Source: Kiritimatiellia bacterium (GTDB lineage: Bacteria; Verrucomicrobiota; Kiritimatiellia; JAAZAB01). From it: DNA of 64,000 bases. Each line of letters starts with the position of its first letter. Position 1 is the first letter of the stretch. Below the pieces are notes generated by a model. The model worked only from the letters and a program-made list of their open reading frames with translations, did no database searches and was not told the origin of the DNA. A program made the position numbers and the translations under genes. The DNA lies in the NCBI GenBank assembly GCA_040767085.1, contig JAXGPF010000005.1:128001-192000 (forward strand), in the 5' to 3' direction. Positions 1-64,000 of the stretch are shown piece by piece.

Positions 1-2185
1 CGCGTTTATGGGTGCCGGAGTATATTTCCGCCATTGGCACAATCCAGATTGGCTTGTTGACGGCTTTGCTTTGGGCCGACATCTGGGCGGTAATTTTTGA
101 TACGGCATTGGGCGAGGTGTAGATTTGCGGCGGACCCGCCGGCGTCCAGTATGGATCGGCCCCGAAAACGTCGCACCAGGCCGTGCCTTTCTGCAGATCG
201 GGAATAATGCCGCCGCTGCCATACAGTAGAAATACCGGATGGTATCCGTCATGGCGGTTAATGGTTTCGTAGATCAGGCGGCACCCCTCCATGACCACGT
301 GAAACACCGGCGGATGCGGTTCATCAATGCTGTAATATCCCAGCAGGTTGGGATAATCCCGGACTTCCTCCACCGCCTTGATCAATGGCGGCAAATTCGA
401 CTGCACGGCGCCGCGGAACAGGCTCAACCGCCGGGCGGCATCTTCCTCGATGGTGCCGGCTTTGATCCGGCGCTTGAAATTGTCCTTGATGTGAATCAGG
501 CGATGCGGACCGAACTGCGACGGATTGGCTATCACCGCGAGATTGTATTTCCGCGCCGTTTCCAGAAAAAGCGCCTCTTCATGCACATCCTTGTGGTTGT
601 AATTCCAGCGAACCAGGCAGTTGAATCCGCCTGCGGCAATTTTTTTGAATTGGGCTTCCTGGTCGGAACGGAGCATTTCGGCCATAAATCCCATCGGGAA
701 AAACGGCTGGTCGTTTTTCACGATAGCCCGGCGGATCGGATCAATTTTCACCTCGCACCCGGGCTTTGGCACTTTTTTTACCAATGTTATTTCGCCGCGA
801 TACAACAAAGCGCCGTTCAGGCGGCGTAATTCCACGGGCAGCGAGTTGCTCCCCAGCGGGATATCTGACAACGGCAATTTTAAAAGTGTTTCAGCGCTCA
901 ATTTTTCCTGTCTGACCAGCGCCTTTTGCGCGCCTGGAAGCCAGACCGTCGCAACGAGTTTATCAAGTTCCGCGGCGGGGATGTTCACGCGGCATAACAC
1001 ATTCGCCGCGGTTTCCGCCGTATAATAATTGCGATCTGGAACCGGCGGCGGCATGACAACCAGATTATCCGTTCCTTCAGGCTTGACCTTTTGCAATATC
1101 TCGCCGGTGGCGGGATCGCGCAACATCACCTGCACTTGCCTGGCCGCGGGGATACCGACCGGAACTGTCATGGTCATGTTCCATCGCGCATGGCCGTTAA
1201 AATAAAGATTTGTCGTAATCAACGCGTTTGCGCCATGCGATGGCTGATCATCAACCGCCAGCGTGACCGCGCCGGCGGCATCGCTGTAGCCGGCCAGGGC
1301 CATGCGGATCGGATAGTTAAACTGGCCGTTGTCAATCTGATAGGGATCGCACCGTGCGGCGGCAATCCACGGCAGCAGCGGGGTTTTAATTGCTCCGAGT
1401 TTTTCAAGATGGATATTTCCGAATTGCCGGAACTCGTTGAAGCTGGCGGCCACCGGCGCCCATGTTAAGGGAATGGATGTCACGCTGATCTTAACTCCGC
1501 CTTCATTGAATTCCGTGATGACCGCGGTCCGGCCGATGTTGCCGCGCAAGCCCGCCAAGCCCTGCCCCCGGTCAATGGCGCAAAGCGGGATCGCCATCTC
1601 CGCGTTCCATCCGCCGGGAGTTGCAAGAGCCGCTGATCGCCAGGGTATGTTCCATCCACGCTGAAGACCGGCGGCGGCATGCTGCATGCCATCGGCTTGA
1701 ATATCCGCGAAGGTCAGCCGGAATTGGAAGATATTAGTTTCGGAACCGCCGGGGTACAGATACAATTCTACCGAATCATCCATGGCCGTCAGGTGGTGAT
1801 CGCGTTCGAAAGCGTGCTGCTCCAGCGACAATGGTTCGGGATGGGCGCAGACAAAGGCCAGATAAAGCCAGGCATCGTCATGGACCATATGCACGTGCGT
1901 GGCAATTTCCGGCGTTGCCCTTTTGCCGGCAATTGGATGCAGCATGACCGGAGCGGCGGCCGACCAGCAACTATCGGTCAAGACGCCGTCAATCCGCGGC
2001 GGGAAAGCGCAGGCCGGCGCATGATAGTCCGGCGGGGCCGGCGCGTCAACGCCGCCGGCAGAACATGGGAACGCCCACCAGCATGCCGCGACAAACAAAA
2101 ACATGGCAAAGCGGGATCGTTTTTCCGGAATATCCAAGCAGGGATGAATTCCAGCGGATGACACCACGACAATTTTCTTATTCAT
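1..2185 (-). CDS. Partial (runs off window start) large carbohydrate-active protein: N-terminal CBM9-like sugar-binding domain plus probable glycoside hydrolase TIM-barrel
   Basis: Absent from the ORF track because no stop lies inside the window. Manual translation from ATG 2185 (MNKKIVV...) is open to base 1 and contains PPRIDGVLTDSCW...WLYLAFVC...DDSVELYL...GWNAEMAIP (CBM9-like) and NDQPFFPMG...GFN...YPNLLGYYSIDEP (GH-A-like). It lies 41 bp downstream of the PL8 gene on the same strand. Confidence 0.7.
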   Translation of the reverse strand, partial: MNKKIVVVSSAGIHPCLDIPEKRSRFAMFLFVAACWWAFPCSAGGVDAPAPPDYHAPACAFPPRIDGVLTDSCWSAAAPVMLHPIAGKRATPEIATHVHMVHDDAWLYLAFVCAHPEPLSLEQHAFERDHHLTAMDDSVELYLYPGGSETNIFQFRLTFADIQADGMQHAAAGLQRGWNIPWRSAALATPGGWNAEMAIPLCAIDRGQGLAGLRGNIGRTAVITEFNEGGVKISVTSIPLTWAPVAASFNEFRQFGNIHLEKLGAIKTPLLPWIAAARCDPYQIDNGQFNYPIRMALAGYSDAAGAVTLAVDDQPSHGANALITTNLYFNGHARWNMTMTVPVGIPAARQVQVMLRDPATGEILQKVKPEGTDNLVVMPPPVPDRNYYTAETAANVLCRVNIPAAELDKLVATVWLPGAQKALVRQEKLSAETLLKLPLSDIPLGSNSLPVELRRLNGALLYRGEITLVKKVPKPGCEVKIDPIRRAIVKNDQPFFPMGFMAEMLRSDQEAQFKKIAAGGFNCLVRWNYNHKDVHEEALFLETARKYNLAVIANPSQFGPHRLIHIKDNFKRRIKAGTIEEDAARRLSLFRGAVQSNLPPLIKAVEEVRDYPNLLGYYSIDEPHPPVFHVVMEGCRLIYETINRHDGYHPVFLLYGSGGIIPDLQKGTAWCDVFGADPYWTPAGPPQIYTSPNAVSKITAQMSAQSKAVNKPIWIVPMAEIYSGTHKR

Positions 2186-2226
2186 AACAAATCCTTTGCC
2201 GCGGAAACATGCCAGGTCGTCCGCCC

Positions 2227-4449
2227 TCAGCGCGCCGGATTCACCGGCAACCGCAGGGTGATGGTCTGACTTGATCCGGCATAGTCATCTTCCGGCAGAT
2301 GCACAATCATGGATAGCATGGCATTGCCGCGCAAGGATATTCTGCGAGTTTGCCCGCGGCGGCCCGTATGCAATTGCGCGGCGGCAAGCTGTTTCCCTTC
2401 CAGGCCCATGCGCGCTGTCGGCTGCGGAGCAGGATCCGCATAAGTGAGTTTGATCATATTGTCTTCCCGGGGGTGATACAGGACAATCAATGGCGCTTCG
2501 GCAGTCAATATCATTCCATCCGGGAAAGTAATTTCCCCGTCTTCGTAAAAAACCGCATGCCCACGTTTTTCACCGGCGTGCCATACGGATTGCAGCCCGG
2601 GCGTATTTGAAAGAATCTGAATATTAGTCAACGGATAATCAAAGCAATTTTCGGCGGTGCTGTCGGACAGGATCGCATATGCATATGTATCGCCGGCTGG
2701 TTTGACGCCGTGCATTATCTCAAGTATGAAAAGGGGCACGGCGATTTTATCCTTGCTGCCCACGCCGCAATTCGACCATGCCCCTTCCCGGGTGACGGCT
2801 TGCATATAAGCATTTCCCTGGAGCAGGAGATAGCCGAAACCATCATGCCAGACCCGCTCTCCCGCCGGAATTTTGCGCTTTAACTCCTCCTGGTATTCCC
2901 CATCGCCCAGGCGAAGCTTGCCGCGCCGCCGGCATTGATTGATGGTGGTTGACACCGAGGCAGGTCCCGTGGATGAGATATCACTGCCAAGGGCGAGCAT
3001 GATGTCTTCGAAGAAAAACCAGCTTTTCTTGGCTTTCACGACATTGCGTGAAAAATCGGTTGCGGCGCATCCCGCCATGCCGTCGCTTGCCCCGCCGGCA
3101 AACGCCTTCTCGCCGAACGAGCGGAGCTCCGCTTTGGCGTAATCGGTCGCCGTTCCGCCAATTGTCGCGCCGGGAATATTGCGCCAGCCCCAGGCGGGGA
3201 AAACATCACGGTACTCCTCGCCGTCACGCATCATGAAAGTCGCGCCATCGGCCATATGATGGCAAACCCGGCCTTCACCCCCGCAACAGGCGTCGTCATT
3301 ATTGAGCAGGCGGCTGCTGTGCATGCGCGCGGACAGAAAATAACCCGGGCGTTGATGGATCATCAAATCCGAGCACCAGAAATACTTGTTGCCGGAAATC
3401 AGGCATTGCGGCGGCGAATCCATGCTCCCGGTGTTTTGAAATATATCCTGGCGCGGCACATCCAGGCGGGACATGTATTGACACGCGCGGTAAAAACGGT
3501 TCGCATCATGGCCGGCCCGCGATATTTCACGGCCCACGGCGCCGTAATAAAATGTCCGCCCGCGCACCATCCAGCGCGATCCGTCCAGAATCAAATTTTC
3601 CAGCAATTGCATTTTATGCTGCGGCAGGGCGAAGTGCGTGCCGTGCGCGACCCATGCCAGGCAGGCGACATCGTTGACAAAACCCTGGCCATAGCCGCCG
3701 GAGTAAAGCAGTTTGCCGTGCTGATGGAATGACATGTCCGGCTGAATGCCTTCTTCATCCGGGGCAACATATATTTCCCGCGCTATTTGCCGGCAACCCT
3801 CGCTGATATATCTGGGCCTGTACGCCAGGAGGCCATGCTTGACGCGAATGCCTGAAACCCATATTAAATTTTCGCCGGTATAACGCACGGCCGGCTGGTG
3901 CGACTCCAAGGCAGGAAAGGCCTGTTCGACCAAGGTCCAGGGAGCATCCGGGGCGGCATACAACAGCACATCGGCCAGGAAATCAGGCGCGCCGATTTTC
4001 ATCCACCACCAATTCGGATTTACCGGGTTGCGCTGGTACCAGTATGCAAGCCCGCGGTGAATTGCGGTTCGAAGCGCGGCATTGCCTTTCCACGTTGCAT
4101 TGCCTTTGTAATATGCGCGCGCAAAAACAAGAAGCCGGAAAAGATGCCGGCCCGCATCCCAGTCCTTCAACTGCTGGTCGCCGTAATTTATGTCCGGCCA
4201 GGCGCCATCCGCCTGCTGCGTTTTCAGGCAGGCGGCGAGATCAGGAACGCTTTCCTCGGCAACCTGCTCGTTGAAAGTCAGCATGGAATCACTGCAAATG
4301 CGTGTCCGCATCAGTTCCATGGCGTCACGGTCCCGCTGGGGAAGAGAAATTTTCTGGCCATACGCTTGCCAGGATTCGGCCCTGGCTTCAAAACCGGAAA
4401 AGAGCAACATAACAGGCACCATCGCCGGAAAAATCATCAAGTATTTCAT
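2227..4449 (-). CDS. Polysaccharide lyase family 8 (chondroitin AC/hyaluronate lyase-like), secreted
   Basis: Signal peptide from MKYLMIF (ATG 4449). Motifs NWWWMKIG, TGENLIW, GIQPDMSFHQHG-LLYSGGYG, GREISR, WRNIPGAT and AKKSWFFF are typical of PL8. Confidence 0.9.
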   Translation of the reverse strand: MKYLMIFPAMVPVMLLFSGFEARAESWQAYGQKISLPQRDRDAMELMRTRICSDSMLTFNEQVAEESVPDLAACLKTQQADGAWPDINYGDQQLKDWDAGRHLFRLLVFARAYYKGNATWKGNAALRTAIHRGLAYWYQRNPVNPNWWWMKIGAPDFLADVLLYAAPDAPWTLVEQAFPALESHQPAVRYTGENLIWVSGIRVKHGLLAYRPRYISEGCRQIAREIYVAPDEEGIQPDMSFHQHGKLLYSGGYGQGFVNDVACLAWVAHGTHFALPQHKMQLLENLILDGSRWMVRGRTFYYGAVGREISRAGHDANRFYRACQYMSRLDVPRQDIFQNTGSMDSPPQCLISGNKYFWCSDLMIHQRPGYFLSARMHSSRLLNNDDACCGGEGRVCHHMADGATFMMRDGEEYRDVFPAWGWRNIPGATIGGTATDYAKAELRSFGEKAFAGGASDGMAGCAATDFSRNVVKAKKSWFFFEDIMLALGSDISSTGPASVSTTINQCRRRGKLRLGDGEYQEELKRKIPAGERVWHDGFGYLLLQGNAYMQAVTREGAWSNCGVGSKDKIAVPLFILEIMHGVKPAGDTYAYAILSDSTAENCFDYPLTNIQILSNTPGLQSVWHAGEKRGHAVFYEDGEITFPDGMILTAEAPLIVLYHPREDNMIKLTYADPAPQPTARMGLEGKQLAAAQLHTGRRGQTRRISLRGNAMLSMIVHLPEDDYAGSSQTITLRLPVNPAR

Positions 4450-4621
4450 AATGTTACACAGGGATATTTTGAAATTGGCCCATCTGATCATAAACGCCAT
4501 ACAGCCGCCGGCCCGCATTCCAATAAGTTAATCATCAAATGTTTATCAATCATCCACGCCGTATTTCCTGCAAACGACATCATGCTTTTGTAATAAAATA
4601 GCACTGCCGCCAAAAAAAGCA

Positions 4622-5533
4622 ATGGACGTTTTGGCGGCATTTGGTATATTTTGCCGGATGAAAATTGCGCCTGTGACCTTTACCCAGCTTTCCATCACGC
4701 CGCAGGGTTATTTCCGGCGATTTTACTACATGTACCAGCGTTTTTTGCCGCAATTTCTGCCGGTGCATCACATCTATTATTACCCCCGCAAGGATACTGC
4801 CTTAAACTGGCCCCGGGGCGCCGCCGGTTGTTTTACCGTTTGCCTGATTCTAAGCGGCCAAGGAGAATTCTGCTTTGCCGGAAAGTCATGGCGGATGGAA
4901 GCACCTTTTGCCGCAACCCTCTGGCCGGGTGTACCCTTGCGTTTTATCCCCGACAAAACATGGGAAGAATTTTCGATTTCCTACGCCGCGGGCGATTTGC
5001 CAAAGTTGCAGCAATGGAAAATCGCTTCAAGGCAACGGCCTTGCTGGCAGATCGGCGGCCAGCTTGAGCTTCAGTATCATCTTAACCATATCGGCAAATT
5101 ACTCGCCCGCCCCGATGCGTTTGGGCAAACCGACCGCCTGGATATATCCTGCCTGCAGTTGATTACGGAAACCGTTCTCAGCCGCGAATCTCCGAAGATG
5201 CCGGCCGCCAACACAAAAATCGTCCGGGAAATTGAACATCAAATCGCCGCCATGCTGCCCGCGAAACCGGACTGGCCCGGACTGGCGGCCAAACACGGCT
5301 TGTCTCATTCAATTTTCCGCCGACTATGGAACCAGGTTTATTCCGAGCCGCCGGCGCGATATGCGCTCCGCCTGAAAATTGAGGAAGCGTGCCGCCTGTT
5401 GCGCGAAACGGACCTGCTGATCAAAGAGATTGCCGAGCGCCTGGAATTTTCGGATCAGTATTATTTTTCGAAGCAATTCCGCCGCTATGTAGGCCTTAGC
5501 GCCAAAGCCTATCGTCAATCTCAAATGACATGA
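4622..5533 (+). CDS. AraC-family transcriptional regulator
   Basis: N-terminal cupin-like region and C-terminal double HTH (IEEACRLLRETDLLIKEIAERLEFSDQYYFSKQFRRYVGLS). Divergent from PL8. Start uncertain (4622/4658/4730). Confidence 0.9.
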   Translation: MDVLAAFGIFCRMKIAPVTFTQLSITPQGYFRRFYYMYQRFLPQFLPVHHIYYYPRKDTALNWPRGAAGCFTVCLILSGQGEFCFAGKSWRMEAPFAATLWPGVPLRFIPDKTWEEFSISYAAGDLPKLQQWKIASRQRPCWQIGGQLELQYHLNHIGKLLARPDAFGQTDRLDISCLQLITETVLSRESPKMPAANTKIVREIEHQIAAMLPAKPDWPGLAAKHGLSHSIFRRLWNQVYSEPPARYALRLKIEEACRLLRETDLLIKEIAERLEFSDQYYFSKQFRRYVGLSAKAYRQSQMT

Positions 5534-5618
5534 AAGATTCATGGCAACATCAAAACAGTGCGGGAGGGCCAAGCCATCGTATCTCAATACCACCCCGTCC
5601 TGACCGCCGAGCAACGCA

Positions 5619-6893
5619 ATGACCGCCACCGATTCTCAACCGCCTCCGTCCCGATGTTTTTTTAAAATTCCCGCCACCTTCCGGGCGCTCACCTTCCCAA
5701 ACTACCGTTACATGTGGCTGGGCCAGTTGGGACACTCAGCGGCCATCTGGATGGAACAGGTCGTGCGGCCCCTGCTCATGCTCGAATTGACCGGCGCGCC
5801 GATCCAGGTCGGACTGGTGGTGGCGGTGCGGATGGCGCCCCAGTTGCTTTTCGGGCTGCTGGCCGGGGCGGCGGCCGATCGTTATGACAAGCGCCGGATT
5901 CTGCTGGCCACGCAGTGGATCACCCTCTCCATGCACCTGGTCCTGGCCGTCCTGATCCTGGCCGGCAAGCTGGCCATCTGGCATGTTTTCGTCACCGCAT
6001 TTGTCGCCGGCGCCTCAATGGCCTTCAACCAGCCGGCCCGGCAATCCATGATCCCGCGCCTGGTGCCGGCCGACGCCCTGTTAAACGCCATCGCCCTGAA
6101 CACCATGGCCATTAACATCATGCGCGTCTTGGGCGCCAGCCTGGCGGGGATTTTGCTGGTCTTTCTGGACTATGGCCAGGTTTACCTGATGAACGCCATA
6201 ATCTTCATATATGTCATCTGGGCCACGGCCAGAATCACGCTTAAGGAAACGCCCAGGACCAACCGCCTGGCGCCGGCCGGCATGGCGCCCAACCTGCTGC
6301 ATGACCTGCTGGCGGGATTCCGCTACATGCTGGCTAATCCCACGGTCTTGCACCTGGTGGGACTGGCGCTTGTGATTTTCGTCATCGGACAACCCTACCA
6401 GCAGGTATTCGTGCCGCTGCTGGCCCTGGATGTCCTGAAAATCGGGCGGTCCGGCGCCGGCGGCCTGCTGGCCTGCGTGGGCGTGGGCGCCCTGATCGGC
6501 TCGCTGGCGATCGCCTCCCTCCAGAAACTGCCCCGCCGCGGCCTGATTTTAATGGCTGCCATCGTGGCCTACGGGATGGCGTTGCTGTTGCTGGCATACA
6601 GCCGGTCGGTCTGGCTTTCATCCGCGGCCCTCATCGCCGCCGGCATCCTGACCACCGCCTACAACTCGCTGAACGTCTCGCTGCTCGTGGAAAAATCCGC
6701 GGCGGATTATCACGGCCGGGTATTGAGCCTCTTGAGCCTGGACCGGGGCCTGGTATCGGTCGGCGCCGTGATAGCCGGCGTGCTGGCGCAATTTTTCGGA
6801 CCCCGGATCGGTTTGGGCATCGTCGCCCTGGCCTGCATCGCCATGACCCTGCTGATCTACTATCTTGCGCCGCCGCTCCGGAAAATCAAATAA
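5619..6893 (+). CDS. MFS transporter (EntS/H+ antiporter-like)
   Basis: About 12 hydrophobic segments; motif A (GAAADRYDKRRIL) and PARQSMIPRLV. Confidence 0.9.
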   Translation: MTATDSQPPPSRCFFKIPATFRALTFPNYRYMWLGQLGHSAAIWMEQVVRPLLMLELTGAPIQVGLVVAVRMAPQLLFGLLAGAAADRYDKRRILLATQWITLSMHLVLAVLILAGKLAIWHVFVTAFVAGASMAFNQPARQSMIPRLVPADALLNAIALNTMAINIMRVLGASLAGILLVFLDYGQVYLMNAIIFIYVIWATARITLKETPRTNRLAPAGMAPNLLHDLLAGFRYMLANPTVLHLVGLALVIFVIGQPYQQVFVPLLALDVLKIGRSGAGGLLACVGVGALIGSLAIASLQKLPRRGLILMAAIVAYGMALLLLAYSRSVWLSSAALIAAGILTTAYNSLNVSLLVEKSAADYHGRVLSLLSLDRGLVSVGAVIAGVLAQFFGPRIGLGIVALACIAMTLLIYYLAPPLRKIK

Positions 6894-7701
6894 TGCCGGC
6901 GCCGGTTGACAATTCGCCGGAATGCACGGTCATCCGCCCGCATCGCGCGCAATCGAAGGCCAGCGTGCCGTCGCGGTTGAGGTCGGCAATCCGCCCGATA
7001 TGTTCACCATCGGCGGCCTGCAGCCGGAAGGTTTGATCCAGCCCGGCAAGCAAGTCCCGCACCGCACTGTAAATCCCGGCGAAACCCTGCCGCCCGAAAA
7101 CCGCCAATACCTCCCGCAGTTCATCGAGGAAATGTTCCAGAACCGCCTGCGGTTCATATGCGCGGCCGACCGCCTGCGCCATGGAAGCCGCGGGCCGATC
7201 AATTCCCGCCAAATCCGCCGCGCCGCTGTTCAGATTCAGCCCTACCCCGGCCACCACCGCATCCGCCGGGGGGCGCCGGACAACTTCGCACAAAATCCCG
7301 CAGACTTTACATCCGCCCAACAACACGTCATTCGGCCACTTGAGGGATGGCGCCAGGTCCTGTTTTTGAAGCAGGCGGCACACCGCCAGGGCGGTTGCCT
7401 GCGGAAAATTAGGCAAACTCATCCGGCGCAAATCGGCGCGCATGTCCTGCAATGGCAGGAGGATGGAAAAACTCAAGTCCCGGCCCGGCGCGGCCAGCCA
7501 GGCGCGGCCGAAGCGGCCGCGTCCCGCCGTCTGCGCCCGGGCCCAGACGACGCTGTAATCCGGGAAGGCGGCGTGGTGCTGCATCAGAAAAGTGTTGGTG
7601 GATTCCAGTGTTTCGTAAATATATACGCGAAATGGACCGCGCTGGAAGTCCGGCGCGCGCGGTCCGGCGGCAGGCGAATCGTCTGGTATCCCATTTGTCA
7701 T
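6886..7701 (-). CDS. birA: Biotin--[acetyl-CoA carboxylase] ligase (no N-terminal HTH)
   Basis: STN, QTAGRGRFGRAW, LKWPNDV, KVCGILCE and GVGLNL motifs. Start approximate. Confidence 0.93.
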   Translation of the reverse strand: MTNGIPDDSPAAGPRAPDFQRGPFRVYIYETLESTNTFLMQHHAAFPDYSVVWARAQTAGRGRFGRAWLAAPGRDLSFSILLPLQDMRADLRRMSLPNFPQATALAVCRLLQKQDLAPSLKWPNDVLLGGCKVCGILCEVVRRPPADAVVAGVGLNLNSGAADLAGIDRPAASMAQAVGRAYEPQAVLEHFLDELREVLAVFGRQGFAGIYSAVRDLLAGLDQTFRLQAADGEHIGRIADLNRDGTLAFDCARCGRMTVHSGELSTGAGII

Positions 7702-7819
7702 CCACTGGCAAAATAACAGCTTTGCCGCGCGGCGCAAGCGGGAAATGCGATAGAGCTTGCGCCGCATATTGCTGTTCAGCTAGACTTTGTGTTTTTACGA
7801 CGCTCAGTCCGGTTCAAAC

Positions 7820-9184
7820 ATGATCTTCAAACCTAAACCCGGCCATGCCAACTTGACGGAAGTCGGCATTCTGACCGGCATCCGCCGCCTGGCGATGCCC
7901 ATGCTGATCGGCGCCCTGCTGCAAAATCTCCAAAGCCTGATAGACCTGTTCTGGGTCGGGCGGCTGGGCCACACGGCCATTGCCGGGGTGGCGCTCGGGG
8001 GCGCGGTAATCATGCTGCTGTTTCCGGGCCTGATGGGCCTGTCCACCGGCACCGTGGCGATGGTGGCGCGGGCGACAGGCGCCCGCCAGCCGGAAGCCGC
8101 CGGCACGGCGGCGGCGCAGTCGTTGATCATGGCCGGCATCCTGGGCGTGCTGGTGGGCGTCGGGGGATGGTGGCCGGCTGACGCGCTGCTGCGCCTGCTG
8201 GGCGCCGGCCCGGACGTCCTGGCGCCGGGCGGCATTTATTTAAAAATATCACTCCTGGGCAGCGTCACCGTCTTCATTTTATTCATCGGCAACGCCGCGC
8301 TCCAGGGCGCCGGCGACACCCTGACCCCCATGTATATCATGGCCGCGAGCAATGTGCTGAACATCGTCCTGGATCCGCTATTCATCTTCGGCCTCGGCCC
8401 GCTCCCGCCGCTGGGCGTGGCCGGAGCGGCCATCGCCACGATCATTTCCCAGGCCCTGGCGGCGGTCATGCTGCTGCTGGTGCTGTTGAACGGCCATGGC
8501 CCGCTCCATCTCCGACGCCGTTATTGGAAGCTGCGTCCGGACCTGGCCTGGCGGATTGTCCGGATCGGCATCCCGGGCTCGGGTCAGATGTTGAGCCGCA
8601 GCTTGATGGGAGCGGTGATTATGCGGATCGTCGCCCGCTGCGGCACCACCGCGGTGGCCGCCTATGGCACCGGCCTGCGGTTTCACATGATTATCCTGAT
8701 GCCAGCCTTCGCCTTGGGCGCCGCGGCCGCTACGCTGACCGGCCAGTACCTGGGCGCCGGCCGGCCGGAGCGGGCGCGCCGGGCAGCCTGGGCCGCCACG
8801 GCCATTGACATGGTTTTCATGCTCCTGGCCGCCGTACTCATGATCCTCTTCGCTCCTGCCTTGATCCGCCTGTTCAATGACCATCCCGACGTCGTTGCCA
8901 TCGGCGCGGAATATCTGCGGGTAGTATCGCCATTTTATGTTTTCGCGGCGCTGGGCATCGTGCTCAGCCGCGCGCTCCAGGGCGCCGGCGACACCCTGAT
9001 GCCCATGGTGATCACCATCCTGACGCTCTGGGGCTTGCAGGTGCCCGCGGCTGTCTGGCTCGCGCGCACCTGGCAGCCGCCCACCCAGGGCATCTGGATC
9101 GCCATGGCCGCCACGTTTGTGCTGCAGGGATTGTTGACGGCCGCCTGGTTCGAAACCGGCCGGTGGAAGAAAACCCGGGTATAA
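7820..9184 (+). CDS. MATE-family efflux transporter
   Basis: Two internally repeated halves (LQGAGDTLTPM / LQGAGDTLMPM); NIVLDPLFIFG and GVAGAAIAT motifs. Confidence 0.93.
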   Translation: MIFKPKPGHANLTEVGILTGIRRLAMPMLIGALLQNLQSLIDLFWVGRLGHTAIAGVALGGAVIMLLFPGLMGLSTGTVAMVARATGARQPEAAGTAAAQSLIMAGILGVLVGVGGWWPADALLRLLGAGPDVLAPGGIYLKISLLGSVTVFILFIGNAALQGAGDTLTPMYIMAASNVLNIVLDPLFIFGLGPLPPLGVAGAAIATIISQALAAVMLLLVLLNGHGPLHLRRRYWKLRPDLAWRIVRIGIPGSGQMLSRSLMGAVIMRIVARCGTTAVAAYGTGLRFHMIILMPAFALGAAAATLTGQYLGAGRPERARRAAWAATAIDMVFMLLAAVLMILFAPALIRLFNDHPDVVAIGAEYLRVVSPFYVFAALGIVLSRALQGAGDTLMPMVITILTLWGLQVPAAVWLARTWQPPTQGIWIAMAATFVLQGLLTAAWFETGRWKKTRV

Positions 9185-9190
9185 TTGCCG

Positions 9191-10324
9191 CTAAAAAACG
9201 ATCAGCAGGACGGCTAACGCCAACATGGCCGCGGCCATCAGCAACTTCGCCCGCACTACGTTTTGCCGGCCCCAGTCCGCGAGCCGGCCGCCGGACGCCT
9301 GCCAGCGGGCCGCCAGCGCAAAAACCAGCGCGGGCGGCAAGACGAACATCAGGTTGTACAGCAGCAGCAAGCCCCATACCCGCGCGCCGGCCGGCTGGCG
9401 GCTGAGGTAAAACAATACCGGCCCGTAAATCTGGCCGGTGCAGGGCGCCTCCAGCAACGTCACCAGCGCGCCCGCGGCAAACAGGCCGAGCCCCGTCCGC
9501 GCATCGGCCGCCATCCCCCAGCGCGCCAGGCGGCGCGCGCGCTCGCGCAGGCGGACCGGCAATTGCAGCCGCAATAACTCCGGCCGACCAGTGGTTTGAA
9601 ATACCCAGGCATCGCGCAGCGATAACGCGGCCAGCAGGACCAGGGCAGCCGCCCAGCCCCAGCGCAAGGATTCCCCCAGCCAGCGCCAGGCCGCCAACCT
9701 GGTGAATATGCGCAGGATGCCCAAGCCCAGCAGGAGATACGCCGCAAATACCCCCGCGCAGAAACAAAATCCGCTGAACCACCAGGCCGCTGAACGCCGC
9801 CCGCGCAATGCCAGCAGGCTGGCAAGAAAAATTATGGTCGTGAAGGCGCAGGGATTGATGCCATCCGCCAGCCCCGCCGCCAGCACGGCTCCCGCGCCCA
9901 TGCCGCGCGCGAAGCGCAGGGCGGCATCCTCGCGGCCGGCCGGCAGCGCCGGCGGCGCGGCCGCATCCGCCGCCAAACCGTCCAATTCCGCCAGGCAGGC
10001 CAGCAGCCGGCTTTCGATTGCCTGCCGCCCGCCCAGATAAACACGCTGATTCAAAACCGCCGCGACCGGGTGGGTATCGGTTACGCCCAACACCTGCTGC
10101 CATTCCAGCAACCGCCGCAACCCGGCGTCTTCCCGCAAGTCATATTCCCGCACCGCGACCTCCGGAAACGCCAGGCGCGCATCAGCCAGCGTGACATGCC
10201 GCACCGCCTGGCAATCCGGGCAATCCCCGTCGTAAAAAAATTCCAGCGATGCCGGGCCGGCGGCCGCCAGGCCGGCCGCCGCCGCCCAGAACAAAATTGA
10301 TATTAGCGGTATAAATATTTTCAT
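9191..10324 (-). CDS. Thioredoxin-like (CxxC) domain fused to CcdA/DsbD-type transmembrane domain
   Basis: Signal peptide, FFYDGDCPDC, then GLADGINPCAF, LLEAPCTGQIY and LLLYNLMFVLP, typical of cytochrome c biogenesis CcdA-like membrane domains. Confidence 0.8.
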   Translation of the reverse strand: MKIFIPLISILFWAAAAGLAAAGPASLEFFYDGDCPDCQAVRHVTLADARLAFPEVAVREYDLREDAGLRRLLEWQQVLGVTDTHPVAAVLNQRVYLGGRQAIESRLLACLAELDGLAADAAAPPALPAGREDAALRFARGMGAGAVLAAGLADGINPCAFTTIIFLASLLALRGRRSAAWWFSGFCFCAGVFAAYLLLGLGILRIFTRLAAWRWLGESLRWGWAAALVLLAALSLRDAWVFQTTGRPELLRLQLPVRLRERARRLARWGMAADARTGLGLFAAGALVTLLEAPCTGQIYGPVLFYLSRQPAGARVWGLLLLYNLMFVLPPALVFALAARWQASGGRLADWGRQNVVRAKLLMAAAMLALAVLLIVF

Positions 10325-10403
10325 TGCGCCGCGGTTGACTGGTGGTAGAATTTTTTCAAGCAACGCTGGTGGAGTTTATCAGAATATTCCCGGAAATCAA
10401 ATC

Positions 10404-11708
10404 ATGCGAAAAAATACCGCTGTATCCCTGCTGCTGGCCCTCCTGTTTTGCATTGCCGCGCGCGCCCGCGCCGCGGATTACGACTACTACCGGGTTAACC
10501 TGGATTGGGGCGCGCAGGCCGCCCGGCCTTTGACCGGCGATTTCGACGGCGACGGCAAAGCCGACCCGGCCTGCTATGTTGAAAGCACCGGCCTCTGGGC
10601 CGTCTTGATGTCCGGCAGCCACTACGCCGAAATCCGCGCCACACTGGGCGGCCCCGGCGCGCTCCCGGCGCCCGCCGATTACGACGGCGACGGCAAAACC
10701 GACCCGGCGGTTTTCCGCCAGGCCGACGGGCGGCTGACGGTCATGCTGTCCGGCAGCAATTACGCCATGGCCGGCCTGGACTTCCCCGCCGGCAGTTTCT
10801 GCGCGGCCGCGGATTATGACGGCGACGGCAAAGCCGACCCGGCGAGTTACAATCCGGCCGCCGGCCAGTGGCAATTTTTGATGCGCCAGGCGCGGGAAGT
10901 CGCCGACACCAACATTCTCGCCGGCATGTATTCCAACGCCATGGTCAATGCGTCTCAACCCACGGCGGCCAAAATCTGCACGGACTTGACCGCCATCACC
11001 ACCCCGGCGGACCATCCCTGGCAAATCTGGCGCACCAACGAGCTGGGCGGGCTTGAAATCAAGATGGTGTCCTTCATGCGTTATGCCACCGCCACCAATT
11101 ATTACCATCCCGGCCAGATCACCGAGTTGAAATACGCGTTTGCCTGGGTCACCGTGGCGCCGGAACTGAAAAATTTCTGCCGCAACTATACCGGCACAAA
11201 CCTTAACCTGCGCCTGCGCCAACTGATCGGCCTGCCGGCCGTCAGCGCCAACGACACCATTGTGGAATTCTGGGTTGACCCGCAATACCTGCTGCGGCCC
11301 AGCAAGGACCCGGAAATCGTAGATTATTCCGCCCAGTTGGAATTCCACACCAACACGCTCTTCTTAACCATGCAGACCGACACCAACTACGTCGGCTGGT
11401 TCAACCAGAATCTGATTGACGCCAATTACGGCATGACCAACGGCGTCTGGAACTCGCTCCCCTGGACGCAACTGGGCTACACCTACGACTGGGCCGGCAT
11501 GGACGCCGACATTGTGGGGTTGAGCGAATTCATCATCCCCGGCAGCCTGCTCTGGGAACGCTATGGCACAGTGGTGGGGGTGGAAGTTGACTCCGTCACC
11601 CCCGCCGTGGATTATGCCAATACCCCCGACCGCCGCGCGCGCGATCCGCGCGCACCCGACCCGCGATCGCTGCCGCGCCTGGTGGCGCCACCCGGCGACG
11701 GGCGGTGA
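10404..11708 (+). CDS. Secreted FG-GAP/VCBS-repeat protein with uncharacterised C-terminal domain
   Basis: Signal peptide and three D[FY]DGDGKxDPA repeats. The C-terminal domain contains LRLRQLIGLP and PWTQLGYTYDW...GLSEF. Confidence 0.8.
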   Translation: MRKNTAVSLLLALLFCIAARARAADYDYYRVNLDWGAQAARPLTGDFDGDGKADPACYVESTGLWAVLMSGSHYAEIRATLGGPGALPAPADYDGDGKTDPAVFRQADGRLTVMLSGSNYAMAGLDFPAGSFCAAADYDGDGKADPASYNPAAGQWQFLMRQAREVADTNILAGMYSNAMVNASQPTAAKICTDLTAITTPADHPWQIWRTNELGGLEIKMVSFMRYATATNYYHPGQITELKYAFAWVTVAPELKNFCRNYTGTNLNLRLRQLIGLPAVSANDTIVEFWVDPQYLLRPSKDPEIVDYSAQLEFHTNTLFLTMQTDTNYVGWFNQNLIDANYGMTNGVWNSLPWTQLGYTYDWAGMDADIVGLSEFIIPGSLLWERYGTVVGVEVDSVTPAVDYANTPDRRARDPRAPDPRSLPRLVAPPGDGR

Positions 11709-11731
11709 GCGCCAATCCCGCCACGACGCCG

Positions 11732-11875
11732 TTAAGCACCATACCCTCGCCACTGGCCGAGCATAACGCGCCACTCGCTGCCGTCGGTCTTGCGGACCGC
11801 CGGGCCAGCCAAGCCATCGCCGCCGTAATCGCCAGGCACGGTGTTCCAACAGCGCGGCATCCCATTCAATTCCAT
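11732..11875 (-). pseudogene. Degenerate single FG-GAP repeat fragment
   Basis: Manual translation gives ...NTVPGDYGGDGLAGPAVRKTDGSEWRVMLG*, matching the PADYDGDGKTDPAV...LTVMLSG repeats of the adjacent gene with conserved Asp residues changed to Gly. Confidence 0.55.
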
Positions 11876-11902
11876 TACATCTATGCTCTTTTCTGCGCCT
11901 GT

Positions 11903-12081
11903 GCTTGCCCACCGTAGCTTGACGAAGGCGGGGGTCTACTGCACTCCTTCCACTCATCCGGCTCTGTGGTGAAAAATTCCGTATCTTCTTTGCGGACGAA
12001 AATCTGCGTAATCTGCGGATAAAAAAGGTTACGTGGTAAATTATCCGAATCTTCTTTGTGACTTTGCGTCGTTGTGAGAGA
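11903..12081. repeat. Patchwork of short dispersed intergenic repeats
   Basis: 11903-11928 is the reverse complement of a CTTCG..AAGCTA....GGGCAAGC motif also at 42946-42971. 12000-12026 is identical to part of the repeat at 35746-35814. CTCTGTGGTGAA and CTTTGTGACTTTGCGTCGTTGTGAGA motifs are also present. Confidence 0.65.
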
Positions 12082-12122
12082 ATCAAGCGGTTTTTTATAG
12101 GATGCTGCTGAAATGAACAACA

Positions 12123-12196
12123 TGAAACGTATTTGAAACGCAATGAAACGTATTTGAAACGTAAATGAAACGAATATGAAACGTATTTGGAACGAA
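12123..12196 (+). repeat. Tandem array of 7 TGAAACG cores with 10-11 bp period
   Basis: Cores start at 12123, 12134, 12144, 12155, 12166, 12177 and 12188 (the last is TGGAACG). Confidence 0.92.
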
Positions 12197-12475
12197 TGCG
12201 GATCAAGCGCCGGATGTTAGCGTGTCCGGCAGGGCATATTCATGCCGCCTGATTCCGATCAGCCTATAACTTGGTTCCCGGCGGTTTCTGCTGGCGTTGC
12301 GGGACACCGCCTGTTATAGTCAAAACTGCGTGTTTACCACTGATTGTATCGCCGGCCTGCCGCGCGGCAAAGGCGGACGTGCCGCGTCTTGGCCTCGCCA
12401 TGCGAGGTGAAGACGGAAGCAGGTCGAGCAAGAGCAGGACGATAGCTGCTCCAGGTATCGCATAGGACGGACGTA

Positions 12476-12586
12476 ATGCCCCAGATATTCGACAACATCG
12501 AAAAGCAACTCCTGAAAGCCCTTGACGAAGCGCTGGGGCTCTCGGATAGCCGATCTACAAGCCAAGATCACTATGCTTGTGCGTGA
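12476..12586 (+). pseudogene. 5' remnant of a PLD-domain/SNF2-type helicase gene of restriction-modification loci
   Basis: MPQIFDNIEKQLLKALDEALGLSD matches the N-terminus I recognise for this family (MPxIFDNI...ADFCVGYFNLRGW). Similarity ends at ~12548 and the frame stops at 12584-12586. Confidence 0.6.
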
Positions 12587-12776
12587 ACAGAAACAGACCG
12601 GCCGGACAGAGACCCAGAGTTTCAAAACACAGCTCTCCAAGCCCATCATCGACGAGATTGACAAGGTTCTCGCCAAGCACTATGGCTTCACTGACGAGGA
12701 ACTGGATTTCCTCATCAACTACGACATCAAATACCGCATGGGCCGCAACGGCGGGGAGGAGGATGCGGAAGGATGA
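12549..12776 (+). pseudogene. 3' remnant of a type IIG/Eco57I-like adenine methyltransferase (restriction-modification) gene
   Basis: SKPIIDEIDKVLAKHYGFTDEELDFLINYDIKYRMG is the characteristic C-terminus of this family. No catalytic motifs or credible start are present. Confidence 0.75.
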
Positions 12777-13897
12777 AGGCGGAAGCGCATGCCTACGATC
12801 CGGCGCTTCATCACCGGCATTCGATCCGGATGCGCGGACATGATTATGCCGGTGGCGGGATGTATTTTATTACGCTGTGCGTCGCCGCCTACCGCCCGTT
12901 GTTTGGCACAGTAGTGCATGGACGCATGGTTTTAAACGAGGCCGGGCGCAAGGCAGCGGCGTGCTGGCGTGATATTCCGGCGCATTTCCCCGGGGCCACC
13001 CTGGACGAATGGATCGTTATGCCGGATCATGTGCACGGGATTTTGCGGGTGGGCACGACATGTCGTGCTCATCTGATTCCGGCATTCGGCCGCCCGATTT
13101 CCGGCGCTCTGGGGACAATCATCGGCGCCTATAAAGGCGCCGCCACGCGCGCCATTCGAGGCACGGCATGCTGTGCCCCTTACCCGACACGCACGGGTTT
13201 GGCATGCCAAACCCCGCCGATTTGGCAACGCAATTATTACGATATTATCATCCAGGATTCGCGCGCATTGAACAACATCCGCCGCTATATCCGCGACAAT
13301 CCTGCCCATTGGGATGCCCTGCGTTACGGTGCGCCGCGCTTCTTTGCGGGCAATCGGGCGCTGCTGGATTTGCCCCTGACCGCCTTTCTGGCATCCCGCC
13401 GTACGGGTTTGGCATGCCAAACCCCTGCCCAATCCCCTGCGACATGCCATACGGGTTTGGCATGCCAAACCCCTGCCCAATCCCCTGCCGCGGCATGTGG
13501 CCCTGCGACATGGCCCGAACGCCCCGCCTGTGTGATTGGCGGATTTCTCTCCCCCATGGAACGGGCCGTTTTCGATGCCTGCCTTGCCGACTACATACCC
13601 ATGGTGTGGATTCTGGCGCGGGGGTTGGGGCTTGGCATGCCAAGCCCCTGCGGACGGATGCGGCGGGCTCTTGATGCCGGTCGGCTTCTGATCATGACGC
13701 CCTTCGATGACACCGTGCGCGGCTTCAGCGCCGCCCGTGCCGGCTGGTGCAATGAATACGCCCTGCATCTGGCCTCCAGCGCAGTCGTCGGCTATCTTGC
13801 GCCTGATGGTATGCTGGCATGTTTACTGGCGGACTTACGCCGTGACATCTCGATTAGCTATCTTGAAAGTCAACCCGCCAGTGAGGCTCACCCATGA
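12773..13897 (+). CDS. REP-associated tyrosine transposase (RAYT, Y1/HUH) fused to a C-terminal DprA/SLOG-like domain
   Basis: RAYT motifs: RHSIRMRGHDY..GMYFITLC, VMPDHVHGI (HUH) and WQRNYYD..I...RRYIRDNP..W (catalytic Tyr). The C-terminal half (GNRALL, AFLASR, VIGGFLSPME, VWILARG, GRLLIMTPF) aligns by eye with the next gene. ATGA overlap with the methyltransferase remnant stop. Confidence 0.88.
   Translation: MKAEAHAYDPALHHRHSIRMRGHDYAGGGMYFITLCVAAYRPLFGTVVHGRMVLNEAGRKAAACWRDIPAHFPGATLDEWIVMPDHVHGILRVGTTCRAHLIPAFGRPISGALGTIIGAYKGAATRAIRGTACCAPYPTRTGLACQTPPIWQRNYYDIIIQDSRALNNIRRYIRDNPAHWDALRYGAPRFFAGNRALLDLPLTAFLASRRTGLACQTPAQSPATCHTGLACQTPAQSPAAACGPATWPERPACVIGGFLSPMERAVFDACLADYIPMVWILARGLGLGMPSPCGRMRRALDAGRLLIMTPFDDTVRGFSAARAGWCNEYALHLASSAVVGYLAPDGMLACLLADLRRDISISYLESQPASEAHP
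13053..13648. repeat. Six CATG-centred REP-like palindromes inside the RAYT-SLOG coding sequence
   Basis: GCACGACATGTCGTGC (13053-13068); GGCACGGCATGCTGTGCC (13160-13177); GGGTTTGGCATGCCAAACCC x3 (13195-13214, 13405-13424, 13453-13472); GGGGCTTGGCATGCCAAGCCCC (13627-13648). Confidence 0.9.
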
Positions 13898-14025
13898 TCG
13901 AGAACAACCCCGGGAACATGGGAGACCACGGACGCCGGAAAGACTCGACTCAAGGAGAACAAGCGAGAATGCGAGACGCCTCTGGGAAGGGGGAAGCCCC
14001 CATCCAAGCGCAAGAGGGGGAAGTC

Positions 14026-14595
14026 ATGACTTCAATCGAGAAGACGAGACGGCCCAGTATTCAAACACTCGGCGATACCGCCATCCTTGACCGCCGCATG
14101 ATCGCGCTGTTTTGTTCGTCCAAGTGCCCCGGAAAACTGATCCTCGACACCTATGACCTCGCCAAGCAGTTCCGGGAGCAAGGCGTCACTGTCATCAGCG
14201 GCTTCCATTCACCGATGGAAGAGGAATGCTTGCGCATTCTGCTCCGCTCCCCCCATCCGGTCGTCTGGTGTCTTGCCCGTGGTATGTTCAAGCGCATCCC
14301 CTCGAAGCCGGTGGACTGCCGCGCCGCTATCGCCGATGGTCGGCTCCTGATTGTCTCCCCGTTCAAGGAGAATGTCTGCCGCGTCACCGCCAAAACCGCC
14401 ATGGCCCGCAATCGTATCGTCGCTGATCTGGCCGAGGCCGTGGTCATCGCCCACGCCGCCCCCGGCAGCAAGATCGAGGCCCTAACTCTCGAACTCCTCG
14501 TGGAGGAAAAACCGATTTACACTTTCGACCATCCCGCAAATGCGGCCATTCTCGACCGCGGCGCAAGAGACGTTGGCCGTCTTGCGTGGCATTGA
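14026..14595 (+). CDS. Stand-alone DprA/SMF-like SLOG-domain protein
   Basis: ALFCSSKCPG, VISGFHSPMEEE, GRLLIVSPF and AMARNRIVADLAEAVVIAHAAPGSK. A GAGGGGG RBS precedes ATG 14026; an in-frame upstream ATG at 13894 is also possible. Confidence 0.82.
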   Translation: MTSIEKTRRPSIQTLGDTAILDRRMIALFCSSKCPGKLILDTYDLAKQFREQGVTVISGFHSPMEEECLRILLRSPHPVVWCLARGMFKRIPSKPVDCRAAIADGRLLIVSPFKENVCRVTAKTAMARNRIVADLAEAVVIAHAAPGSKIEALTLELLVEEKPIYTFDHPANAAILDRGARDVGRLAWH

Positions 14596-15216
14596 GGCAT
14601 TGGGATTCTTGCGAATTGACAATTGCGGCTGATGCCCGGCCTGATGCTCCTGGTGGAGCGTGGCCAGGTAACTGCTGGTGAAAACCACCCAGACCAGCAG
14701 CAGCGGCAGCAATACCGCGCGGCCGGCCCGCAACCATCCCAGCCGCATCAAGGCCAACGCCAGCCAGATTCCCAGGAATGCCCCGGCGGCAATTTGCAGA
14801 CGCCGGTACACGGACAGTTTGAAATGCCAGGCGCAGACAAACCGATACCAGGGCCATTCGGCGTTTTCCCGGCCATCCCGCCGCGCCAGGGCGATTGACA
14901 GGTTGCGTGCGATATCCGGCTGCCCGCCCAGGTAACTTTCAGCGCGCTGGAGGGCGGCCGCGGCCGCCGCATATTCGCCGGCCTGCAGCCACGCCGTCCC
15001 CAGGTTGTAAAACAGTGGGCCATTGCGCACACCGGCATCCGCCAGTTGCTGATAGGTCAGGGCGGCGCGCTGCCAGTCATTCGAAGTGGCGGCCGCCGCG
15101 GCCTGGGCATTGGCCTGCTGCCAGATGAATTCCAGCTCCGGCAAAGCCGCGCGCGCCGCGCCGGCGGCCAGGAGCAACAGCAGCAGGCCGATTTTACGAT
15201 ATTGCCATGTTTTCAT
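14482..15216 (-). CDS. BatE-like TPR membrane protein
   Basis: Signal peptide, TPR (LFYNLGTAWLQAGEY...DIARNL) and two TM segments. Last gene of the bat operon; its 3' end overlaps the convergent SLOG gene. Confidence 0.75.
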   Translation of the reverse strand: MKTWQYRKIGLLLLLLAAGAARAALPELEFIWQQANAQAAAAATSNDWQRAALTYQQLADAGVRNGPLFYNLGTAWLQAGEYAAAAAALQRAESYLGGQPDIARNLSIALARRDGRENAEWPWYRFVCAWHFKLSVYRRLQIAAGAFLGIWLALALMRLGWLRAGRAVLLPLLLVWVVFTSSYLATLHQEHQAGHQPQLSIRKNPNASMPRKTANVSCAAVENGRICGMVESVNRFFLHEEFES

Positions 15217-15323
15217 AAATTCTCCACGGCGGGCTTTGGCGGGCATAGCCAAACAGCCGCTGAACCGCGTCGAAAACTTGCCAAGCTTCGCTTGATGCAG
15301 ATTGACACGACACAAATCCATAA

Positions 15324-17270
15324 TCAGCTTACCCGTCCGGCTAAAATCCGCTCCAATTCGCGGCAATCCCGGCGTAAATCAGCATCCGCGATCCCGCCGG
15401 ACGCGGCGGCTGCGCCGCCGTATGCCGCGTCAAAATGGCGCTGATAGATGGAGGCCAGCATCTTGACGTCAGGCGCCGGCAACTTGATCCGCGGCAGCAT
15501 TTCCCCTAATTCTTTCGGCGTCAAAGCGGCGGTGTTGACCTCAAAACGCGCGGCCAGCACGGCGCGGATCATGTCGCAAATCGCGCCGGGCTCCCCAGCC
15601 GCGGCGCCGCTGCGTTGCAGGCGGCGCAGGCGCCGGCGGGCCGCCGTCAATACCCGGCGCCGCCGGCGGACGGATGCTGTCCGCCGGCGCCAGGCAAAAT
15701 ATTGCTGCACGGCCAACACCAAAATGTAACCAGCCGGCCCCGCCAGGACAACGATCCAGAGCCGCGGCCGGCCGAACAAATTTACCGACCCGGCGCCGGA
15801 CGCCGTCAGCCAGGGCGGCGCCGGTGTCAGTTCCGTATCCGGCACTTCCGGTTGGATCCCATTCACCGCCGTTGTAGCGCTGATGATCTGCTCCGCGGTC
15901 ACTTCCGCGCCCGGCCGCACATCCAGCGGCACCGGCGCGGTCCGGCGTACCGCGTACGCGCGGGCGGCGGTGTCATAGTAAGCCAATTCCAGGGGGGGCA
16001 CTTCCAACATGCCGGCGCGGCGGGGGCGGATGGTGTACACGAAGCGGCGCTGTGTTGGCGAATCGGCAAAAGTCTGGACGGTCTGGTCGTAAACCGAAAA
16101 ATTTTCCAGAAGATTGGTCTGCGTTTCCAGCCTGGGCGGCAGCATGCGGTCAAACCGCAAATGCCCGGTGACCGTCAAGGTCAGCCGCACCGGATCGCCG
16201 GCATTGCAGGTCAGGCAATCCAGGGATGCCGCGGCTTGCAGGTTCGTGCCCAGGGTCCCGGTGAAGGAAGCCGGCCGGCCGGCTTCCGGTGGCGGCACCA
16301 CCCGCACCGTAACCGCGCGGCCTACCGCGAAAATATCGCGCCCTGAGGCATTCCCGGCATCATCCACAGACACGGGAATGCTGCCTTTGAAAGTCGCCGG
16401 CCCGAACACATAATCGCCCTCCTCCTCGGGGGTATATTGCAATTCCAACTGGTACTCGAAATACGGCTGACCGTCCACCTCCACCATGCGCCGGGGCAGA
16501 ACGAAGCGGGCCCGGCGCGGCTGGCCGAAGGCTTCGAAAAATCCGCGGAAACTGAAAGGATCGTCCGCCAGGGTATATTCATTGATGTTTACGCCGGGCT
16601 GGTTGTCATGCCGGGCCAGGAGCCGCCGCAGCACATCCTGCATGGATGGCCCGCGCAAGCCGGCAATGGGATTATTATCCAGGAAGGGGGCCTGCAGCCG
16701 CGGGGGATTATCCGGAAACAGCGGGTCAACTTCGGCGAAACGGCCGGTGAGCGCGCGGATGCGCAGGCGCAGCCGCACCGTAAACGGCTCATCCGCCAGC
16801 ACCGTCTCGCGCGAAGCTTCCACGGCGAGCTGCACCTCGTCCTGCGGGGTGATATCCGTCACCGTCACTTCCGGGCCCGCCGCTTCCAGGCGCCGGCCGT
16901 CCGCCTCCAGCGCCACCGGCCCGGCCCGGAACACTCCCGCGCGGCGCGGGGTGACTTCGTAACTGACCACCCGGCCGGAAAAGCCCTCGCGCACCATGCG
17001 GCCGTTGATAATAGTAAAGGAGAAATTGCTGTACTCGCGGCTGTCCAGCAGCCGCACTGCGGCATCGGCAATGCCGGAGACATCCGGCTCCACCGGCTGG
17101 TCGGCGCCGGAAATTTTCACCTGCAGGATGAAAGACTCCCCGATGTAAATCCGCTGGCGGTTGGCCGTCGCTTCCAGGGCGACTTCCGCCCGGACCGCGG
17201 CGGCGCCCAGCAGCGCCGCCAACATGCCCACCGTCAATTTCCGGATGATATGCATGCGGCATTTCACCAA
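15324..17270 (-). CDS. batD: BatD-family protein
   Basis: Signal peptide, repeated Ig-like BatD domains (IGESFILQVKI; GRPASFTGTLG; YYDTAARAY) and a C-terminal TM; operon context. Start 17270 or 17255. Confidence 0.85.
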   Translation of the reverse strand: MVKCRMHIIRKLTVGMLAALLGAAAVRAEVALEATANRQRIYIGESFILQVKISGADQPVEPDVSGIADAAVRLLDSREYSNFSFTIINGRMVREGFSGRVVSYEVTPRRAGVFRAGPVALEADGRRLEAAGPEVTVTDITPQDEVQLAVEASRETVLADEPFTVRLRLRIRALTGRFAEVDPLFPDNPPRLQAPFLDNNPIAGLRGPSMQDVLRRLLARHDNQPGVNINEYTLADDPFSFRGFFEAFGQPRRARFVLPRRMVEVDGQPYFEYQLELQYTPEEEGDYVFGPATFKGSIPVSVDDAGNASGRDIFAVGRAVTVRVVPPPEAGRPASFTGTLGTNLQAAASLDCLTCNAGDPVRLTLTVTGHLRFDRMLPPRLETQTNLLENFSVYDQTVQTFADSPTQRRFVYTIRPRRAGMLEVPPLELAYYDTAARAYAVRRTAPVPLDVRPGAEVTAEQIISATTAVNGIQPEVPDTELTPAPPWLTASGAGSVNLFGRPRLWIVVLAGPAGYILVLAVQQYFAWRRRTASVRRRRRVLTAARRRLRRLQRSGAAAGEPGAICDMIRAVLAARFEVNTAALTPKELGEMLPRIKLPAPDVKMLASIYQRHFDAAYGGAAAASGGIADADLRRDCRELERILAGRVS

Positions 17271-20074
17271 TCGCGATCCGTCGGCGACAGCGGCGCGTAC
17301 TGGCGCTGTTGTCGCTGGCGGTATTCTTTTTCACGTTCAGCCGCCCTTTGCAGCAGCCGGAGCGCCTGTTCCGGAGTCATCTCTTGCTGGTCGTCTTCCT
17401 CAGCCGTCTCCGCGGCCGCTTGCTCGTTCGTCTCGGCCGACTGCGGCTGTTCCGGCTGTTCCTGTTCCGGTTGCTCCTGTTTTTCCTCCGGCTTCTGCTC
17501 TTCTTCCGGCTTCTGCTCTTCTTCCTGACCATCAGATTGCGGCTGGTCCTGCTTTTCCTGATCCTGTTGCTGCTGGTCCTGTTTCTGCTGCTGGTCCTGT
17601 TGCTGCTTATCCTGTTTCTGCTGGTCCTGTTTCTGCTGGTCCTGGCCCTGCTGCTGGTCCTGCTGCGGCGGGGGCGGCGGGGGCGGCGGCAGAAGTTTTT
17701 GGATGGCTTGGAGCAGATCGCGGCTGTTTTGCTGGGCGCTGCGCGCCGCCGGCCAATCGGGTTTGTTCAAGGCTGATAGCGCCTTCTGCTGGCGGTCAAC
17801 GGCTTCCCGGGCGAGTTTGACGATATTGGCGCGCTTTTCGGCGCTGATGCCCTGCTCCGGGTCGACCGGCTGGCCATCCGGCGCGGGCGGCGGCGGCGCG
17901 CCGGTTTCCGGCACGGCATTCGTAAACCGATCCAGAAACAATTCCGTCAGGACCTGGGTCTCCGCCTGATCGTCGCGGATGGCATCCGCCTGGGACGACG
18001 GATCCTCTTCGGAAAGAGCTTGCGCCAGGGCGTTAGTCTGGCGCAGCAGTCCTTCCTGCAAGAGAGCGGGATACGGCGCCAAGGCTTTCCAGAAGTTGTA
18101 CACCCCGCCGGCGGCCGTGCCGGCCGCTTCCGGCGCGCGCGGATCCAGATCGCGCAGCCGCGTCCGCGTTTGCAGCATGGCATCCTGCAAGGCCTGAAAA
18201 TACAAATCCAATTGCGGCGGCGCATTGGTGGCGCTGCCGGTTTCCAGCGCCAGCCGCAACGGTCCCAGCAGATCGGCGGCGTCGCGCTGGCGCTCCGCCA
18301 AGGCCTCCAGGCGTTCAATGCGGGCTGGCGGCGCCGCGGTCAAGGCCGCCACGCTTTCCGCGGCAATGGCGCGCTGGCGGCGCAGGATTTCATCCGTCAG
18401 TTCGGCCGGGGGCTTTTCGCCGTATTGCTTAAACACTTTTTGCAGGCGGGCCTGCTCGCGCTCCCGGGGCAACACCTCGGCCACGGCCTCCAGGGCAGCG
18501 CTCGCATCGCCGCCATTGCCGTTGACGTGGGCAGCCTGCTGGAATGCCTGGGCGGCGTTTTCCAGCCTGGCAATCCGGTCGGCCGGCTGGATATCCGGCG
18601 CGTTGGTGGCCGCGGCAGCGGCCGCGCCGGCGGCCGCCTGCCACCAGGCGCCGCCCTGGTTATACAACGCATCGGCATCCGCCGGTCCGGCCTGGCGGGC
18701 GGCCGTTGCGAACAGATCCGCTGCCTCCTGGTAAGCGCAGGCGCGATAGAGGGCGCAGGCGGCATTGTACAGCAAGGTATTGCGCAATTGCCGTTCCGCC
18801 GTATCGGAGCGCGGGGACGTCCCGGGCGCATCGCCGGCGGCCTGCCGCCAGGCCTCGGCCGCGGCCTGGTAATTGCCGGATTGATATAAGCGCCAGGCGC
18901 GCGCAGCTTCCGCGCGCCGATCGGGCGCCGTGACCGGCGCGGGCGGGGCGGATTCGGCGGCCGGCGGCGCCGGGGGATTGGTTTCCGCGCCGGCGGATAG
19001 CGCCGTCCCCGCCAGCAAGACCAGGAATGCCGCGGCTGGTCCGCCCCGGCGGCGTGTCCCTGCGGCGGACGGCGGCCTGGGCGCGGCCGGCCGGCCGCGG
19101 CTCAACCCCGCCGCCAGCAGGAAAGCCATGAGCGCCGGCGCCAGGAACCACTGGAATCGCTCCACCATGCCGCGCCGGGAAGTCTCTTCCAGGTCGCGGG
19201 CGGAAATCGCGCGCAGGTGATCGTGGTAAAGCGCGTCCAACCGGACGTTGGAAAGTCCCACCGGCACGTATGCCCCGCCGGTGGCTTCCGCGATGTTTTT
19301 CAAGGTGGCATGGTCGAGGCGGGTAGCCACCTGCCCGCCCTTATACAAGACCTGCCCGCCCGGCGCGCGGTCATCCGGAATGGGCGCGCCGGCGGCATCG
19401 CCCAAGCCCACCGTAAAAATGACGATGCCCGCCCGCGCCGCTTCCGCGGCGGATTCCGACGCCCGGCCGGCGAGGTCCTCGCCGTCGGAGATCAGGATAA
19501 TCGCCCGATGCGAGCCGGCTTCCTCGCCGAACGCTTCGGCCGCCTTGCGGATGGCATCGGCCAGATCCGTCTCGCCGGGCGGCGCGGAATCAACCGTCAT
19601 CTCGGCCAACGCCGTCTCCATGAAGCTGTAATCGGTGGTGAGCGGGCAGAGCAGCACCGCGCGCCCGCGGAAAGCCACCAACGCCACGCGGTCGCCCTGC
19701 AGGGCGCGCAGCAAATCCATGACATCGGCGCGCGCGCGTTCCAGCCGGCTGGGTTGAACATCGCGCGCCAGCATGGACCGGGAAACGTCCAGGGCAATCA
19801 CCAGGTCGCGGCCGCGCTGCAGTACGCGCTCATCGCGGTACCCCCAGCGCGGCGCGGCGGCGGCCAGCAGCGTCAGCAGCAACCCGGTCAGCACGGCCGC
19901 GAACTGCGCGCGGCGCCGCCAGCGCGCCGGCGCCGGCAGGATTTTTGCGCGCAAGGATGCGTCCACCAACCCGGCCAGCCGCCGGTCGCCGCGCCGGTGC
20001 AGCGCCCAGAGCAAGGCGGCGAACAACGGCGCACCCCACAGCAGAAACAAAACCCATGGTTCGCCAAAATGCAT
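17264..20074 (-). CDS. BatB/BatC-type fusion: vWA domain + TPR + Q/E-rich tail
   Basis: ALDVSRSMLARDVQPSRL, CPLTTDY and ILISDGED (vWA MIDAS); TPRs; QQDQQKQ low-complexity linker; terminal ...RDW. Confidence 0.88.
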   Translation of the reverse strand: MHFGEPWVLFLLWGAPLFAALLWALHRRGDRRLAGLVDASLRAKILPAPARWRRRAQFAAVLTGLLLTLLAAAAPRWGYRDERVLQRGRDLVIALDVSRSMLARDVQPSRLERARADVMDLLRALQGDRVALVAFRGRAVLLCPLTTDYSFMETALAEMTVDSAPPGETDLADAIRKAAEAFGEEAGSHRAIILISDGEDLAGRASESAAEAARAGIVIFTVGLGDAAGAPIPDDRAPGGQVLYKGGQVATRLDHATLKNIAEATGGAYVPVGLSNVRLDALYHDHLRAISARDLEETSRRGMVERFQWFLAPALMAFLLAAGLSRGRPAAPRPPSAAGTRRRGGPAAAFLVLLAGTALSAGAETNPPAPPAAESAPPAPVTAPDRRAEAARAWRLYQSGNYQAAAEAWRQAAGDAPGTSPRSDTAERQLRNTLLYNAACALYRACAYQEAADLFATAARQAGPADADALYNQGGAWWQAAAGAAAAAATNAPDIQPADRIARLENAAQAFQQAAHVNGNGGDASAALEAVAEVLPREREQARLQKVFKQYGEKPPAELTDEILRRQRAIAAESVAALTAAPPARIERLEALAERQRDAADLLGPLRLALETGSATNAPPQLDLYFQALQDAMLQTRTRLRDLDPRAPEAAGTAAGGVYNFWKALAPYPALLQEGLLRQTNALAQALSEEDPSSQADAIRDDQAETQVLTELFLDRFTNAVPETGAPPPPAPDGQPVDPEQGISAEKRANIVKLAREAVDRQQKALSALNKPDWPAARSAQQNSRDLLQAIQKLLPPPPPPPPQQDQQQGQDQQKQDQQKQDKQQQDQQQKQDQQQQDQEKQDQPQSDGQEEEQKPEEEQKPEEKQEQPEQEQPEQPQSAETNEQAAAETAEEDDQQEMTPEQALRLLQRAAEREKEYRQRQQRQYAPLSPTDRDW

Positions 20075-20083
20075 GGTCAGTCC

Positions 20084-21118
20084 TTAAATCAAATGCCGCC
20101 CCAGGATCACATTCCCCAGCATGGCCAGGCACAGCATGACCAGCCCCGGCCACAGGCACCAATGATATAATTCATCATGCCGGCTGAAAATTTCGCTTTG
20201 CACCGGCGTACGCTCCAGCCGGTCAATGGACAGGAACGCCTCCTCCAGGGCGCGCGGATTGCGCACGTTGTAATACACCCCGCCGGTGTTTTCCGACAGC
20301 CGCCGCAGCAAAGCCTCATCCATGCTGACCTGCGCCTGCCGGATCACCTCCCGGCCGAAGATATCCCGCGCGCGGAATGGCGCCAGGCCGGTGGAGCCGA
20401 CGCCGATGGTGTAAATTTTAATTCCGAGCGCCTTGGCCGCCTGCATGGCGGTTTCCGGTTGGACGGCGCCGGTGTTAGACTCGCCGTCGCTGAGCAGCAC
20501 CACCACCCGGCTCTTGACCTGCGCCTGTTCCAGCCGCGCGCTGGCCACGGCCAGGGCATCCCCGATGGCGGTCAGCATTTCCTCCTGATTGATGACCCCG
20601 CCCTGGCGGTCGAATTGCGGCCGGGGCACCTGCACGCCCTGCAAGACATGAGTCAAAGCGTCATGGTCGAGGGTCAGCGGCACGCGGCCGACGGCAAACC
20701 CGCCGAATGTGACCAAACCGATCAGATCGGATGGGCGGCGGGCGACAAAATCCGCCATGGTGGACTTGACGACTTCCAACCGGCTGCGGAGCTGGTTGCC
20801 GGACGAAAAATCCAGCGCCTCCATCGAGCCGGAGATATCCATGACCAACTGGATGGCCACGGCATCGCTGGTGCGCGTCACACGGGCAAACACCATCTGC
20901 GGCCGCGCCAGCGCCACGATCAGCAGCATGGCCCCGCCCAGAAACACCCCCGGCAGGAGCGCGCGCAGCATGCGGCGCCAGGACCGCGCGGACGATGGCA
21001 AGGCGCCCGGCGGAGCGAAGAGCAACCCGGCGCGCATGCGGCGGGCATACACGGCCCAGGCGGCCGCGGCCCAGGGCAGCAGCAATAAAAACCATGCTGG
21101 ATGGAGGAATTTCAGCAT
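20084..21118 (-). CDS. batA: BatA vWA-domain protein
   Basis: ALARPQ, DISGSMEALDF, PLTLDH, TAIGDAL, LLSDGESNTG and KIYTIGVG. Confidence 0.9.
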   Translation of the reverse strand: MLKFLHPAWFLLLLPWAAAAWAVYARRMRAGLLFAPPGALPSSARSWRRMLRALLPGVFLGGAMLLIVALARPQMVFARVTRTSDAVAIQLVMDISGSMEALDFSSGNQLRSRLEVVKSTMADFVARRPSDLIGLVTFGGFAVGRVPLTLDHDALTHVLQGVQVPRPQFDRQGGVINQEEMLTAIGDALAVASARLEQAQVKSRVVVLLSDGESNTGAVQPETAMQAAKALGIKIYTIGVGSTGLAPFRARDIFGREVIRQAQVSMDEALLRRLSENTGGVYYNVRNPRALEEAFLSIDRLERTPVQSEIFSRHDELYHWCLWPGLVMLCLAMLGNVILGRHLI

Positions 21119-22098
21119 ACCGTCTTGCTTGCATTAGGCGCGGCCGGCAGCGCCGCGCCATCCGTTTCAATATATTCCCGCGCCGTCTGCACCGCGCGGG
21201 CGGCCACCGGATCGTCCGGCTGCCAGGCGGCGAATTTCACCAGGTCGGCGTTCCGCAAAAATTCGGACAGTTTAGCCAGCACCGCCGGGTCGAACCGGGC
21301 GTCAGCCGCAACCGCCGTCAAAAATTCCTCCGTGGTCTGTTCCGGCGCCCGGATGGCGTGGGCGCGTTCAATGTAACGCCGCACAATCAGGGACAAGGCG
21401 GCGAAAAACTCCTTCTGCCGGCCCGCCGCCCGGAGCCTGGATGACAGCAGTTGCTCCAGTTCGTACAAGGCGCGCTGGCGCGGCGACATCTGGCGCAGAC
21501 GCCAGAACCGGCGCAGACGCCGTATCAGCCGCCAGGCCAGCCAGGCGCCGGCGGCCAGCAAGGCCCAGCCGGCCGCCCGCCGGAGCAGCATCCGCCACGA
21601 CGGCATCACCCGGCGCGGCCCGCGGATATCGGCCACCTTGGGCGCGGCGATGACCGGCGGGAGCAAAGTCAGGGGCCGGGTGACCAGCCATTCGCCCGCC
21701 GCAGGATCGCCGCCAGCGGGGACGCAGGCCACGGCCAGCGGCCCCAGCCGGTATTCATCGTTGACCAGGGGCGTCAGACGGTAACAATGCTCCTGCACGC
21801 GCAGGCCGCCCGCAACCGACGCCGGGCGGGAAAACTCTCCGGCCAGCACAAACCCGGTCAGCCGCGGCACGATATCCGGCAGGCGCACGGCAATGTGTTC
21901 CGGCGCCCGCACCCGGAACGTCAACAGGATGTCGCGATCCAGACGGACTTGCGCCGGCTCGGCCACGATGACCAATTCCACCGCACCCTGCGCATTAGTC
22001 GCCGCCAGCCGCGCGGGCGCCTCTGCCGCAGCCGAATGGCCGAGCGCCAGCGCCGCCACGGCCGCGCCGAGGATTAAAATTTTCTTTTTGACATGCAT
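21112..22098 (-). CDS. Bat-operon membrane protein (DUF4381-like)
   Basis: Signal peptide, Ig-like domain, DIRGP-TM, then LSLIVRRYIE...APEQTTEEFL...ADLVKFA. Confidence 0.78.
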   Translation of the reverse strand: MHVKKKILILGAAVAALALGHSAAAEAPARLAATNAQGAVELVIVAEPAQVRLDRDILLTFRVRAPEHIAVRLPDIVPRLTGFVLAGEFSRPASVAGGLRVQEHCYRLTPLVNDEYRLGPLAVACVPAGGDPAAGEWLVTRPLTLLPPVIAAPKVADIRGPRRVMPSWRMLLRRAAGWALLAAGAWLAWRLIRRLRRFWRLRQMSPRQRALYELEQLLSSRLRAAGRQKEFFAALSLIVRRYIERAHAIRAPEQTTEEFLTAVAADARFDPAVLAKLSEFLRNADLVKFAAWQPDDPVAARAVQTAREYIETDGAALPAAPNASKTVC

Positions 22099-22197
22099 AT
22101 TTTGTCGGTTAAACGTTCGCGGCGGCGCGGACGCAGACGGCTCCGCCGGAGGCGTCGCCCTACCGTTTATGCCCGCGCGCACACCGGCCCTGCCCGG

Positions 22198-23088
<891 letters not shown>

Positions 23089-23185
23089 GCCAAGATTCGC
23101 TTTCCGCCGGGGTGGAATGCCCGGCTGCCGGCCGCCCGACGCGGGGACGGCCGAAAGGCGGCCGGCGCCGCGCGCCGCACAACAG

Positions 23186-24175
23186 TTACGGCACGGGAAT
23201 GTCGCTCAGGAGCCGCGTAATCAGCGCATCGCTGTCCACTTCTTCGGCTTCCGCCTCGTAAGTCAGGATTACCCGGTGGCGCAGGATATCGTGGGCCACT
23301 TCCTTGACATCCTGGGGCGTGGCGTAGCCCCGGCCGTGCAGCATCGCATTGGCGCGGGCAGCCATGTTCAAACAAAGCGTCGCGCGCGGCGAGGCGCCGT
23401 ACTCGATCTGGTGATCCAGCGGGATGTTATGCGCGGACGGCCGGCGCGTGGCGCCGACCAGGTCGAGGATGTAATCGCCAACCTTGTCGTCGCAGTACAC
23501 CTGGTCCAGCAACTCGCGCATGGATTCGATCTGTTCCGGCTGCAACACCGTCTGCACGGCAATGGTTCCCCGGCGCGTGAAGCGCTGCATGATGCGCCGT
23601 TCGTCGTCGCGCGAGGGATAATCCACCCGGCACTTCAGCATGAACCGGTCAATCTGCGCCTCCGGCAGCGGATAAGTGCCTTCCTGTTCGATCGGGTTCT
23701 GCGTGGCCATCACCAGGAACGGCTGCGGCAGGGGATAGGTTTTGTCGCCGATGGTCACCTGGCGTTCCTGCATGGCTTCCAGCAGGGCCGATTGCACCTT
23801 GGCCGGGGCGCGGTTGATTTCATCAGCCAGCAGCAGGTTGGTGAAAATCGGCCCCTGCCTGACATTGAAGCCGCCGTTGCGCGGATCGTATATCAGCGTA
23901 CCGATCAAATCCGCGGGCAGGAGGTCCGGCGTGAAACTGATGCGCTGGAACCGCAAGCCCAGCGTCTGCGCCATGGTTTTCACCACCGTGGTCTTCGCCA
24001 GGCCGGGCACGCCTTCCAGGAGAATGTGCCCGTCCGTGATCAAGGCCATCAGCATCCGGTCCACCAGCCGTTCCTGGCCCACAATGACCTTCATGACTTC
24101 CTGGCGCAGCCGGTCCAGCAACTCGGACTGGCCGCGGATGCGATCGGTGATCTGGGTGATTGCGTCGTGATCCAT
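23186..24175 (-). CDS. moxR: MoxR-family AAA+ ATPase
   Basis: HILLEGVPGLAKT, FTPDLLPAD, LADEINRAPAKVQSALLEAMQE and ATQNPIEQEGTYPLPEAQ. Confidence 0.96.
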   Translation of the reverse strand: MDHDAITQITDRIRGQSELLDRLRQEVMKVIVGQERLVDRMLMALITDGHILLEGVPGLAKTTVVKTMAQTLGLRFQRISFTPDLLPADLIGTLIYDPRNGGFNVRQGPIFTNLLLADEINRAPAKVQSALLEAMQERQVTIGDKTYPLPQPFLVMATQNPIEQEGTYPLPEAQIDRFMLKCRVDYPSRDDERRIMQRFTRRGTIAVQTVLQPEQIESMRELLDQVYCDDKVGDYILDLVGATRRPSAHNIPLDHQIEYGASPRATLCLNMAARANAMLHGRGYATPQDVKEVAHDILRHRVILTYEAEAEEVDSDALITRLLSDIPVP

Positions 24176-24362
24176 ATGCTTATCCTCCGGGTGTCACATC
24201 TTACAATTCCCCGCGGCCGGCGGCGCACCGGCATGCCAACGCGCCCCGCCCGCGGCTATTTAAGTTTACGGCAGCGGCCGCCGCCCCTTGGCGGGATCAG
24301 CGGTGTGGCGCATGCCGCGTTCAGAATGCCGAACGCAGTTCGGCCACTACAACCAGAACCCT

Positions 24363-24385
24363 GTAGCGGCGTCACTGCGTGACGC
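24363..24385 (+). repeat. Solitary GTAG-type REP-like hairpin
   Basis: GTAG-CG-GCGTCAC-TGC-GTGACGC in an intergenic gap. Confidence 0.45.
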
Positions 24386-24440
24386 AACCATCTCACCGGG
24401 CGGCAGCAGCGTCAGCCGGAGTTCCGGCCATGCCGGAAGT

Positions 24441-25826
24441 TTACGGTGCCGCGGACTTGGCGGCCGGTTTTTCCGCGGGCTTGGCCGCCGGTTTGACAGC
24501 CGCCTTGGCCGGTTCGGCCGGTTTTTCCGTCTGTTTTACCGCCGGCTTGGATTCCGGCTGATCTGCCGGCACATCGGGCTGGACGTCCGCGGCCGGCGCC
24601 GCGGCTGCTTCAGCCGGCGCGGCGGCCGGCTGCTCATCCTTTTCCTCGGGCTTGGGCGGCGGCGTGATCAGCTTGTCGCGTTCCAGCAACATATTGTCCA
24701 GGCGGTAGGAGCGCAGGATGTAAATCCACGGAGAAATTTTTTCAGCCAGAACGCGGGCTTCCTCCTTGGGGTCGGCCTTGTCTTTCGGGCTGTCTTCGGC
24801 CGCGGGCTCAGGCATGCCGGCCGGCGTGTTGGTGGCCGCGGCGTCAGATTCCGGCTTTTTTTCGGGCGCCGGCGGCGCAACATATTCCACCCGGGCGGTC
24901 ACGTAGCGGTCGGTGCTGTTGGACGACACCGGGTTGCCGATGTGCAGGGTGTACACGCGTCCGTCATTCGCGCGCGCAGTGAAAACCACCGGCTTATCCA
25001 ATCCCGTCGCGGCGGGCGGGAGGGCCGGGTCGGCGACATCGTCGAACGACAGGTAACTCAGCGCGCCGGCCAGTTGACTGAGTTTGCCGGAATCCGCCGT
25101 GCCTTCTTCCGGCTGCAGATCGTCGAGCGACAGGGTCTTGCTGACCGGGTCGCGCCGCACCTTGATCGGGGCGCGATCCGGCCCGGTGATTTCCACCTCA
25201 TCCAGGTCGGAGGCATTGACGTTGATGAACTCGTCAGCCAGCCAGGATTTGGCCGGCTCGATCATGTTGTCCAGCGTGCGGCCGACCACGGCCACCATGC
25301 CGTCCGTCAACCGGACATAATGGCCGGAAGGATATCCGCCGCCGCCGAACATCATCTGCTGCTGGCTGCCGCCCCGCGGCTGGGTATTGAAATGCTTGCC
25401 GATCAGCAGTTCGGCCAGCAGTTGATTGTCCGTGCCGCGCAATTCCAGGCGGGTAGCGGCGGAGACGGCATTCGATCCCGGCAGTTGCAGGTTGAAGGCC
25501 TCGGCCCGTTCGCTGCCGCCGGGTATCACCTGGCCGATTTTCAACTCGCGCAAGGCGACCAGGGTATCCGCCACCTTGTCGAACTTGGCCGGATAATTGT
25601 AGCGGGCGGGGACCGTCCAGCGCTGCTCCGCGCGCTGGATGGCGAAGTTCGTCTCCGGCGTGGTGATGACGATCCCGGCCACGTCGTTCACCGGCAAATC
25701 CTCGAACACGGCCTGGCCCACCCGGGCCGGCCGGCGCGCCTGGCGGCCGGTATCCACGATCCGGTAGGCCCAGAACCCCAGCAAAACCGCCGCCGCCAGC
25801 AATACCGCAAGATTACGCATTTTCAT
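24441..25826 (-). CDS. DUF4340-domain protein (Gld-like ABC accessory)
   Basis: N-terminal anchor, WTVPARYNYPAKFDKV and Ala/Pro/Lys-rich tail; downstream of the GldG-like gene. Confidence 0.8.
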   Translation of the reverse strand: MKMRNLAVLLAAAVLLGFWAYRIVDTGRQARRPARVGQAVFEDLPVNDVAGIVITTPETNFAIQRAEQRWTVPARYNYPAKFDKVADTLVALRELKIGQVIPGGSERAEAFNLQLPGSNAVSAATRLELRGTDNQLLAELLIGKHFNTQPRGGSQQQMMFGGGGYPSGHYVRLTDGMVAVVGRTLDNMIEPAKSWLADEFINVNASDLDEVEITGPDRAPIKVRRDPVSKTLSLDDLQPEEGTADSGKLSQLAGALSYLSFDDVADPALPPAATGLDKPVVFTARANDGRVYTLHIGNPVSSNSTDRYVTARVEYVAPPAPEKKPESDAAATNTPAGMPEPAAEDSPKDKADPKEEARVLAEKISPWIYILRSYRLDNMLLERDKLITPPPKPEEKDEQPAAAPAEAAAAPAADVQPDVPADQPESKPAVKQTEKPAEPAKAAVKPAAKPAEKPAAKSAAP

Positions 25827-25851
25827 GATATTTGCATTGCCTCCGTATTAA

Positions 25852-27807
25852 TTAATCGTTTCCGCCGGCAGCCAGGGAGGCGCGCCGCTGGCGCCGCCAG
25901 GCAAAGAGGATGCCGGCCGATCCCACCAGGATGGGAATCAACAGGATGTTGACCGCCTTCACCTTGACGCCCAGGCGTTCAATGCCTTCGCGCAGGTTTT
26001 TGCGCACCTGCTTGAGCTCGCCCTGGGTCCGCAGTTGTTCGGCCTTGAAGCGCTGGACTTCCTGTTCCTGCTCGGGCGACAGAATGTAGCGCTGGTTTTG
26101 ATCCTTGCGCGACTGCAGGGCGTTCAAGCGTTCGCGGGTGGCTTCCAGTTTTTCCTGCAGCGCCTTTTCCTGGAGCATCCAGCGCTGCTGGGCTTCCTGC
26201 TGCAGCGCCAGCACCTTGTCGAACGGCCGCTCGATCCGGCCGCGGGTGCGGATTTCCGCCAGTTCCACGGCGCCGGACAATTGTTCCAGGGCATTGGCGA
26301 ACAGGTTCAAATTGTCATTGATCGGCTGGTAGCCGCGGTAGCCGAAAAGATTGATCTCCTGCACGCAGAAGCTGTCGTACAGCATATCCACGTCGCCCAC
26401 GAGGATGACGGTGGTGGGCTGGACGCTGGCCTGCAGGCTCTCCTCCGCCGCTGCCGGGGGCGCATTGGTGCCGGCATCCGCCTTGACCGGCTTGCCCTCC
26501 GGGAAGGCGGTTTTAAAGTTGCCGTGCAGGCGCAGGGCGAGCGGCAGGCGTTCCAGTCCCGGCTGAAAATCGCGCCGGACCATGTCGCCGCCCATCTGCG
26601 CCATCATGCTGGGCAAAGTTTTGGACTGTTCGGAAGAAACAATCAAAGGCGTGAGCTTCAGCCCTTCCGCAGCCTCGCCGCGGAACACGCCGGCCATGGG
26701 CATGATCAGCGAATCGAGACGCGTCATCAACAGGTCGTCCCGGCGGAAATTGCCCGGGCGCAGGCTGAGAAACAATGGGCTATCCTCCACCCCGCTTTCG
26801 CCCTGGCGCACACGGGTGCTGGCATTGATGTCTGCCAGCACCTGGCCGGCGTCCCAGTCCAGGCCCCAAGCCTTCGGCAGACGGCCCAGATCGGAAGAAG
26901 TCTGCGGGGGCATGCCCATCATCATCTGCGGCTGTTCCTGGCTGCGGGCATCGGCCAGGCAGAGCGGATCGACGAAAGCCAGCACGCGGCCGCCGCGCAG
27001 CACAAACTGGTCAATGGCGTACTGCGCCTGGTCGGAAAGGTTTTTGGGATGCACCAGCAGCAGCGCGTCGATGTCGGCGGGTATTTCCTCGACTTCCGCC
27101 GTCAGCTCGCGGATTTCGTAATCATCCGCCAGGCCGCTGAAAGCCGCCCAGGGCGGCTGGTTGCGCGGCGGCGTCTGGCCGCCCATGGCGAAGGGCATGG
27201 CTTGCACGCCCATGACCGGCAGGCTGCTGATCAGGCCCAGGACCGGTTTGGCGGGATTGGTGACGCGGGCGATCATGCGGGTGATATTGTATTCCAGCAT
27301 GGCTTCATCGCGCGGATCAATGAACGGGATGACCGTGTGGGTATCCCCGCACACCGCCGCGAGGCCGAGATACAACGGGGGGCCGAGCATGCCCAGGTTC
27401 TGCGCCGCCACGCCGTAACGTTCCGCCCACTCCTCGGCGTCGGAATCCGGCTCCGGGTTGTAATTTTCCAGCAGAATCCGGCCGCCGCCGGCCAACTGGT
27501 ATTCGCGCAGAAGGTCTTCCACCTGCTGCGCGAAGTATTTCAAGGGCATGGGAATTTCCGGGGCGCCGGCATTGAAGAAGAACTTCAGGGTTACCGGCTG
27601 TTCCAACTGCCGGACAATCCGTCGGGTATTATCCGAGAGCGTGTACAACTGGTCTTGCGTCAAGTCCTTGCGCAGGCGGGAGGCGCCGACGATCAGGTTG
27701 GCGGCGATCAACAACACCAGCAGCGCCAGCAGTCCCGCCAGACTGCCGCCGATTTTCCAGAAACGCATCCAGTGTTTGTTCGAGTGAGTCTTAGTCATTG
27801 TGGTCAT
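25852..27807 (-). CDS. GldG-family ABC transporter auxiliary component
   Basis: DLTQDQLYTLSDNT, EYNITRMI, IDQFVLRGG and DNLNLFANALEQL; N- and C-terminal TM segments. Confidence 0.88.
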   Translation of the reverse strand: MTTMTKTHSNKHWMRFWKIGGSLAGLLALLVLLIAANLIVGASRLRKDLTQDQLYTLSDNTRRIVRQLEQPVTLKFFFNAGAPEIPMPLKYFAQQVEDLLREYQLAGGGRILLENYNPEPDSDAEEWAERYGVAAQNLGMLGPPLYLGLAAVCGDTHTVIPFIDPRDEAMLEYNITRMIARVTNPAKPVLGLISSLPVMGVQAMPFAMGGQTPPRNQPPWAAFSGLADDYEIRELTAEVEEIPADIDALLLVHPKNLSDQAQYAIDQFVLRGGRVLAFVDPLCLADARSQEQPQMMMGMPPQTSSDLGRLPKAWGLDWDAGQVLADINASTRVRQGESGVEDSPLFLSLRPGNFRRDDLLMTRLDSLIMPMAGVFRGEAAEGLKLTPLIVSSEQSKTLPSMMAQMGGDMVRRDFQPGLERLPLALRLHGNFKTAFPEGKPVKADAGTNAPPAAAEESLQASVQPTTVILVGDVDMLYDSFCVQEINLFGYRGYQPINDNLNLFANALEQLSGAVELAEIRTRGRIERPFDKVLALQQEAQQRWMLQEKALQEKLEATRERLNALQSRKDQNQRYILSPEQEQEVQRFKAEQLRTQGELKQVRKNLREGIERLGVKVKAVNILLIPILVGSAGILFAWRRQRRASLAAGGND

Positions 27808-27823
27808 ATGCTCCCGTCTGATT

Positions 27824-28561
27824 TTACTTGCGATTTTCCAGCGCGAGATTGGCCGCGCATAACATGAACGCCATCACGCTGATGTAGTAGGCAAAATCCC
27901 GGACATCCAGCACGCCCTTCTGGAAGGCCTCGTAATGCGGCATGAAGCCGAACGCCGCCACCACCCGCACCAGCCAATCCGGGGCCCAGCGCACGAGCAT
28001 GTTGGTCACCGGCGGCCAGCCGGCCATCAGCAAAAACAGGCAGATGACCAGGGCCAGCACGAAACTGATCACCTGGTTGCGCGTGAGGGCGGAGGTCAAG
28101 ACGCCCACCGCCAGGTAAGCGCCGGCCAGCATGAAACTGCCGACATAGCCGCCGAAAATCACGCCGTAATCCGGCCGGCCCAGCCAGGCCGTGGTCAGGA
28201 CGATCGGGAAGGTCAGCACGATTGCCAGGCCAAGGAACAACCAGGCGGCCAGGAACTTGCCCAGCATGGCCTGGGGCATGGTGATCGGCAGGGTCAACAG
28301 CGTTTCCATGGTGCCGGCGCGGCGTTCCTCCGACCAGAGCCGCATGGCGGCCGCCGGCGCCAGGATCAGGAACATCCAGGGATGCCAGAAGAAAAAGGCC
28401 CGCAAGTCAGCCTGGCCGGCTTCATAAAAATTCGAGACGAAAAACGTCAGGAAACTGATCAGCATCAGGAACACGATGGTGAAAACGTAAGCCACCGGCG
28501 ATTCGAAATAAGAAACCAGTTCCCGGCGGGTAATGGCCTTGGTGTTGCGTATAAAATCCAC
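27824..28561 (-). CDS. ABC-2 permease (GldF-like)
   Basis: RELVSYFESPVAY, MRLWSEERRAGTMETLLTLP, LGKFLA and SALTRNQVISF; GTG start. Confidence 0.9.
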   Translation of the reverse strand: MDFIRNTKAITRRELVSYFESPVAYVFTIVFLMLISFLTFFVSNFYEAGQADLRAFFFWHPWMFLILAPAAAMRLWSEERRAGTMETLLTLPITMPQAMLGKFLAAWLFLGLAIVLTFPIVLTTAWLGRPDYGVIFGGYVGSFMLAGAYLAVGVLTSALTRNQVISFVLALVICLFLLMAGWPPVTNMLVRWAPDWLVRVVAAFGFMPHYEAFQKGVLDVRDFAYYISVMAFMLCAANLALENRK

Positions 28562-28637
28562 TTTCTGCCTCCTTTAAACATTGATCGTTGAAACACATCC
28601 GCGCGCCGGCTTATAACCAGCCGGCAGGCCGCCCCAT

Positions 28638-29570
28638 TCAGGAAGCTTTGCGCTGCGGCATGGTCAATTCCCGGAACACGTCGTCTAACCGCCCTTCCAA
28701 AACCTTCACGCCCGCCACCCGGCAGGCGGGCTTGGCGCGGATCAGCCCCAGAACTTCCGCCATCAAGCCGTCGGCGGAACGCGGATAAACCAGCAGGGTG
28801 TTGCGCCGGGCTTCCACGCGCATGGCGGCGGCCAGGCCTTCCAGGCCGGCGCGCAACTCATCGGCCCCGGCTTCCACCGTCAACTCCACCGCTCCGTGCT
28901 GCGGGCTGCGGGCTTTTAATGCGCCGGGCGCGCCATCGAACACCACGGCGCCCTGACAGATGATGATCACGCGCCCGCAGACCGCCTCCACTTCCTCCAG
29001 GATGTGGGTGGAGAGCACGATCACCTTGTCTGCCGCCATGTCGCGGATCATGGCCCGCACCACCTGTTTCTGGTTGGGGTCCAGTCCGTCCGTCGGCTCA
29101 TCCATGATCAGCACCGGCGGATTGTGCAGGACCGCCTGGGCGAAGCCGACGCGTTGCCGGTAGCCCTTGGAGAGCGTGCCGATGCTTTGAAAGCGCACCG
29201 GCTCGAGGAAGCAGCGCTCCACCGCCGCGCCCACCTTCTGCTGGCGTTCCCGGCTGGAGAAACCGCGCACTTCCGCGATGAAATCCAGGTAACGCCAAAC
29301 CGTCATGTCGGCGTAAACCGGGGAATTCTCCGGCAAATACCCGATCTGGCGCTTGGCCGCCACGGGCTGCTGAAGGATGTCATACCCCTCGATTTCCGCC
29401 GTACCGGCCGTCGGCGGCAGGAACCCGGTGATCATCCGCATCGTGGTGGTTTTACCAGCGCCGTTGGGGCCGAGAAACCCCAGCACCGTGCCCTTGGCCA
29501 CTTCAAATGACACGCCGCGCACCGCATGAATTGCACCGAAACGTTTTTCCAACTTCCTGACTTTTAGCAT
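28638..29570 (-). CDS. ABC transporter ATP-binding protein (GldA-like)
   Basis: GPNGAGKTT, LSKGYRQRVG, IMDEPTDGLDP and LSTHIL; GGAGGAG RBS before ATG 29570. Confidence 0.95.
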   Translation of the reverse strand: MLKVRKLEKRFGAIHAVRGVSFEVAKGTVLGFLGPNGAGKTTTMRMITGFLPPTAGTAEIEGYDILQQPVAAKRQIGYLPENSPVYADMTVWRYLDFIAEVRGFSSRERQQKVGAAVERCFLEPVRFQSIGTLSKGYRQRVGFAQAVLHNPPVLIMDEPTDGLDPNQKQVVRAMIRDMAADKVIVLSTHILEEVEAVCGRVIIICQGAVVFDGAPGALKARSPQHGAVELTVEAGADELRAGLEGLAAAMRVEARRNTLLVYPRSADGLMAEVLGLIRAKPACRVAGVKVLEGRLDDVFRELTMPQRKAS

Positions 29571-29637
29571 ATCTCCTCCTCGCCAAAAACGGGATCCCTG
29601 CCCGTAATTTTTGAAATCCAAAAACAATCCGGGTAAA

Positions 29638-30360
29638 CTATATTATTTGCCGCGGAGTGGCAAGCGTTTCCTGCTCCCGGGCCTTGGGCACCCGCACCCG
29701 CAAAACATTCTCGTCATACTGCGCCTGGATGTTTTCCCGGTCCACCGCTTCCGGCAGGCGCAAACGCGTGTGGTAATTGTTGCGCATGCCGCGCGCCATG
29801 ATGGAAAGAATGTCGCCCTGCAATTGCACGTCAATCCCCAGCCGGTCCACATCTGTCAGGGCCACGGTGATCTCGTAGGCCTGGTCGTCCTCCGTCATCT
29901 GCAAGGCCGGCGAGACAGACGCCCGCTCCCACCGCCAATCCAGCGGATGGCGCGTATGCCGCCAGAGCCCGTCATTAAAGGCATGGGCGAAAATCCGGTC
30001 AATTTCCCGCTGCAGCCGGCCAAAATGCTCGACCGCCGCATTCCCGGGGCCGGGCGTCGACGCCGGGGCGAAAGACGAAGGCGTGGCGCCGGCAGTCAAT
30101 TCGGCGAACAGGCGTTCAATCCGGGCGTGAATCTCCTGGATTTCGTCCGCGCTTTCACGGGCGACCACCGGCGCCGGCTCGGTCACGGCCTCTGGCGCGG
30201 CTTCCCGGCCGAAAAGCCGCTGCGCCAGTTCCGTCATGCGCTCCCGTCCAAGCAACCGGCCAACGCGCTGCCAGCTCCAGGCCGCCAGCACTGCTGTCTC
30301 CACCGCCACGACCAGCGATAGAATGATGACCGCCCGGCGCAATTTGCGATTAGTTTGCAT
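29638..30360 (-). CDS. Hsp20/alpha-crystallin protein with N-terminal membrane anchor
   Basis: C-terminal alpha-crystallin domain (EDDQAYEITVAL...LPEAVDRENIQAQYDENVLRVRVPK) and an N-terminal basic plus hydrophobic segment. Confidence 0.82.
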   Translation of the reverse strand: MQTNRKLRRAVIILSLVVAVETAVLAAWSWQRVGRLLGRERMTELAQRLFGREAAPEAVTEPAPVVARESADEIQEIHARIERLFAELTAGATPSSFAPASTPGPGNAAVEHFGRLQREIDRIFAHAFNDGLWRHTRHPLDWRWERASVSPALQMTEDDQAYEITVALTDVDRLGIDVQLQGDILSIMARGMRNNYHTRLRLPEAVDRENIQAQYDENVLRVRVPKAREQETLATPRQII

Positions 30361-30369
30361 TTTCTGTGT

Positions 30370-30438
30370 GTTTGTGTCATCCGCGGATTATTTTTTATCC
30401 GCAGATTACGCAGATTTGCGCAGATTTTGACGGAATTC
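30370..30438 (+). repeat. 69-bp dispersed repeat, copy 1 (CGCAGATT-periodic)
   Basis: Matches the reverse complement of 35746-35814 with 3 mismatches; partial copy at 12000-12026. Confidence 0.9.
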
Positions 30439-30505
30439 TCGGTGATATTATTACCTGCCCCGCTAAAATCTTAAACTTCCAAAACGACAGGCTGAATGAA
30501 ATTAA

Positions 30506-30521
30506 AGCAGGATGCGTGCCA
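30506..30521 (-). promoter_or_regulatory. Sigma54 (-24/-12) promoter for hsp20
   Basis: The minus strand reads TGGCACG-CATC-CTGCT, with exact GG-N10-GC spacing versus consensus TGGCACG-N4-TTGCW. Confidence 0.72.
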
Positions 30522-30575
30522 ACCGGAAATGCCTGCGGAAAATACCAACATGGGCCGGGGGATGGGGAACGCGGC

Positions 30576-30612
30576 CGGACAAAATGTCCGAACGGCCCGG
30601 ACATTTTGGCCG
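30576..30612. promoter_or_regulatory. Paired dyad sites, candidate enhancer-binding-protein UAS
   Basis: CGGACA-AAA-TGTCCG (30576-30590) and CGGACA-TTT-TGGCCG (30598-30612) are 22 bp apart and roughly 80-115 bp upstream of the predicted sigma54 start. Confidence 0.55.
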
Positions 30613-30617
30613 GGGAA

Positions 30618-31097
30618 TTATCCGGCTTGCTCGACAGTGGCGATGGCCATGGCGGCGATTCCTTCGCCGCGGCCGATGCTGCCGAGTTTTTCCATGGTGG
30701 TCGCCTTGATGGAGACGCAGTCAACCGGCAGTTGCAGCGCCGCCGCCAAACGTTCGCGCATTCTGGCGCGATGCGGCGCCAGCCGCGGATATTCGGCCAG
30801 CACAGTGGCATCCACGTTGACGATCCGGGCGCCGCGCGCCGCCACCCGCCGGGCGCAATGCGCCAGCAATTGCAGGCTGTCGGCCCCCTTCCACCGCGGG
30901 TCGGTATCCGGAAAGTGCTCGCCGATGTCGCCATCCGCCACGGCGCCCAGGAGGGCGTCCGCCAGCGCATGGCACAAGACATCCGCATCCGAATGCCCGG
31001 CCAGGCCGCGGGGACTGTCAATCTCCACCCCGCCCAGCACCAGCCGGCGGCCGTCAGCGAAGGGATGCACGTCAAAGCCTATGCCGGTTCTGATCAT
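30618..31097 (-). CDS. ispF: 2-C-methyl-D-erythritol 2,4-cyclodiphosphate synthase
   Basis: RTGIGFDVH, GHSDADVLCHALADALLGA, GDIGEHFPDTD and SIKATTMEKLG. Confidence 0.97.
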   Translation of the reverse strand: MIRTGIGFDVHPFADGRRLVLGGVEIDSPRGLAGHSDADVLCHALADALLGAVADGDIGEHFPDTDPRWKGADSLQLLAHCARRVAARGARIVNVDATVLAEYPRLAPHRARMRERLAAALQLPVDCVSIKATTMEKLGSIGRGEGIAAMAIATVEQAG

Positions 31098-31099
31098 GC

Positions 31100-33607
31100 T
31101 TACTCCCCGATGATTTCGTAAGCGCCGGGCGCGGAACCGGAAAACATTACACTGCCGGCGGCAATGTCCGCCGGCGCGGCGGCCAGAGCGCCATGGCAAA
31201 CCACCAGGGGCCGCGCCTTGAATGGCGGCGTCAGCGCCACCGTATCGCCGGGCGCCGCATGGCCGGCCAGCCGGCGCTCCGCGCGCCGGTTGGAACGGGA
31301 GTCGTACACAAACGCGCCCAGGATGGACACGGGCGCTTCGAGCGCCTCCAGGCGCAGCCGGTGGGCGCCGAACGGCAAGCCGCGGATACCGCGGCGGTTT
31401 TCGAGGAAAATCTTTGCCCCGTCCGAGTTTTCAAACGGCTGGTTGGCCGGCTGGCGCAGCTGCTCGACGCCATCCACCGCCGCCAGCAAAACACCGGCAT
31501 CCGGCTGATCCACATACGCAATCGAAATCTCCGTGCCCACCGCCTCCAGTTCCAAAGCGGCGCCGGGCGGCAAAACAATCCGCATGGCGCCGTAAGGCGC
31601 GCCCCAGGCGGATGCGAACGGGACGGGGCTCAATCCGCCGCGCTCCCACAAGGCGGACTCCGCGCCGATAAACCGGCGGTCGGGGCAGATTTTGCAATCG
31701 GCGGCGATGATCACGGGATTCGTGCCGACGGCCTCCACGATATGCCGGTCGCCCAGCGCGAGACTGCCGTGGACAAAGGTGGAATTGCGGAGATCGCGCT
31801 GCTTCATCGAGCGGCCGCGGCTGCCGGAACGCCAGACCCCGTCCACCTTGAACCGCAACTTGTCCTCCGACTGGCACCAGAGATTGAAAACCGTATCCTC
31901 GATGATCAGGCGCGGGCCTTGGATGCGGGGATGCGGCGCGGTAAAGGTGACATGGCCGCCTTCCCAGCCGTAGGTGTTGGGATGCAGGCGTTCGGGCAAC
32001 TGCAACTGCGCCTGCCCGGCTTCGATCGGATCCCAGCACTCAAACGCCTGTTCCAGGGATTTGAACCAAAGGAAATGCGCCGCGGCCTGGGGATGGCCGT
32101 CGGCGGGCACCAGCGCATAGCGGTTGCAACATTGCAGCAGGTTGTCGGCCAGCAGCCCGTAATCCAGCACGGGGATTTGGTAGCGCAAGGCCAGCGCCTG
32201 CAAGTCGCCGGTATTGGGGGTGTACTGGCCGCAATTCTGAAACATGCAGAACAGGAATTCCGTTTCCGGGTAACGCCGCTGAATCCAGCGGATGGCGCCT
32301 TCAAACACCGCGACTTCGTCCGGAGTATCGGTTTTTTCGTTGGCGCCGCTGCCGAAAATCACCAGGTCGGGCCGGGGCCCTTCCGGCCGCGCAAACAAAT
32401 CCGGATACAATTCCGCCCAGGTCCGCCCGGCGCCATGCCCGTTCAGGCCCGGGTCGGGCGGCAAGGCCAGGTTGCAGTAATCCGCCAACCCGGCATGGGC
32501 CTCGCCGACGCATGAGCCGTCGCAAGCCATGATGTTCAGCAGTAATTTTTCCACGGGCAGATTGAACTTGCGCATCAACTCCAGGCGCAGCCGGCCGGCA
32601 AAGCCCCAGTAATGCTGCCACCAGCCGACATAACCGGCCAGGTCCGGCCGGCCAACCATGCCCGGATCAAACGCATGGTTATCCGCCAGCGGCTGCTTGA
32701 ACTCCGGCGCATCCGGGTTCTCGTTGTATGGGTAAAGCGGCGGATTGGCGCTGCCGCGGTCAATGCTGGACCCCATCACCATGATGTGCAGCGGTTCGCC
32801 CTTCCAAAGTTTCTGCATGGTGCGCGGGATATGGCGGTAAACCGGACGCATGGCGCGCGCGCCGGGCCAGACCTGCCGCGGCGGCGGCGCCGCGGCGCCG
32901 CGGACCAGCGCCGGGGCGTACACCCAGGCCGTATCGCCGGTGGACATGTTGGCGAATTCCACCTGGACACCGATGGTATTGACCGCCGTCGCGGAACCTT
33001 GCCGGTCATCGGATTGAAAGTTGCCGGGGATGGCGGCATCCTCGATCCGCAGAACGACATGGCCGGTGGCGGCGGCGGCCGTCTCGTAAAGCGCCGCCGT
33101 CACCAGTTCGCCGCGGCTCTGGCGGGGGAAAGTCCGCTGATCCGCCAGGCCGAAATCCTTGGGCTGCCATGCGCCGTCGGCGCTGTCGAGCTTCAGCAGC
33201 CGGAGGCGGACCTGCAGGGTGTTGGGCGCCGGCTGGCAGGCATGCGCCAGCAGGCTGACATGGTCGCCATGGGCCAGGCCGGCTTCCGGCAGGGTAAAAA
33301 ACTGAAACAGCCGCTTACCCGGCCGGATTTCGGCCAGGTTATCCACGGCGAAGTCCGGGCGCACGGCGGCATCCGCATGGCCGGCGCGGCCGACCTGGAT
33401 ATCGCCCCAGGCGTCCGTGTTCCAGAAGGCGATATTGCCGGAAGCGAACGATTCTCGCCGGCCGGAGCGATGATTTTTAAAAACATGAAACGCAAACTCC
33501 GGATTCTGCAAAAGATTCATATTGGCTAATTCCACTCCAATGGCCTGCAAGGCCGGCATCAGCAGCGCAGCCGCCATGCCTGACATTAACTTGCGCGCCG
33601 ATGCCAT
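31100..33607 (-). CDS. Large secreted hypothetical protein with SGNH/GDSL-hydrolase-like core
   Basis: Signal peptide, VMGSSI (block I-like), PDLVIFGSGANE and DGHP (DxxH-like); TGATG coupling to tpx. Confidence 0.6.
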   Translation of the reverse strand: MASARKLMSGMAAALLMPALQAIGVELANMNLLQNPEFAFHVFKNHRSGRRESFASGNIAFWNTDAWGDIQVGRAGHADAAVRPDFAVDNLAEIRPGKRLFQFFTLPEAGLAHGDHVSLLAHACQPAPNTLQVRLRLLKLDSADGAWQPKDFGLADQRTFPRQSRGELVTAALYETAAAATGHVVLRIEDAAIPGNFQSDDRQGSATAVNTIGVQVEFANMSTGDTAWVYAPALVRGAAAPPPRQVWPGARAMRPVYRHIPRTMQKLWKGEPLHIMVMGSSIDRGSANPPLYPYNENPDAPEFKQPLADNHAFDPGMVGRPDLAGYVGWWQHYWGFAGRLRLELMRKFNLPVEKLLLNIMACDGSCVGEAHAGLADYCNLALPPDPGLNGHGAGRTWAELYPDLFARPEGPRPDLVIFGSGANEKTDTPDEVAVFEGAIRWIQRRYPETEFLFCMFQNCGQYTPNTGDLQALALRYQIPVLDYGLLADNLLQCCNRYALVPADGHPQAAAHFLWFKSLEQAFECWDPIEAGQAQLQLPERLHPNTYGWEGGHVTFTAPHPRIQGPRLIIEDTVFNLWCQSEDKLRFKVDGVWRSGSRGRSMKQRDLRNSTFVHGSLALGDRHIVEAVGTNPVIIAADCKICPDRRFIGAESALWERGGLSPVPFASAWGAPYGAMRIVLPPGAALELEAVGTEISIAYVDQPDAGVLLAAVDGVEQLRQPANQPFENSDGAKIFLENRRGIRGLPFGAHRLRLEALEAPVSILGAFVYDSRSNRRAERRLAGHAAPGDTVALTPPFKARPLVVCHGALAAAPADIAAGSVMFSGSAPGAYEIIGE

Positions 33608-34122
33608 CACGCCCCCGCCGCCCCTTGCAGCGCCGCCAGGGCCTTGGCATAATCCGGCTCCTGCGCGATTTCCGGGACCTGCTCGGCATACACCACGCGG
33701 TTCTGGCCGTCCAGCACCAGCACCGCCCGGCTCATCAGGCCGGCCAGCGGCCCATCCACGATCTGCACCCCGTATTGGCGGCCGAAATCGGGAGCGCGCA
33801 TGGTGGAAAGCGTGGTGATGTTTTTCAAGTTCTGGCTTTCGCAAAACCGGCCCTGGGCAAACGGTAAATCGGCGGAAATATTGATCAGCGCCGTGTTGGG
33901 CAACCGCGCCACGGCCTCGTTGAACCGGCGGGCGGAAGCGGCGCAGACGGGGGTATCCAGGCTCGGCACGATGTTCAACAGCTTGCGGCGGGCGCCGAAA
34001 TGCGCCAGGCCGACATCCGCCAGTTCCGCGTTGGTCAACCGGAAATCCGGCGCCGTGGTTCCCACTGCCGGAAGATTGCCGGCCGTCTGCACCGGCTGGC
34101 CTTTGAATGTAATCGTCGCCAT
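33607..34122 (-). CDS. tpx: Thiol peroxidase
   Basis: NIVPSLDTPVCAASARRFN, ISADLPFAQGRFC and VPEIAQEPDY. Confidence 0.97.
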   Translation of the reverse strand: MATITFKGQPVQTAGNLPAVGTTAPDFRLTNAELADVGLAHFGARRKLLNIVPSLDTPVCAASARRFNEAVARLPNTALINISADLPFAQGRFCESQNLKNITTLSTMRAPDFGRQYGVQIVDGPLAGLMSRAVLVLDGQNRVVYAEQVPEIAQEPDYAKALAALQGAAGA

Positions 34123-34446
34123 AATTTTACGCTCCTGTATTTTGGCCGGCCTGTCTTTTCGAACGGAGCGCCGCCCCGCGCCGCCCGCTTGCCTCCCGGC
34201 GCGGCGATCATGCCCGCCGCCGCGGGAAAACAACTTCATCTGTCTTTTATAATGCCAGACGAATGAAAGCAAGGACAATCCTTCCTTGCCGCCGGCACAC
34301 CGCACAATTTGGTTGCGCATTTTTACCGGTTAAGTAATATGTGTTTTTTGTCAGTGCCTGATAAAAAAGGTCTGGCAGCAATTCTGGATGGCGCAAAGCA
34401 ATCAATCGGGATGGCATGAGCATCATCAAGGAATGGAATAATCAAT

Positions 34447-35727
34447 ATGGCAATCTGGTATAACAAAGGCAGTGCGGAAACGGAAATCAATGACAGCGAC
34501 CTCAACGACTGTCTGCAGGCGGTAATCGCCGCGCTGCCGGCCGGCGCGCGTAAAATCCTGCTGATTCCGCCCGATTTCTCCCGCTTCCACTCCGGCGCCG
34601 GCGCAATCTGCGCCCGGTTATACCGGCTGCTCTCCCCGCGCGCCGAGGTGACGCTGCTCCCGGCGCTCGGCACCCACCGGCCGATGACCGCCGGGGAAAT
34701 TGAAACCATGTTCCCCGGCGTCCCGGCCGACCGTGTGCGCGTGCATGACTGGCGGCATGGCTTGACCCTGATGGGCGAAATCCCCGGCGCGCGCCTGGCG
34801 GAATTGAGCGGCGGCAAGGTGGATTACAACGTCCGGGTGGAAATTGACCGGATCGCCGCCGAAGGCGGGCATGACGCCATCCTCTCCGTGGGGCAGATCG
34901 TACCGCATGAAGTGATCGGCATGGCTAACGGCAATAAAAACATCCTGGTAGGCATCGGCGGTCCGGACATCATCAACAAGAGCCATTTTCTCGGCGCCGT
35001 CTGCAACATGGAAAACATCATGGGGCATATCGACAGCCCCGTGCGCACCCTGTTTAACGAGGCGGAAGACCGCTACCTGCGGCATCTGTCAATCCGCTAC
35101 ATCCTCACCGTGCGCGCGAAAAACGCCGCCAACCAACTGGTAACGCGCGGGCTTTTCGCCGGCGATACCCGCGACTGCTACCTGGCGGCCGCGCGCCTGA
35201 GCCAGCAGGTGAACATCATCCGCGTGCCGCCTCTGCCGAAAGTGGTGGTTTACCTCGATCCCGCGGAATTCAAGAGCACCTGGATCGGCAACAAGGCCAT
35301 TTACCGGACGCGGATGGCCATCGCCGATGACGGCGAGCTGCTGATCCTGGCGCCGGGCCTGGTGGAATTCGGCGAGGCGGAAATCAACGAACGCATGATC
35401 CGCAAGTACGGCTACCACGGCACGCCCGCCACCCTGCGCTACGTGGCGGAAGACCGGGAATTGCGCGAGAGCCTGGGCGCCGCCGCGCACTTGATTCACG
35501 GCTCCAGCGAAGGCCGGTTTTCCATCACTTACGCCTCCGGCGGCTTGGACCAGCGGGCGATTGAGGCGGCCGGATTTAAATACACCGACCTCGCCGCCGC
35601 CATGCAACGCTACAATCCCGAGCGCCTGCAGGACGGGTTCAACACCATGCCTGACGGCGAACGCATTTACTACATCTCCAATCCGGCGCTCGGGCTGTGG
35701 CAGATGGAAAAGCACCTGAATCCGTGA
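34447..35727 (+). CDS. LarA-family (DUF2088) nickel-pincer-type racemase/epimerase
   Basis: LIPPDFSR, ALGTHRPMT, GQIVPHEVIGMANGNKN and KSTWIGNKAIYR. Confidence 0.85.
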   Translation: MAIWYNKGSAETEINDSDLNDCLQAVIAALPAGARKILLIPPDFSRFHSGAGAICARLYRLLSPRAEVTLLPALGTHRPMTAGEIETMFPGVPADRVRVHDWRHGLTLMGEIPGARLAELSGGKVDYNVRVEIDRIAAEGGHDAILSVGQIVPHEVIGMANGNKNILVGIGGPDIINKSHFLGAVCNMENIMGHIDSPVRTLFNEAEDRYLRHLSIRYILTVRAKNAANQLVTRGLFAGDTRDCYLAAARLSQQVNIIRVPPLPKVVVYLDPAEFKSTWIGNKAIYRTRMAIADDGELLILAPGLVEFGEAEINERMIRKYGYHGTPATLRYVAEDRELRESLGAAAHLIHGSSEGRFSITYASGGLDQRAIEAAGFKYTDLAAAMQRYNPERLQDGFNTMPDGERIYYISNPALGLWQMEKHLNP

Positions 35728-35745
35728 CGGGATTTTATGTTGCAC

Positions 35746-35814
35746 GAATTCCGGCAAAATCTGCGTAAATCTGCGTAATCTGCGGATAAAAAATAATCCG
35801 CGGATGACACGAAC
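35746..35814 (-). repeat. 69-bp dispersed repeat, copy 2
   Basis: Inverted copy of 30370-30438. Confidence 0.9.
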
Positions 35815-35870
35815 CGGACACTGAACACCGAACACTGGCTGTTGAACCACTTCCGGGAGGCAGAGCGACC

Positions 35871-37580
35871 ATGCCGGAAAATACTGGCCGGACCGCCGTG
35901 TTCCTGGCCGTCAACGCCACCCATTCCCATACCAACCCGGCGGGCTGGACCCTGGGCCAGGCGGCCCGCGCCGCCGGCTGGGAATGGCGAATCGTCGAGG
36001 CGACGGCCCGCGAGCCCATGCCGCCTTTGTTATTGCGTCTGGCGCAGAACGCGCCCGCCGTGCTGGCGGCGTCTTTTTTCCTGTTTAACCGCAATTTTTT
36101 GCTGGATGTGTTGGCCCGTTACAAGTGCCTGCACCCGGAATGCATCCTGCTCGGCGGCGGGCCGGAATTTCTGGGCGATAATCGCGCCTTCTTGAAGCGG
36201 CATCCGTTCATGGACGCCGTCATCCGCGGCGAAGGCGAGGCGGCCTTGCCGGATTTCCTGGCGCGCTGGAATCAGCCCGGATGTTGGCATGAAGTGCAGG
36301 GCGTCTGCGCCCGGCCCGGCGGCTCCGACCTGGACACGGGCGCAGCCCGCCTGCCGGATTTGAATGCCATGCCGCCGGCTACGCCCGCGGGTTGGCGGCG
36401 GAACCACAAACCATTTCTCCTGGCGGAGACCAGCCGGGGCTGCGCCGGCCAATGCGTCTTCTGCACCAGCGGCGCCGGCGCGACGCCGACCCGGCATTTT
36501 CCCATCGCCCGCGTACAGGAAGAACTGCGCCGCCTCCAGGCAACCGGCCTGCCGGAGGTCCGCCTGGCGGACCGCACGTTCAACGAATCACCCACCCGGT
36601 GCATCCGCCTGCTCCGGATGTTCCGCGATGAGTTTCCATCCATGCGGTTCCACCTGGAAATTGATCCGGGGCGGGTGACACCCGCCATCATGCAGGAATT
36701 CGCCGCGGCCCGCCCCGGCCAGCTTTACCTGGAATTGGGCGTGCAGACATTGACCGCGGCGGTATTTCAAAATCTCGGCCGGGCCGGCACGCTGGACGCC
36801 GCCCGCGCCGCCACGCGCCAGTTATGCGCCATGCCCCGCCTGCAAACGCATGTTGACCTGATCGCCGGCCTGCCCGGCGGCACCCTGGCAATGCTGCGGG
36901 CGGATTTACAGGCCCTGGTTGCCATGCGCCCGGCCGCCATCCAACTCGAAATCCTGAAACTCCTCCCCGGCACAGCCCTCGCCGCTGACCGGGAACGGTG
37001 GGGACTCCGCGCCGCACCCACCCCGCCCTATGAAGTTCTGGCCACCGCCGCCATGCCGCCGGCGGAACTGGAGACGGCCAGGCAATGGTCATGCCTGGTA
37101 GACTGGTTTTATAACGCGCCCGACTTGCAGCCGGTGACCATTGCCGCCGCCGGTAAAATCCATGACTTCTGGCCGGCCCTGGCGGACGCCTGCCGGGCGC
37201 AGTTAAGCCTTTGCGACGCGCCCAGCCTGGAAAACCGCTTCCGTATTTTTGACGCATTCCTCCAGGCGCACGCCGCGCAGGCGCCGGACTTGCGGCATCG
37301 CCTGCATTACGCGCGTTTGCGGCATAGTCTGAGCCATGGCTACGGGATGGATATCCAACCCTGGAAAAAACCGCTGCCGGACAATGCCCGCCTGGTGGAA
37401 GGCGACGCCGCCGCGGAACCAGCCCAGGTTTGGCTGGCGCGCCTCGACCGGCAATACTACTTCGTTTACACCCGGGATTCCCGCCGGGCGGCAGCAGTTT
37501 ACGTTGAGGAAGAACCGCCCGGGAATCCTTTTAAATCCAAAATCGACATTGCCAAACCAGGCCGGACCGGGTATATTTAA
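35871..37580 (+). CDS. B12-binding-domain radical SAM protein
   Basis: ILLGGGPE, IRGEGE, ETSRGCAGQCVFC (CxxxCxxC), DRTFN, ELGVQT, HVDLIAGLP and LKLLPGT. Confidence 0.88.
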   Translation: MPENTGRTAVFLAVNATHSHTNPAGWTLGQAARAAGWEWRIVEATAREPMPPLLLRLAQNAPAVLAASFFLFNRNFLLDVLARYKCLHPECILLGGGPEFLGDNRAFLKRHPFMDAVIRGEGEAALPDFLARWNQPGCWHEVQGVCARPGGSDLDTGAARLPDLNAMPPATPAGWRRNHKPFLLAETSRGCAGQCVFCTSGAGATPTRHFPIARVQEELRRLQATGLPEVRLADRTFNESPTRCIRLLRMFRDEFPSMRFHLEIDPGRVTPAIMQEFAAARPGQLYLELGVQTLTAAVFQNLGRAGTLDAARAATRQLCAMPRLQTHVDLIAGLPGGTLAMLRADLQALVAMRPAAIQLEILKLLPGTALAADRERWGLRAAPTPPYEVLATAAMPPAELETARQWSCLVDWFYNAPDLQPVTIAAAGKIHDFWPALADACRAQLSLCDAPSLENRFRIFDAFLQAHAAQAPDLRHRLHYARLRHSLSHGYGMDIQPWKKPLPDNARLVEGDAAAEPAQVWLARLDRQYYFVYTRDSRRAAAVYVEEEPPGNPFKSKIDIAKPGRTGYI

Positions 37581-37678
37581 CCCATATTTTACCACGGAAC
37601 GGCATCCGGATGCCGGGAATTGGCTGAGCAAAACGAGCCGCTGGTTGAAAAGACCGTGTCGGTAACAGGGAGGTTAGC

Positions 37679-38983
37679 ATGCTGGCTTGCGCAAAACGCC
37701 TGGATATCACACCGTCCGGTCCAGTCTGGATGGATGGCATGATCCGCGCCCATCCCTCCACCGGCGTCCATGATCCGATTTACGCCAAAGCCCTCGCCCT
37801 GGCGCATTCCCGGCGCCCGGAAGATTGTTTTGTGCTGGTCTCGCTGGATGTCTGCGTACTGCGCACGGAGGACGCCCGGGATATCCGCCAAACCGCCGCC
37901 CGCGCCGCCGGCATTCCCGCCGGCAATATCATCCTGGCCGCGACCCACAATCATTCCGGCCCCGCCCTGGCCGGCATCCTGACTCCTGCAGCGGACGCGT
38001 ATCTGGGCGAATTGAAACCGCGCTTGTCGGATTTGATCGCGCAAACCGCCGGCGGCCTGGCGCCCGCCGCGGCCGGCTGGGCGGCCGGCGCGGAAAAAAC
38101 CATCAGCCATTACCGGCGCCTCATGGCGGATGATGGCCATGTGGTGATGAACTGGGAGCCATATGCCCCGGAACACATCATCGGGCCGCTGGGCAAAATT
38201 GACCCGGAAGTCCTGGCGCTGCGGGTAACCGCCGCCGGCGCGGCGGCGGAACCGATCGCCCTGCTGTTCAACCACGCCGGCCACCCAAATGTCCTCTCGG
38301 GCGATAATTACCTGATCAGCGGCGATTATCCCGGCCTGGCTGAAAAAATCCTCCAGGAAAAATGCGGCGGGGTGGCCCTCTTTCTGAACGGCGCACAGGG
38401 TTCCGTGGACATTGACGGGCTGAAAGACCGCGACGATGCCGGATTGCAGCGCGTCGCCCGGGCCCTGGCGGAAACTGTCCGGCCGCTGGCGGACAAAATC
38501 CGCCTGGCCGACCAGCCAATCGCCGGCGCGAATCATACCTTCAATGTGCCCTCCCGGAAGATCACCGATGAAGAAATTGAATGGGCGAACGGAATATTGA
38601 AGCAAACCGGGGGCGCCATCCAGTCCATGGCTGACGGCGTTGGCGACGACTATAAGGCCCGGCTCTATACTTCCCTGCGGCAAATTCAGGATCAGGACAT
38701 TGTCATCGAGCAGACCTGTGTGGCCGTCGGCGATGCCGCGCTGATCACCTTCCCCGGCGAGTTGTTCACCGAAATCGGCATGCGGATCAAAGCCAAGAGC
38801 CCGTTCCGCCACACCGCCATCGTCGGCCTGGCTAACGGCTATATTGGTTACGTCCCCACCGCCAAGGCCATTCTGGAAGGCGGCTACGAATCCGACACCC
38901 GGCGGTTGGACGCCGCCGCCGAGGACTTGATTGTGGAGCACAGTTTGAAATTATTGAACCGGGTACAACGAGCGCAACGATGA
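37679..38983 (+). CDS. Neutral/alkaline ceramidase-like amidohydrolase
   Basis: HDPIYAKAL, ATHNHSGP, ISGDYPG, FLNGAQG, FPGELF and ANGYIGYVPT...GGYE; GGGAGG RBS. Confidence 0.78.
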   Translation: MLACAKRLDITPSGPVWMDGMIRAHPSTGVHDPIYAKALALAHSRRPEDCFVLVSLDVCVLRTEDARDIRQTAARAAGIPAGNIILAATHNHSGPALAGILTPAADAYLGELKPRLSDLIAQTAGGLAPAAAGWAAGAEKTISHYRRLMADDGHVVMNWEPYAPEHIIGPLGKIDPEVLALRVTAAGAAAEPIALLFNHAGHPNVLSGDNYLISGDYPGLAEKILQEKCGGVALFLNGAQGSVDIDGLKDRDDAGLQRVARALAETVRPLADKIRLADQPIAGANHTFNVPSRKITDEEIEWANGILKQTGGAIQSMADGVGDDYKARLYTSLRQIQDQDIVIEQTCVAVGDAALITFPGELFTEIGMRIKAKSPFRHTAIVGLANGYIGYVPTAKAILEGGYESDTRRLDAAAEDLIVEHSLKLLNRVQRAQR

Positions 38984-39144
38984 GAGTGAATTTCAAAAGT
39001 CCGCGCAGAACGGTTGGGGTGTAACCCAACCCTCCAAAAACCTGTGGTTCTTGTGTTCTGGGAGGGCCGGCTTCCCCGCCATAGTTCGCCGCGGCGAACT
39101 ATGGCGGGCACAGCCACGCCGGCCAAGACTCTTGAAATTGGCTC
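38984..39144. mobile_element. 161-bp MITE-like element containing a 34-bp perfect palindrome
   Basis: Terminal inverted repeats GAGTGAATTTCAAAAGTC and (reverse complement) GAGCCAATTTCAAGAGTC match 15/18. Internal palindrome CCCGCCATAGTTCGCCGCGGCGAACTATGGCGGG at 39075-39108. No clear target duplication. Confidence 0.55.
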
Positions 39145-39181
39145 ATCATTCTTAGTTCATCATTCATAATTTACCGCGCCC

Positions 39182-40606
39182 ATGGCCACCCAATCCCTCA
39201 GTTTATTGCAATCCCAGAGGCAGATTCAGACACTGGCGCCGCAATTGCGCCAGTCGCTCGAATTGCTGCAGGTGCCGGCGCTGGAGCTGCGCGCCATGAT
39301 TCAGAAGGAACTCCAGCAGAATCCCACCCTGGAGGAAAAGCCGTCCGACACCCCGCCCATTGAAATCGAACCGGGCGCCAGCGCGGTGGACGATGCCGGG
39401 GAAATGAGTTTCAAGGAAGAATTCGATATCCTGTCCCGCATGGACGACGAGTGGTGCGAATATTTCATGCAGGAACAGGAATACCGCGCTCCCGACCCGG
39501 ATTACGACAAAAAACAGGAGTTTTTGATTAATTCCGCGGGGGAATCGCTCCAGGAACACCTGCGCCGGCAGTTGGCAGTCGCCGCCCTTGACGAACGCGA
39601 CCGGCGGCTCGGGGAATTGCTGATTGGCTCCATCAACGAGGACGGTTTCCTGGCGCAATCGCTGGAAGCCCTGGCGGAATCCGCCGGCGCCGATCCGTCG
39701 CGCCTGCAGGACGTGCTGAACCTGATCCAGGATTTCAGCCCGGTGGGCGTCGGCGCCCGCGACTTGCGGGAATGCCTGCTGCTGCAGCTGGAGCGGCTGG
39801 GCCACGCCGGTTCGATTGCCGCCCCCATTGTGGAACAGCACCTGGAACTGCTGGGCCGCCATGAATACCGGGAGATCGCCCGTCTGTTAAACCAGCCGCT
39901 GGCGGAGGTGCATCGGGCCGCGCGCCTGATCGCCACGCTCGATCCGCGCCCCGGACGCGCATTCAACGCGGATGTGACCCAGTATATCGTTCCGGAAGTC
40001 ACCGTGGAAAAGGTCAACGGCCGGTACATCGTCATGCTGAGCAACGACCACCTGCCGCACCTGCGCATCAGCCGGCAGTACCGGGAGTTGATGCAGCAGC
40101 GCGAGACGCAGGCGGAAGTCCGGGACTACATCCGCGACCGCATCCGCTCCGGCATCCTGCTTATCAAAAGCATCGCGCAGCGTCAGCAGACCATCTACCG
40201 CGTCGCCGCGGAAATCGTCCGCGTGCAGAGCGACTTCCTCGACCGCGGCATCGCCCACCTCCGGCCGCTGGTGATGGCCGACATTGCGCGCAAGGTGAAA
40301 TTGCACGAAACCACGATTTCCCGGTGTGTGGCCAACAAGTACATGCAGACGCCCCAGGGCATTTTCGAAATGAAGTACTTCTTCACCCCGGGTCTCAAAA
40401 CCGACGGCGGCGCAACTGTCTCCAACAAAACGGTGCAGGACATGCTCCAAACCCTGGTGGCGCAGGAAAATCCCGCGCAGCCGCTGGCCGACCAGGAAAT
40501 CCAGGCGCGGCTGCAGCAGCAGGGCATCCAGGTCGCGCGCCGCACCATCGCCAAGTACCGGCTCGCCCTCAAAATTCCGCCATCGCACCTGCGGAAAACT
40601 TCCTGA
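39182..40606 (+). CDS. rpoN: RNA polymerase sigma-54 factor
   Basis: Q-rich region I, PVGVGARDLRECLLLQL, LHETTISR and RpoN box ARRTIAKYR. Confidence 0.97.
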   Translation: MATQSLSLLQSQRQIQTLAPQLRQSLELLQVPALELRAMIQKELQQNPTLEEKPSDTPPIEIEPGASAVDDAGEMSFKEEFDILSRMDDEWCEYFMQEQEYRAPDPDYDKKQEFLINSAGESLQEHLRRQLAVAALDERDRRLGELLIGSINEDGFLAQSLEALAESAGADPSRLQDVLNLIQDFSPVGVGARDLRECLLLQLERLGHAGSIAAPIVEQHLELLGRHEYREIARLLNQPLAEVHRAARLIATLDPRPGRAFNADVTQYIVPEVTVEKVNGRYIVMLSNDHLPHLRISRQYRELMQQRETQAEVRDYIRDRIRSGILLIKSIAQRQQTIYRVAAEIVRVQSDFLDRGIAHLRPLVMADIARKVKLHETTISRCVANKYMQTPQGIFEMKYFFTPGLKTDGGATVSNKTVQDMLQTLVAQENPAQPLADQEIQARLQQQGIQVARRTIAKYRLALKIPPSHLRKTS

Positions 40607-40623
40607 ACACGCGGGCGCGGCGA

Positions 40624-42645
40624 TCACTCCACCCACACCGCCTCGTATTCGCGCAGCGGCGGCAGTTTAATCACACCGCCGCGGCCGATGCTCAACGCGC
40701 GGCCGGCGGTCAGAGAGCGCGCCCGCCGCGCGCCGCCGCGCACCCGCAATTCCAGTCCGTGGATTTCAGCCACCTGGCTGATGGGGCGGGTCATGCCGCC
40801 ATTGTAATTCACCAGGTGGATCAGGCGCCCGGACCGGCCGGCACAGCGCCGGATGGTGATCTCGATGGCGCCATTGCCCCCGCTCAATGCCACCGGCGGC
40901 CGGGCATGACCGGCCAGAATCCGGCCGATCAGCCGGTCGTAATGGGTAATCCCGAATTTTTTGTAGAACTCGAAAAACATCCCGGCGATGAACACCGCCT
41001 GGCCGCGTCCGAACCGGCGCGCCATGATAAAGGGATATTCCGGCGCTTCCGGCCGGCCGGAATACCGCCCGGCCAGCGGCGGGCACAACCGCCCGCGGAC
41101 GCAGCCCGGGGCGGCGGCCACGTCCAGCGCCAGCGTCGGCGCCGGCAGCAAGTCCACGCCTTCCGCGGCAAAAATATCCAGCGGCCGGGACAGGGCGAAG
41201 TAGTCGTGCGTCTGATAGCGGCGGTACCCCCGGCAGCGCGCGCCGAACAGATCGCGCAGCAGGAAATCCCGGCGCTTTTTGCCCTGCGCGTCAAACAGCG
41301 AAGTTTCGCCGTCCGCCAGCAGCAGGCCGCCCGCGCGCACGAACTCGCGTAAACGCCGGCCGGTATGCTCGGACATGCAGGCGATGTTGGGCAGCACCAG
41401 CGCCCGGTAGCGCGCCAGCCGGTCAACATTCAATTCCGTCGCGAGGTCGAAGGGGATGCCGGCACGGAACAGGGCGCCGGCGGCGCCGTTGAGTCCGGCC
41501 ATGTAATCGCCGGCCGCGCCGGCGCACTGCTTGCCGGAACTGTCATACAGGTCGGACGCCTCGCCGGAAGACGTGTAATGGGCGGCCGTATCAAACGAGT
41601 GAAACAGCGCCGTTTCCGCGGCGCTTTCGGTGTCGGCATAGCAGGCGGCATGCCGGCGGTCGAATTGCACCATTTCCTGCGCGGCCGCGCCAGTGCGCGA
41701 CCGCAGCCGGCTGGTGGCGCAATGGATGCCGTACCAGACACTGGCGCCGCTGGCGAGGGTTGAGGCGTAACACAGCCGGGTTTCCGCCGGGGTATGCAGG
41801 TACCATGACCAGGGCTTGTGGTCGCCGGCCATGAAAATTACCCGGGGCTTGTCGCCAGCCACCGCCTCCACCGCCCGCGCCTGCAGGCCGCAGCGCCAGA
41901 TATCGGTGTGAGCCGGCGGACCGTAAAACTGGAACCCGCCTTCCGTGCCCACGATATCGTTGCAGGCCAGCAGCGCGCGCATATCGTCCGCGCCGCCGCC
42001 GCCGTGCAGCAAGCCCATGTTGTTATACGCCAGCCAGGCCGGGTTGACCTGTTTCACGCGCGCGTAAGCCTTGCGCAGGAATTCCAGGCGGGCGGCGCGG
42101 GCGAAGCCGGCCAGGACGGCTGGCGCGGCCTTGCGCATGGCCAGGCCGTGCCGCGCCCGGAACAGTTTCTGGCAGCGGGGGCAGAAGCAGGGGATGGACA
42201 CCGGCCCGTCGAAAAACACCCCGGCGATTTCAAACGGCGCCAGGCTGTCAATGACGTCCATGAAATATTCCACCCAACTGGAATTCAGGCAGCAGCTGTA
42301 ATAGGTGCCGTACAGTTTCGTGTATGCGCCGGTCCGATCCACCAGCGCCCATTCCGCGGCGCGCCGGTTCTGGGAGGCCAGCAGAATGTGGCAATTCAGG
42401 TAGAGAATGGTTTTGATCCCGCGCCGGCGCGATTCCGCCAGGTATTTTTTCAGCTTCGCGCCATGGCGCGCCGCATCGAACACGGCCGAATACAACTCCG
42501 CGTGCGTATGAAAAAGCTGTTCGGTATCAAACCCGAACTCCTGCCACAAACCGGGCACCTTCATGGTCCGCGCGGGGCCGCCTTCAAAATCGCATTGCAG
42601 GGCGGCGGTCCGCATATGTTTGTTGATGGGATGGCCTGGTTTCAT
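40624..42645 (-). CDS. Putative glycoside hydrolase with GH42-like trimerisation domain
   Basis: CCLNS, GVFFDGP...CFCPRCQKLF and class-I GATase-like LARYRALVLPNIACMS...FVRAGGLLLADGETS; GGAG RBS. Confidence 0.75.
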   Translation of the reverse strand: MKPGHPINKHMRTAALQCDFEGGPARTMKVPGLWQEFGFDTEQLFHTHAELYSAVFDAARHGAKLKKYLAESRRRGIKTILYLNCHILLASQNRRAAEWALVDRTGAYTKLYGTYYSCCLNSSWVEYFMDVIDSLAPFEIAGVFFDGPVSIPCFCPRCQKLFRARHGLAMRKAAPAVLAGFARAARLEFLRKAYARVKQVNPAWLAYNNMGLLHGGGGADDMRALLACNDIVGTEGGFQFYGPPAHTDIWRCGLQARAVEAVAGDKPRVIFMAGDHKPWSWYLHTPAETRLCYASTLASGASVWYGIHCATSRLRSRTGAAAQEMVQFDRRHAACYADTESAAETALFHSFDTAAHYTSSGEASDLYDSSGKQCAGAAGDYMAGLNGAAGALFRAGIPFDLATELNVDRLARYRALVLPNIACMSEHTGRRLREFVRAGGLLLADGETSLFDAQGKKRRDFLLRDLFGARCRGYRRYQTHDYFALSRPLDIFAAEGVDLLPAPTLALDVAAAPGCVRGRLCPPLAGRYSGRPEAPEYPFIMARRFGRGQAVFIAGMFFEFYKKFGITHYDRLIGRILAGHARPPVALSGGNGAIEITIRRCAGRSGRLIHLVNYNGGMTRPISQVAEIHGLELRVRGGARRARSLTAGRALSIGRGGVIKLPPLREYEAVWVE

Positions 42646-42764
42646 AAATTAACCTTCTCCGTCCTCAACTGAATGGGTTGGCAAATATCCGCTATCTCAA
42701 CGAAATCTAAGGTTTCCGACCGCAAAACTCCAGCATAAACAAGCCCGTTCTTTTTCCATGGTAT

Positions 42765-43009
42765 CACGACTGCGTCATTCTCGGCGGCTCGCTCCCGCTC
42801 CTTGCGCGCCGTTCCGGATCGGAGGCGGCCAAGGGACTGGCCGCCTTACCGATGTAATTGGATGGGTAGGGCGGTCAGTCCCTTGACCGCCTCGGCGCAT
42901 TTCTTGGACGAGATATCCCTGCGGGCTACGTCCGGCTTTGACGGACTTCGCTGAAGCTATGCAGGGCAAGCCGTACCGAGCCGTCTGTTCTGAGAATGAC
43001 GCAGCCGTG
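42765..43009. mobile_element. 245-bp MITE-like element A (18-bp IR, 10-bp target duplication)
   Basis: IRs CACGACTGCGTCATTCTC / GAGAATGACGCAGCCGTG (1 mismatch), flanked exactly by TCCATGGTAT at 42755-42764 and 43010-43019. Confidence 0.88.
42822..42893. repeat. Inverted GTAG-type REP doublet inside element A
   Basis: 42822-42850 and 42865-42893 are inverted 29-bp copies (3 mismatches). Each forms an 8-bp hairpin, with a compensatory pair change between them. Confidence 0.8.
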
Positions 43010-43020
43010 TCCATGGTATG

Positions 43021-43220
43021 GGGCGCATCTGCGATTCGTTGCAGGCAAGCAGGCGCCGGCAACGCGATTGGTTGCTTGCTCACAGTCTTTGGCCGCGCAG
43101 CGGCTTTGGAGTGCGCAGGGCTCGACTGCGCTTTTGATAGGCTTGCGTTGAAACCGTCAAATCCGGCGTAGCCGGACACATGCCAAATATGCGGCAAGTC
43201 AATGAATCGCAGATGCACCC
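43021..43220. mobile_element. 200-bp MITE-like element B (21-bp IR, 8-bp target duplication)
   Basis: IRs GGGCGCATCTGCGATTCGTTG / CAATGAATCGCAGATGCACCC (2 mismatches), flanked exactly by ATGGTATG at 43013-43020 and 43221-43228. Confidence 0.88.
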
Positions 43221-43247
43221 ATGGTATGCATCCGCAGCATAATTTCA

Positions 43248-44633
43248 TGTTCGTAACAAGTCAAGTGTCCGCTTTTTGTAACAAGTGATCTGTCCGATTT
43301 GTTATTGTGTGTTGTTGCTCCTGGGGTGAGGATTTTCCTCCCCCGCGGGGGAGGAAAAAGTTTATGCGACGTCCTCCAGCGACGCCGAAATGTTCAACGG
43401 TCCTTGGTAGCGGCCAACCACATGCGGGCCATAACGGATGGACACCGTGCCATCGAGGTGCTCGCAGACTTTAACCCGGCACTTGGCGAAGCTGAAACGC
43501 CATTTTGATGGTCCAATCTGCAAGCGGCGACTCCCGACAGCCACGGTATTGTCATTTTGAACCTCTCGCGCATGCTGCACACAGAAAATGCTGTCCAAAT
43601 CCTGCTCACCGCAAGGCACGAAACACGTTCCTGTTTCCCGCGCCTTCACCTTCATGTTGCGATTGAAGGAAGGCAGAAACTGTTGTTGAATATAGACGTT
43701 GGCCTCGGCCATCGTCCGGATTCCCGCCTGCCTTAATTCCTGCGGCAGGCGCCCTTGCCAGGTCTTAAACATCCGCTCTATTCGCCCACGTCCCTGGGGG
43801 CTATAGCTCGGAATATGTTCGATCCCCAACTGTTGCAACGCCCGTCCAATTTGCGTCAATTGACGCCGGTCCACCGCCCCGCCTTCTTTGGGCGTATAAA
43901 AGAAATGACTGCCACGATCCGTGTACAGACTGCAGAAAACCCCATGTTTAATAATGACTTCTTTCAACCCCTTCATCACCGTTAATGTCCCTTCCTGGGG
44001 CACAAGATAGGCCGTGTAGACTTCGCTGGTGGCATCGTCCATCACCAGGATCAGATCCTGCTTCTGGCCCGCCAGCAGGGGCAACCAGGCATGGGTGCTG
44101 CCATCCACCATCAACATCATCCCCGCCATTGGTCGCCGTTCCCGCTGCTGCCGATGCGGCCCTCGTTTCCGGGCCTTCGCCACCAACCCGGCCGTCTGCA
44201 AGGCGCTCTTGACCCACTGATAACTGAGCTCGATCCCATGCTCCGCCTGCAGCTTCTCGTGAAAATGCCTCACATTGAAATCCATGTATTCTTCTCGGTA
44301 CAACCTCAGCACCTGCTTCACCGTCGCAAGGGGCACGCGCCGCGGCCCCGGTATCTTCCGCCGACGATCCAGCAGCCCGTCGTAACCATACCGCTCGTAG
44401 CGCCCTTTCCAGCGCCGCATGGTCCGGTAGCTCACACCTAGTATCTCCGCCGCCTCCCACCACATTAACCGCCCTTCAATCGCACGCAAGATCACTTCCT
44501 GTACCTTCATTGCCCGCTCCAGTGCTGCCTTCGGATATTCATCCATATAACCCCCCTTTGAATGCACCATCCTGACAGCTTTAAGCGGACAAATCATTTG
44601 TTAATTATGCGGCCAAGTCATTTGTTTACGACA
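43248..44633 (-). mobile_element. Complete insertion sequence, IS1202 family (ISNCY, IS481-related), 1386 bp, 15-bp target duplication
   Basis: TGT...ACA ends with internally repeated IR subunits (AACAA.T.....GTCCG). Direct repeat CGCAGCATAATTTCA at 43233-43247 and 44634-44648. Confidence 0.9.
43362..44546 (-). CDS. DDE transposase (IS1202/ISNCY)
   Basis: N-terminal HTH (EAAEILGVSYRTMRR), DGSTHAW, DDATS, YTDRGSHF and SPQGRGRIERMFKTWQGRL; uninterrupted frame. Confidence 0.95.
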   Translation of the reverse strand: MDEYPKAALERAMKVQEVILRAIEGRLMWWEAAEILGVSYRTMRRWKGRYERYGYDGLLDRRRKIPGPRRVPLATVKQVLRLYREEYMDFNVRHFHEKLQAEHGIELSYQWVKSALQTAGLVAKARKRGPHRQQRERRPMAGMMLMVDGSTHAWLPLLAGQKQDLILVMDDATSEVYTAYLVPQEGTLTVMKGLKEVIIKHGVFCSLYTDRGSHFFYTPKEGGAVDRRQLTQIGRALQQLGIEHIPSYSPQGRGRIERMFKTWQGRLPQELRQAGIRTMAEANVYIQQQFLPSFNRNMKVKARETGTCFVPCGEQDLDSIFCVQHAREVQNDNTVAVGSRRLQIGPSKWRFSFAKCRVKVCEHLDGTVSIRYGPHVVGRYQGPLNISASLEDVA

Positions 44634-44666
44634 CGCAGCATAATTTCATTGCCAAACGCAAAAAAG

Positions 44667-44675
44667 TGGTATAAT
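44667..44675 (+). promoter_or_regulatory. Extended -10 promoter element
   Basis: TGGTATAAT (TGn + TATAAT) about 55 bp before ATG 44730; TTGCCA at 44649 with a short 15-bp spacer. Confidence 0.5.
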
Positions 44676-44729
44676 AAACACTTATGGCACTATCGAATAG
44701 GCCATCGGCAGGCAGGCAATATCCTGAAC

Positions 44730-45563
44730 ATGAAAACAAGGCTAAACCTGATGTTCGCGCTGGCGCTGGCGGCGGGCTGGCAACCCTGCTGCCCGGCGGC
44801 CTCCGAATTGCCAGACTTCGCCCATTACCAGGTCATTCTGGACCGCAAGCCTTTTGGTGAAATTGCGCCCCCGGAGGGCGGCGATCCGGGCGCCGCGGCC
44901 AGCGGCACGTTTTCCCAGGACCTGGAACTGCGCGCCATCATTGACGAAGGAGACACCATGCGCGTCGGCATGTTCGACAAGCGCGGCAACCGCAGTTTTT
45001 ACATCAAGCAGGGCGAAACCGTGGACCAGTTGGAACTGGTCAGCGTGGATTACGACGCCGAAGAAGCCGTGCTCCGTAAAATGGATGAGACCATAGTTTT
45101 CAAACTGCGGCCCAACCAGGAAGGCGAAGCGCCCGCGGCAGCCGCCCCCGCGCCGCCCCGGGCGCCAGCCGCCGATGCGCCGCCATTCGTGGCGCCGGCG
45201 CGCGGCGCCGCCGCGCGCCGGCCCTTCTTCGCCGAAATGAAACGGCGGCGCGAGGCGGCCGGCACCAACCTGCCGGCGCCGCGCGGGTTCGCGGAATTTT
45301 TCAAGCAAACCGCTCCGCCGGCCGGCGGGGGCACCAATCCGCCGGCGTCCTTCGGCCCATTCACGCCGGTGGCCGGCACCAATGCGGGATTTATTCCGTT
45401 TGGCGCGCAGCCGGCGCCGGCCGCGTCGGAGGCCCCGGTTTTTTCACCGTTCCAGCCCCTTCAGCCTGACGCGGCCGAGCTGGCGGCGGAAGACTTGCAA
45501 CTCCCCGAGGAAAACGCCGCCCAGCCATTGGAGGCTGTCCCTTTTCAATTCATTACGGAATAA
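44730..45563 (+). CDS. Exported hypothetical protein (possibly GspC/PilP-like beta domain + Pro/Ala-rich tail)
   Basis: Signal peptide, YQVILDRKPFG and SFYIKQGETVDQLELVSVDY; low-complexity C-terminus. Confidence 0.6.
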   Translation: MKTRLNLMFALALAAGWQPCCPAASELPDFAHYQVILDRKPFGEIAPPEGGDPGAAASGTFSQDLELRAIIDEGDTMRVGMFDKRGNRSFYIKQGETVDQLELVSVDYDAEEAVLRKMDETIVFKLRPNQEGEAPAAAAPAPPRAPAADAPPFVAPARGAAARRPFFAEMKRRREAAGTNLPAPRGFAEFFKQTAPPAGGGTNPPASFGPFTPVAGTNAGFIPFGAQPAPAASEAPVFSPFQPLQPDAAELAAEDLQLPEENAAQPLEAVPFQFITE

Positions 45564-45581
45564 CGACCAGCTTCGCACACC

Positions 45582-46778
45582 ATGACAGCACAACCACCGC
45601 TTGACGGCATCTCGGTCATCCTGCCCTGCTTGAACGAAGAAGCTTCCATCGCCCAGGTCATCGCCAAGGCCCGCGCCGGCATCCAGCGCCTGGGTAAGCC
45701 CGGCGAAATCCTGGTGGTGGACAACGGCTCCAGCGATGACTCCGTGCGGATCGCCCGTGAAAACGGCGCGCGGGTTATCCACGAAAAAAACCGCGGCTAC
45801 GGCTCCGCCCTGCGCGCCGGTTTCCGCCAGGCCGCCCATGCCGTCATCGTGATGGGCGATGCCGACCTGACTTACGATTTCGAGCGGCTGGATATCCTCG
45901 TGCAGCCGATTCTCGACGGCCAGGCCGAACTGGTGATGGGCAACCGGATGCACCGCATCCGCCCCGGCGCCATGCCCGGCCTGCACCGCTACATCGGCAA
46001 CCCGCTGCTTTCGCTTTTCCTGCGCATCATGTTTCACAGCAACGCCGTGCATGACGCCCACTGCGGCATGCGCGCCATCACCAAGGCCGCTTACGAACGC
46101 CTGCATTGCGTCACCACCGGCATGGAATTCGCCAGCGAAATGGTCATCCGCGCCATCCGCTGCCAACTGCGCATCGCGGAACGCGACATCGAATACCATC
46201 CGCGCGTCGGCGAATCCAAACTGCGTTCCTTCAAGGACGGTTGGCGCCACTTGCGGTTTATGATCCTCCACAGCCCGACCATGCTGCTGTTGCTGCCCGG
46301 CGTCGTCTGCTGGCTGGCCGGCCTGGCCATATCGCTGCCGCTGGCCTTCGGCCCGATCATCCTGCAGCAGCGCGCCGTGGATATCCACTGCATGCTGCTG
46401 GGGGGTGTGCTGAACATCATCAGCATGCAGATCATTGCCGTGGGCATCCTGGCCAAGGCTTACGGGCATCTATCCGGCCTGCATTCCGACCAGTTGATTG
46501 CCTGGCTGTACCGCTGGTTCACTTTCGAACGCGCCTGCGTGATCGCCGCCGCCGTTTTCCTCGCCGGGCTCCTGATCGTGCTGCTGGTAATCGGCCAATG
46601 GGTGGCCAGCGGCTTCGGCGACCTCAACCAGCAGCGCCTGCTGTTCCTGGGCGTCATTTTCCTGGTGAATGGCGTGCAACTGGGCACCGCTTTCTACCTG
46701 CTGAGCATCATGGCGTTGCCGCGGCATCTCGACCAGATTCCACCCCAAGCCGCCGAAACCGGCATCCCGGACGCCTGA
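45582..46778 (+). CDS. GT2 glycosyltransferase (DPM1-like) with C-terminal TM helices
   Basis: SVILPCLNEE, VVDNGSSD, RGYGSAL, MGDADLTYD and DAHCGMR. Confidence 0.92.
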   Translation: MTAQPPLDGISVILPCLNEEASIAQVIAKARAGIQRLGKPGEILVVDNGSSDDSVRIARENGARVIHEKNRGYGSALRAGFRQAAHAVIVMGDADLTYDFERLDILVQPILDGQAELVMGNRMHRIRPGAMPGLHRYIGNPLLSLFLRIMFHSNAVHDAHCGMRAITKAAYERLHCVTTGMEFASEMVIRAIRCQLRIAERDIEYHPRVGESKLRSFKDGWRHLRFMILHSPTMLLLLPGVVCWLAGLAISLPLAFGPIILQQRAVDIHCMLLGGVLNIISMQIIAVGILAKAYGHLSGLHSDQLIAWLYRWFTFERACVIAAAVFLAGLLIVLLVIGQWVASGFGDLNQQRLLFLGVIFLVNGVQLGTAFYLLSIMALPRHLDQIPPQAAETGIPDA

Positions 46779-46841
46779 TCCCCGCGGGCAGCGTTCAGCC
46801 CGCCGGGCCGTCTTGACAAACCAATTACCATATTAAAAGTC

Positions 46842-48350
46842 ATGCCCTTAATGGCAGAGCCTCCCATGCAACCTGCTGATGCCGCGCCTGATTTGCCCGT
46901 CGTGGCCATCGTCGGCCGGCCGAATGTCGGCAAATCCGCCCTGTTCAACCGGCTGGCCGGCCGGCGGGTCGCCATTGTCCACCACTCCAGCGGCGTCACG
47001 CGCGACCGCCTGACGCATCCGGTGCGCCAGGCGGGGCGCGATTTCACCCTGGTTGACACCGGCGGGCTGGCGCCGCCCGAGGCCGCCGGCGATCACGCCG
47101 CCCGGACGCAGCACCGCGCCATTGCCGCTTCCATCCGCCGGCAGGCCGAAGCGGCGCTGCAAACCGCCCACCTGGCGATCATGGTGGCGGATTTGCAGGC
47201 GGGCGTCGTGCCGCTGGACGAGGAAGCCGCCGCGTTCCTGCGGCGGACAGGTTTGCCGGTGTTGCTGGCGGTCAATAAATCCGACTCGCCGGCGCATGAT
47301 CAGGCCGCCGGCGAATTTCACCGGCTGGGTTTTCCGGTTTTCCCGATCTCCGCCCTGCACAACCGCGGCATCGCTGAATTGATGCAAACGGCGGTCGAGG
47401 CGTTGCCGCCCGCCGCCCCGCCGCCCCGGCCGGAAAACCGCCTGAAGATCACCGTGGTCGGCCGGCCCAACGTGGGAAAGTCGTCCTTCATTAACGCGTT
47501 GCTGCGGGACGAGCGCCTGATCGTTTCCGACCTGCCGGGCACGACCCGCGACTGCGTGGATGTGCCTTTTGCGTTGACGCATGGCGGGGAGCGCCGGGAA
47601 TATCTCCTGACCGACACCGCCGGCATCCGCAAGGTCAGCCGCCTGCGCGAGGCGCCGGATCATATCGGACTGCGCCAGGCGGAGCGCCAGATACAACGGG
47701 CGGACGTCGTCATCCTCATGCTGGACGCCAGCCAGGGGCCCACAGCGCAAGACAAGACCATCGCCCAACTGATCATGGACAACGCCCGGGGCCTGGTCCT
47801 GGCCTTGAACAAGTGGGATTTACTCCCGCATGGCCGGCTGGAGGATGGCATCGCCGCCATCAAGTCGGAATTGCCCTTCCTGGCGTTCGCTCCGGCGTTT
47901 TGCGTTTCCGCGCGCACGGGCTTCAACCTGTCCAGGGTCCTGGCGGCGGCCGCCGCCGTGGCGGAGGAAACCGGGCGCAAAATCGCCACCGGCCCGTTGA
48001 ACCGGGTGATAACACGCGCGACGATGCAAGTGCAGCCGCCGATGATCAAGGGGCGCCGTCTGAAAATATTTTACGCCACCCAAACCGGGACGCAACCGCA
48101 GACCATCACGCTCTTTGTCAACACTCCCGCCCGGCTGACGGACGCGTACGAGGCATTCCTCCTCAAATCCCTGCGCCGGGAATTCGGGCTGGCAGGCGCG
48201 CCGGTGATTTTAAAACTTAAAACCTGCCACACCAATCCCCATCCGCACGACCAGGGGGCGGGCGGCAAAGCCGGGGGCGCAGGCGGGCGCTTGCAGAGTA
48301 AATTCCGGCATCCGGCAACCGAGCCCCGGGCGCCGGCCACGGGACGCTGA
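46842..48350 (+). CDS. der: Ribosome biogenesis GTPase Der (EngA)
   Basis: Two GRPNVGKS P-loops, GVTRD/GTTRD, DTGG/DTAG, NKxD and a KH-like C-terminus. Confidence 0.96.
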   Translation: MPLMAEPPMQPADAAPDLPVVAIVGRPNVGKSALFNRLAGRRVAIVHHSSGVTRDRLTHPVRQAGRDFTLVDTGGLAPPEAAGDHAARTQHRAIAASIRRQAEAALQTAHLAIMVADLQAGVVPLDEEAAAFLRRTGLPVLLAVNKSDSPAHDQAAGEFHRLGFPVFPISALHNRGIAELMQTAVEALPPAAPPPRPENRLKITVVGRPNVGKSSFINALLRDERLIVSDLPGTTRDCVDVPFALTHGGERREYLLTDTAGIRKVSRLREAPDHIGLRQAERQIQRADVVILMLDASQGPTAQDKTIAQLIMDNARGLVLALNKWDLLPHGRLEDGIAAIKSELPFLAFAPAFCVSARTGFNLSRVLAAAAAVAEETGRKIATGPLNRVITRATMQVQPPMIKGRRLKIFYATQTGTQPQTITLFVNTPARLTDAYEAFLLKSLRREFGLAGAPVILKLKTCHTNPHPHDQGAGGKAGGAGGRLQSKFRHPATEPRAPATGR

Positions 48351-48351
48351 A

Positions 48352-49665
48352 TCAATCCGCCGGCCAGAGCCGGGCGGCGCGGGCGGCCAATTGCGCGGGG
48401 TAGTCAGCTAGATTGGCCACACCCGCCGCGCCGCTGGCAAGCGCGGCCTGGGCCACGGCCAGCGAAACCTGGGCGAACAGCCGGCGGTCAAACGGCTTGG
48501 GCACTATGTAATCCGAGCCGAATTCCAAGTCCGGCGCATGGTAAATGCGCTTGACCGATTCCGGCACCGGCGCGCGCGCCAGTTCGGCCAGGGCGCGCGC
48601 GGCGGCCTTCTTCATTTCCATGTTGATCGCGCGCGCGCGGGAATCCAGCGCGCCGCGGAACAGGAATGGGAATCCGAGGACATTGTTGATCTGGTTGGGA
48701 TAATCGGAGCGGCCGGTGGCCATGACATATTTGCGCGAACCCATGGCGCCGGCAACTGTTTCCGGGGCGATTTCCGGATTGGGATTGGCCATGGCGAAGA
48801 TGGCGGGGAAATCAGCCATCGCCCGGACATCGTCCGGGCCGACACACCCGGCGACCGAAACGCCGATGAACACGTGAGCGCCGCGCATGGCTTCCGGCAG
48901 TTTCCGCAGCGTGCCCCCGGCCGCGGCGTGCCGGCGCTTCATTTCATTCAAATCGGTGCGGTCGGCGTGCAGCACGCCTTTGGAATCGCACATGGTGACC
49001 TGCCGCGCGCCGGCATCCTTCAGCATGTCGGCGATGCGGATGCCGGCGGCGCCGGCGCCGTTGATCACGATGCGCAGGTCGGCCATCTGACGGTCGGCCA
49101 GCCGGCAATAATTAAAAACACCGGCCAAGGTAATGACGGCGGTGCCCCACTGGTCGTCATGGAAGACGGGGATATCCAGCATCTCGTCCAGGCGCCGTTC
49201 GATTTCAAAACAGGCGGGCGCGGCAATATCCTCGAGATTGATGCCGCCGTACATGCCGGCCAGGCGCGCGGTGGTTTCAATCACCAGCTCCGGATCGGTC
49301 GGGCCGGCCGATTGGCCGCCCTTGCGGCAGAAATCCAGCGGCACGGGCCAGCCGTCCACGTCGCCGAACGCCTTGAATAGTACCGCCTTGCCCTCCATGA
49401 CCGGAATGCTGGCGGCGGCGCCCAGGTCGCCCAATCCGAGAATGGCGGTGCCATCGGACACCACCGCCACCAAGTTGCGCCGCGCGGTGATATCATGCGC
49501 GGCGGCGGGCCGTGCGGCGATTTCCTTGACCGCCTCGCCAACGCCGGGGGTGTATGCCAGACTGAGGTCTTCCGGTCCGTCAAGGGGTTTGGTCAGCAGC
49601 GTCCCGACCTTACCGCCCTGGTGATAATCCAAAATTTTTTCTCGACAGATGCTCATGGGGGCCAT
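48352..49665 (-). CDS. NAD(P)-dependent malic enzyme (no PTA domain)
   Basis: LSLAYTPGV, PVMEGKAVLFK, GINLEDI, IPVFHDDQWGTA, NGAGAAG and ATGRSDYPNQINNVLGFP. Confidence 0.94.
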   Translation of the reverse strand: MAPMSICREKILDYHQGGKVGTLLTKPLDGPEDLSLAYTPGVGEAVKEIAARPAAAHDITARRNLVAVVSDGTAILGLGDLGAAASIPVMEGKAVLFKAFGDVDGWPVPLDFCRKGGQSAGPTDPELVIETTARLAGMYGGINLEDIAAPACFEIERRLDEMLDIPVFHDDQWGTAVITLAGVFNYCRLADRQMADLRIVINGAGAAGIRIADMLKDAGARQVTMCDSKGVLHADRTDLNEMKRRHAAAGGTLRKLPEAMRGAHVFIGVSVAGCVGPDDVRAMADFPAIFAMANPNPEIAPETVAGAMGSRKYVMATGRSDYPNQINNVLGFPFLFRGALDSRARAINMEMKKAAARALAELARAPVPESVKRIYHAPDLEFGSDYIVPKPFDRRLFAQVSLAVAQAALASGAAGVANLADYPAQLAARAARLWPAD

Positions 49666-49721
49666 AGTATAGATGCGGTTTGTCAAAATGCAATGTAATT
49701 GCAAATTCACAAGCTGCACCC

Positions 49722-49796
49722 GCCCCCTTCGTCTATCGGCTAGGACATCAGGTTCTCATCCTGGAAAGAGGGGTTCGATTCCCCTAGGGGGTGCCA
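49722..49796 (+). tRNA. tRNA-Glu (anticodon CTC)
   Basis: Acceptor stem GCCCCCT/AGGGGGT, anticodon arm TCAGG-TTCTCAT-CCTGG, T-arm GGTTCGATTCC and encoded CCA. Confidence 0.97.
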
Positions 49797-49813
49797 TTTT
49801 GCCCGGGCCGGGA

Positions 49814-51991
49814 TCAGGGGATACCGGCGGACGCGGCGGCGGGCGGCGGGCCAAGCCGCCAGGCCCGGTCAAACACCTTCGGCCATTCCCGCGAGGCCCA
49901 GAAGGTTGCGGCCAGGACGCCCAGAATCACGAGCAAGACGAACAGGCGGACGCGTTTTTTGTCGGCAAACGGATCAACTGCGATCCGGCTGCTGCCGGGC
50001 GGCAGCGCGGCCAAGCGGGTTAAGGAAGCTCCGAACGGGATGTTGATACGCGCCCGGGTGTTCACGGCCCACCCGCCGGCGTCCAGCAGCGGACCCAGAT
50101 TGCGCAGGCGCAGTTTCATGGAAGCCAGCAGCATCGAAGGCCCGGAAATCAGCAGCAGCATGCCCAGCACGCCCAGGGGTAGCCAGAATCCCAGCCCGAA
50201 CAACATTTTCAAAAACCCGGCCACCAGGGCGCTGACCCCGCCGATGGCCGTCCCGAACAGCGCGATCGTACCCAGGTCAATCCCCTGCGGCGGGCGGGGC
50301 GGCTTGGCGGCGGCCTGGTCCGGTTGTCCCAGTTGGGCGACTTTGTCTGAAAATTTGGCGGTGGAATCCGCGTCGGCGGCCTGCGCCCGCTTGACAATCT
50401 GCTCCTCAATCATGCGCACGAGTTTCTTGTATGGCATCCAGAACGCCTCGCGCACGCTGATGGGATTGGAGACGATCCGGGTGATTGTCGCCAGCCAGTC
50501 GCGTCCCGCGCGGTCATAAAACACGCCATTCCGTCCGACCATCAGGTTGTCCGAATCGCCGTTCGTCACCACGGCCACAATATTCTTTAGCAGACCGCCG
50601 GGGCGCGTTGCGGTGCAATACACCAGGAAGGCCCCCGACAATCCCGCCAGCAAGGCATGGCGCGCCGGATCCGTCACTTCAATGCAAAGCGCGCAGGCCC
50701 GCGCGTCCAGATACAAAACCCCGGCTTGAAACACCGCCTGCGTGTTGCCGTAAAAATCGGTGAAATTAACCATGTTGGTCAAGACTTCGCCCAGGTCACG
50801 GCGGTAACGTATCAGTTTTTCAAGGAGCGCCACGCGTTCGTATTCCGGACGCATGGCGGCATCGCGTTCGATCAGGGCCAGTAAATCTTCCCGGACGCCG
50901 CCGGCCAGCAATTCGCGCAGACGCGGCAAACCGAGGGACTCCGCCGGGGTCTGAGGTTTGGAGTCCAGCCATTGTCCAACCGCAGCGACAGTCTGTTTCA
51001 AAGCTTGCCATGCGGATTCCGTCAATTCCCGGCATGGTTTGCCCAGCAGCGGCGTCGCGGCATCCGCGGCCAGGCTGGCCAGGCGGTCCGCCCAGGCCGG
51101 GTTGACTGCGCCGGCCAGCGGCAGCGGCTGGCCGGGCGCGGCCGCCGCCAGGGGCAGGGCCTCGATTTCGGCATCGGCGCCGGTCAGCATGCGCACGGCG
51201 AGAGCCTGGTAGTCGAATGACTCCAGATTCAGCGCGGCGGCGGCCCGTGGATCGAATGCGGCCAGGCGGCACCTGGCGAAGTAATCATCCGCCTTGTCCG
51301 CGACAGCGCGCACAGCGGCGGCGGCCTTAACCAGTTCCGGCGGCGGGGCCTGGCGGCCGTCCCAATCGCACAGCGCTTGCGCTTCGCTGAAGAACCGGTT
51401 CACCGCGGCCGCGTCAACCCCCGGTTGGCCGCTGCGGTCCGGCTGGCCCGGCAAAACGCTCAAAATCTCCTCGATCGCCCGGGCCAGTTGGGGCGTATCC
51501 GCCGAACTGGCGGGAACGATCCCGTCGCCGTTAAGCTTGGTGGAGGCAAAAATACGGTTTAAATCCGTGACATCCGCCAGTTGCACGGAGTCGGCCGCCG
51601 GGCGTCCCAGGTTGCTGAGCACGCGTTGGGCGATGGCCAGCAGTTCCGGATCGCCGATGGCCGCCAGCGGCAGGGAGTCGCCGCTGCTAAAGATGACCGC
51701 CGGGTCCTTGAGCGCCTGGTTGATCCACCGCACCGCCGACAGTATTTCCGGCGGGCGGATGCTGCCATCGCCATCGGTGTCCAGCAGCGACAGGGTGGCG
51801 GCGTCCAGCGCGATCCCCTGGACCGGCATGGCCAGGGCCATCCACAACTTGGGATCAAGTTCATCCAGGGCCGCCAGGTCCGCCGCATCGCGCAACAATA
51901 CCTGGTTGACGCCGCCGCGCCGGATGAAAACCCAGCGATGTGTCTGGTTTGCAGTCGCGGTTGGCATATCCGGTAAGTGTTCGGATTTCAT
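49814..51991 (-). CDS. Large hypothetical membrane protein with EF-hand-like motif
   Basis: 725-aa ORF with DTDGDGSIRPPE, LMVGRNGVFYDR and C-terminal TM segments; translationally coupled to the upstream PPC gene. Confidence 0.75.
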   Translation of the reverse strand: MKSEHLPDMPTATANQTHRWVFIRRGGVNQVLLRDAADLAALDELDPKLWMALAMPVQGIALDAATLSLLDTDGDGSIRPPEILSAVRWINQALKDPAVIFSSGDSLPLAAIGDPELLAIAQRVLSNLGRPAADSVQLADVTDLNRIFASTKLNGDGIVPASSADTPQLARAIEEILSVLPGQPDRSGQPGVDAAAVNRFFSEAQALCDWDGRQAPPPELVKAAAAVRAVADKADDYFARCRLAAFDPRAAAALNLESFDYQALAVRMLTGADAEIEALPLAAAAPGQPLPLAGAVNPAWADRLASLAADAATPLLGKPCRELTESAWQALKQTVAAVGQWLDSKPQTPAESLGLPRLRELLAGGVREDLLALIERDAAMRPEYERVALLEKLIRYRRDLGEVLTNMVNFTDFYGNTQAVFQAGVLYLDARACALCIEVTDPARHALLAGLSGAFLVYCTATRPGGLLKNIVAVVTNGDSDNLMVGRNGVFYDRAGRDWLATITRIVSNPISVREAFWMPYKKLVRMIEEQIVKRAQAADADSTAKFSDKVAQLGQPDQAAAKPPRPPQGIDLGTIALFGTAIGGVSALVAGFLKMLFGLGFWLPLGVLGMLLLISGPSMLLASMKLRLRNLGPLLDAGGWAVNTRARINIPFGASLTRLAALPPGSSRIAVDPFADKKRVRLFVLLVILGVLAATFWASREWPKVFDRAWRLGPPPAAASAGIP

Positions 51992-52443
51992 TGTTCGGGA
52001 TCCATCGTCAGCAACTGGAAGCCGGTGGCCGGGTCCAGCCGGCGGCAGGCGGACGTGCCGGTCAGTTCCTGAATGATGATTTCCAGCACATGCCAGGCGC
52101 GCACGCCGCGGCGGACGCAGCCCGTGACGGTCTGCCCGCGCCGGCCGGCAGCCAGGTGCATGTGCAACACCGGCTGGCCAGCGGCATCCGGAAACAGCGT
52201 GCCGACGCCGGCAATTTCATGCGCCTCATCCAATACATGTTCCATGGGCTGCGGGGGCATGCCCCGGCCCTCCGCCGGGCCGACCACCAGCCGGCTGCCG
52301 GCATCGGCGCCGCCGACTGCGATCAAAGACGCCGCGGTGATGCGGTGGTCTCGCGCGAATCGTTCCACGGTCTCGTGGAGAATTTCGCCATCCTCCAAGC
52401 GCAAAACAAAAACACGACCAAGTTGGGCTGGCGAGTAATTCAT
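51988..52443 (-). CDS. PPC-domain (DUF296) protein
   Basis: GRVFVLRLEDGE and EIAGVGTL...LHMHLAAGR; ATGA overlaps on both sides. Confidence 0.88.
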   Translation of the reverse strand: MNYSPAQLGRVFVLRLEDGEILHETVERFARDHRITAASLIAVGGADAGSRLVVGPAEGRGMPPQPMEHVLDEAHEIAGVGTLFPDAAGQPVLHMHLAAGRRGQTVTGCVRRGVRAWHVLEIIIQELTGTSACRRLDPATGFQLLTMDPEQ

Positions 52444-53228
52444 TCGCGGTATTCCGCCCATTCCGGCTCGTTTTCGAAAATCCAGCGGTAATATTCCACG
52501 CCCTGCAATTTGGCGGCAGCGGCTTCGTCCACGATCACCGTACAGCGCGGATGCAACTGCAGCGCCGAGGCGGAAATCATCGCCGTGATCGGCCCTTCCA
52601 CCGCTCTGGCAATGATCTCCGCCTTGCCGGCCCCGACCGCCAGCAGGACGCAGCGCTTGCTTTCCAGAATGGTGCCGACCCCCATGGTCAGGGCCCGGCG
52701 CGGCATCTGCGCCGGGGAGTCGAACAGCGGCCCGTTCTGCGCCATGGTCTCGGGCGAGAGCGCCTTGGGACGCGTGCGGGAACGGAGGGCCGAAAGCGGC
52801 TCGTTGAAGCCGATATGACCGTCCTGACCGATGCCCAGCAGTTGAAAATCAATGCCGCCGGCGCGCTGGATCTGGTTTTCATATTCCAGGCATTCGGCGG
52901 CCAGGTCGGACGCGGCGCCATTGGGCAGGCGGGTATTGCGCAAGTCAATATTTACCTTGGTGAACAAATGCCGGTTCATGTAGCTGCGGTAGGAATTTTT
53001 ATCTTCCGGCGCCAGCCCGACGTATTCGTCCAGGTTAAACGTCCGGCAAAGCGAAAAATCCAAACCTTCATGCTGATGCATGCCGGCCAGCAGGGCGTAC
53101 ACGCTTTCCATGGTCCGGCCGGTGGCCAGTCCCAGGACCAGGGCGGGATTCGAACCCAATTCCGCGGCAATCAACCGGGCAGTCAGCCGGGCTGCTGCCG
53201 GGGCATCTTTTTGAATAATGACTTCCAT
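52440..53228 (-). CDS. nagB: Glucosamine-6-phosphate deaminase
   Basis: VLGLATG, TFNLDEYVGL, GGIDFQLLGIGQDGHIGFNEP, TMGVGTI and ASALQLH. Confidence 0.96.
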   Translation of the reverse strand: MEVIIQKDAPAAARLTARLIAAELGSNPALVLGLATGRTMESVYALLAGMHQHEGLDFSLCRTFNLDEYVGLAPEDKNSYRSYMNRHLFTKVNIDLRNTRLPNGAASDLAAECLEYENQIQRAGGIDFQLLGIGQDGHIGFNEPLSALRSRTRPKALSPETMAQNGPLFDSPAQMPRRALTMGVGTILESKRCVLLAVGAGKAEIIARAVEGPITAMISASALQLHPRCTVIVDEAAAAKLQGVEYYRWIFENEPEWAEYRE

Positions 53229-53430
53229 GATTCGGCTCTCTCCGTGGTCTATTGCAACCATGCCGGTTCAGGCCTTTCGCGGCCGCGGCCGGCTTCGATT
53301 TTATAGTTTGCTTGCAAAAAAACGCATATTGTGCAACAAATCCGTCAAGTTATACCAGACATCGCCGTATTTGTGAAGGTTAAAACCCTGTGTTTGGCGC
53401 GTTGACCGGCGCCCGGAGAATGTGAGAAAC

Positions 53431-55185
53431 ATGGCCACGATTTTCAACCGACCAGGCGTCATGGCGCCGGCTTTAAGCGGCGCTGTGCTGACAGCCTTGT
53501 TGCTGGGGCTGATCTCGCTGGCCGGGATTGCCAATCATGAATTATGGACGCCGGACGAGCCGCGCGAGGCGGCCATCGCGCTGGCCATGCGCCGCAGCGG
53601 CGATCCGATCGTGCCGCGGCTGGCGGGCGCGCCATTCGTCGAAAAACCGCCGCTGGCCTATATCGTCAGCGCCGCTACCCTGGCCTGCTTGAAACCCTGG
53701 CTCGGCCCGACCGCCGCCCTGCGGATGTCTTCCGCCATCTGGGGGCTGGCGACTTTGCTGGCGACTTTCATGCTGGCCCGCCGGCTGGCGGGCGCCAAGG
53801 CGGCGGCATGGGCAGCGGCCGCTTTGGCCGTCATGCCCGGATTCGTGCATGTCACCCACTGGCTCCTGGTGGATAATGCCCTGATGTTTTTCATTACCGC
53901 CGCCATCTGGCTGCTCTGCGAATCTTACCTGGCGCGCCGGCCGGCATTCTTGCCGCTGGCCGGCATGGCGGCTGCCGGCGCCTTCCTCGCCAAGGGCCTG
54001 CTGGGGCCGATTTTCATCGGCCTGGGCTGGCTGGGCATCATGTTCCACCTCTTCCGATCGAGCAAGCATGCGGAACCGCCAGCCGCGGCCGGCCCGGCCA
54101 TTACGCGTACGCGCTGGACTGCCTGGCACATCCTGGCGGCTTTGGCGGCTTTGCTGATTGCCGGGGCCTGGATGGCAGGGCTGCGCTGGCATGGCGGGCC
54201 GGATTTATGGCGGGAGTGGTTCTGGGATAATCACTTCGGCCGGTTCACCGGCCAGGCCCGGCATCTGGGACACAACCGCGGACCGTTTTATTACATTCCA
54301 GCCCTGGCGGCCGGGGGATTGCCCTGGCTGGCAGCCTGGATCAATGCCGCCTGGAACGCCGGCCGGCGACGGTTGCGTCAGTCGCCCCACCCTGTGCCGG
54401 CCGCCGCCTGGCCGGTCATCCTGGCATGGGGTGTTGGCGGACTGATCCTGTTGTCGCTCTCCTCCACCAAGCGCGAAATATACTTGAGCACGCTCTGGCC
54501 GTGCCTGGGCGTGTTGACCGGCATCCTGCTGCAAACACCGCCGGCGGGCTGGGTGCGCCGCTGCCTGCAAGCCTGGCAATGGCTGGCGCTGGCGGTCATG
54601 CTCGCCGCCGCCGTTGTCCCCGCCGCCGCCTTCGCGGCCGGATACCTGCCGGGCCCGGCCGCCCTGGCGGGCAGTCTCGCAGCCCTTCCGGCGCTGGCCG
54701 CCGCCGGGCTGATCTGGCGCCGCCCGGACTGGCCCTGGCCATGGCGCTGGCTGTCCATCACGGCCCTGGCCTACATCCTGGCCTTGACCAATCTGCCTCC
54801 CGCGCTGGATCACTTCAAGAATCAGCAGCCGGTATTTGTGAAATTGGGCGCCGCCATCCCGGCCGCCGAGCGCGGGCGGGTGGGTCTATGGAATCCCGAT
54901 GAAACCACGCGGGCTGGATTTTATTATTATTGCAACTTGGTTTTTCCGCCGGTTTATGATAGCTTGGAACTTTCATTGATTTTATCAGGACAGCATCCGC
55001 GCCTGGACAGCATTGTCGCGGCCGGCCGGAATTTTCCGCCGGAGACGGTGGAATTGCCGGCCTGGACCCTCCGGGCGCTGGCCAAACCCAATGCCCGGGG
55101 CCGCAAGCGCGAATTAATGTTCGTGACCGGAACCGGGCGGGGCCCAGCCGCCGATCAACCGGCGCCGCAGCCCGGCGGGCTGTAA
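53431..55185 (+). CDS. arnT: ArnT-family (GT83) membrane glycosyltransferase
   Basis: WTPDEPRE, EKPPL, FLAKG, HNRGPFYY and STKREIYL; many TM segments; adjacent to arnB and arnC. Confidence 0.85.
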   Translation: MATIFNRPGVMAPALSGAVLTALLLGLISLAGIANHELWTPDEPREAAIALAMRRSGDPIVPRLAGAPFVEKPPLAYIVSAATLACLKPWLGPTAALRMSSAIWGLATLLATFMLARRLAGAKAAAWAAAALAVMPGFVHVTHWLLVDNALMFFITAAIWLLCESYLARRPAFLPLAGMAAAGAFLAKGLLGPIFIGLGWLGIMFHLFRSSKHAEPPAAAGPAITRTRWTAWHILAALAALLIAGAWMAGLRWHGGPDLWREWFWDNHFGRFTGQARHLGHNRGPFYYIPALAAGGLPWLAAWINAAWNAGRRRLRQSPHPVPAAAWPVILAWGVGGLILLSLSSTKREIYLSTLWPCLGVLTGILLQTPPAGWVRRCLQAWQWLALAVMLAAAVVPAAAFAAGYLPGPAALAGSLAALPALAAAGLIWRRPDWPWPWRWLSITALAYILALTNLPPALDHFKNQQPVFVKLGAAIPAAERGRVGLWNPDETTRAGFYYYCNLVFPPVYDSLELSLILSGQHPRLDSIVAAGRNFPPETVELPAWTLRALAKPNARGRKRELMFVTGTGRGPAADQPAPQPGGL

Positions 55186-55262
55186 TCCGGCCGGACGGAT
55201 GCGGATGGAAGATGGGGTAGAACGCCCGCACCGCGGGCAAATTGCCAAGGGCAAGGAGGAGC

Positions 55263-56414
55263 ATGCGCAAGGAATTTCTGCCGTTTTCCCGGCCGACATT
55301 TGACGAGGACGACATCCAGGCCGTCGGGGAAGTGCTGCGGTCGGGCTGGATCACCACCGGCCAGCATGCCGCGGAATTCGAGAAGGAATTCAGCGCTTAT
55401 ACCGGCGCGGGCGGGTCGGTGGCCCTGGCCTCCGCCACCGCCGGCATGCACCTGGCGCTCAAGGCCCTCAATATCGGCCCGGGCGACGAGGTCATCACGC
55501 CGTCCATGACCTGGGTTTCCACCATCAACCTGATCGTCCTGGCCGGCGCCAAGCCGGTCATGGTGGATGTGGACCGCGACACCCTGATGGCCTCCGCCGA
55601 GCACATCGCCGCCGCCGTGACCGAGCGCACCAGGTTGATTGTGCCCGTGCATTTCGCCGGCGCGCCGGCGGACCTGGATGCCATCCGGCAACTGGCCGGC
55701 GCGCGCGGAATCCGGCTGATTGAAGACGCCGCCCATGCCGCCGGCACGGAATACCGAGGCCACCGCATCGGCAGCCAGGGTATCGCCATTTTTTCGTTCC
55801 ATCCCATCAAAAACATCACCACCGGCGAAGGGGGTATGTTCTGCGCCGATGATCCCGCCCTGCTCGAGCATATCCGCCGCCTGAAATTCCACGGACTGGG
55901 CGTGGATGCCTTCGACCGCCGCACCCAGGGCCGGTCGCCCCAGGCGGAAGTCGTCGAGCCGGGCTACAAATACAACCTGACCGATATCGCCGCCGTGCTG
56001 GGCCGGCGCCAGCTGGTGCGACTGGATGAATTCAACCGCCGGCGCGCGGCCCTGGCGCAGCGTTACCGCGCCCGCCTGGCGGAGGTGCAGGAAATCCTGC
56101 CGCTGGCCGAACCGGCCTACCCCATGCGCCATGCCTGGCACCTGTTTATCGTCCGCCTGGACGCCGACCGCGCCCGCCTGACCCGCGACGAATTCATGGA
56201 GGAACTCAAGCGGCGCAATATCGGCACCGGCCTGCATTTCCGCGCCGCGCATCTGCAAAAATATTACCGTGAACAAATGGGGTTCCGGCGCGGCATGCTG
56301 CCGCAGACCGAATGGAACTCCGACCGCATCTGTTCCCTGCCGCTGTTCCCGGGCATGCGTCCGGAGGATGTGGACGATGTGGTTGCCGCCATCAAGGAAG
56401 TCCTGAAACGATGA
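55263..56414 (+). CDS. arnB: UDP-4-amino-4-deoxy-L-arabinose aminotransferase
   Basis: [36 protein letters not shown] and [13 protein letters not shown]...PQAEV; GGAGG RBS. Confidence 0.92.
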
Positions 56415-57385
56415 ACACTCCCGCTACCGTCTCCGTGGTCATTCCCGTTTACAACGAGGAAGCCAACCTGCCGGAACTGCTGCGCCGCACCCTGGCCGCC
56501 GTCCGCGCGCTGCGGACGCCATTTGAGCTGATCCTGGTGGATGACGGCAGCCGCGACCGTTCCCGCGCCCTGCTGGACGCCGCCGCGCGGGAAAACCCGG
56601 AAGTCATCGCGGTCATGCTCAACCGCAACTACGGGCAGCATGCCGCCGTCATGGCGGGTTTCGCCCAGGCTCGCGGCGAAATCATCGTCACCCTGGACGC
56701 CGACCTGCAGAATCCGCCGGAAGAAATCGGCAAGCTGGCGGCGAAAATGGAGGAAGGGCTCGACGTGGTGGGCTCGGTGCGGGTGCCGCGCTGCGACAGC
56801 CTGTTCCGCCGCCTTTCATCCTTCCTGGTCAACCGCGTCACCGCCCGCGTGACAGGCGTCACGATGCACGACTACGGCTGCATGCTGCGCGCCTACCGCC
56901 GGCCGATCGTACAGGCGATGCTGCAATGCCACGAACGCAGCACTTTCATCCCGGCGCTGGCCAACAGTTTCGCCCGGCACACCGCCGAAGTCGAAGTGCG
57001 GCATGCCGAGCGCCAGGCCGGCGCCTCGAAATACAGCTTCTGGAAATTGATCAACCTCCAATTCGACCTCCTGACCAGCATTACCACTTTCCCACTGCGC
57101 TGTTTGAGCATTTTCGGCGTAATGATGTTCCTGGCCGGCGTCGGACTGGGCCTCTGGATCCTGGCGCTGCGCTTGATCCACGGACCGGAATGGGCGGCGC
57201 AGGGCGTCTTCACCCTGCTGGCAATCCTGTTTTTCTTCATGGGCGCCCAACTGGTCGGCATGGGGCTGCTGGGCGAATATATCGGCCGAACTTACATGGA
57301 CGTGCGGGCCCGGCCGCGCTATTTCGTGGAAAAAGTGGTCGGGCAAAGCCGGATCGGCGGTGACGCCGGGGCGCACGCGCAGTAA
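56411..57385 (+). CDS. arnC: Undecaprenyl-phosphate Ara4FN transferase
   Basis: [48 protein letters not shown] and [16 protein letters not shown]. Confidence 0.92.
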
Positions 57386-57444
57386 ATCCGGCGCACCGCA
57401 TGGCCGGCATGGCGGACCAGTTTCAACCAGGTGACAAAATCAAC

Positions 57445-59934
57445 ATGACCAAAACGCTCATCATTGCCGAAAAACCCTCCGTAGCGGCGGATATCGCCAA
57501 GGCGCTTGGCGGATTCAAACGCGAAAAAGACTATTTCGAAAGCGAACGCTACGTCCTTTCGTCCGCCGTCGGACATTTGCTGGAAATCCATCCGCCGGAT
57601 GGCTGCGAGGCTCCGCGCGGCAAGTGGAAGTTCGAAAATCTGCCGGTGATCCCGCCGCATTTCGATTTACAGCCGATCGAAAAGACCGCCGCGCGCCTGA
57701 AACTGCTGTTGCGCCTCATCCGCCGCAAGGACGTCGGCGGCCTGATCAACGCCTGCGACGCCGGCCGGGAAGGCGAACTTATTTTCCGGCATATTGCGCA
57801 ATATGCCAAGACCAAACTCCCCATTCAGCGCCTGTGGCTCCAATCCATGACGCCCGGCGCCATCCGCGAGGGTTTCGAGCGCCTGCGCGACGGCGTCGAA
57901 CTCCAGCCGCTGGCCAATGCCGCCGCCTGCCGGGCCGCGGCGGACTGGCTGGTGGGCATCAACGGCACGCGCGCCATGACGGCTTTCAATTCGCGCCTGG
58001 GCGGATTCCACCTGACCACCGTCGGCCGGGTGCAGACTCCCACGCTGGCCATCGTGGTGGAGCGCGAGGAAAAAATAAAAAAATTCATCCCGCGCGATTA
58101 CTGGGAAGTCCTGGCCACATTCCGCGCCGCCGCCGGCGAATATGCCGGGCGCTGGTTCGACCCGGCGTTCAGCAAAAATCCCAACGATGAAGAAGCGCGG
58201 GCCGAACGGCTCTGGGACCGCGCGCGGGCCGAGGGTATCCAGGCAAAGTGCGCCGGCCAGCCGGCTACGGTCTCCGAGGAATCCAAACCCACCACCCAGT
58301 TATCGCCTCTGCTCTTCGACCTGACCAGCCTGCAGCGCGAGGCCAATTCCCGCTTCGGATTCTCCGCCCGGCGCACACTGCAGATCGCCCAGGCGCTCTA
58401 TGAAAAATACAAGGTGTTGACCTATCCCCGCACGGATTCCCGCGCCCTGCCCGAAGATTATCAGGCCACTGTCCGCCAGGTGCTGGCCAAGCTCGGCGAC
58501 GGAGCATACGGCCAGTTGGCGTCCGCCATCCTGCAGAACGGCTGGGTCAAGCCCAACCGCCGGATTTTCAACAACGCCAAGATTTCCGACCATTTTGCGA
58601 TCATCCCCACCATCCAGCCGGCGGGAAACCTGCCGGAGGACGACCGCCGGATTTATGACCTGGTTACCCGGCGGTTCCTGGCGGTGTTTTACCCCGCGGC
58701 CGAATACCTGGTCACCACCCGCATCACCACGGCCGCGGGCGAAAACTTTAAAAGCGAAGGCAAGGTCCTGGTCAAGCCCGGCTGGCTCGAGGTTTACGGA
58801 CGCGCCCTGCCGGCGGACGACGCCGCGCCCAACCTGGCGCCGGTCGCCCCGGGTGAAACCGTGCAGACCATCGGCGTGGAGGTCAAGGGATTGCAGACCC
58901 GCCCCCCAGCGCGTTTCACCGAAGCCACGCTGCTCTCCGCCATGGAAGGCGCGGGCAAACTGGTGGACGACGAGGAATTGCGCGAGGCCATGCTGGCCAA
59001 GGGGTTGGGCACTCCCGCCACCCGCGCCGCGATTATCGAAGGGCTGTTGTATGAACGTTACCTGGTGCGCCAAGGCCGCGAATTGCAGCCGACCGCCAAG
59101 GCGTTTTCGCTGATCGCCCTCCTGCGCGGCTTGTCGGTCCCGGAACTCTGCTCGCCGGAACTGACCGGCAACTGGGAATTCCAGCTCAAGCAGATCGAGC
59201 GCGCCCAGCTCGATCATGAAAAATTCATGCAGGAGATTGCCGCCATGACCCGGCGCATCGTGGACAAGGCCAAAAGCTTCGAGCACGACACCATCCCCGG
59301 CGATTTCGGTGTTCTGAAAACGCCCTGCCCGAAATGCGGCGGCGCGGTCCATGAAAATTACAAGAAATTTCAATGCCAGGCCTGCGATTTCAGTTGCTGG
59401 AAAACCCTGGCTGGCCGGCAATTCGAAATCGCCGAGATGGAGGAGTTGCTCGCCAAGCGGACGGTCGGGCCCCTGGAAAATTTCCGTAACCAGCGCGGCC
59501 GCACTTTCAGCGCAGTCGTGCGCATGGATGACGAATTGAAAATCTCCTTCGATTTCGGCCAATCCAACGCCGCTCCCGCCGAGGCCGCCGATTTCTCCGG
59601 GCAGGAGCCGCTGGGCCGGTGCCCGAAGTGCGGCGCCGGCGTTTACGCCAACGGCCGCGTATACATCTGCGAGAAAGCCGCCACCGCGCCGCCCGCCTGT
59701 GATTTCCGCACTGGCGCCGTCATCCTTAAAAAAGCGATCGAGCCGGCGCAGGTCGGCAAGCTCCTCGCCACCGGCCGCACCGACCTGATTCAGGGGTTTA
59801 TCTCCAAGAAAAACCGGCCGTTCAAAGCGTTCCTGGTCCTGCAAGACGGCCAGGTGAAGTTTGAATTCGAACCCCGGCGCCCGAAAAAATCCGCCGGCCC
59901 GGCCGCGGCGGCGGCGTCCAAACCCAAGACGTAA
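57445..59934 (+). CDS. topB: DNA topoisomerase III (type IA)
   Basis: IAEKPSVA, NACDAGREGELIF, GRVQTPTL, TYPRTDS, GLGTPATRA and C-terminal zinc ribbons. Confidence 0.94.
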   Translation: MTKTLIIAEKPSVAADIAKALGGFKREKDYFESERYVLSSAVGHLLEIHPPDGCEAPRGKWKFENLPVIPPHFDLQPIEKTAARLKLLLRLIRRKDVGGLINACDAGREGELIFRHIAQYAKTKLPIQRLWLQSMTPGAIREGFERLRDGVELQPLANAAACRAAADWLVGINGTRAMTAFNSRLGGFHLTTVGRVQTPTLAIVVEREEKIKKFIPRDYWEVLATFRAAAGEYAGRWFDPAFSKNPNDEEARAERLWDRARAEGIQAKCAGQPATVSEESKPTTQLSPLLFDLTSLQREANSRFGFSARRTLQIAQALYEKYKVLTYPRTDSRALPEDYQATVRQVLAKLGDGAYGQLASAILQNGWVKPNRRIFNNAKISDHFAIIPTIQPAGNLPEDDRRIYDLVTRRFLAVFYPAAEYLVTTRITTAAGENFKSEGKVLVKPGWLEVYGRALPADDAAPNLAPVAPGETVQTIGVEVKGLQTRPPARFTEATLLSAMEGAGKLVDDEELREAMLAKGLGTPATRAAIIEGLLYERYLVRQGRELQPTAKAFSLIALLRGLSVPELCSPELTGNWEFQLKQIERAQLDHEKFMQEIAAMTRRIVDKAKSFEHDTIPGDFGVLKTPCPKCGGAVHENYKKFQCQACDFSCWKTLAGRQFEIAEMEELLAKRTVGPLENFRNQRGRTFSAVVRMDDELKISFDFGQSNAAPAEAADFSGQEPLGRCPKCGAGVYANGRVYICEKAATAPPACDFRTGAVILKKAIEPAQVGKLLATGRTDLIQGFISKKNRPFKAFLVLQDGQVKFEFEPRRPKKSAGPAAAAASKPKT

Positions 59935-59939
59935 TTGCT

Positions 59940-59968
59940 TTGACAGGCGCGGGTTTTGCTTTTATGCT
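59940..59968 (+). promoter_or_regulatory. Sigma70-type promoter
   Basis: TTGACA-17 bp-TATGCT upstream of ATG 59992. Confidence 0.7.
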
Positions 59969-59991
59969 ACCCGCGTAACCAAGAGGTGCAT

Positions 59992-60621
59992 ATGTCGGCG
60001 ATCAGCGAATTGATCGTGCGCGAATATTTCGAAGCTCTGGGCTACCAGGTCTGCCAGCCATGCAAACACCTGGTGGGCGGCCGCGCCAAGCGCCCGGAGG
60101 AGGAAGCCGACCTGCTGATTCGGCATCCCGGCATCGCCGAAACGCGCATCCCCGCGCACGTTTTATGGACGGCGGAAGACCTGCGGAACATCGGCCAGGC
60201 GGTCGTCTGCATCTACGGCTGGCATGCCGAGCGCATCTACCCGGCCATGCTGGAAAACCTGCCGGAAATCGTGCGCTTTGCCGCGCCGGAAGCCCTGCGC
60301 GCCGCCCACCGCAACCTGGGATCCGACCAGGCGGCCACGATCTTGTGCCTGCCGAAGTTGCCGGCTTCCGCCGAATTGAAGCAGCGGCTGTTAAGCCAGT
60401 TGCGGGAAAAAGGCGTCCATGGCGTGCTGGGATTCCGGAACATCCTGCAGACGCTGATCCACCGGGTGGACCCCGCCAAGAATTACGATAAATCCGATGT
60501 CCTGCAAATGATCCGCATTTTGAAGATTTACGATTTGCTGCAATCATCGCAACTGGAATTATTCGCCCGCCGTCAACCGCGCCGGCGGCGCAAGGGAGCA
60601 GCGGACCTTGGACGCGCATGA
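59992..60621 (+). CDS. Hypothetical protein, possible restriction-endonuclease-like fold
   Basis: GAGG RBS; ELIVREYFEALGYQV...EADLLI pattern; overlaps the dprA start. Confidence 0.7.
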   Translation: MSAISELIVREYFEALGYQVCQPCKHLVGGRAKRPEEEADLLIRHPGIAETRIPAHVLWTAEDLRNIGQAVVCIYGWHAERIYPAMLENLPEIVRFAAPEALRAAHRNLGSDQAATILCLPKLPASAELKQRLLSQLREKGVHGVLGFRNILQTLIHRVDPAKNYDKSDVLQMIRILKIYDLLQSSQLELFARRQPRRRRKGAADLGRA

Positions 60622-61729
60622 GGCATACGTTGCGTTGAACATGATGGAGGGCGTCGGACCGGTCAGCGTCCAGGCGCTGGTGGCGGCGCTGGGAACTCCC
60701 GGGGCCATCTGGGAGGCGGACCGGCCAACCCTGCTGGAGGTGCCAGGCATCGGCCCCGGCCTGGCGGATAAAATCCTGCGTCAGCGGAACCAGCTTGACC
60801 CGCAGAATGAAATCCGGCGCGCCGCGCAATTGGGCGCGGTGCTGATTACCCCCGCCGATCCCGGTTACCCGCCCGCCCTGACCCAGATTCATGACCCGCC
60901 CCTGGCTTTATACGTCCGGGGTGAGTTGCGGACAAGCGACCGGCATGCGTTGGCCATCGTCGGCACCCGTCATCCCAGTATTTACGGACGGGAGACCGCG
61001 GCGCGGCTCTCCGCGCAGCTGGCGCGCTCCGGCTGGACGGTCGTCAGCGGACTGGCGCGCGGCATTGACACCGCCGCCCATGCCGCCGCCTTGACCGCCG
61101 GCGGCCGGACCCTCGCCGTCTTAGGCGGCGGCCTGGCGCATGTTTATCCCCCGGAGAACCAACCGCTGGCCGAGCGCATTGCCGCCGCCCAGGGGGCCGT
61201 CATCTCCGAATTCCCGCTCAGCCGGGTTCCCGACCGGACGACTTTCCCCATGCGCAACCGGATTGTCAGCGGATTGGCGCGGGGAGTGCTGGTGGTCGAA
61301 GCCGGGCGGCAAAGCGGCGCGCTGATCACCGCCAACCAGGCGCTCGATCAGGGGCGCAGCGTCATGGCCGTGCCCGGCCGGGTGGACTCGCCCGGCTCCC
61401 GCGGCACTCACGCCTTGATCAAAAACGGCGCCCGGCTGGTGGAAGACCTGGAAGACATCCTGGCGGAATTCGAATTCTTGTTCCCGCGGCGTCCGCAACC
61501 GGCCGCGCCGGATACGGACCCCGCGCCAGACGCGCCGGACGGCCTGCCGGAGGAAGAACGCCGCATCCTGGCCGCCTTGCATCCGGAAGAGCAGGATTTT
61601 GACGCGCTGATCCGGCAGACCGGCATCCCGGCGGCCCGCCTGAACGCCCTGCTGCTCACGATGGAAATGAAGCGGCTGGTCAAGGTGCTGCCCGGCCGCC
61701 TGGTGGCGGCGACCCGGCAACGCGTCTGA
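60608..61729 (+). CDS. dprA: DNA-processing protein DprA (SAM-SLOG-wHTH)
   Basis: DPPLALY, AIVGTR, VVSGLARGIDTAAH, FPMRNRIVSGL, VEAGRQSGALITA and LIKNGA; TTG start. Confidence 0.96.
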   Translation: MDAHEAYVALNMMEGVGPVSVQALVAALGTPGAIWEADRPTLLEVPGIGPGLADKILRQRNQLDPQNEIRRAAQLGAVLITPADPGYPPALTQIHDPPLALYVRGELRTSDRHALAIVGTRHPSIYGRETAARLSAQLARSGWTVVSGLARGIDTAAHAAALTAGGRTLAVLGGGLAHVYPPENQPLAERIAAAQGAVISEFPLSRVPDRTTFPMRNRIVSGLARGVLVVEAGRQSGALITANQALDQGRSVMAVPGRVDSPGSRGTHALIKNGARLVEDLEDILAEFEFLFPRRPQPAAPDTDPAPDAPDGLPEEERRILAALHPEEQDFDALIRQTGIPAARLNALLLTMEMKRLVKVLPGRLVAATRQRV

Positions 61730-61996
61730 TCTCAGCCGCAACCCGCCAACGCCACGAAAACTGCGCTTGCCGGCGACCTTAAGTTTCTGATTGACAGTTC
61801 CGCCGGCATTGCACTATTTTATCCATATAGTAAATATGCATGCAATTGCATGAAGCAAATTGGAAGGAGGTGTTGCCCGGATTACCAGCCCGTTCTGGCG
61901 CAAGTGCAGCCGGAACAAAATATCCGGCCGGCACTCAACCGGTCGGCAGTCTACGAACGAATCGTTTTTCAATCAAAAACGGGAGTTAGTGATCAG

Positions 61997-62518
61997 ATGA
62001 AAAAAATTATCGGCAGTGCAATGGCAATTGGATTGGCGACATCCATGGCGTTCGGCGCCATGCTGAATCAAGGCACGCGTGAACTGGGTATTGCCGGCGA
62101 ACTCGACCGCGACACGGCGGCCGGCGAAGTCAGTTTCGGCCAGTTCATCATGGACGGGCTGATTCTCGGCGTCGGCGCCATGGGCGCCTACCAGGACTAT
62201 GGCGATGTTGACTCCAAGACCTATGGCGCCAAGGTGTTCGCGCAGTACCACCTGGACATGGCCAGCCCCTTGGTGCCGTTCGCCGGCGCGGCCGGCGGCG
62301 TGCAATACGCCAAGATCGAAATGGATGATGCCGGATCGGACTCGGAGACGGGCTGGATGGGCGAATTGCAATTGGGCGTGAAGACCTTCATCGCCAACAA
62401 CATTGCCATCGCCACTTACGGCTTCTTCGATTTTTCCAACAAGGAAATTTATTCCGACAAGGATGAAATGGAAAAAACCAACTGGGGCCTGCGCATCGGC
62501 ATGAACAGTTATTTCTAA
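61997..62518 (+). CDS. Small outer-membrane beta-barrel protein
   Basis: Signal peptide, alternating beta-strands and terminal Tyr-Phe. Confidence 0.8.
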   Translation: MKKIIGSAMAIGLATSMAFGAMLNQGTRELGIAGELDRDTAAGEVSFGQFIMDGLILGVGAMGAYQDYGDVDSKTYGAKVFAQYHLDMASPLVPFAGAAGGVQYAKIEMDDAGSDSETGWMGELQLGVKTFIANNIAIATYGFFDFSNKEIYSDKDEMEKTNWGLRIGMNSYF

Positions 62519-62543
62519 ACCATCCCTCCTGATCGGAACTGAC

Positions 62544-62579
62544 AACCCGCGGACGGCCCGGCCGTCCGCGGGTTTTTTT
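62544..62579 (+). terminator. Rho-independent terminator
   Basis: 12-bp stem CCCGCGGACGGC/GCCGTCCGCGGG followed by T7. Confidence 0.9.
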
Positions 62580-62751
62580 GCGCCCTGCCGCGGCGCTGGT
62601 TTTCCCGGGCTGGCAAGCCGGCCGATCGTCCAAAAACGAGCAGGAACGCGGCATGCATGATTGACCTTGAAAGGTGTTTGCGGCGGAAATCCGATCTTCC
62701 CTGTTTTCAATTGCTTATATCAATTTTTGAATTTCAAATGCCGGATTTAGG

Positions 62752-62780
62752 TTGACATCGCCCGCGGCTTAAACGATACT
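62752..62780 (+). promoter_or_regulatory. Sigma70-type promoter
   Basis: TTGACA-17 bp-GATACT upstream of the NUDIX gene. Confidence 0.6.
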
Positions 62781-62828
62781 TTTACGGCATAACAGCGCAT
62801 TCCTGGGAATGCGCTGGTTGACCAGAAA

Positions 62829-63392
62829 ATGCCTGAAAAAACCGTCAAGTTAAAGCGGATTTTCTCCGGGCGCCTGCTGCGGCTGGATGTCGTGGAAGTG
62901 GCCCTGGCAGACGGCCGAACCGGCCGCCGTGAAATCGTCCGACACCCCGGCGCCGTGGCAGTCTGGCTGATTGCGCCGGACGGCCGGGCGGTGCTGGTGC
63001 GCCAATACCGCAAGGCGGTGGGCCGGTTCCTGCTGGAAGCGGTGGCCGGCACCCGCGAACCGGGCGAGTCCGCCGCCGCCTGCGCCATCCGCGAAGTGCG
63101 CGAGGAAACCGGCTATGCGATTGCATCCGTCATCCCCCTGGGGCGTATCTATACCGCCCCGGGATTCTGCAACGAAAAAATTGACCTGTTTTATGCGCGG
63201 GCTGGCCGGGCGCCGGGCGCCGGACGGCCGGATTTCGATGAAAAAATAAGCGTGCGGCATGTGACGATGGCGCAATTTGCCGGCCTGGCCGCCCGGGGCG
63301 CGGTGCAGGATGCCAAGACCCTGGCGGCCTGGAGCCTGGCGCGGGCGCGCATACCGCCACCGCGCGGCGATGACAAAGGAAGGCGTTCATGA
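62829..63392 (+). CDS. NUDIX hydrolase (ADP-ribose pyrophosphatase-like)
   Basis: REIVRHPGAV, LVRQYR, Nudix box AGTREPGE...AIREVREETG, TAPGF and DAKT. Confidence 0.92.
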   Translation: MPEKTVKLKRIFSGRLLRLDVVEVALADGRTGRREIVRHPGAVAVWLIAPDGRAVLVRQYRKAVGRFLLEAVAGTREPGESAAACAIREVREETGYAIASVIPLGRIYTAPGFCNEKIDLFYARAGRAPGAGRPDFDEKISVRHVTMAQFAGLAARGAVQDAKTLAAWSLARARIPPPRGDDKGRRS

Positions 63393-64000
63393 AATTTTTC
63401 AAGCGCGTTTACCGTTTTTTTTCCGAAGGCATCTGGGATATTGAACTCAGCGCGTTGCCGCTGGTGCCGCGCTGGGGAGTCAACATCGTGCGGGTGCTGC
63501 ACCTGGTTTACAACGGTTTCCGCGACAACGAATGCCCCTTGCACGCCTCCGCCCTGACCTACAGCTCGCTCATGGCGGTGGTGCCGACAATGGCCCTGGC
63601 GTTGTCGGTCCTGCGGGGTTTGGGCGCGGGCGAATGGGCGGAAAATTACATTAAGTCCGGCATCAGTTCCATGCCGGCGCAGTTCCAGGAGTTCGTGGTG
63701 AACGTGTTGAGCTATGTGCGCAACACCAACTTCGCCACGCTCGGCGGAATCGGACTGGCGCTGCTGCTCTGGATCGTCGTTCAGGTGATCGGCCAGGTGG
63801 AGATGTCTTTCAATCGCGTCTGGGGCGTTCATGCCGCGCGGCCGTTGCTGCGCAAGTTCTCCGATTACCTGAGCGTGCTGATGGTGGTGCCGGTGCTGAT
63901 GATCACCGCCACGACCATCAACACTACGCTGAACAGCGCCATGATGTCCGGCTTGCTGCAAAGCCGGCTGGGATTGATGCACGCCTGGTATCTGCGCGCC
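63389..64000 (+). CDS. YihY/BrkB-family membrane protein (partial, runs off window end)
   Basis: Manual translation from ATG 63389 (ATGA overlap): HASALTYSSLMAVVP...VEMSFNRVWGV...LRKFSDY. Confidence 0.88.
   Translation, partial: MKFFKRVYRFFSEGIWDIELSALPLVPRWGVNIVRVLHLVYNGFRDNECPLHASALTYSSLMAVVPTMALALSVLRGLGAGEWAENYIKSGISSMPAQFQEFVVNVLSYVRNTNFATLGGIGLALLLWIVVQVIGQVEMSFNRVWGVHAARPLLRKFSDYLSVLMVVPVLMITATTINTTLNSAMMSGLLQSRLGLMHAWYLRA

Follow-up and report, generated by a model that had tools for sequence, protein, structure and literature searches.

What does a RAYT-type HUH nuclease do when it is joined to a DprA-like SLOG domain and placed directly behind the remnant of a restriction gene? This question is raised by a window of 64,000 nt, i.e. 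the whole stretch of DNA that was analysed (contig JAXGPF010000005.1, positions 128,001 to 192,000, GCA_040767085.1), to which all coordinates below refer. The genes and domains concerned are the following.

12522..12776, forward strand: 84-aa ORF, a type IIG RM C-terminal tail remnant (PADLOC REase_MTase_IIG 3.8e-23, profile positions 1031-1097 of 1100, the last 67)
12773..13897, forward strand: RAYT-SLOG fusion gene, an open ORF of 374 aa
12773..13342, forward strand: Y1 HUH (RAYT / TnpA_REP) domain, approximately residues 1-190, by profile, Foldseek and invariant residues
13340..13867, forward strand: DprA-like SLOG (Rossmann-like) domain, approximately residues 190-365, by Foldseek, profile against PDB and BLASTP
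14026..14595, forward strand: stand-alone DprA-like SLOG gene, 189 aa, PsyrA/ShosA-like, by Pfam, PADLOC and homologue lengths

The initial annotation had described the gene at 12773..13897 as an open 374-aa frame with intact HVH and Tyr motifs and a Y1_Tnp + SLOG architecture, and HMM searches together with AlphaFold2 and Foldseek agree with this for both domains. In the N domain, the HUH motif reads PDHVHG (H86 at nt 13028-13030, H88 at nt 13034-13036), the WQ motif IWQRNYYD (W151, WQ at 13223-13228) and the Tyr motif YIRDNP, with the catalytic-type Y172 at nt 13286-13288; the HuH, WQ and Y motifs are named as in Table 1 of Quentin et al. 2018 (PMC6006769). H86, H88, W151, Y172 and N176 are all invariant in an alignment of 32 sequences, and both domains are represented among its 44 invariant columns. 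The predicted structure (pLDDT 76) gives the N domain the fold of the IS200/IS608/ISDra2 TnpA proteins and of RAYT, with Foldseek matches in PDB to ISDra2 (2xm3, 2.5e-7), IS608 (2vih, 2.9e-6) and RAYT (4er8, 4.2e-6). Because inserts interrupt the profile match, the RAYT half scores under the curated cut-offs of both NCBIfam REP_Tyr_transpos (51.1 vs 80 bits, 1.3e-13) and Pfam Y1_Tnp (19.7 vs 23 bits, 1e-3). The C domain has a fold of the ShosA/DprA/YpsA type, as indicated by Foldseek matches to ShosA (8zva, 9.6e-7), DprA (3uqz, 4.8e-4; 4ljl, 3.6e-3) and also YpsA (2nx2), and by a profile match against PDB to DprA (3uqz, 1.4e-4); it is thus a SLOG domain, as proposed, and had no Pfam match at E<=1, DNA_processg_A included. 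Its first helix is absent, with a REP-encoded linker in its place. Residues 247-372 align without gaps to the next ORF (34% identity over 126 aa, BLASTP E 3e-16), and the motif pairs by which this likeness was originally recognized, namely GFLSPME/GFHSPME, VWILARG/VWCLARG and GRLLIMTPF/GRLLIVSPF, are aligned.

REP copies and a tandem duplication of 48 nt make up the interdomain linker, as would be expected if two genes had been joined by accident in this genome through frame-keeping REP insertions. This explanation is refuted for practical purposes by the family to which the protein belongs. At E<=1e-3, 670 database proteins match the fusion, with a query coverage of at least 93% in 115 of the 120 matches listed, which excludes a chance joining. 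Homologues with the same architecture, hundreds of them and largely metagenomic, are 28-74% identical to it, some with short REP-free linkers, and dN/dS is 0.09-0.19 in both domains over dS ~1. A pseudogene is ruled out on the same grounds (alignment and dN/dS), and the prospect of a fusion unique to this genome and neutral in dN/dS, against which the annotation had been staked, did not materialize. The gene is one member of a conserved fusion family on which purifying selection acts.

Named protein matches among those listed came exclusively from Kiritimatiellia, Lentisphaerae and Verrucomicrobiota. Full-length fusions make up 33 of the 80 genome loci kept, nearly all in PVC-labelled records; the exceptions are one locus labelled Paceibacterota (L019) and four without a phylum label. 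Of the 401 genomes of the phylum that were sampled, 86 had matches, N-domain-only ones included, and these were distributed over 57 of 184 genera. The genome analysed here (4.08 Mb) carries three fusion copies, the third of which is frameshifted. A quick domain tree with a poorly resolved backbone had at least three changes of the fusion label, and a single origin of the fusion is not evident from it. In the literature searched, neither a RAYT-DprA/SLOG fusion nor a RAYT-RM link was found, in keeping with the earlier remark that no functional description of such a fusion was known; Burroughs et al. 2015, reportedly the paper in which the SLOG superfamily was defined, lay outside the scope of the search and may mention one.

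A second layer of information is contained within the fusion gene itself, in the form of palindromes to which no strand is assigned.

13053..13068, no strand: palindrome GCACGACATGTCGTGC with 8-bp arms; hot-spot 1, in the loop after HUH (beta3:alphaC)
13195..13214, no strand: REP-like palindrome GGGTTTGGCATGCCAAACCC; hot-spot 2 (alphaC:beta4, before WQ)
13405..13472, no strand: two more copies of the GGGTTTGGCATGCCAAACCC palindrome (13405-13424 and 13453-13472); hot-spot 3, after SLOG strand beta1
13627..13648, no strand: variant form of the palindrome, GGGGCTTGGCATGCCAAGCCCC; hot-spot 4, following ARGL within the SLOG domain

The 20-nt GGG...CCC palindromes with a CATG centre are thus placed in-frame in four disordered loops. 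Residues 99-109 (hot-spot 1), 138-145 (hot-spot 2) and 213-236 (hot-spot 3) are disordered in the model (pLDDT<50), and hot-spot 4 is an insertion relative to most homologues (alignment columns 481-500). The palindromes at 13053-13068 and 13195-13214 fall between H88 and Y172 with the frame preserved, and both hot-spot 3 copies lie within a 48-nt tandem duplication. The suspected link to CATG-centred hairpins therefore holds, with the copies located inside the fusion gene itself: the 18-nt core has four matches in the whole genome (4.08 Mb), all of them in this gene, a count that was equalled in 0 of 100 shuffles. Each of the three fusion copies has a private palindrome family. Across homologues, palindromes with arms of at least 9 bp occur at 1.00/kb in 32 pooled fusion genes vs 0.10/kb in the rest of those loci, and in six of the eight other genomes tested the palindromes are confined to the fusion gene or lie beside it. 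The arms covary among homologues (TTTGG/CCAAA vs CATGG/CCATG), though dS is ~1 elsewhere in the gene. With DNA folding z-scores of -1.65 to -3.58, the hairpins stand out only modestly, and the case for them rests on repetition, exclusivity and covariation, not on folding energy.

The flanking and dispersed REPs that characterize a REPtron were not found in this genome, as no copy of the palindrome occurs outside the fusion gene. Genome-wide REP propagation by the fusion, one of the two functions originally suggested for it, was consequently rejected here. Some members of the family may still spread REPs, since one genome (G004) has approximately 23 dispersed copies of its palindrome. What the initial annotation overlooked is that these hairpins are in-frame REP insertions, a trait described in PMC6006769 as a hallmark of TnpA_REP subclass 2.4.

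Restriction genes recur around the fusion. The 84-aa ORF, whose TGA overlaps the fusion ATG in the ATGA at 12773-12776, is 55% identical to the C-end of an Eco57I-like gene on C28, and the host RM gene in the window has decayed to these last 84 codons. The same IIG tail, degenerate and with an internal stop, also immediately precedes fusion copy 2, and copy 3 is followed by a fragment of HsdM. Apparently intact type IIG genes end 0-4 nt before the fusion in two other loci (L128 and L129). Over the family as a whole, fusions occupy the place immediately behind a type IIG RM gene or are embedded in operons of the type I RM or Hma kind; the five Hma loci form one clade and are therefore not independent. 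By a strict PADLOC count (E<=1e-10, +-2 ORFs), 13 of 31 fusion loci had defence neighbors vs four of 32 stand-alone RAYT loci, and when all PADLOC matches were counted, those judged unspecific too, the difference narrowed to 15 of 31 vs 11 of 32. An RM/defence context was also seen in four out of five metagenome loci. The RM/defence association that the homologue survey was meant to probe is accordingly real. About half of the fusion loci have housekeeping neighbors only (L015, L016, L017, L021, L022, L026, L032, L034, L040, L047 and L092). Within the window, PADLOC gave no match for the ORFs of the low-GC stretch 11367-12676 or for the short ORF at 12476, an Rfam scan of 11000-15000 (E<=0.1) gave none either, and a promoter/terminator scan of 11600-14900 yielded nothing above shuffles; the interval that separates the fusion from the SLOG gene had no terminator-like site.

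The stand-alone SLOG gene matched Pfam DNA_processg_A (1.3e-12; 47.8 bits, over the cut-off of 29.6) as well as the PADLOC models for PsyrA (6e-19, profile positions 122-290 of 398) and ShosA (5e-7). It is not a canonical DprA (TIGR00732 38-39 bits vs a cut-off of 191), and the separate canonical dprA noted earlier at 60608 is indeed present (60608-61729, TIGR00732 2.4e-77, above cut-off). Most of the 120 SLOG homologues listed are 183-230 aa long, with a minority of 278-364 aa, and the called product in the window has 189 aa; the ATG at 14026, 128 nt past the fusion stop, is therefore the likely start. The longest SLOG ORF starts at 13894, and an ATGA overlap between fusion and SLOG gene depends on that start. 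Of the ATGA coupling claimed for both genes behind the RM remnant, the fusion part (12773-12776) stands and the SLOG part is doubtful. No cognate toxin (RecQ-like PsyrT or PRTase ShosT) was found beside the gene, which has the fusion as its upstream neighbor; its other neighbor is an ORF without Pfam match, followed by BatD on the other strand. Members of this SLOG family are usually the second gene after RhuM, Bro-N, YhcG, TIR, SLFN or DarT-DarG, and one (L126) follows a TIR gene. Adjacency to the fusion was found in approximately three cases over all loci (the window, L018 and G301), and amounts to 1-2 of 33 genome loci, two of 27 SLOG-bearing genomes and none of five metagenome loci. In L018 and G301, the SLOG gene comes after RhuM and upstream of the fusion. 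Fusion copy 2 has no SLOG neighbor, the second SLOG copy has no fusion neighbor, and the SLOG gene on C28 is located between two Gabija pairs. The two-component module once proposed for the window is thus not sustained. The SLOG gene is one of the PsyrA/ShosA-like genes of defence islands, separate from the fusion, whose niche it shares without being an obligate partner.

The explanation that best joins these data, to which we assign a probability of roughly one half, is that RAYT-SLOG is a two-domain hairpin ssDNA enzyme of PVC bacteria, a guest of restriction/defence operons and an RM-linked ssDNA accessory. By analogy with E. coli TnpA_REP and IS608 TnpA, its HUH/Tyr centre would nick and rejoin ssDNA at REP-like hairpins. 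The DprA-like domain may hold the flanking ssDNA, dimerise or contact RecA, in the manner of DprA and ShosA, and would either way lend a minimal nuclease grip on its ssDNA substrates. As to purpose, the least certain part of this explanation, the enzyme might serve as an RM-linked accessory acting on ssDNA forms beyond dsDNA restriction, and, with the same caution, would not be a propagator of genomic REPs. A related joint reading, which appears doubtful, gives RAYT-SLOG a role in immunity as an RM-linked accessory: invader DNA in single-stranded form would be attacked or captured, with cleavage at hairpins, which would cover the blind spot of dsDNA restriction. Its candidate targets would be the strand transferred in conjugation, DNA that enters by transformation, or a rolling-circle or ssDNA phage intermediate. 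The hairpins in its own gene, the sole cognate ones in the cell, would restrain the enzyme as a built-in operator or decoy, and the fusion would be the covalent form of a widespread cassette in which a variable DNA effector (RhuM, Bro-N, TIR, SLFN, DarTG) is followed by a DprA-like SLOG protein.

The ssDNA-accessory explanation has to be weighed against others. It is possible, if on the unlikely side, that the fusion is a selfish or neutral passenger, i.e. a REP transposase, domesticated or in decay, whose arrival in RM operons reflects the tolerated, addictive or recombination-prone nature of such sites, with a SLOG domain that aids its own transposition chemistry only and hairpins that are scars of cis-acting self-insertion in permissive loops. 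Its patchy, multi-copy distribution fits this, as do the frameshift in copy 3, the adjoining RM genes that are often remnants, the classical REPtron of stand-alone relatives, the dispersed palindromes of G004, and tandem half-REP arrays that look like what cutting and joining, or slippage, would leave behind. RM operons may be mere safe harbours for selfish genes, and REP inserts are described by Quentin, Siguier, Chandler and Fichant 2018 (PMC6006769) as having "little impact on protein activity". Against a passenger stand the strong purifying selection on both domains over dS ~1 and the repeated embedding in intact operons by tight gene junctions; moreover, no REP copy exists outside the gene in seven of the nine genomes tested, so nothing is being propagated there.

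That the fusion and the downstream SLOG gene nevertheless form one two-protein module, with the HUH effector held or directed, for instance, via SLOG-SLOG contacts as in toxin-antitoxin systems such as PsyrTA/ShosTA, seems improbable. The two genes share a strand and are separated by 128 nt, if they do not overlap, and no terminator-like site lies between them; the fusion fills, in the window, the first place that is usually taken by a variable gene; the PsyrA match of the SLOG gene (6e-19) is in line with such a pair, and three adjacencies exceed the expectation for two random genes. The low adjacency counts, the reversed order behind RhuM in L018 and G301, the unpaired copy 2 and the SLOG gene between Gabija pairs on C28 all speak against it, as does the statement in PMC12961424 that ShosA neutralises ShosT without direct binding. 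Even the SLOG domain alone could be given a different role, namely that of a sensor through which a signalling nucleotide would activate the nuclease, after the model of ThsA (SIR2-SLOG) of Thoeris, and this we regard as highly improbable. The conserved GF-SP-E motif includes a Glu and presumably resembles nucleotide-binding motifs of LOG type. The SLOG domains of ThsA are reported to bind cADPR isomers, and the SLOG locus L126 follows a TIR gene. Yet the best sequence and fold matches of the fused domain are DprA and ShosA, with ThsA and LOG absent among them, and no signal-making enzyme (TIR, cyclase) is recurrent beside the fusion.

This clade offers three handles on the host role of domesticated RAYTs that are missing in the classical E. 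coli and Pseudomonas systems. The fused DprA-like domain points to ssDNA or RecA-linked chemistry; the substrate-like hairpins are confined to ~1 kb, which makes binding, cleavage and autoregulation testable with few oligonucleotides; and the recurrent place in type I, type IIG and Hma restriction operons suggests a concrete phenotype. Short DprA-like SLOG genes, in turn, commonly take the second position in defence-island cassettes other than ShosTA/PsyrTA.

Among known systems, ThsA resembles the fusion in layout only, as an effector plus SLOG in a defence context. It differs in that its SLOG domain is reportedly a cADPR sensor and is not the nearest relative of the fused one, in that its effector is an NADase and not a nuclease, and in that no TIR partner is found by the fusion. 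With DprA (3UQZ, 4LJL), the fused domain shares the Rossmann-like SLOG fold, SR after beta1, G-x-x-S/G-x-x-E/D after beta2 and an R-x-x-x-x-N region, but it lacks the SAM and C-terminal winged-helix domains as well as the first helix, stays far under the TIGR00732 cut-off and coexists with the genome's own dprA. DprA-like defence proteins bind ssDNA, dimerise and bind RecA according to PMC11961720 and PMC12961424. The ShosA and PsyrA antitoxins of ShosTA and PsyrTA are likewise short DprA-like proteins of defence islands, encoded second after a DNA-directed partner; in the window, however, no PRTase or RecQ-like toxin adjoins, the match of the stand-alone gene to the PsyrA profile is limited to its core (122-290 of 398), and in the fusion the SLOG domain is covalently tied to a nuclease.

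E. coli TnpA_REP shares the Y1 HUH fold with the N domain (4ER8; Foldseek E 4.2e-6, target TM 0.61, rmsd 4.6 over 164 columns) and profile matches at the HuH and W/Y regions, whereas it is only 16% identical to the fusion, belongs to subclass 2.2 and has no C-terminal SLOG domain. The REPs of E. coli are extragenic and number in the hundreds. The structure 4ER8 (Messing et al. 2012) reportedly holds the protein on a REP hairpin.

The closest stand-alone RAYT relatives of the fusion are found in Bacteroidota, Cyanobacteriota, Chloroflexota and Gemmatimonadota, and show the classical REPtron with flanking REPs. The RAYT half itself belongs to or adjoins TnpA_REP subclass 2.4, which is said to correspond to RAYT group 4 of Bertels et al. 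2017. Common to both are HuH, WQ and YIxxNP, a variable beta3-alphaC insert of in-frame REP copies between HuH and Y, REPs whose stem has a foot of three G-C pairs or a GTAG...CTAC "double foot", and a low copy number. In contrast to subclass 2.4, the fusion has a HuH preceded by D and not N (PDHVH), is nearly confined to PVC bacteria, lacks flanking or dispersed REPs in seven of the nine genomes tested, and adds a DprA-like C-terminal domain of ~180 aa, no such tail being reported for 2.4 in the portion of PMC6006769 that deals with it; its REP inserts, moreover, are found ahead of WQ, behind SLOG beta1 and within the SLOG domain as well. In-frame REP insertions within the gene are already known from subclass 2.4 (Quentin et al. 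2018, PMC6006769).

The architecture proposed for the fusion in the initial annotation, a RAYT (Y1 HUH) domain joined to a DprA-like SLOG domain, was confirmed by motif, family, alignment and fold matches, as was the presence of a separate canonical dprA. The genes concerned, in the window and on other contigs (C) of its own genome, are the following:

12522-12776, plus strand: 84-aa ORF before the fusion
12773-13897, plus strand: fusion, 374-aa open frame
13894-14595, plus strand (as the fusion): next frame, longest ORF of the stand-alone SLOG gene, 233 aa
60608-61729: canonical dprA (TIGR00732, 2.4e-77)
C24:327074-328237: fusion copy 2, intact, 61% identity to the window copy
C15:15052-15754: fusion copy 3, with the RAYT part (15052-15429) and SLOG part (15458-15754) in two reading frames
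C4:124015-125109, minus strand: second RAYT-like gene, unrelated to the fusion, 364 aa, with THVH and YVQENP

The motifs PDHVHG (H86, H88), IWQRNYYD and YIRDNP (Y172) are all invariant in a 32-homologue alignment and are the counterparts of the HuH, W and Y motifs by which Quentin et al. 2018 define TnpA_Y1 class 2 (PMC6006769, Table 1). Residues 24-178 matched NCBIfam REP_Tyr_transpos (1.3e-13, 51 bits, under the 80-bit cut-off), and the match to Pfam Y1_Tnp was weak (1e-3, 19.7 vs a cut-off of 23). Residues 247-372 aligned without gaps to the stand-alone SLOG protein (34% identity, E 3e-16), which itself exceeds the Pfam DNA_processg_A cut-off (47.8 vs 29.6 bits), and the SLOG domain has conserved SR, GF-S-E and R-W-N positions in the 32-homologue alignment. 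When an alignment-based AlphaFold2 model (mean pLDDT 76) was searched against PDB with Foldseek, the N domain resembled the IS200/IS608/ISDra2 transposases and E. coli RAYT 4er8 (2.5e-7 to 4e-6), and the C domain ShosA 8zva (9.6e-7), DprA 3uqz/4ljl and YpsA. The alignment profile matched DprA 3uqz at 1.4e-4 and TnpA_REP 4er8 at 0.011.

The fusion is neither unique to this genome nor neutrally evolving, two points on which the proposal had been made to depend. Among 5.8 billion proteins searched, 670 matched at E<=1e-3, and 115 of the 120 best had at least 93% query coverage (321-399 aa, 42-74% identity); the matches listed come from Kiritimatiellae and Lentisphaerae and carry the source names 'transposase' or 'RayT'. 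From a genome scan with one genome per species 80 loci were kept, 33 of them full-length fusions, nearly all in PVC-labelled records (Kiritimatiellia, Pontiellaceae, Tichowtungia, Lentisphaerae/Victivallales and Verrucomicrobiota), the others being one Paceibacterota locus (L019) and four without phylum label. Another 46 loci, from Bacteroidota, Cyanobacteriota, Chloroflexota, Gemmatimonadota, CPR and others, match only residues ~8-190, i.e. the N domain, and one is truncated at a contig end. Within the phylum, matches (N-domain-only ones included) were found in 86 of 401 sampled genomes, representing 57 of 184 genera, and one genome often held several. Copy 3, which a 152-aa HsdM fragment follows, is probably a pseudogene, left in a type I RM locus that has itself decayed. 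For the window copy, copy 2 and three homologues, dN/dS was 0.09-0.19 in both domains, with dS of 0.8-1.5 (Nei-Gojobori). When the N domain (79 rows) was put through a quick maximum-likelihood analysis, which left the backbone poorly resolved, fusions fell into two main clades (19 rows, SH-aLRT 99; 12 rows, 90) plus two stragglers; as the fusion label needs at least three changes on the resulting tree, a single origin is neither shown nor excluded.

The RM remnant noted 5' of the fusion, the 84-aa ORF, proved to derive from a type IIG RM enzyme, of which it is the tail. Such a tail, with an internal stop, also directly precedes copy 2, and another stands upstream of RhuM, SLOG and fusion genes in L018. 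Further homologue loci (L) place the fusion as follows:

L128, L129 (metagenome): the fusion starts 0-4 nt after an apparently intact, 5'-open type IIG gene (4.4e-43 and 6.2e-93); in L128 RhuM comes next, overlapping by ATGA
L130 (metagenome): RhuM after the fusion
L191 (metagenome): flanked by RhuM-like genes and HsdR
L037: between HsdS and HsdM
L050: between HsdR and HsdS/HsdM
L028: adjoins HsdM
L024: after SIR2-HerA
L019: after AbiEi/AbiEii
L020: after a Schlafen-type helicase
L023, L027, L029, L031, L033 (related loci; ~4000-10500 each): directly after an HTH-SNF2-NOV_C helicase of 1200-1320 aa (PADLOC HmaA, 1e-142 to 3e-153)
L029: HmaB (DUF1156 methylase) starts two genes downstream; the conserved ~450-aa ORF between it and the fusion is without any family match

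We counted PADLOC matches at E<=1e-10 within two ORFs of each gene, the strict count leaving out matches judged unspecific (rRNA methylase, Lon, sigma-54 activators, primase, ABC/SMC ATPases and one full-length DprA). By the strict count 13/31 fusion loci were positive vs 4/32 stand-alone RAYT loci, and with every match counted 15/31 vs 11/32, both counts resting on crude longest-ORF calls and including related loci that are not independent. The suggested defence association is borne out by the strict count; about half of the fusion loci have only housekeeping neighbors. Embedding in RM operons is not confined to the fusion: three of the four positive stand-alone controls lie inside type I RM operons, so the link of RAYTs to such operons may be older than the fusion. 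These three are subclass-2.4-like RAYTs between HsdM/HsdS and HsdR (L046:5044-11812, L058:4141-12602 and L074:68-4618), hosted by Saprospiraceae, Waterburya and Oscillochloris.

Around the window copy, a low-GC stretch (11700-12520; 0.53-0.57 vs 0.62-0.70 around it) lies between an FG-GAP gene and the IIG tail; none of its ORFs matched PADLOC, and presumably it is what decay has left of the RM locus. Downstream, on the minus strand (14482-20074), are a 294-aa ORF without annotation and the genes for BatD and a VWA-domain protein, which we read as a Bat-type aerotolerance operon, making the fusion and SLOG genes a small insert between housekeeping genes.

The stand-alone SLOG gene matched PsyrA (6e-19) and ShosA (5e-7) in PADLOC, both of them DprA-like antitoxins, each from a defence system of its own. 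Homologues among the best 120 of 2583 matches are mostly 183-230 aa, with a minority of 278-364 aa, and the called product is 189 aa, for which reasons its start is probably ATG 14026 rather than 13894; this speaks against the ATGA coupling to the fusion read in the initial annotation. The gene was found in 27 of the 401 sampled genomes (28 loci, L099-L126), typically second after a variable same-strand gene, an arrangement seen too at L018:1152-2704, and start/stop overlap is common. The first genes are RhuM (three loci), Bro-N (two), YhcG nuclease, TIR (then GmrSD), Schlafen/AlbA_2, DarT-DarG, DUF4276/AAA_21, Mrr_N and DUF488. The short DprA-like SLOG gene thus looks like a general module, companion or antitoxin, that is not restricted to ShosTA and PsyrTA. 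A paralogue in the same genome is flanked by two Gabija pairs, in a defence island (C28:116962-130072, L097) of an Eco57I/MmeI-like methylase, PD-Lambda-3_B (Hypoth_Ymh), GajA-GajB, the paralogue, a second GajA-GajB and GmrSD. The proposed two-component module was not supported: among the loci examined, the two genes adjoin only in the window, L018 and one sampled genome (G301), the latter two in the order RhuM, SLOG, fusion, and in none of five metagenome loci, on short contigs, was the SLOG gene next to the fusion. Gene order points to a shared niche rather than a fixed pair.

The fusion gene itself is rich in palindromes. Of an 18-nt core, GGTTTGGCATGCCAAACC, the window holds four copies, three of them exact and the fourth with two changes that compensate each other, a number reached by 0 of 100 shuffles; the 4.08 Mb genome has no further match, and all four lie inside the fusion gene, where a fifth palindrome, GCACGACATGTCGTGC, lies just 3' of the HUH motif. 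The palindromes sit exactly in the four hypervariable alignment stretches, of which one follows HuH, one precedes WQ, one comes behind the first SLOG strand and one lies after ARGL within the SLOG domain. The first three are disordered in the model (pLDDT<50 at 99-109, 138-145 and 213-236), and the fourth merely dips to a block mean of 79. To these inserts the family owes its odd repeated peptides (GLACQTP, GMACHAP, GEKSFAP, VGAKNFSP and others). Perfect palindromes with arms of at least 9 bp occur at 3.56/kb in the window fusion gene vs 0.21/kb outside, and at 1.00/kb in 32 fusion genes of other genomes vs 0.10/kb in the rest of those loci. Folded as ssDNA, the elements give stems of 8-13 bp closed by a 4-nt loop (-7.4 to -10.8 kcal/mol, z -1.65 to -3.58).

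The palindromes of copy 2 form a separate family (GGGCGAAAAAACATTCGCCC four times, GGGCGAAAAATCTTTCGCCC twice) and copy 3 yet another, each absent from the rest of the genome. The local palindrome was confined to its gene, or to within 40 nt of it, in six of eight further genomes tested; one had a single extra site, another (G004) ~23 dispersed sites. Palindrome sequences vary between lineages, both arms changing together, and identical 20-mers are kept between fusion genes with synonymous sites near saturation, which argues for selection or ongoing homogenisation. Private intragenic hairpins are not limited to this family, since the C4 RAYT-like gene holds four copies of a 22-nt palindrome, GGGCAGGCAGGAATGCCTGCCC, all intragenic and absent elsewhere in the genome. 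The only palindrome with 9-bp arms in more than four copies in this genome is a dispersed repeat, TTCCTCCCCCGCGGGGGAGGAA, with 28 copies on many contigs (e.g. C1:8980, C2:24918, C4:82253). In L017, two hot-spots (3660-3760 and 3950-4050; columns 440-520 and 700-800 of alignment A2) have tandem half-palindrome arrays, with units like GCATGCCATGCCCC three to four times, beside whole hairpins; such arrays could stem from slippage, or from several rounds of cutting and joining in the centre of the hairpin.

By analogy with the IS608, ISDra2 and TnpA_REP structures, the HUH/Tyr centre would cut and rejoin ssDNA at hairpins, and the DprA-like domain would bind ssDNA, dimerise or contact RecA, as is described for ShosA (PMC11961720; PMC12961424). 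We infer a hairpin-directed ssDNA nuclease or strand-transferase with a built-in ssDNA-binding module, riding in restriction operons. It could be merely a well-tolerated passenger of these operons, but the strong purifying selection, the lack of REPs for it to propagate and the tight operon junctions around it give a modest edge to an accessory that would act on ssDNA, which is beyond the reach of restriction. As for the intragenic hairpins, the published view makes them scars that cis-insertion left in permissive loops, and this may be so; they may also serve as operator or decoy.

Intragenic REP inserts as such are not a discovery, being a known hallmark of TnpA_REP subclass 2.4 as described by Quentin, Siguier, Chandler and Fichant (2018, PMC6006769), where this subclass equals RAYT group 4 of Bertels et al. 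and the foot of the REP stem consists of three G-C pairs or is a GT[AG]G...C[TC]AC 'double foot'. A control agrees with this: 32 of 46 stand-alone relatives had an intragenic palindrome, mostly at nt 260-300 and in many cases with the same sequence as REPs that flank the gene (e.g. L043, L051, L052, L080, L082). What is new is the C-terminal DprA-like domain, PMC6006769 giving no tail domain for subclass 2.4 and nowhere mentioning DprA, together with the extra insertion sites, including that within the SLOG domain, and the fact that no REP is left outside the fusion gene in most carriers. The fusion is a RAYT of, or close to, subclass 2.4 with an added DprA-like domain, in an RM-operon niche.
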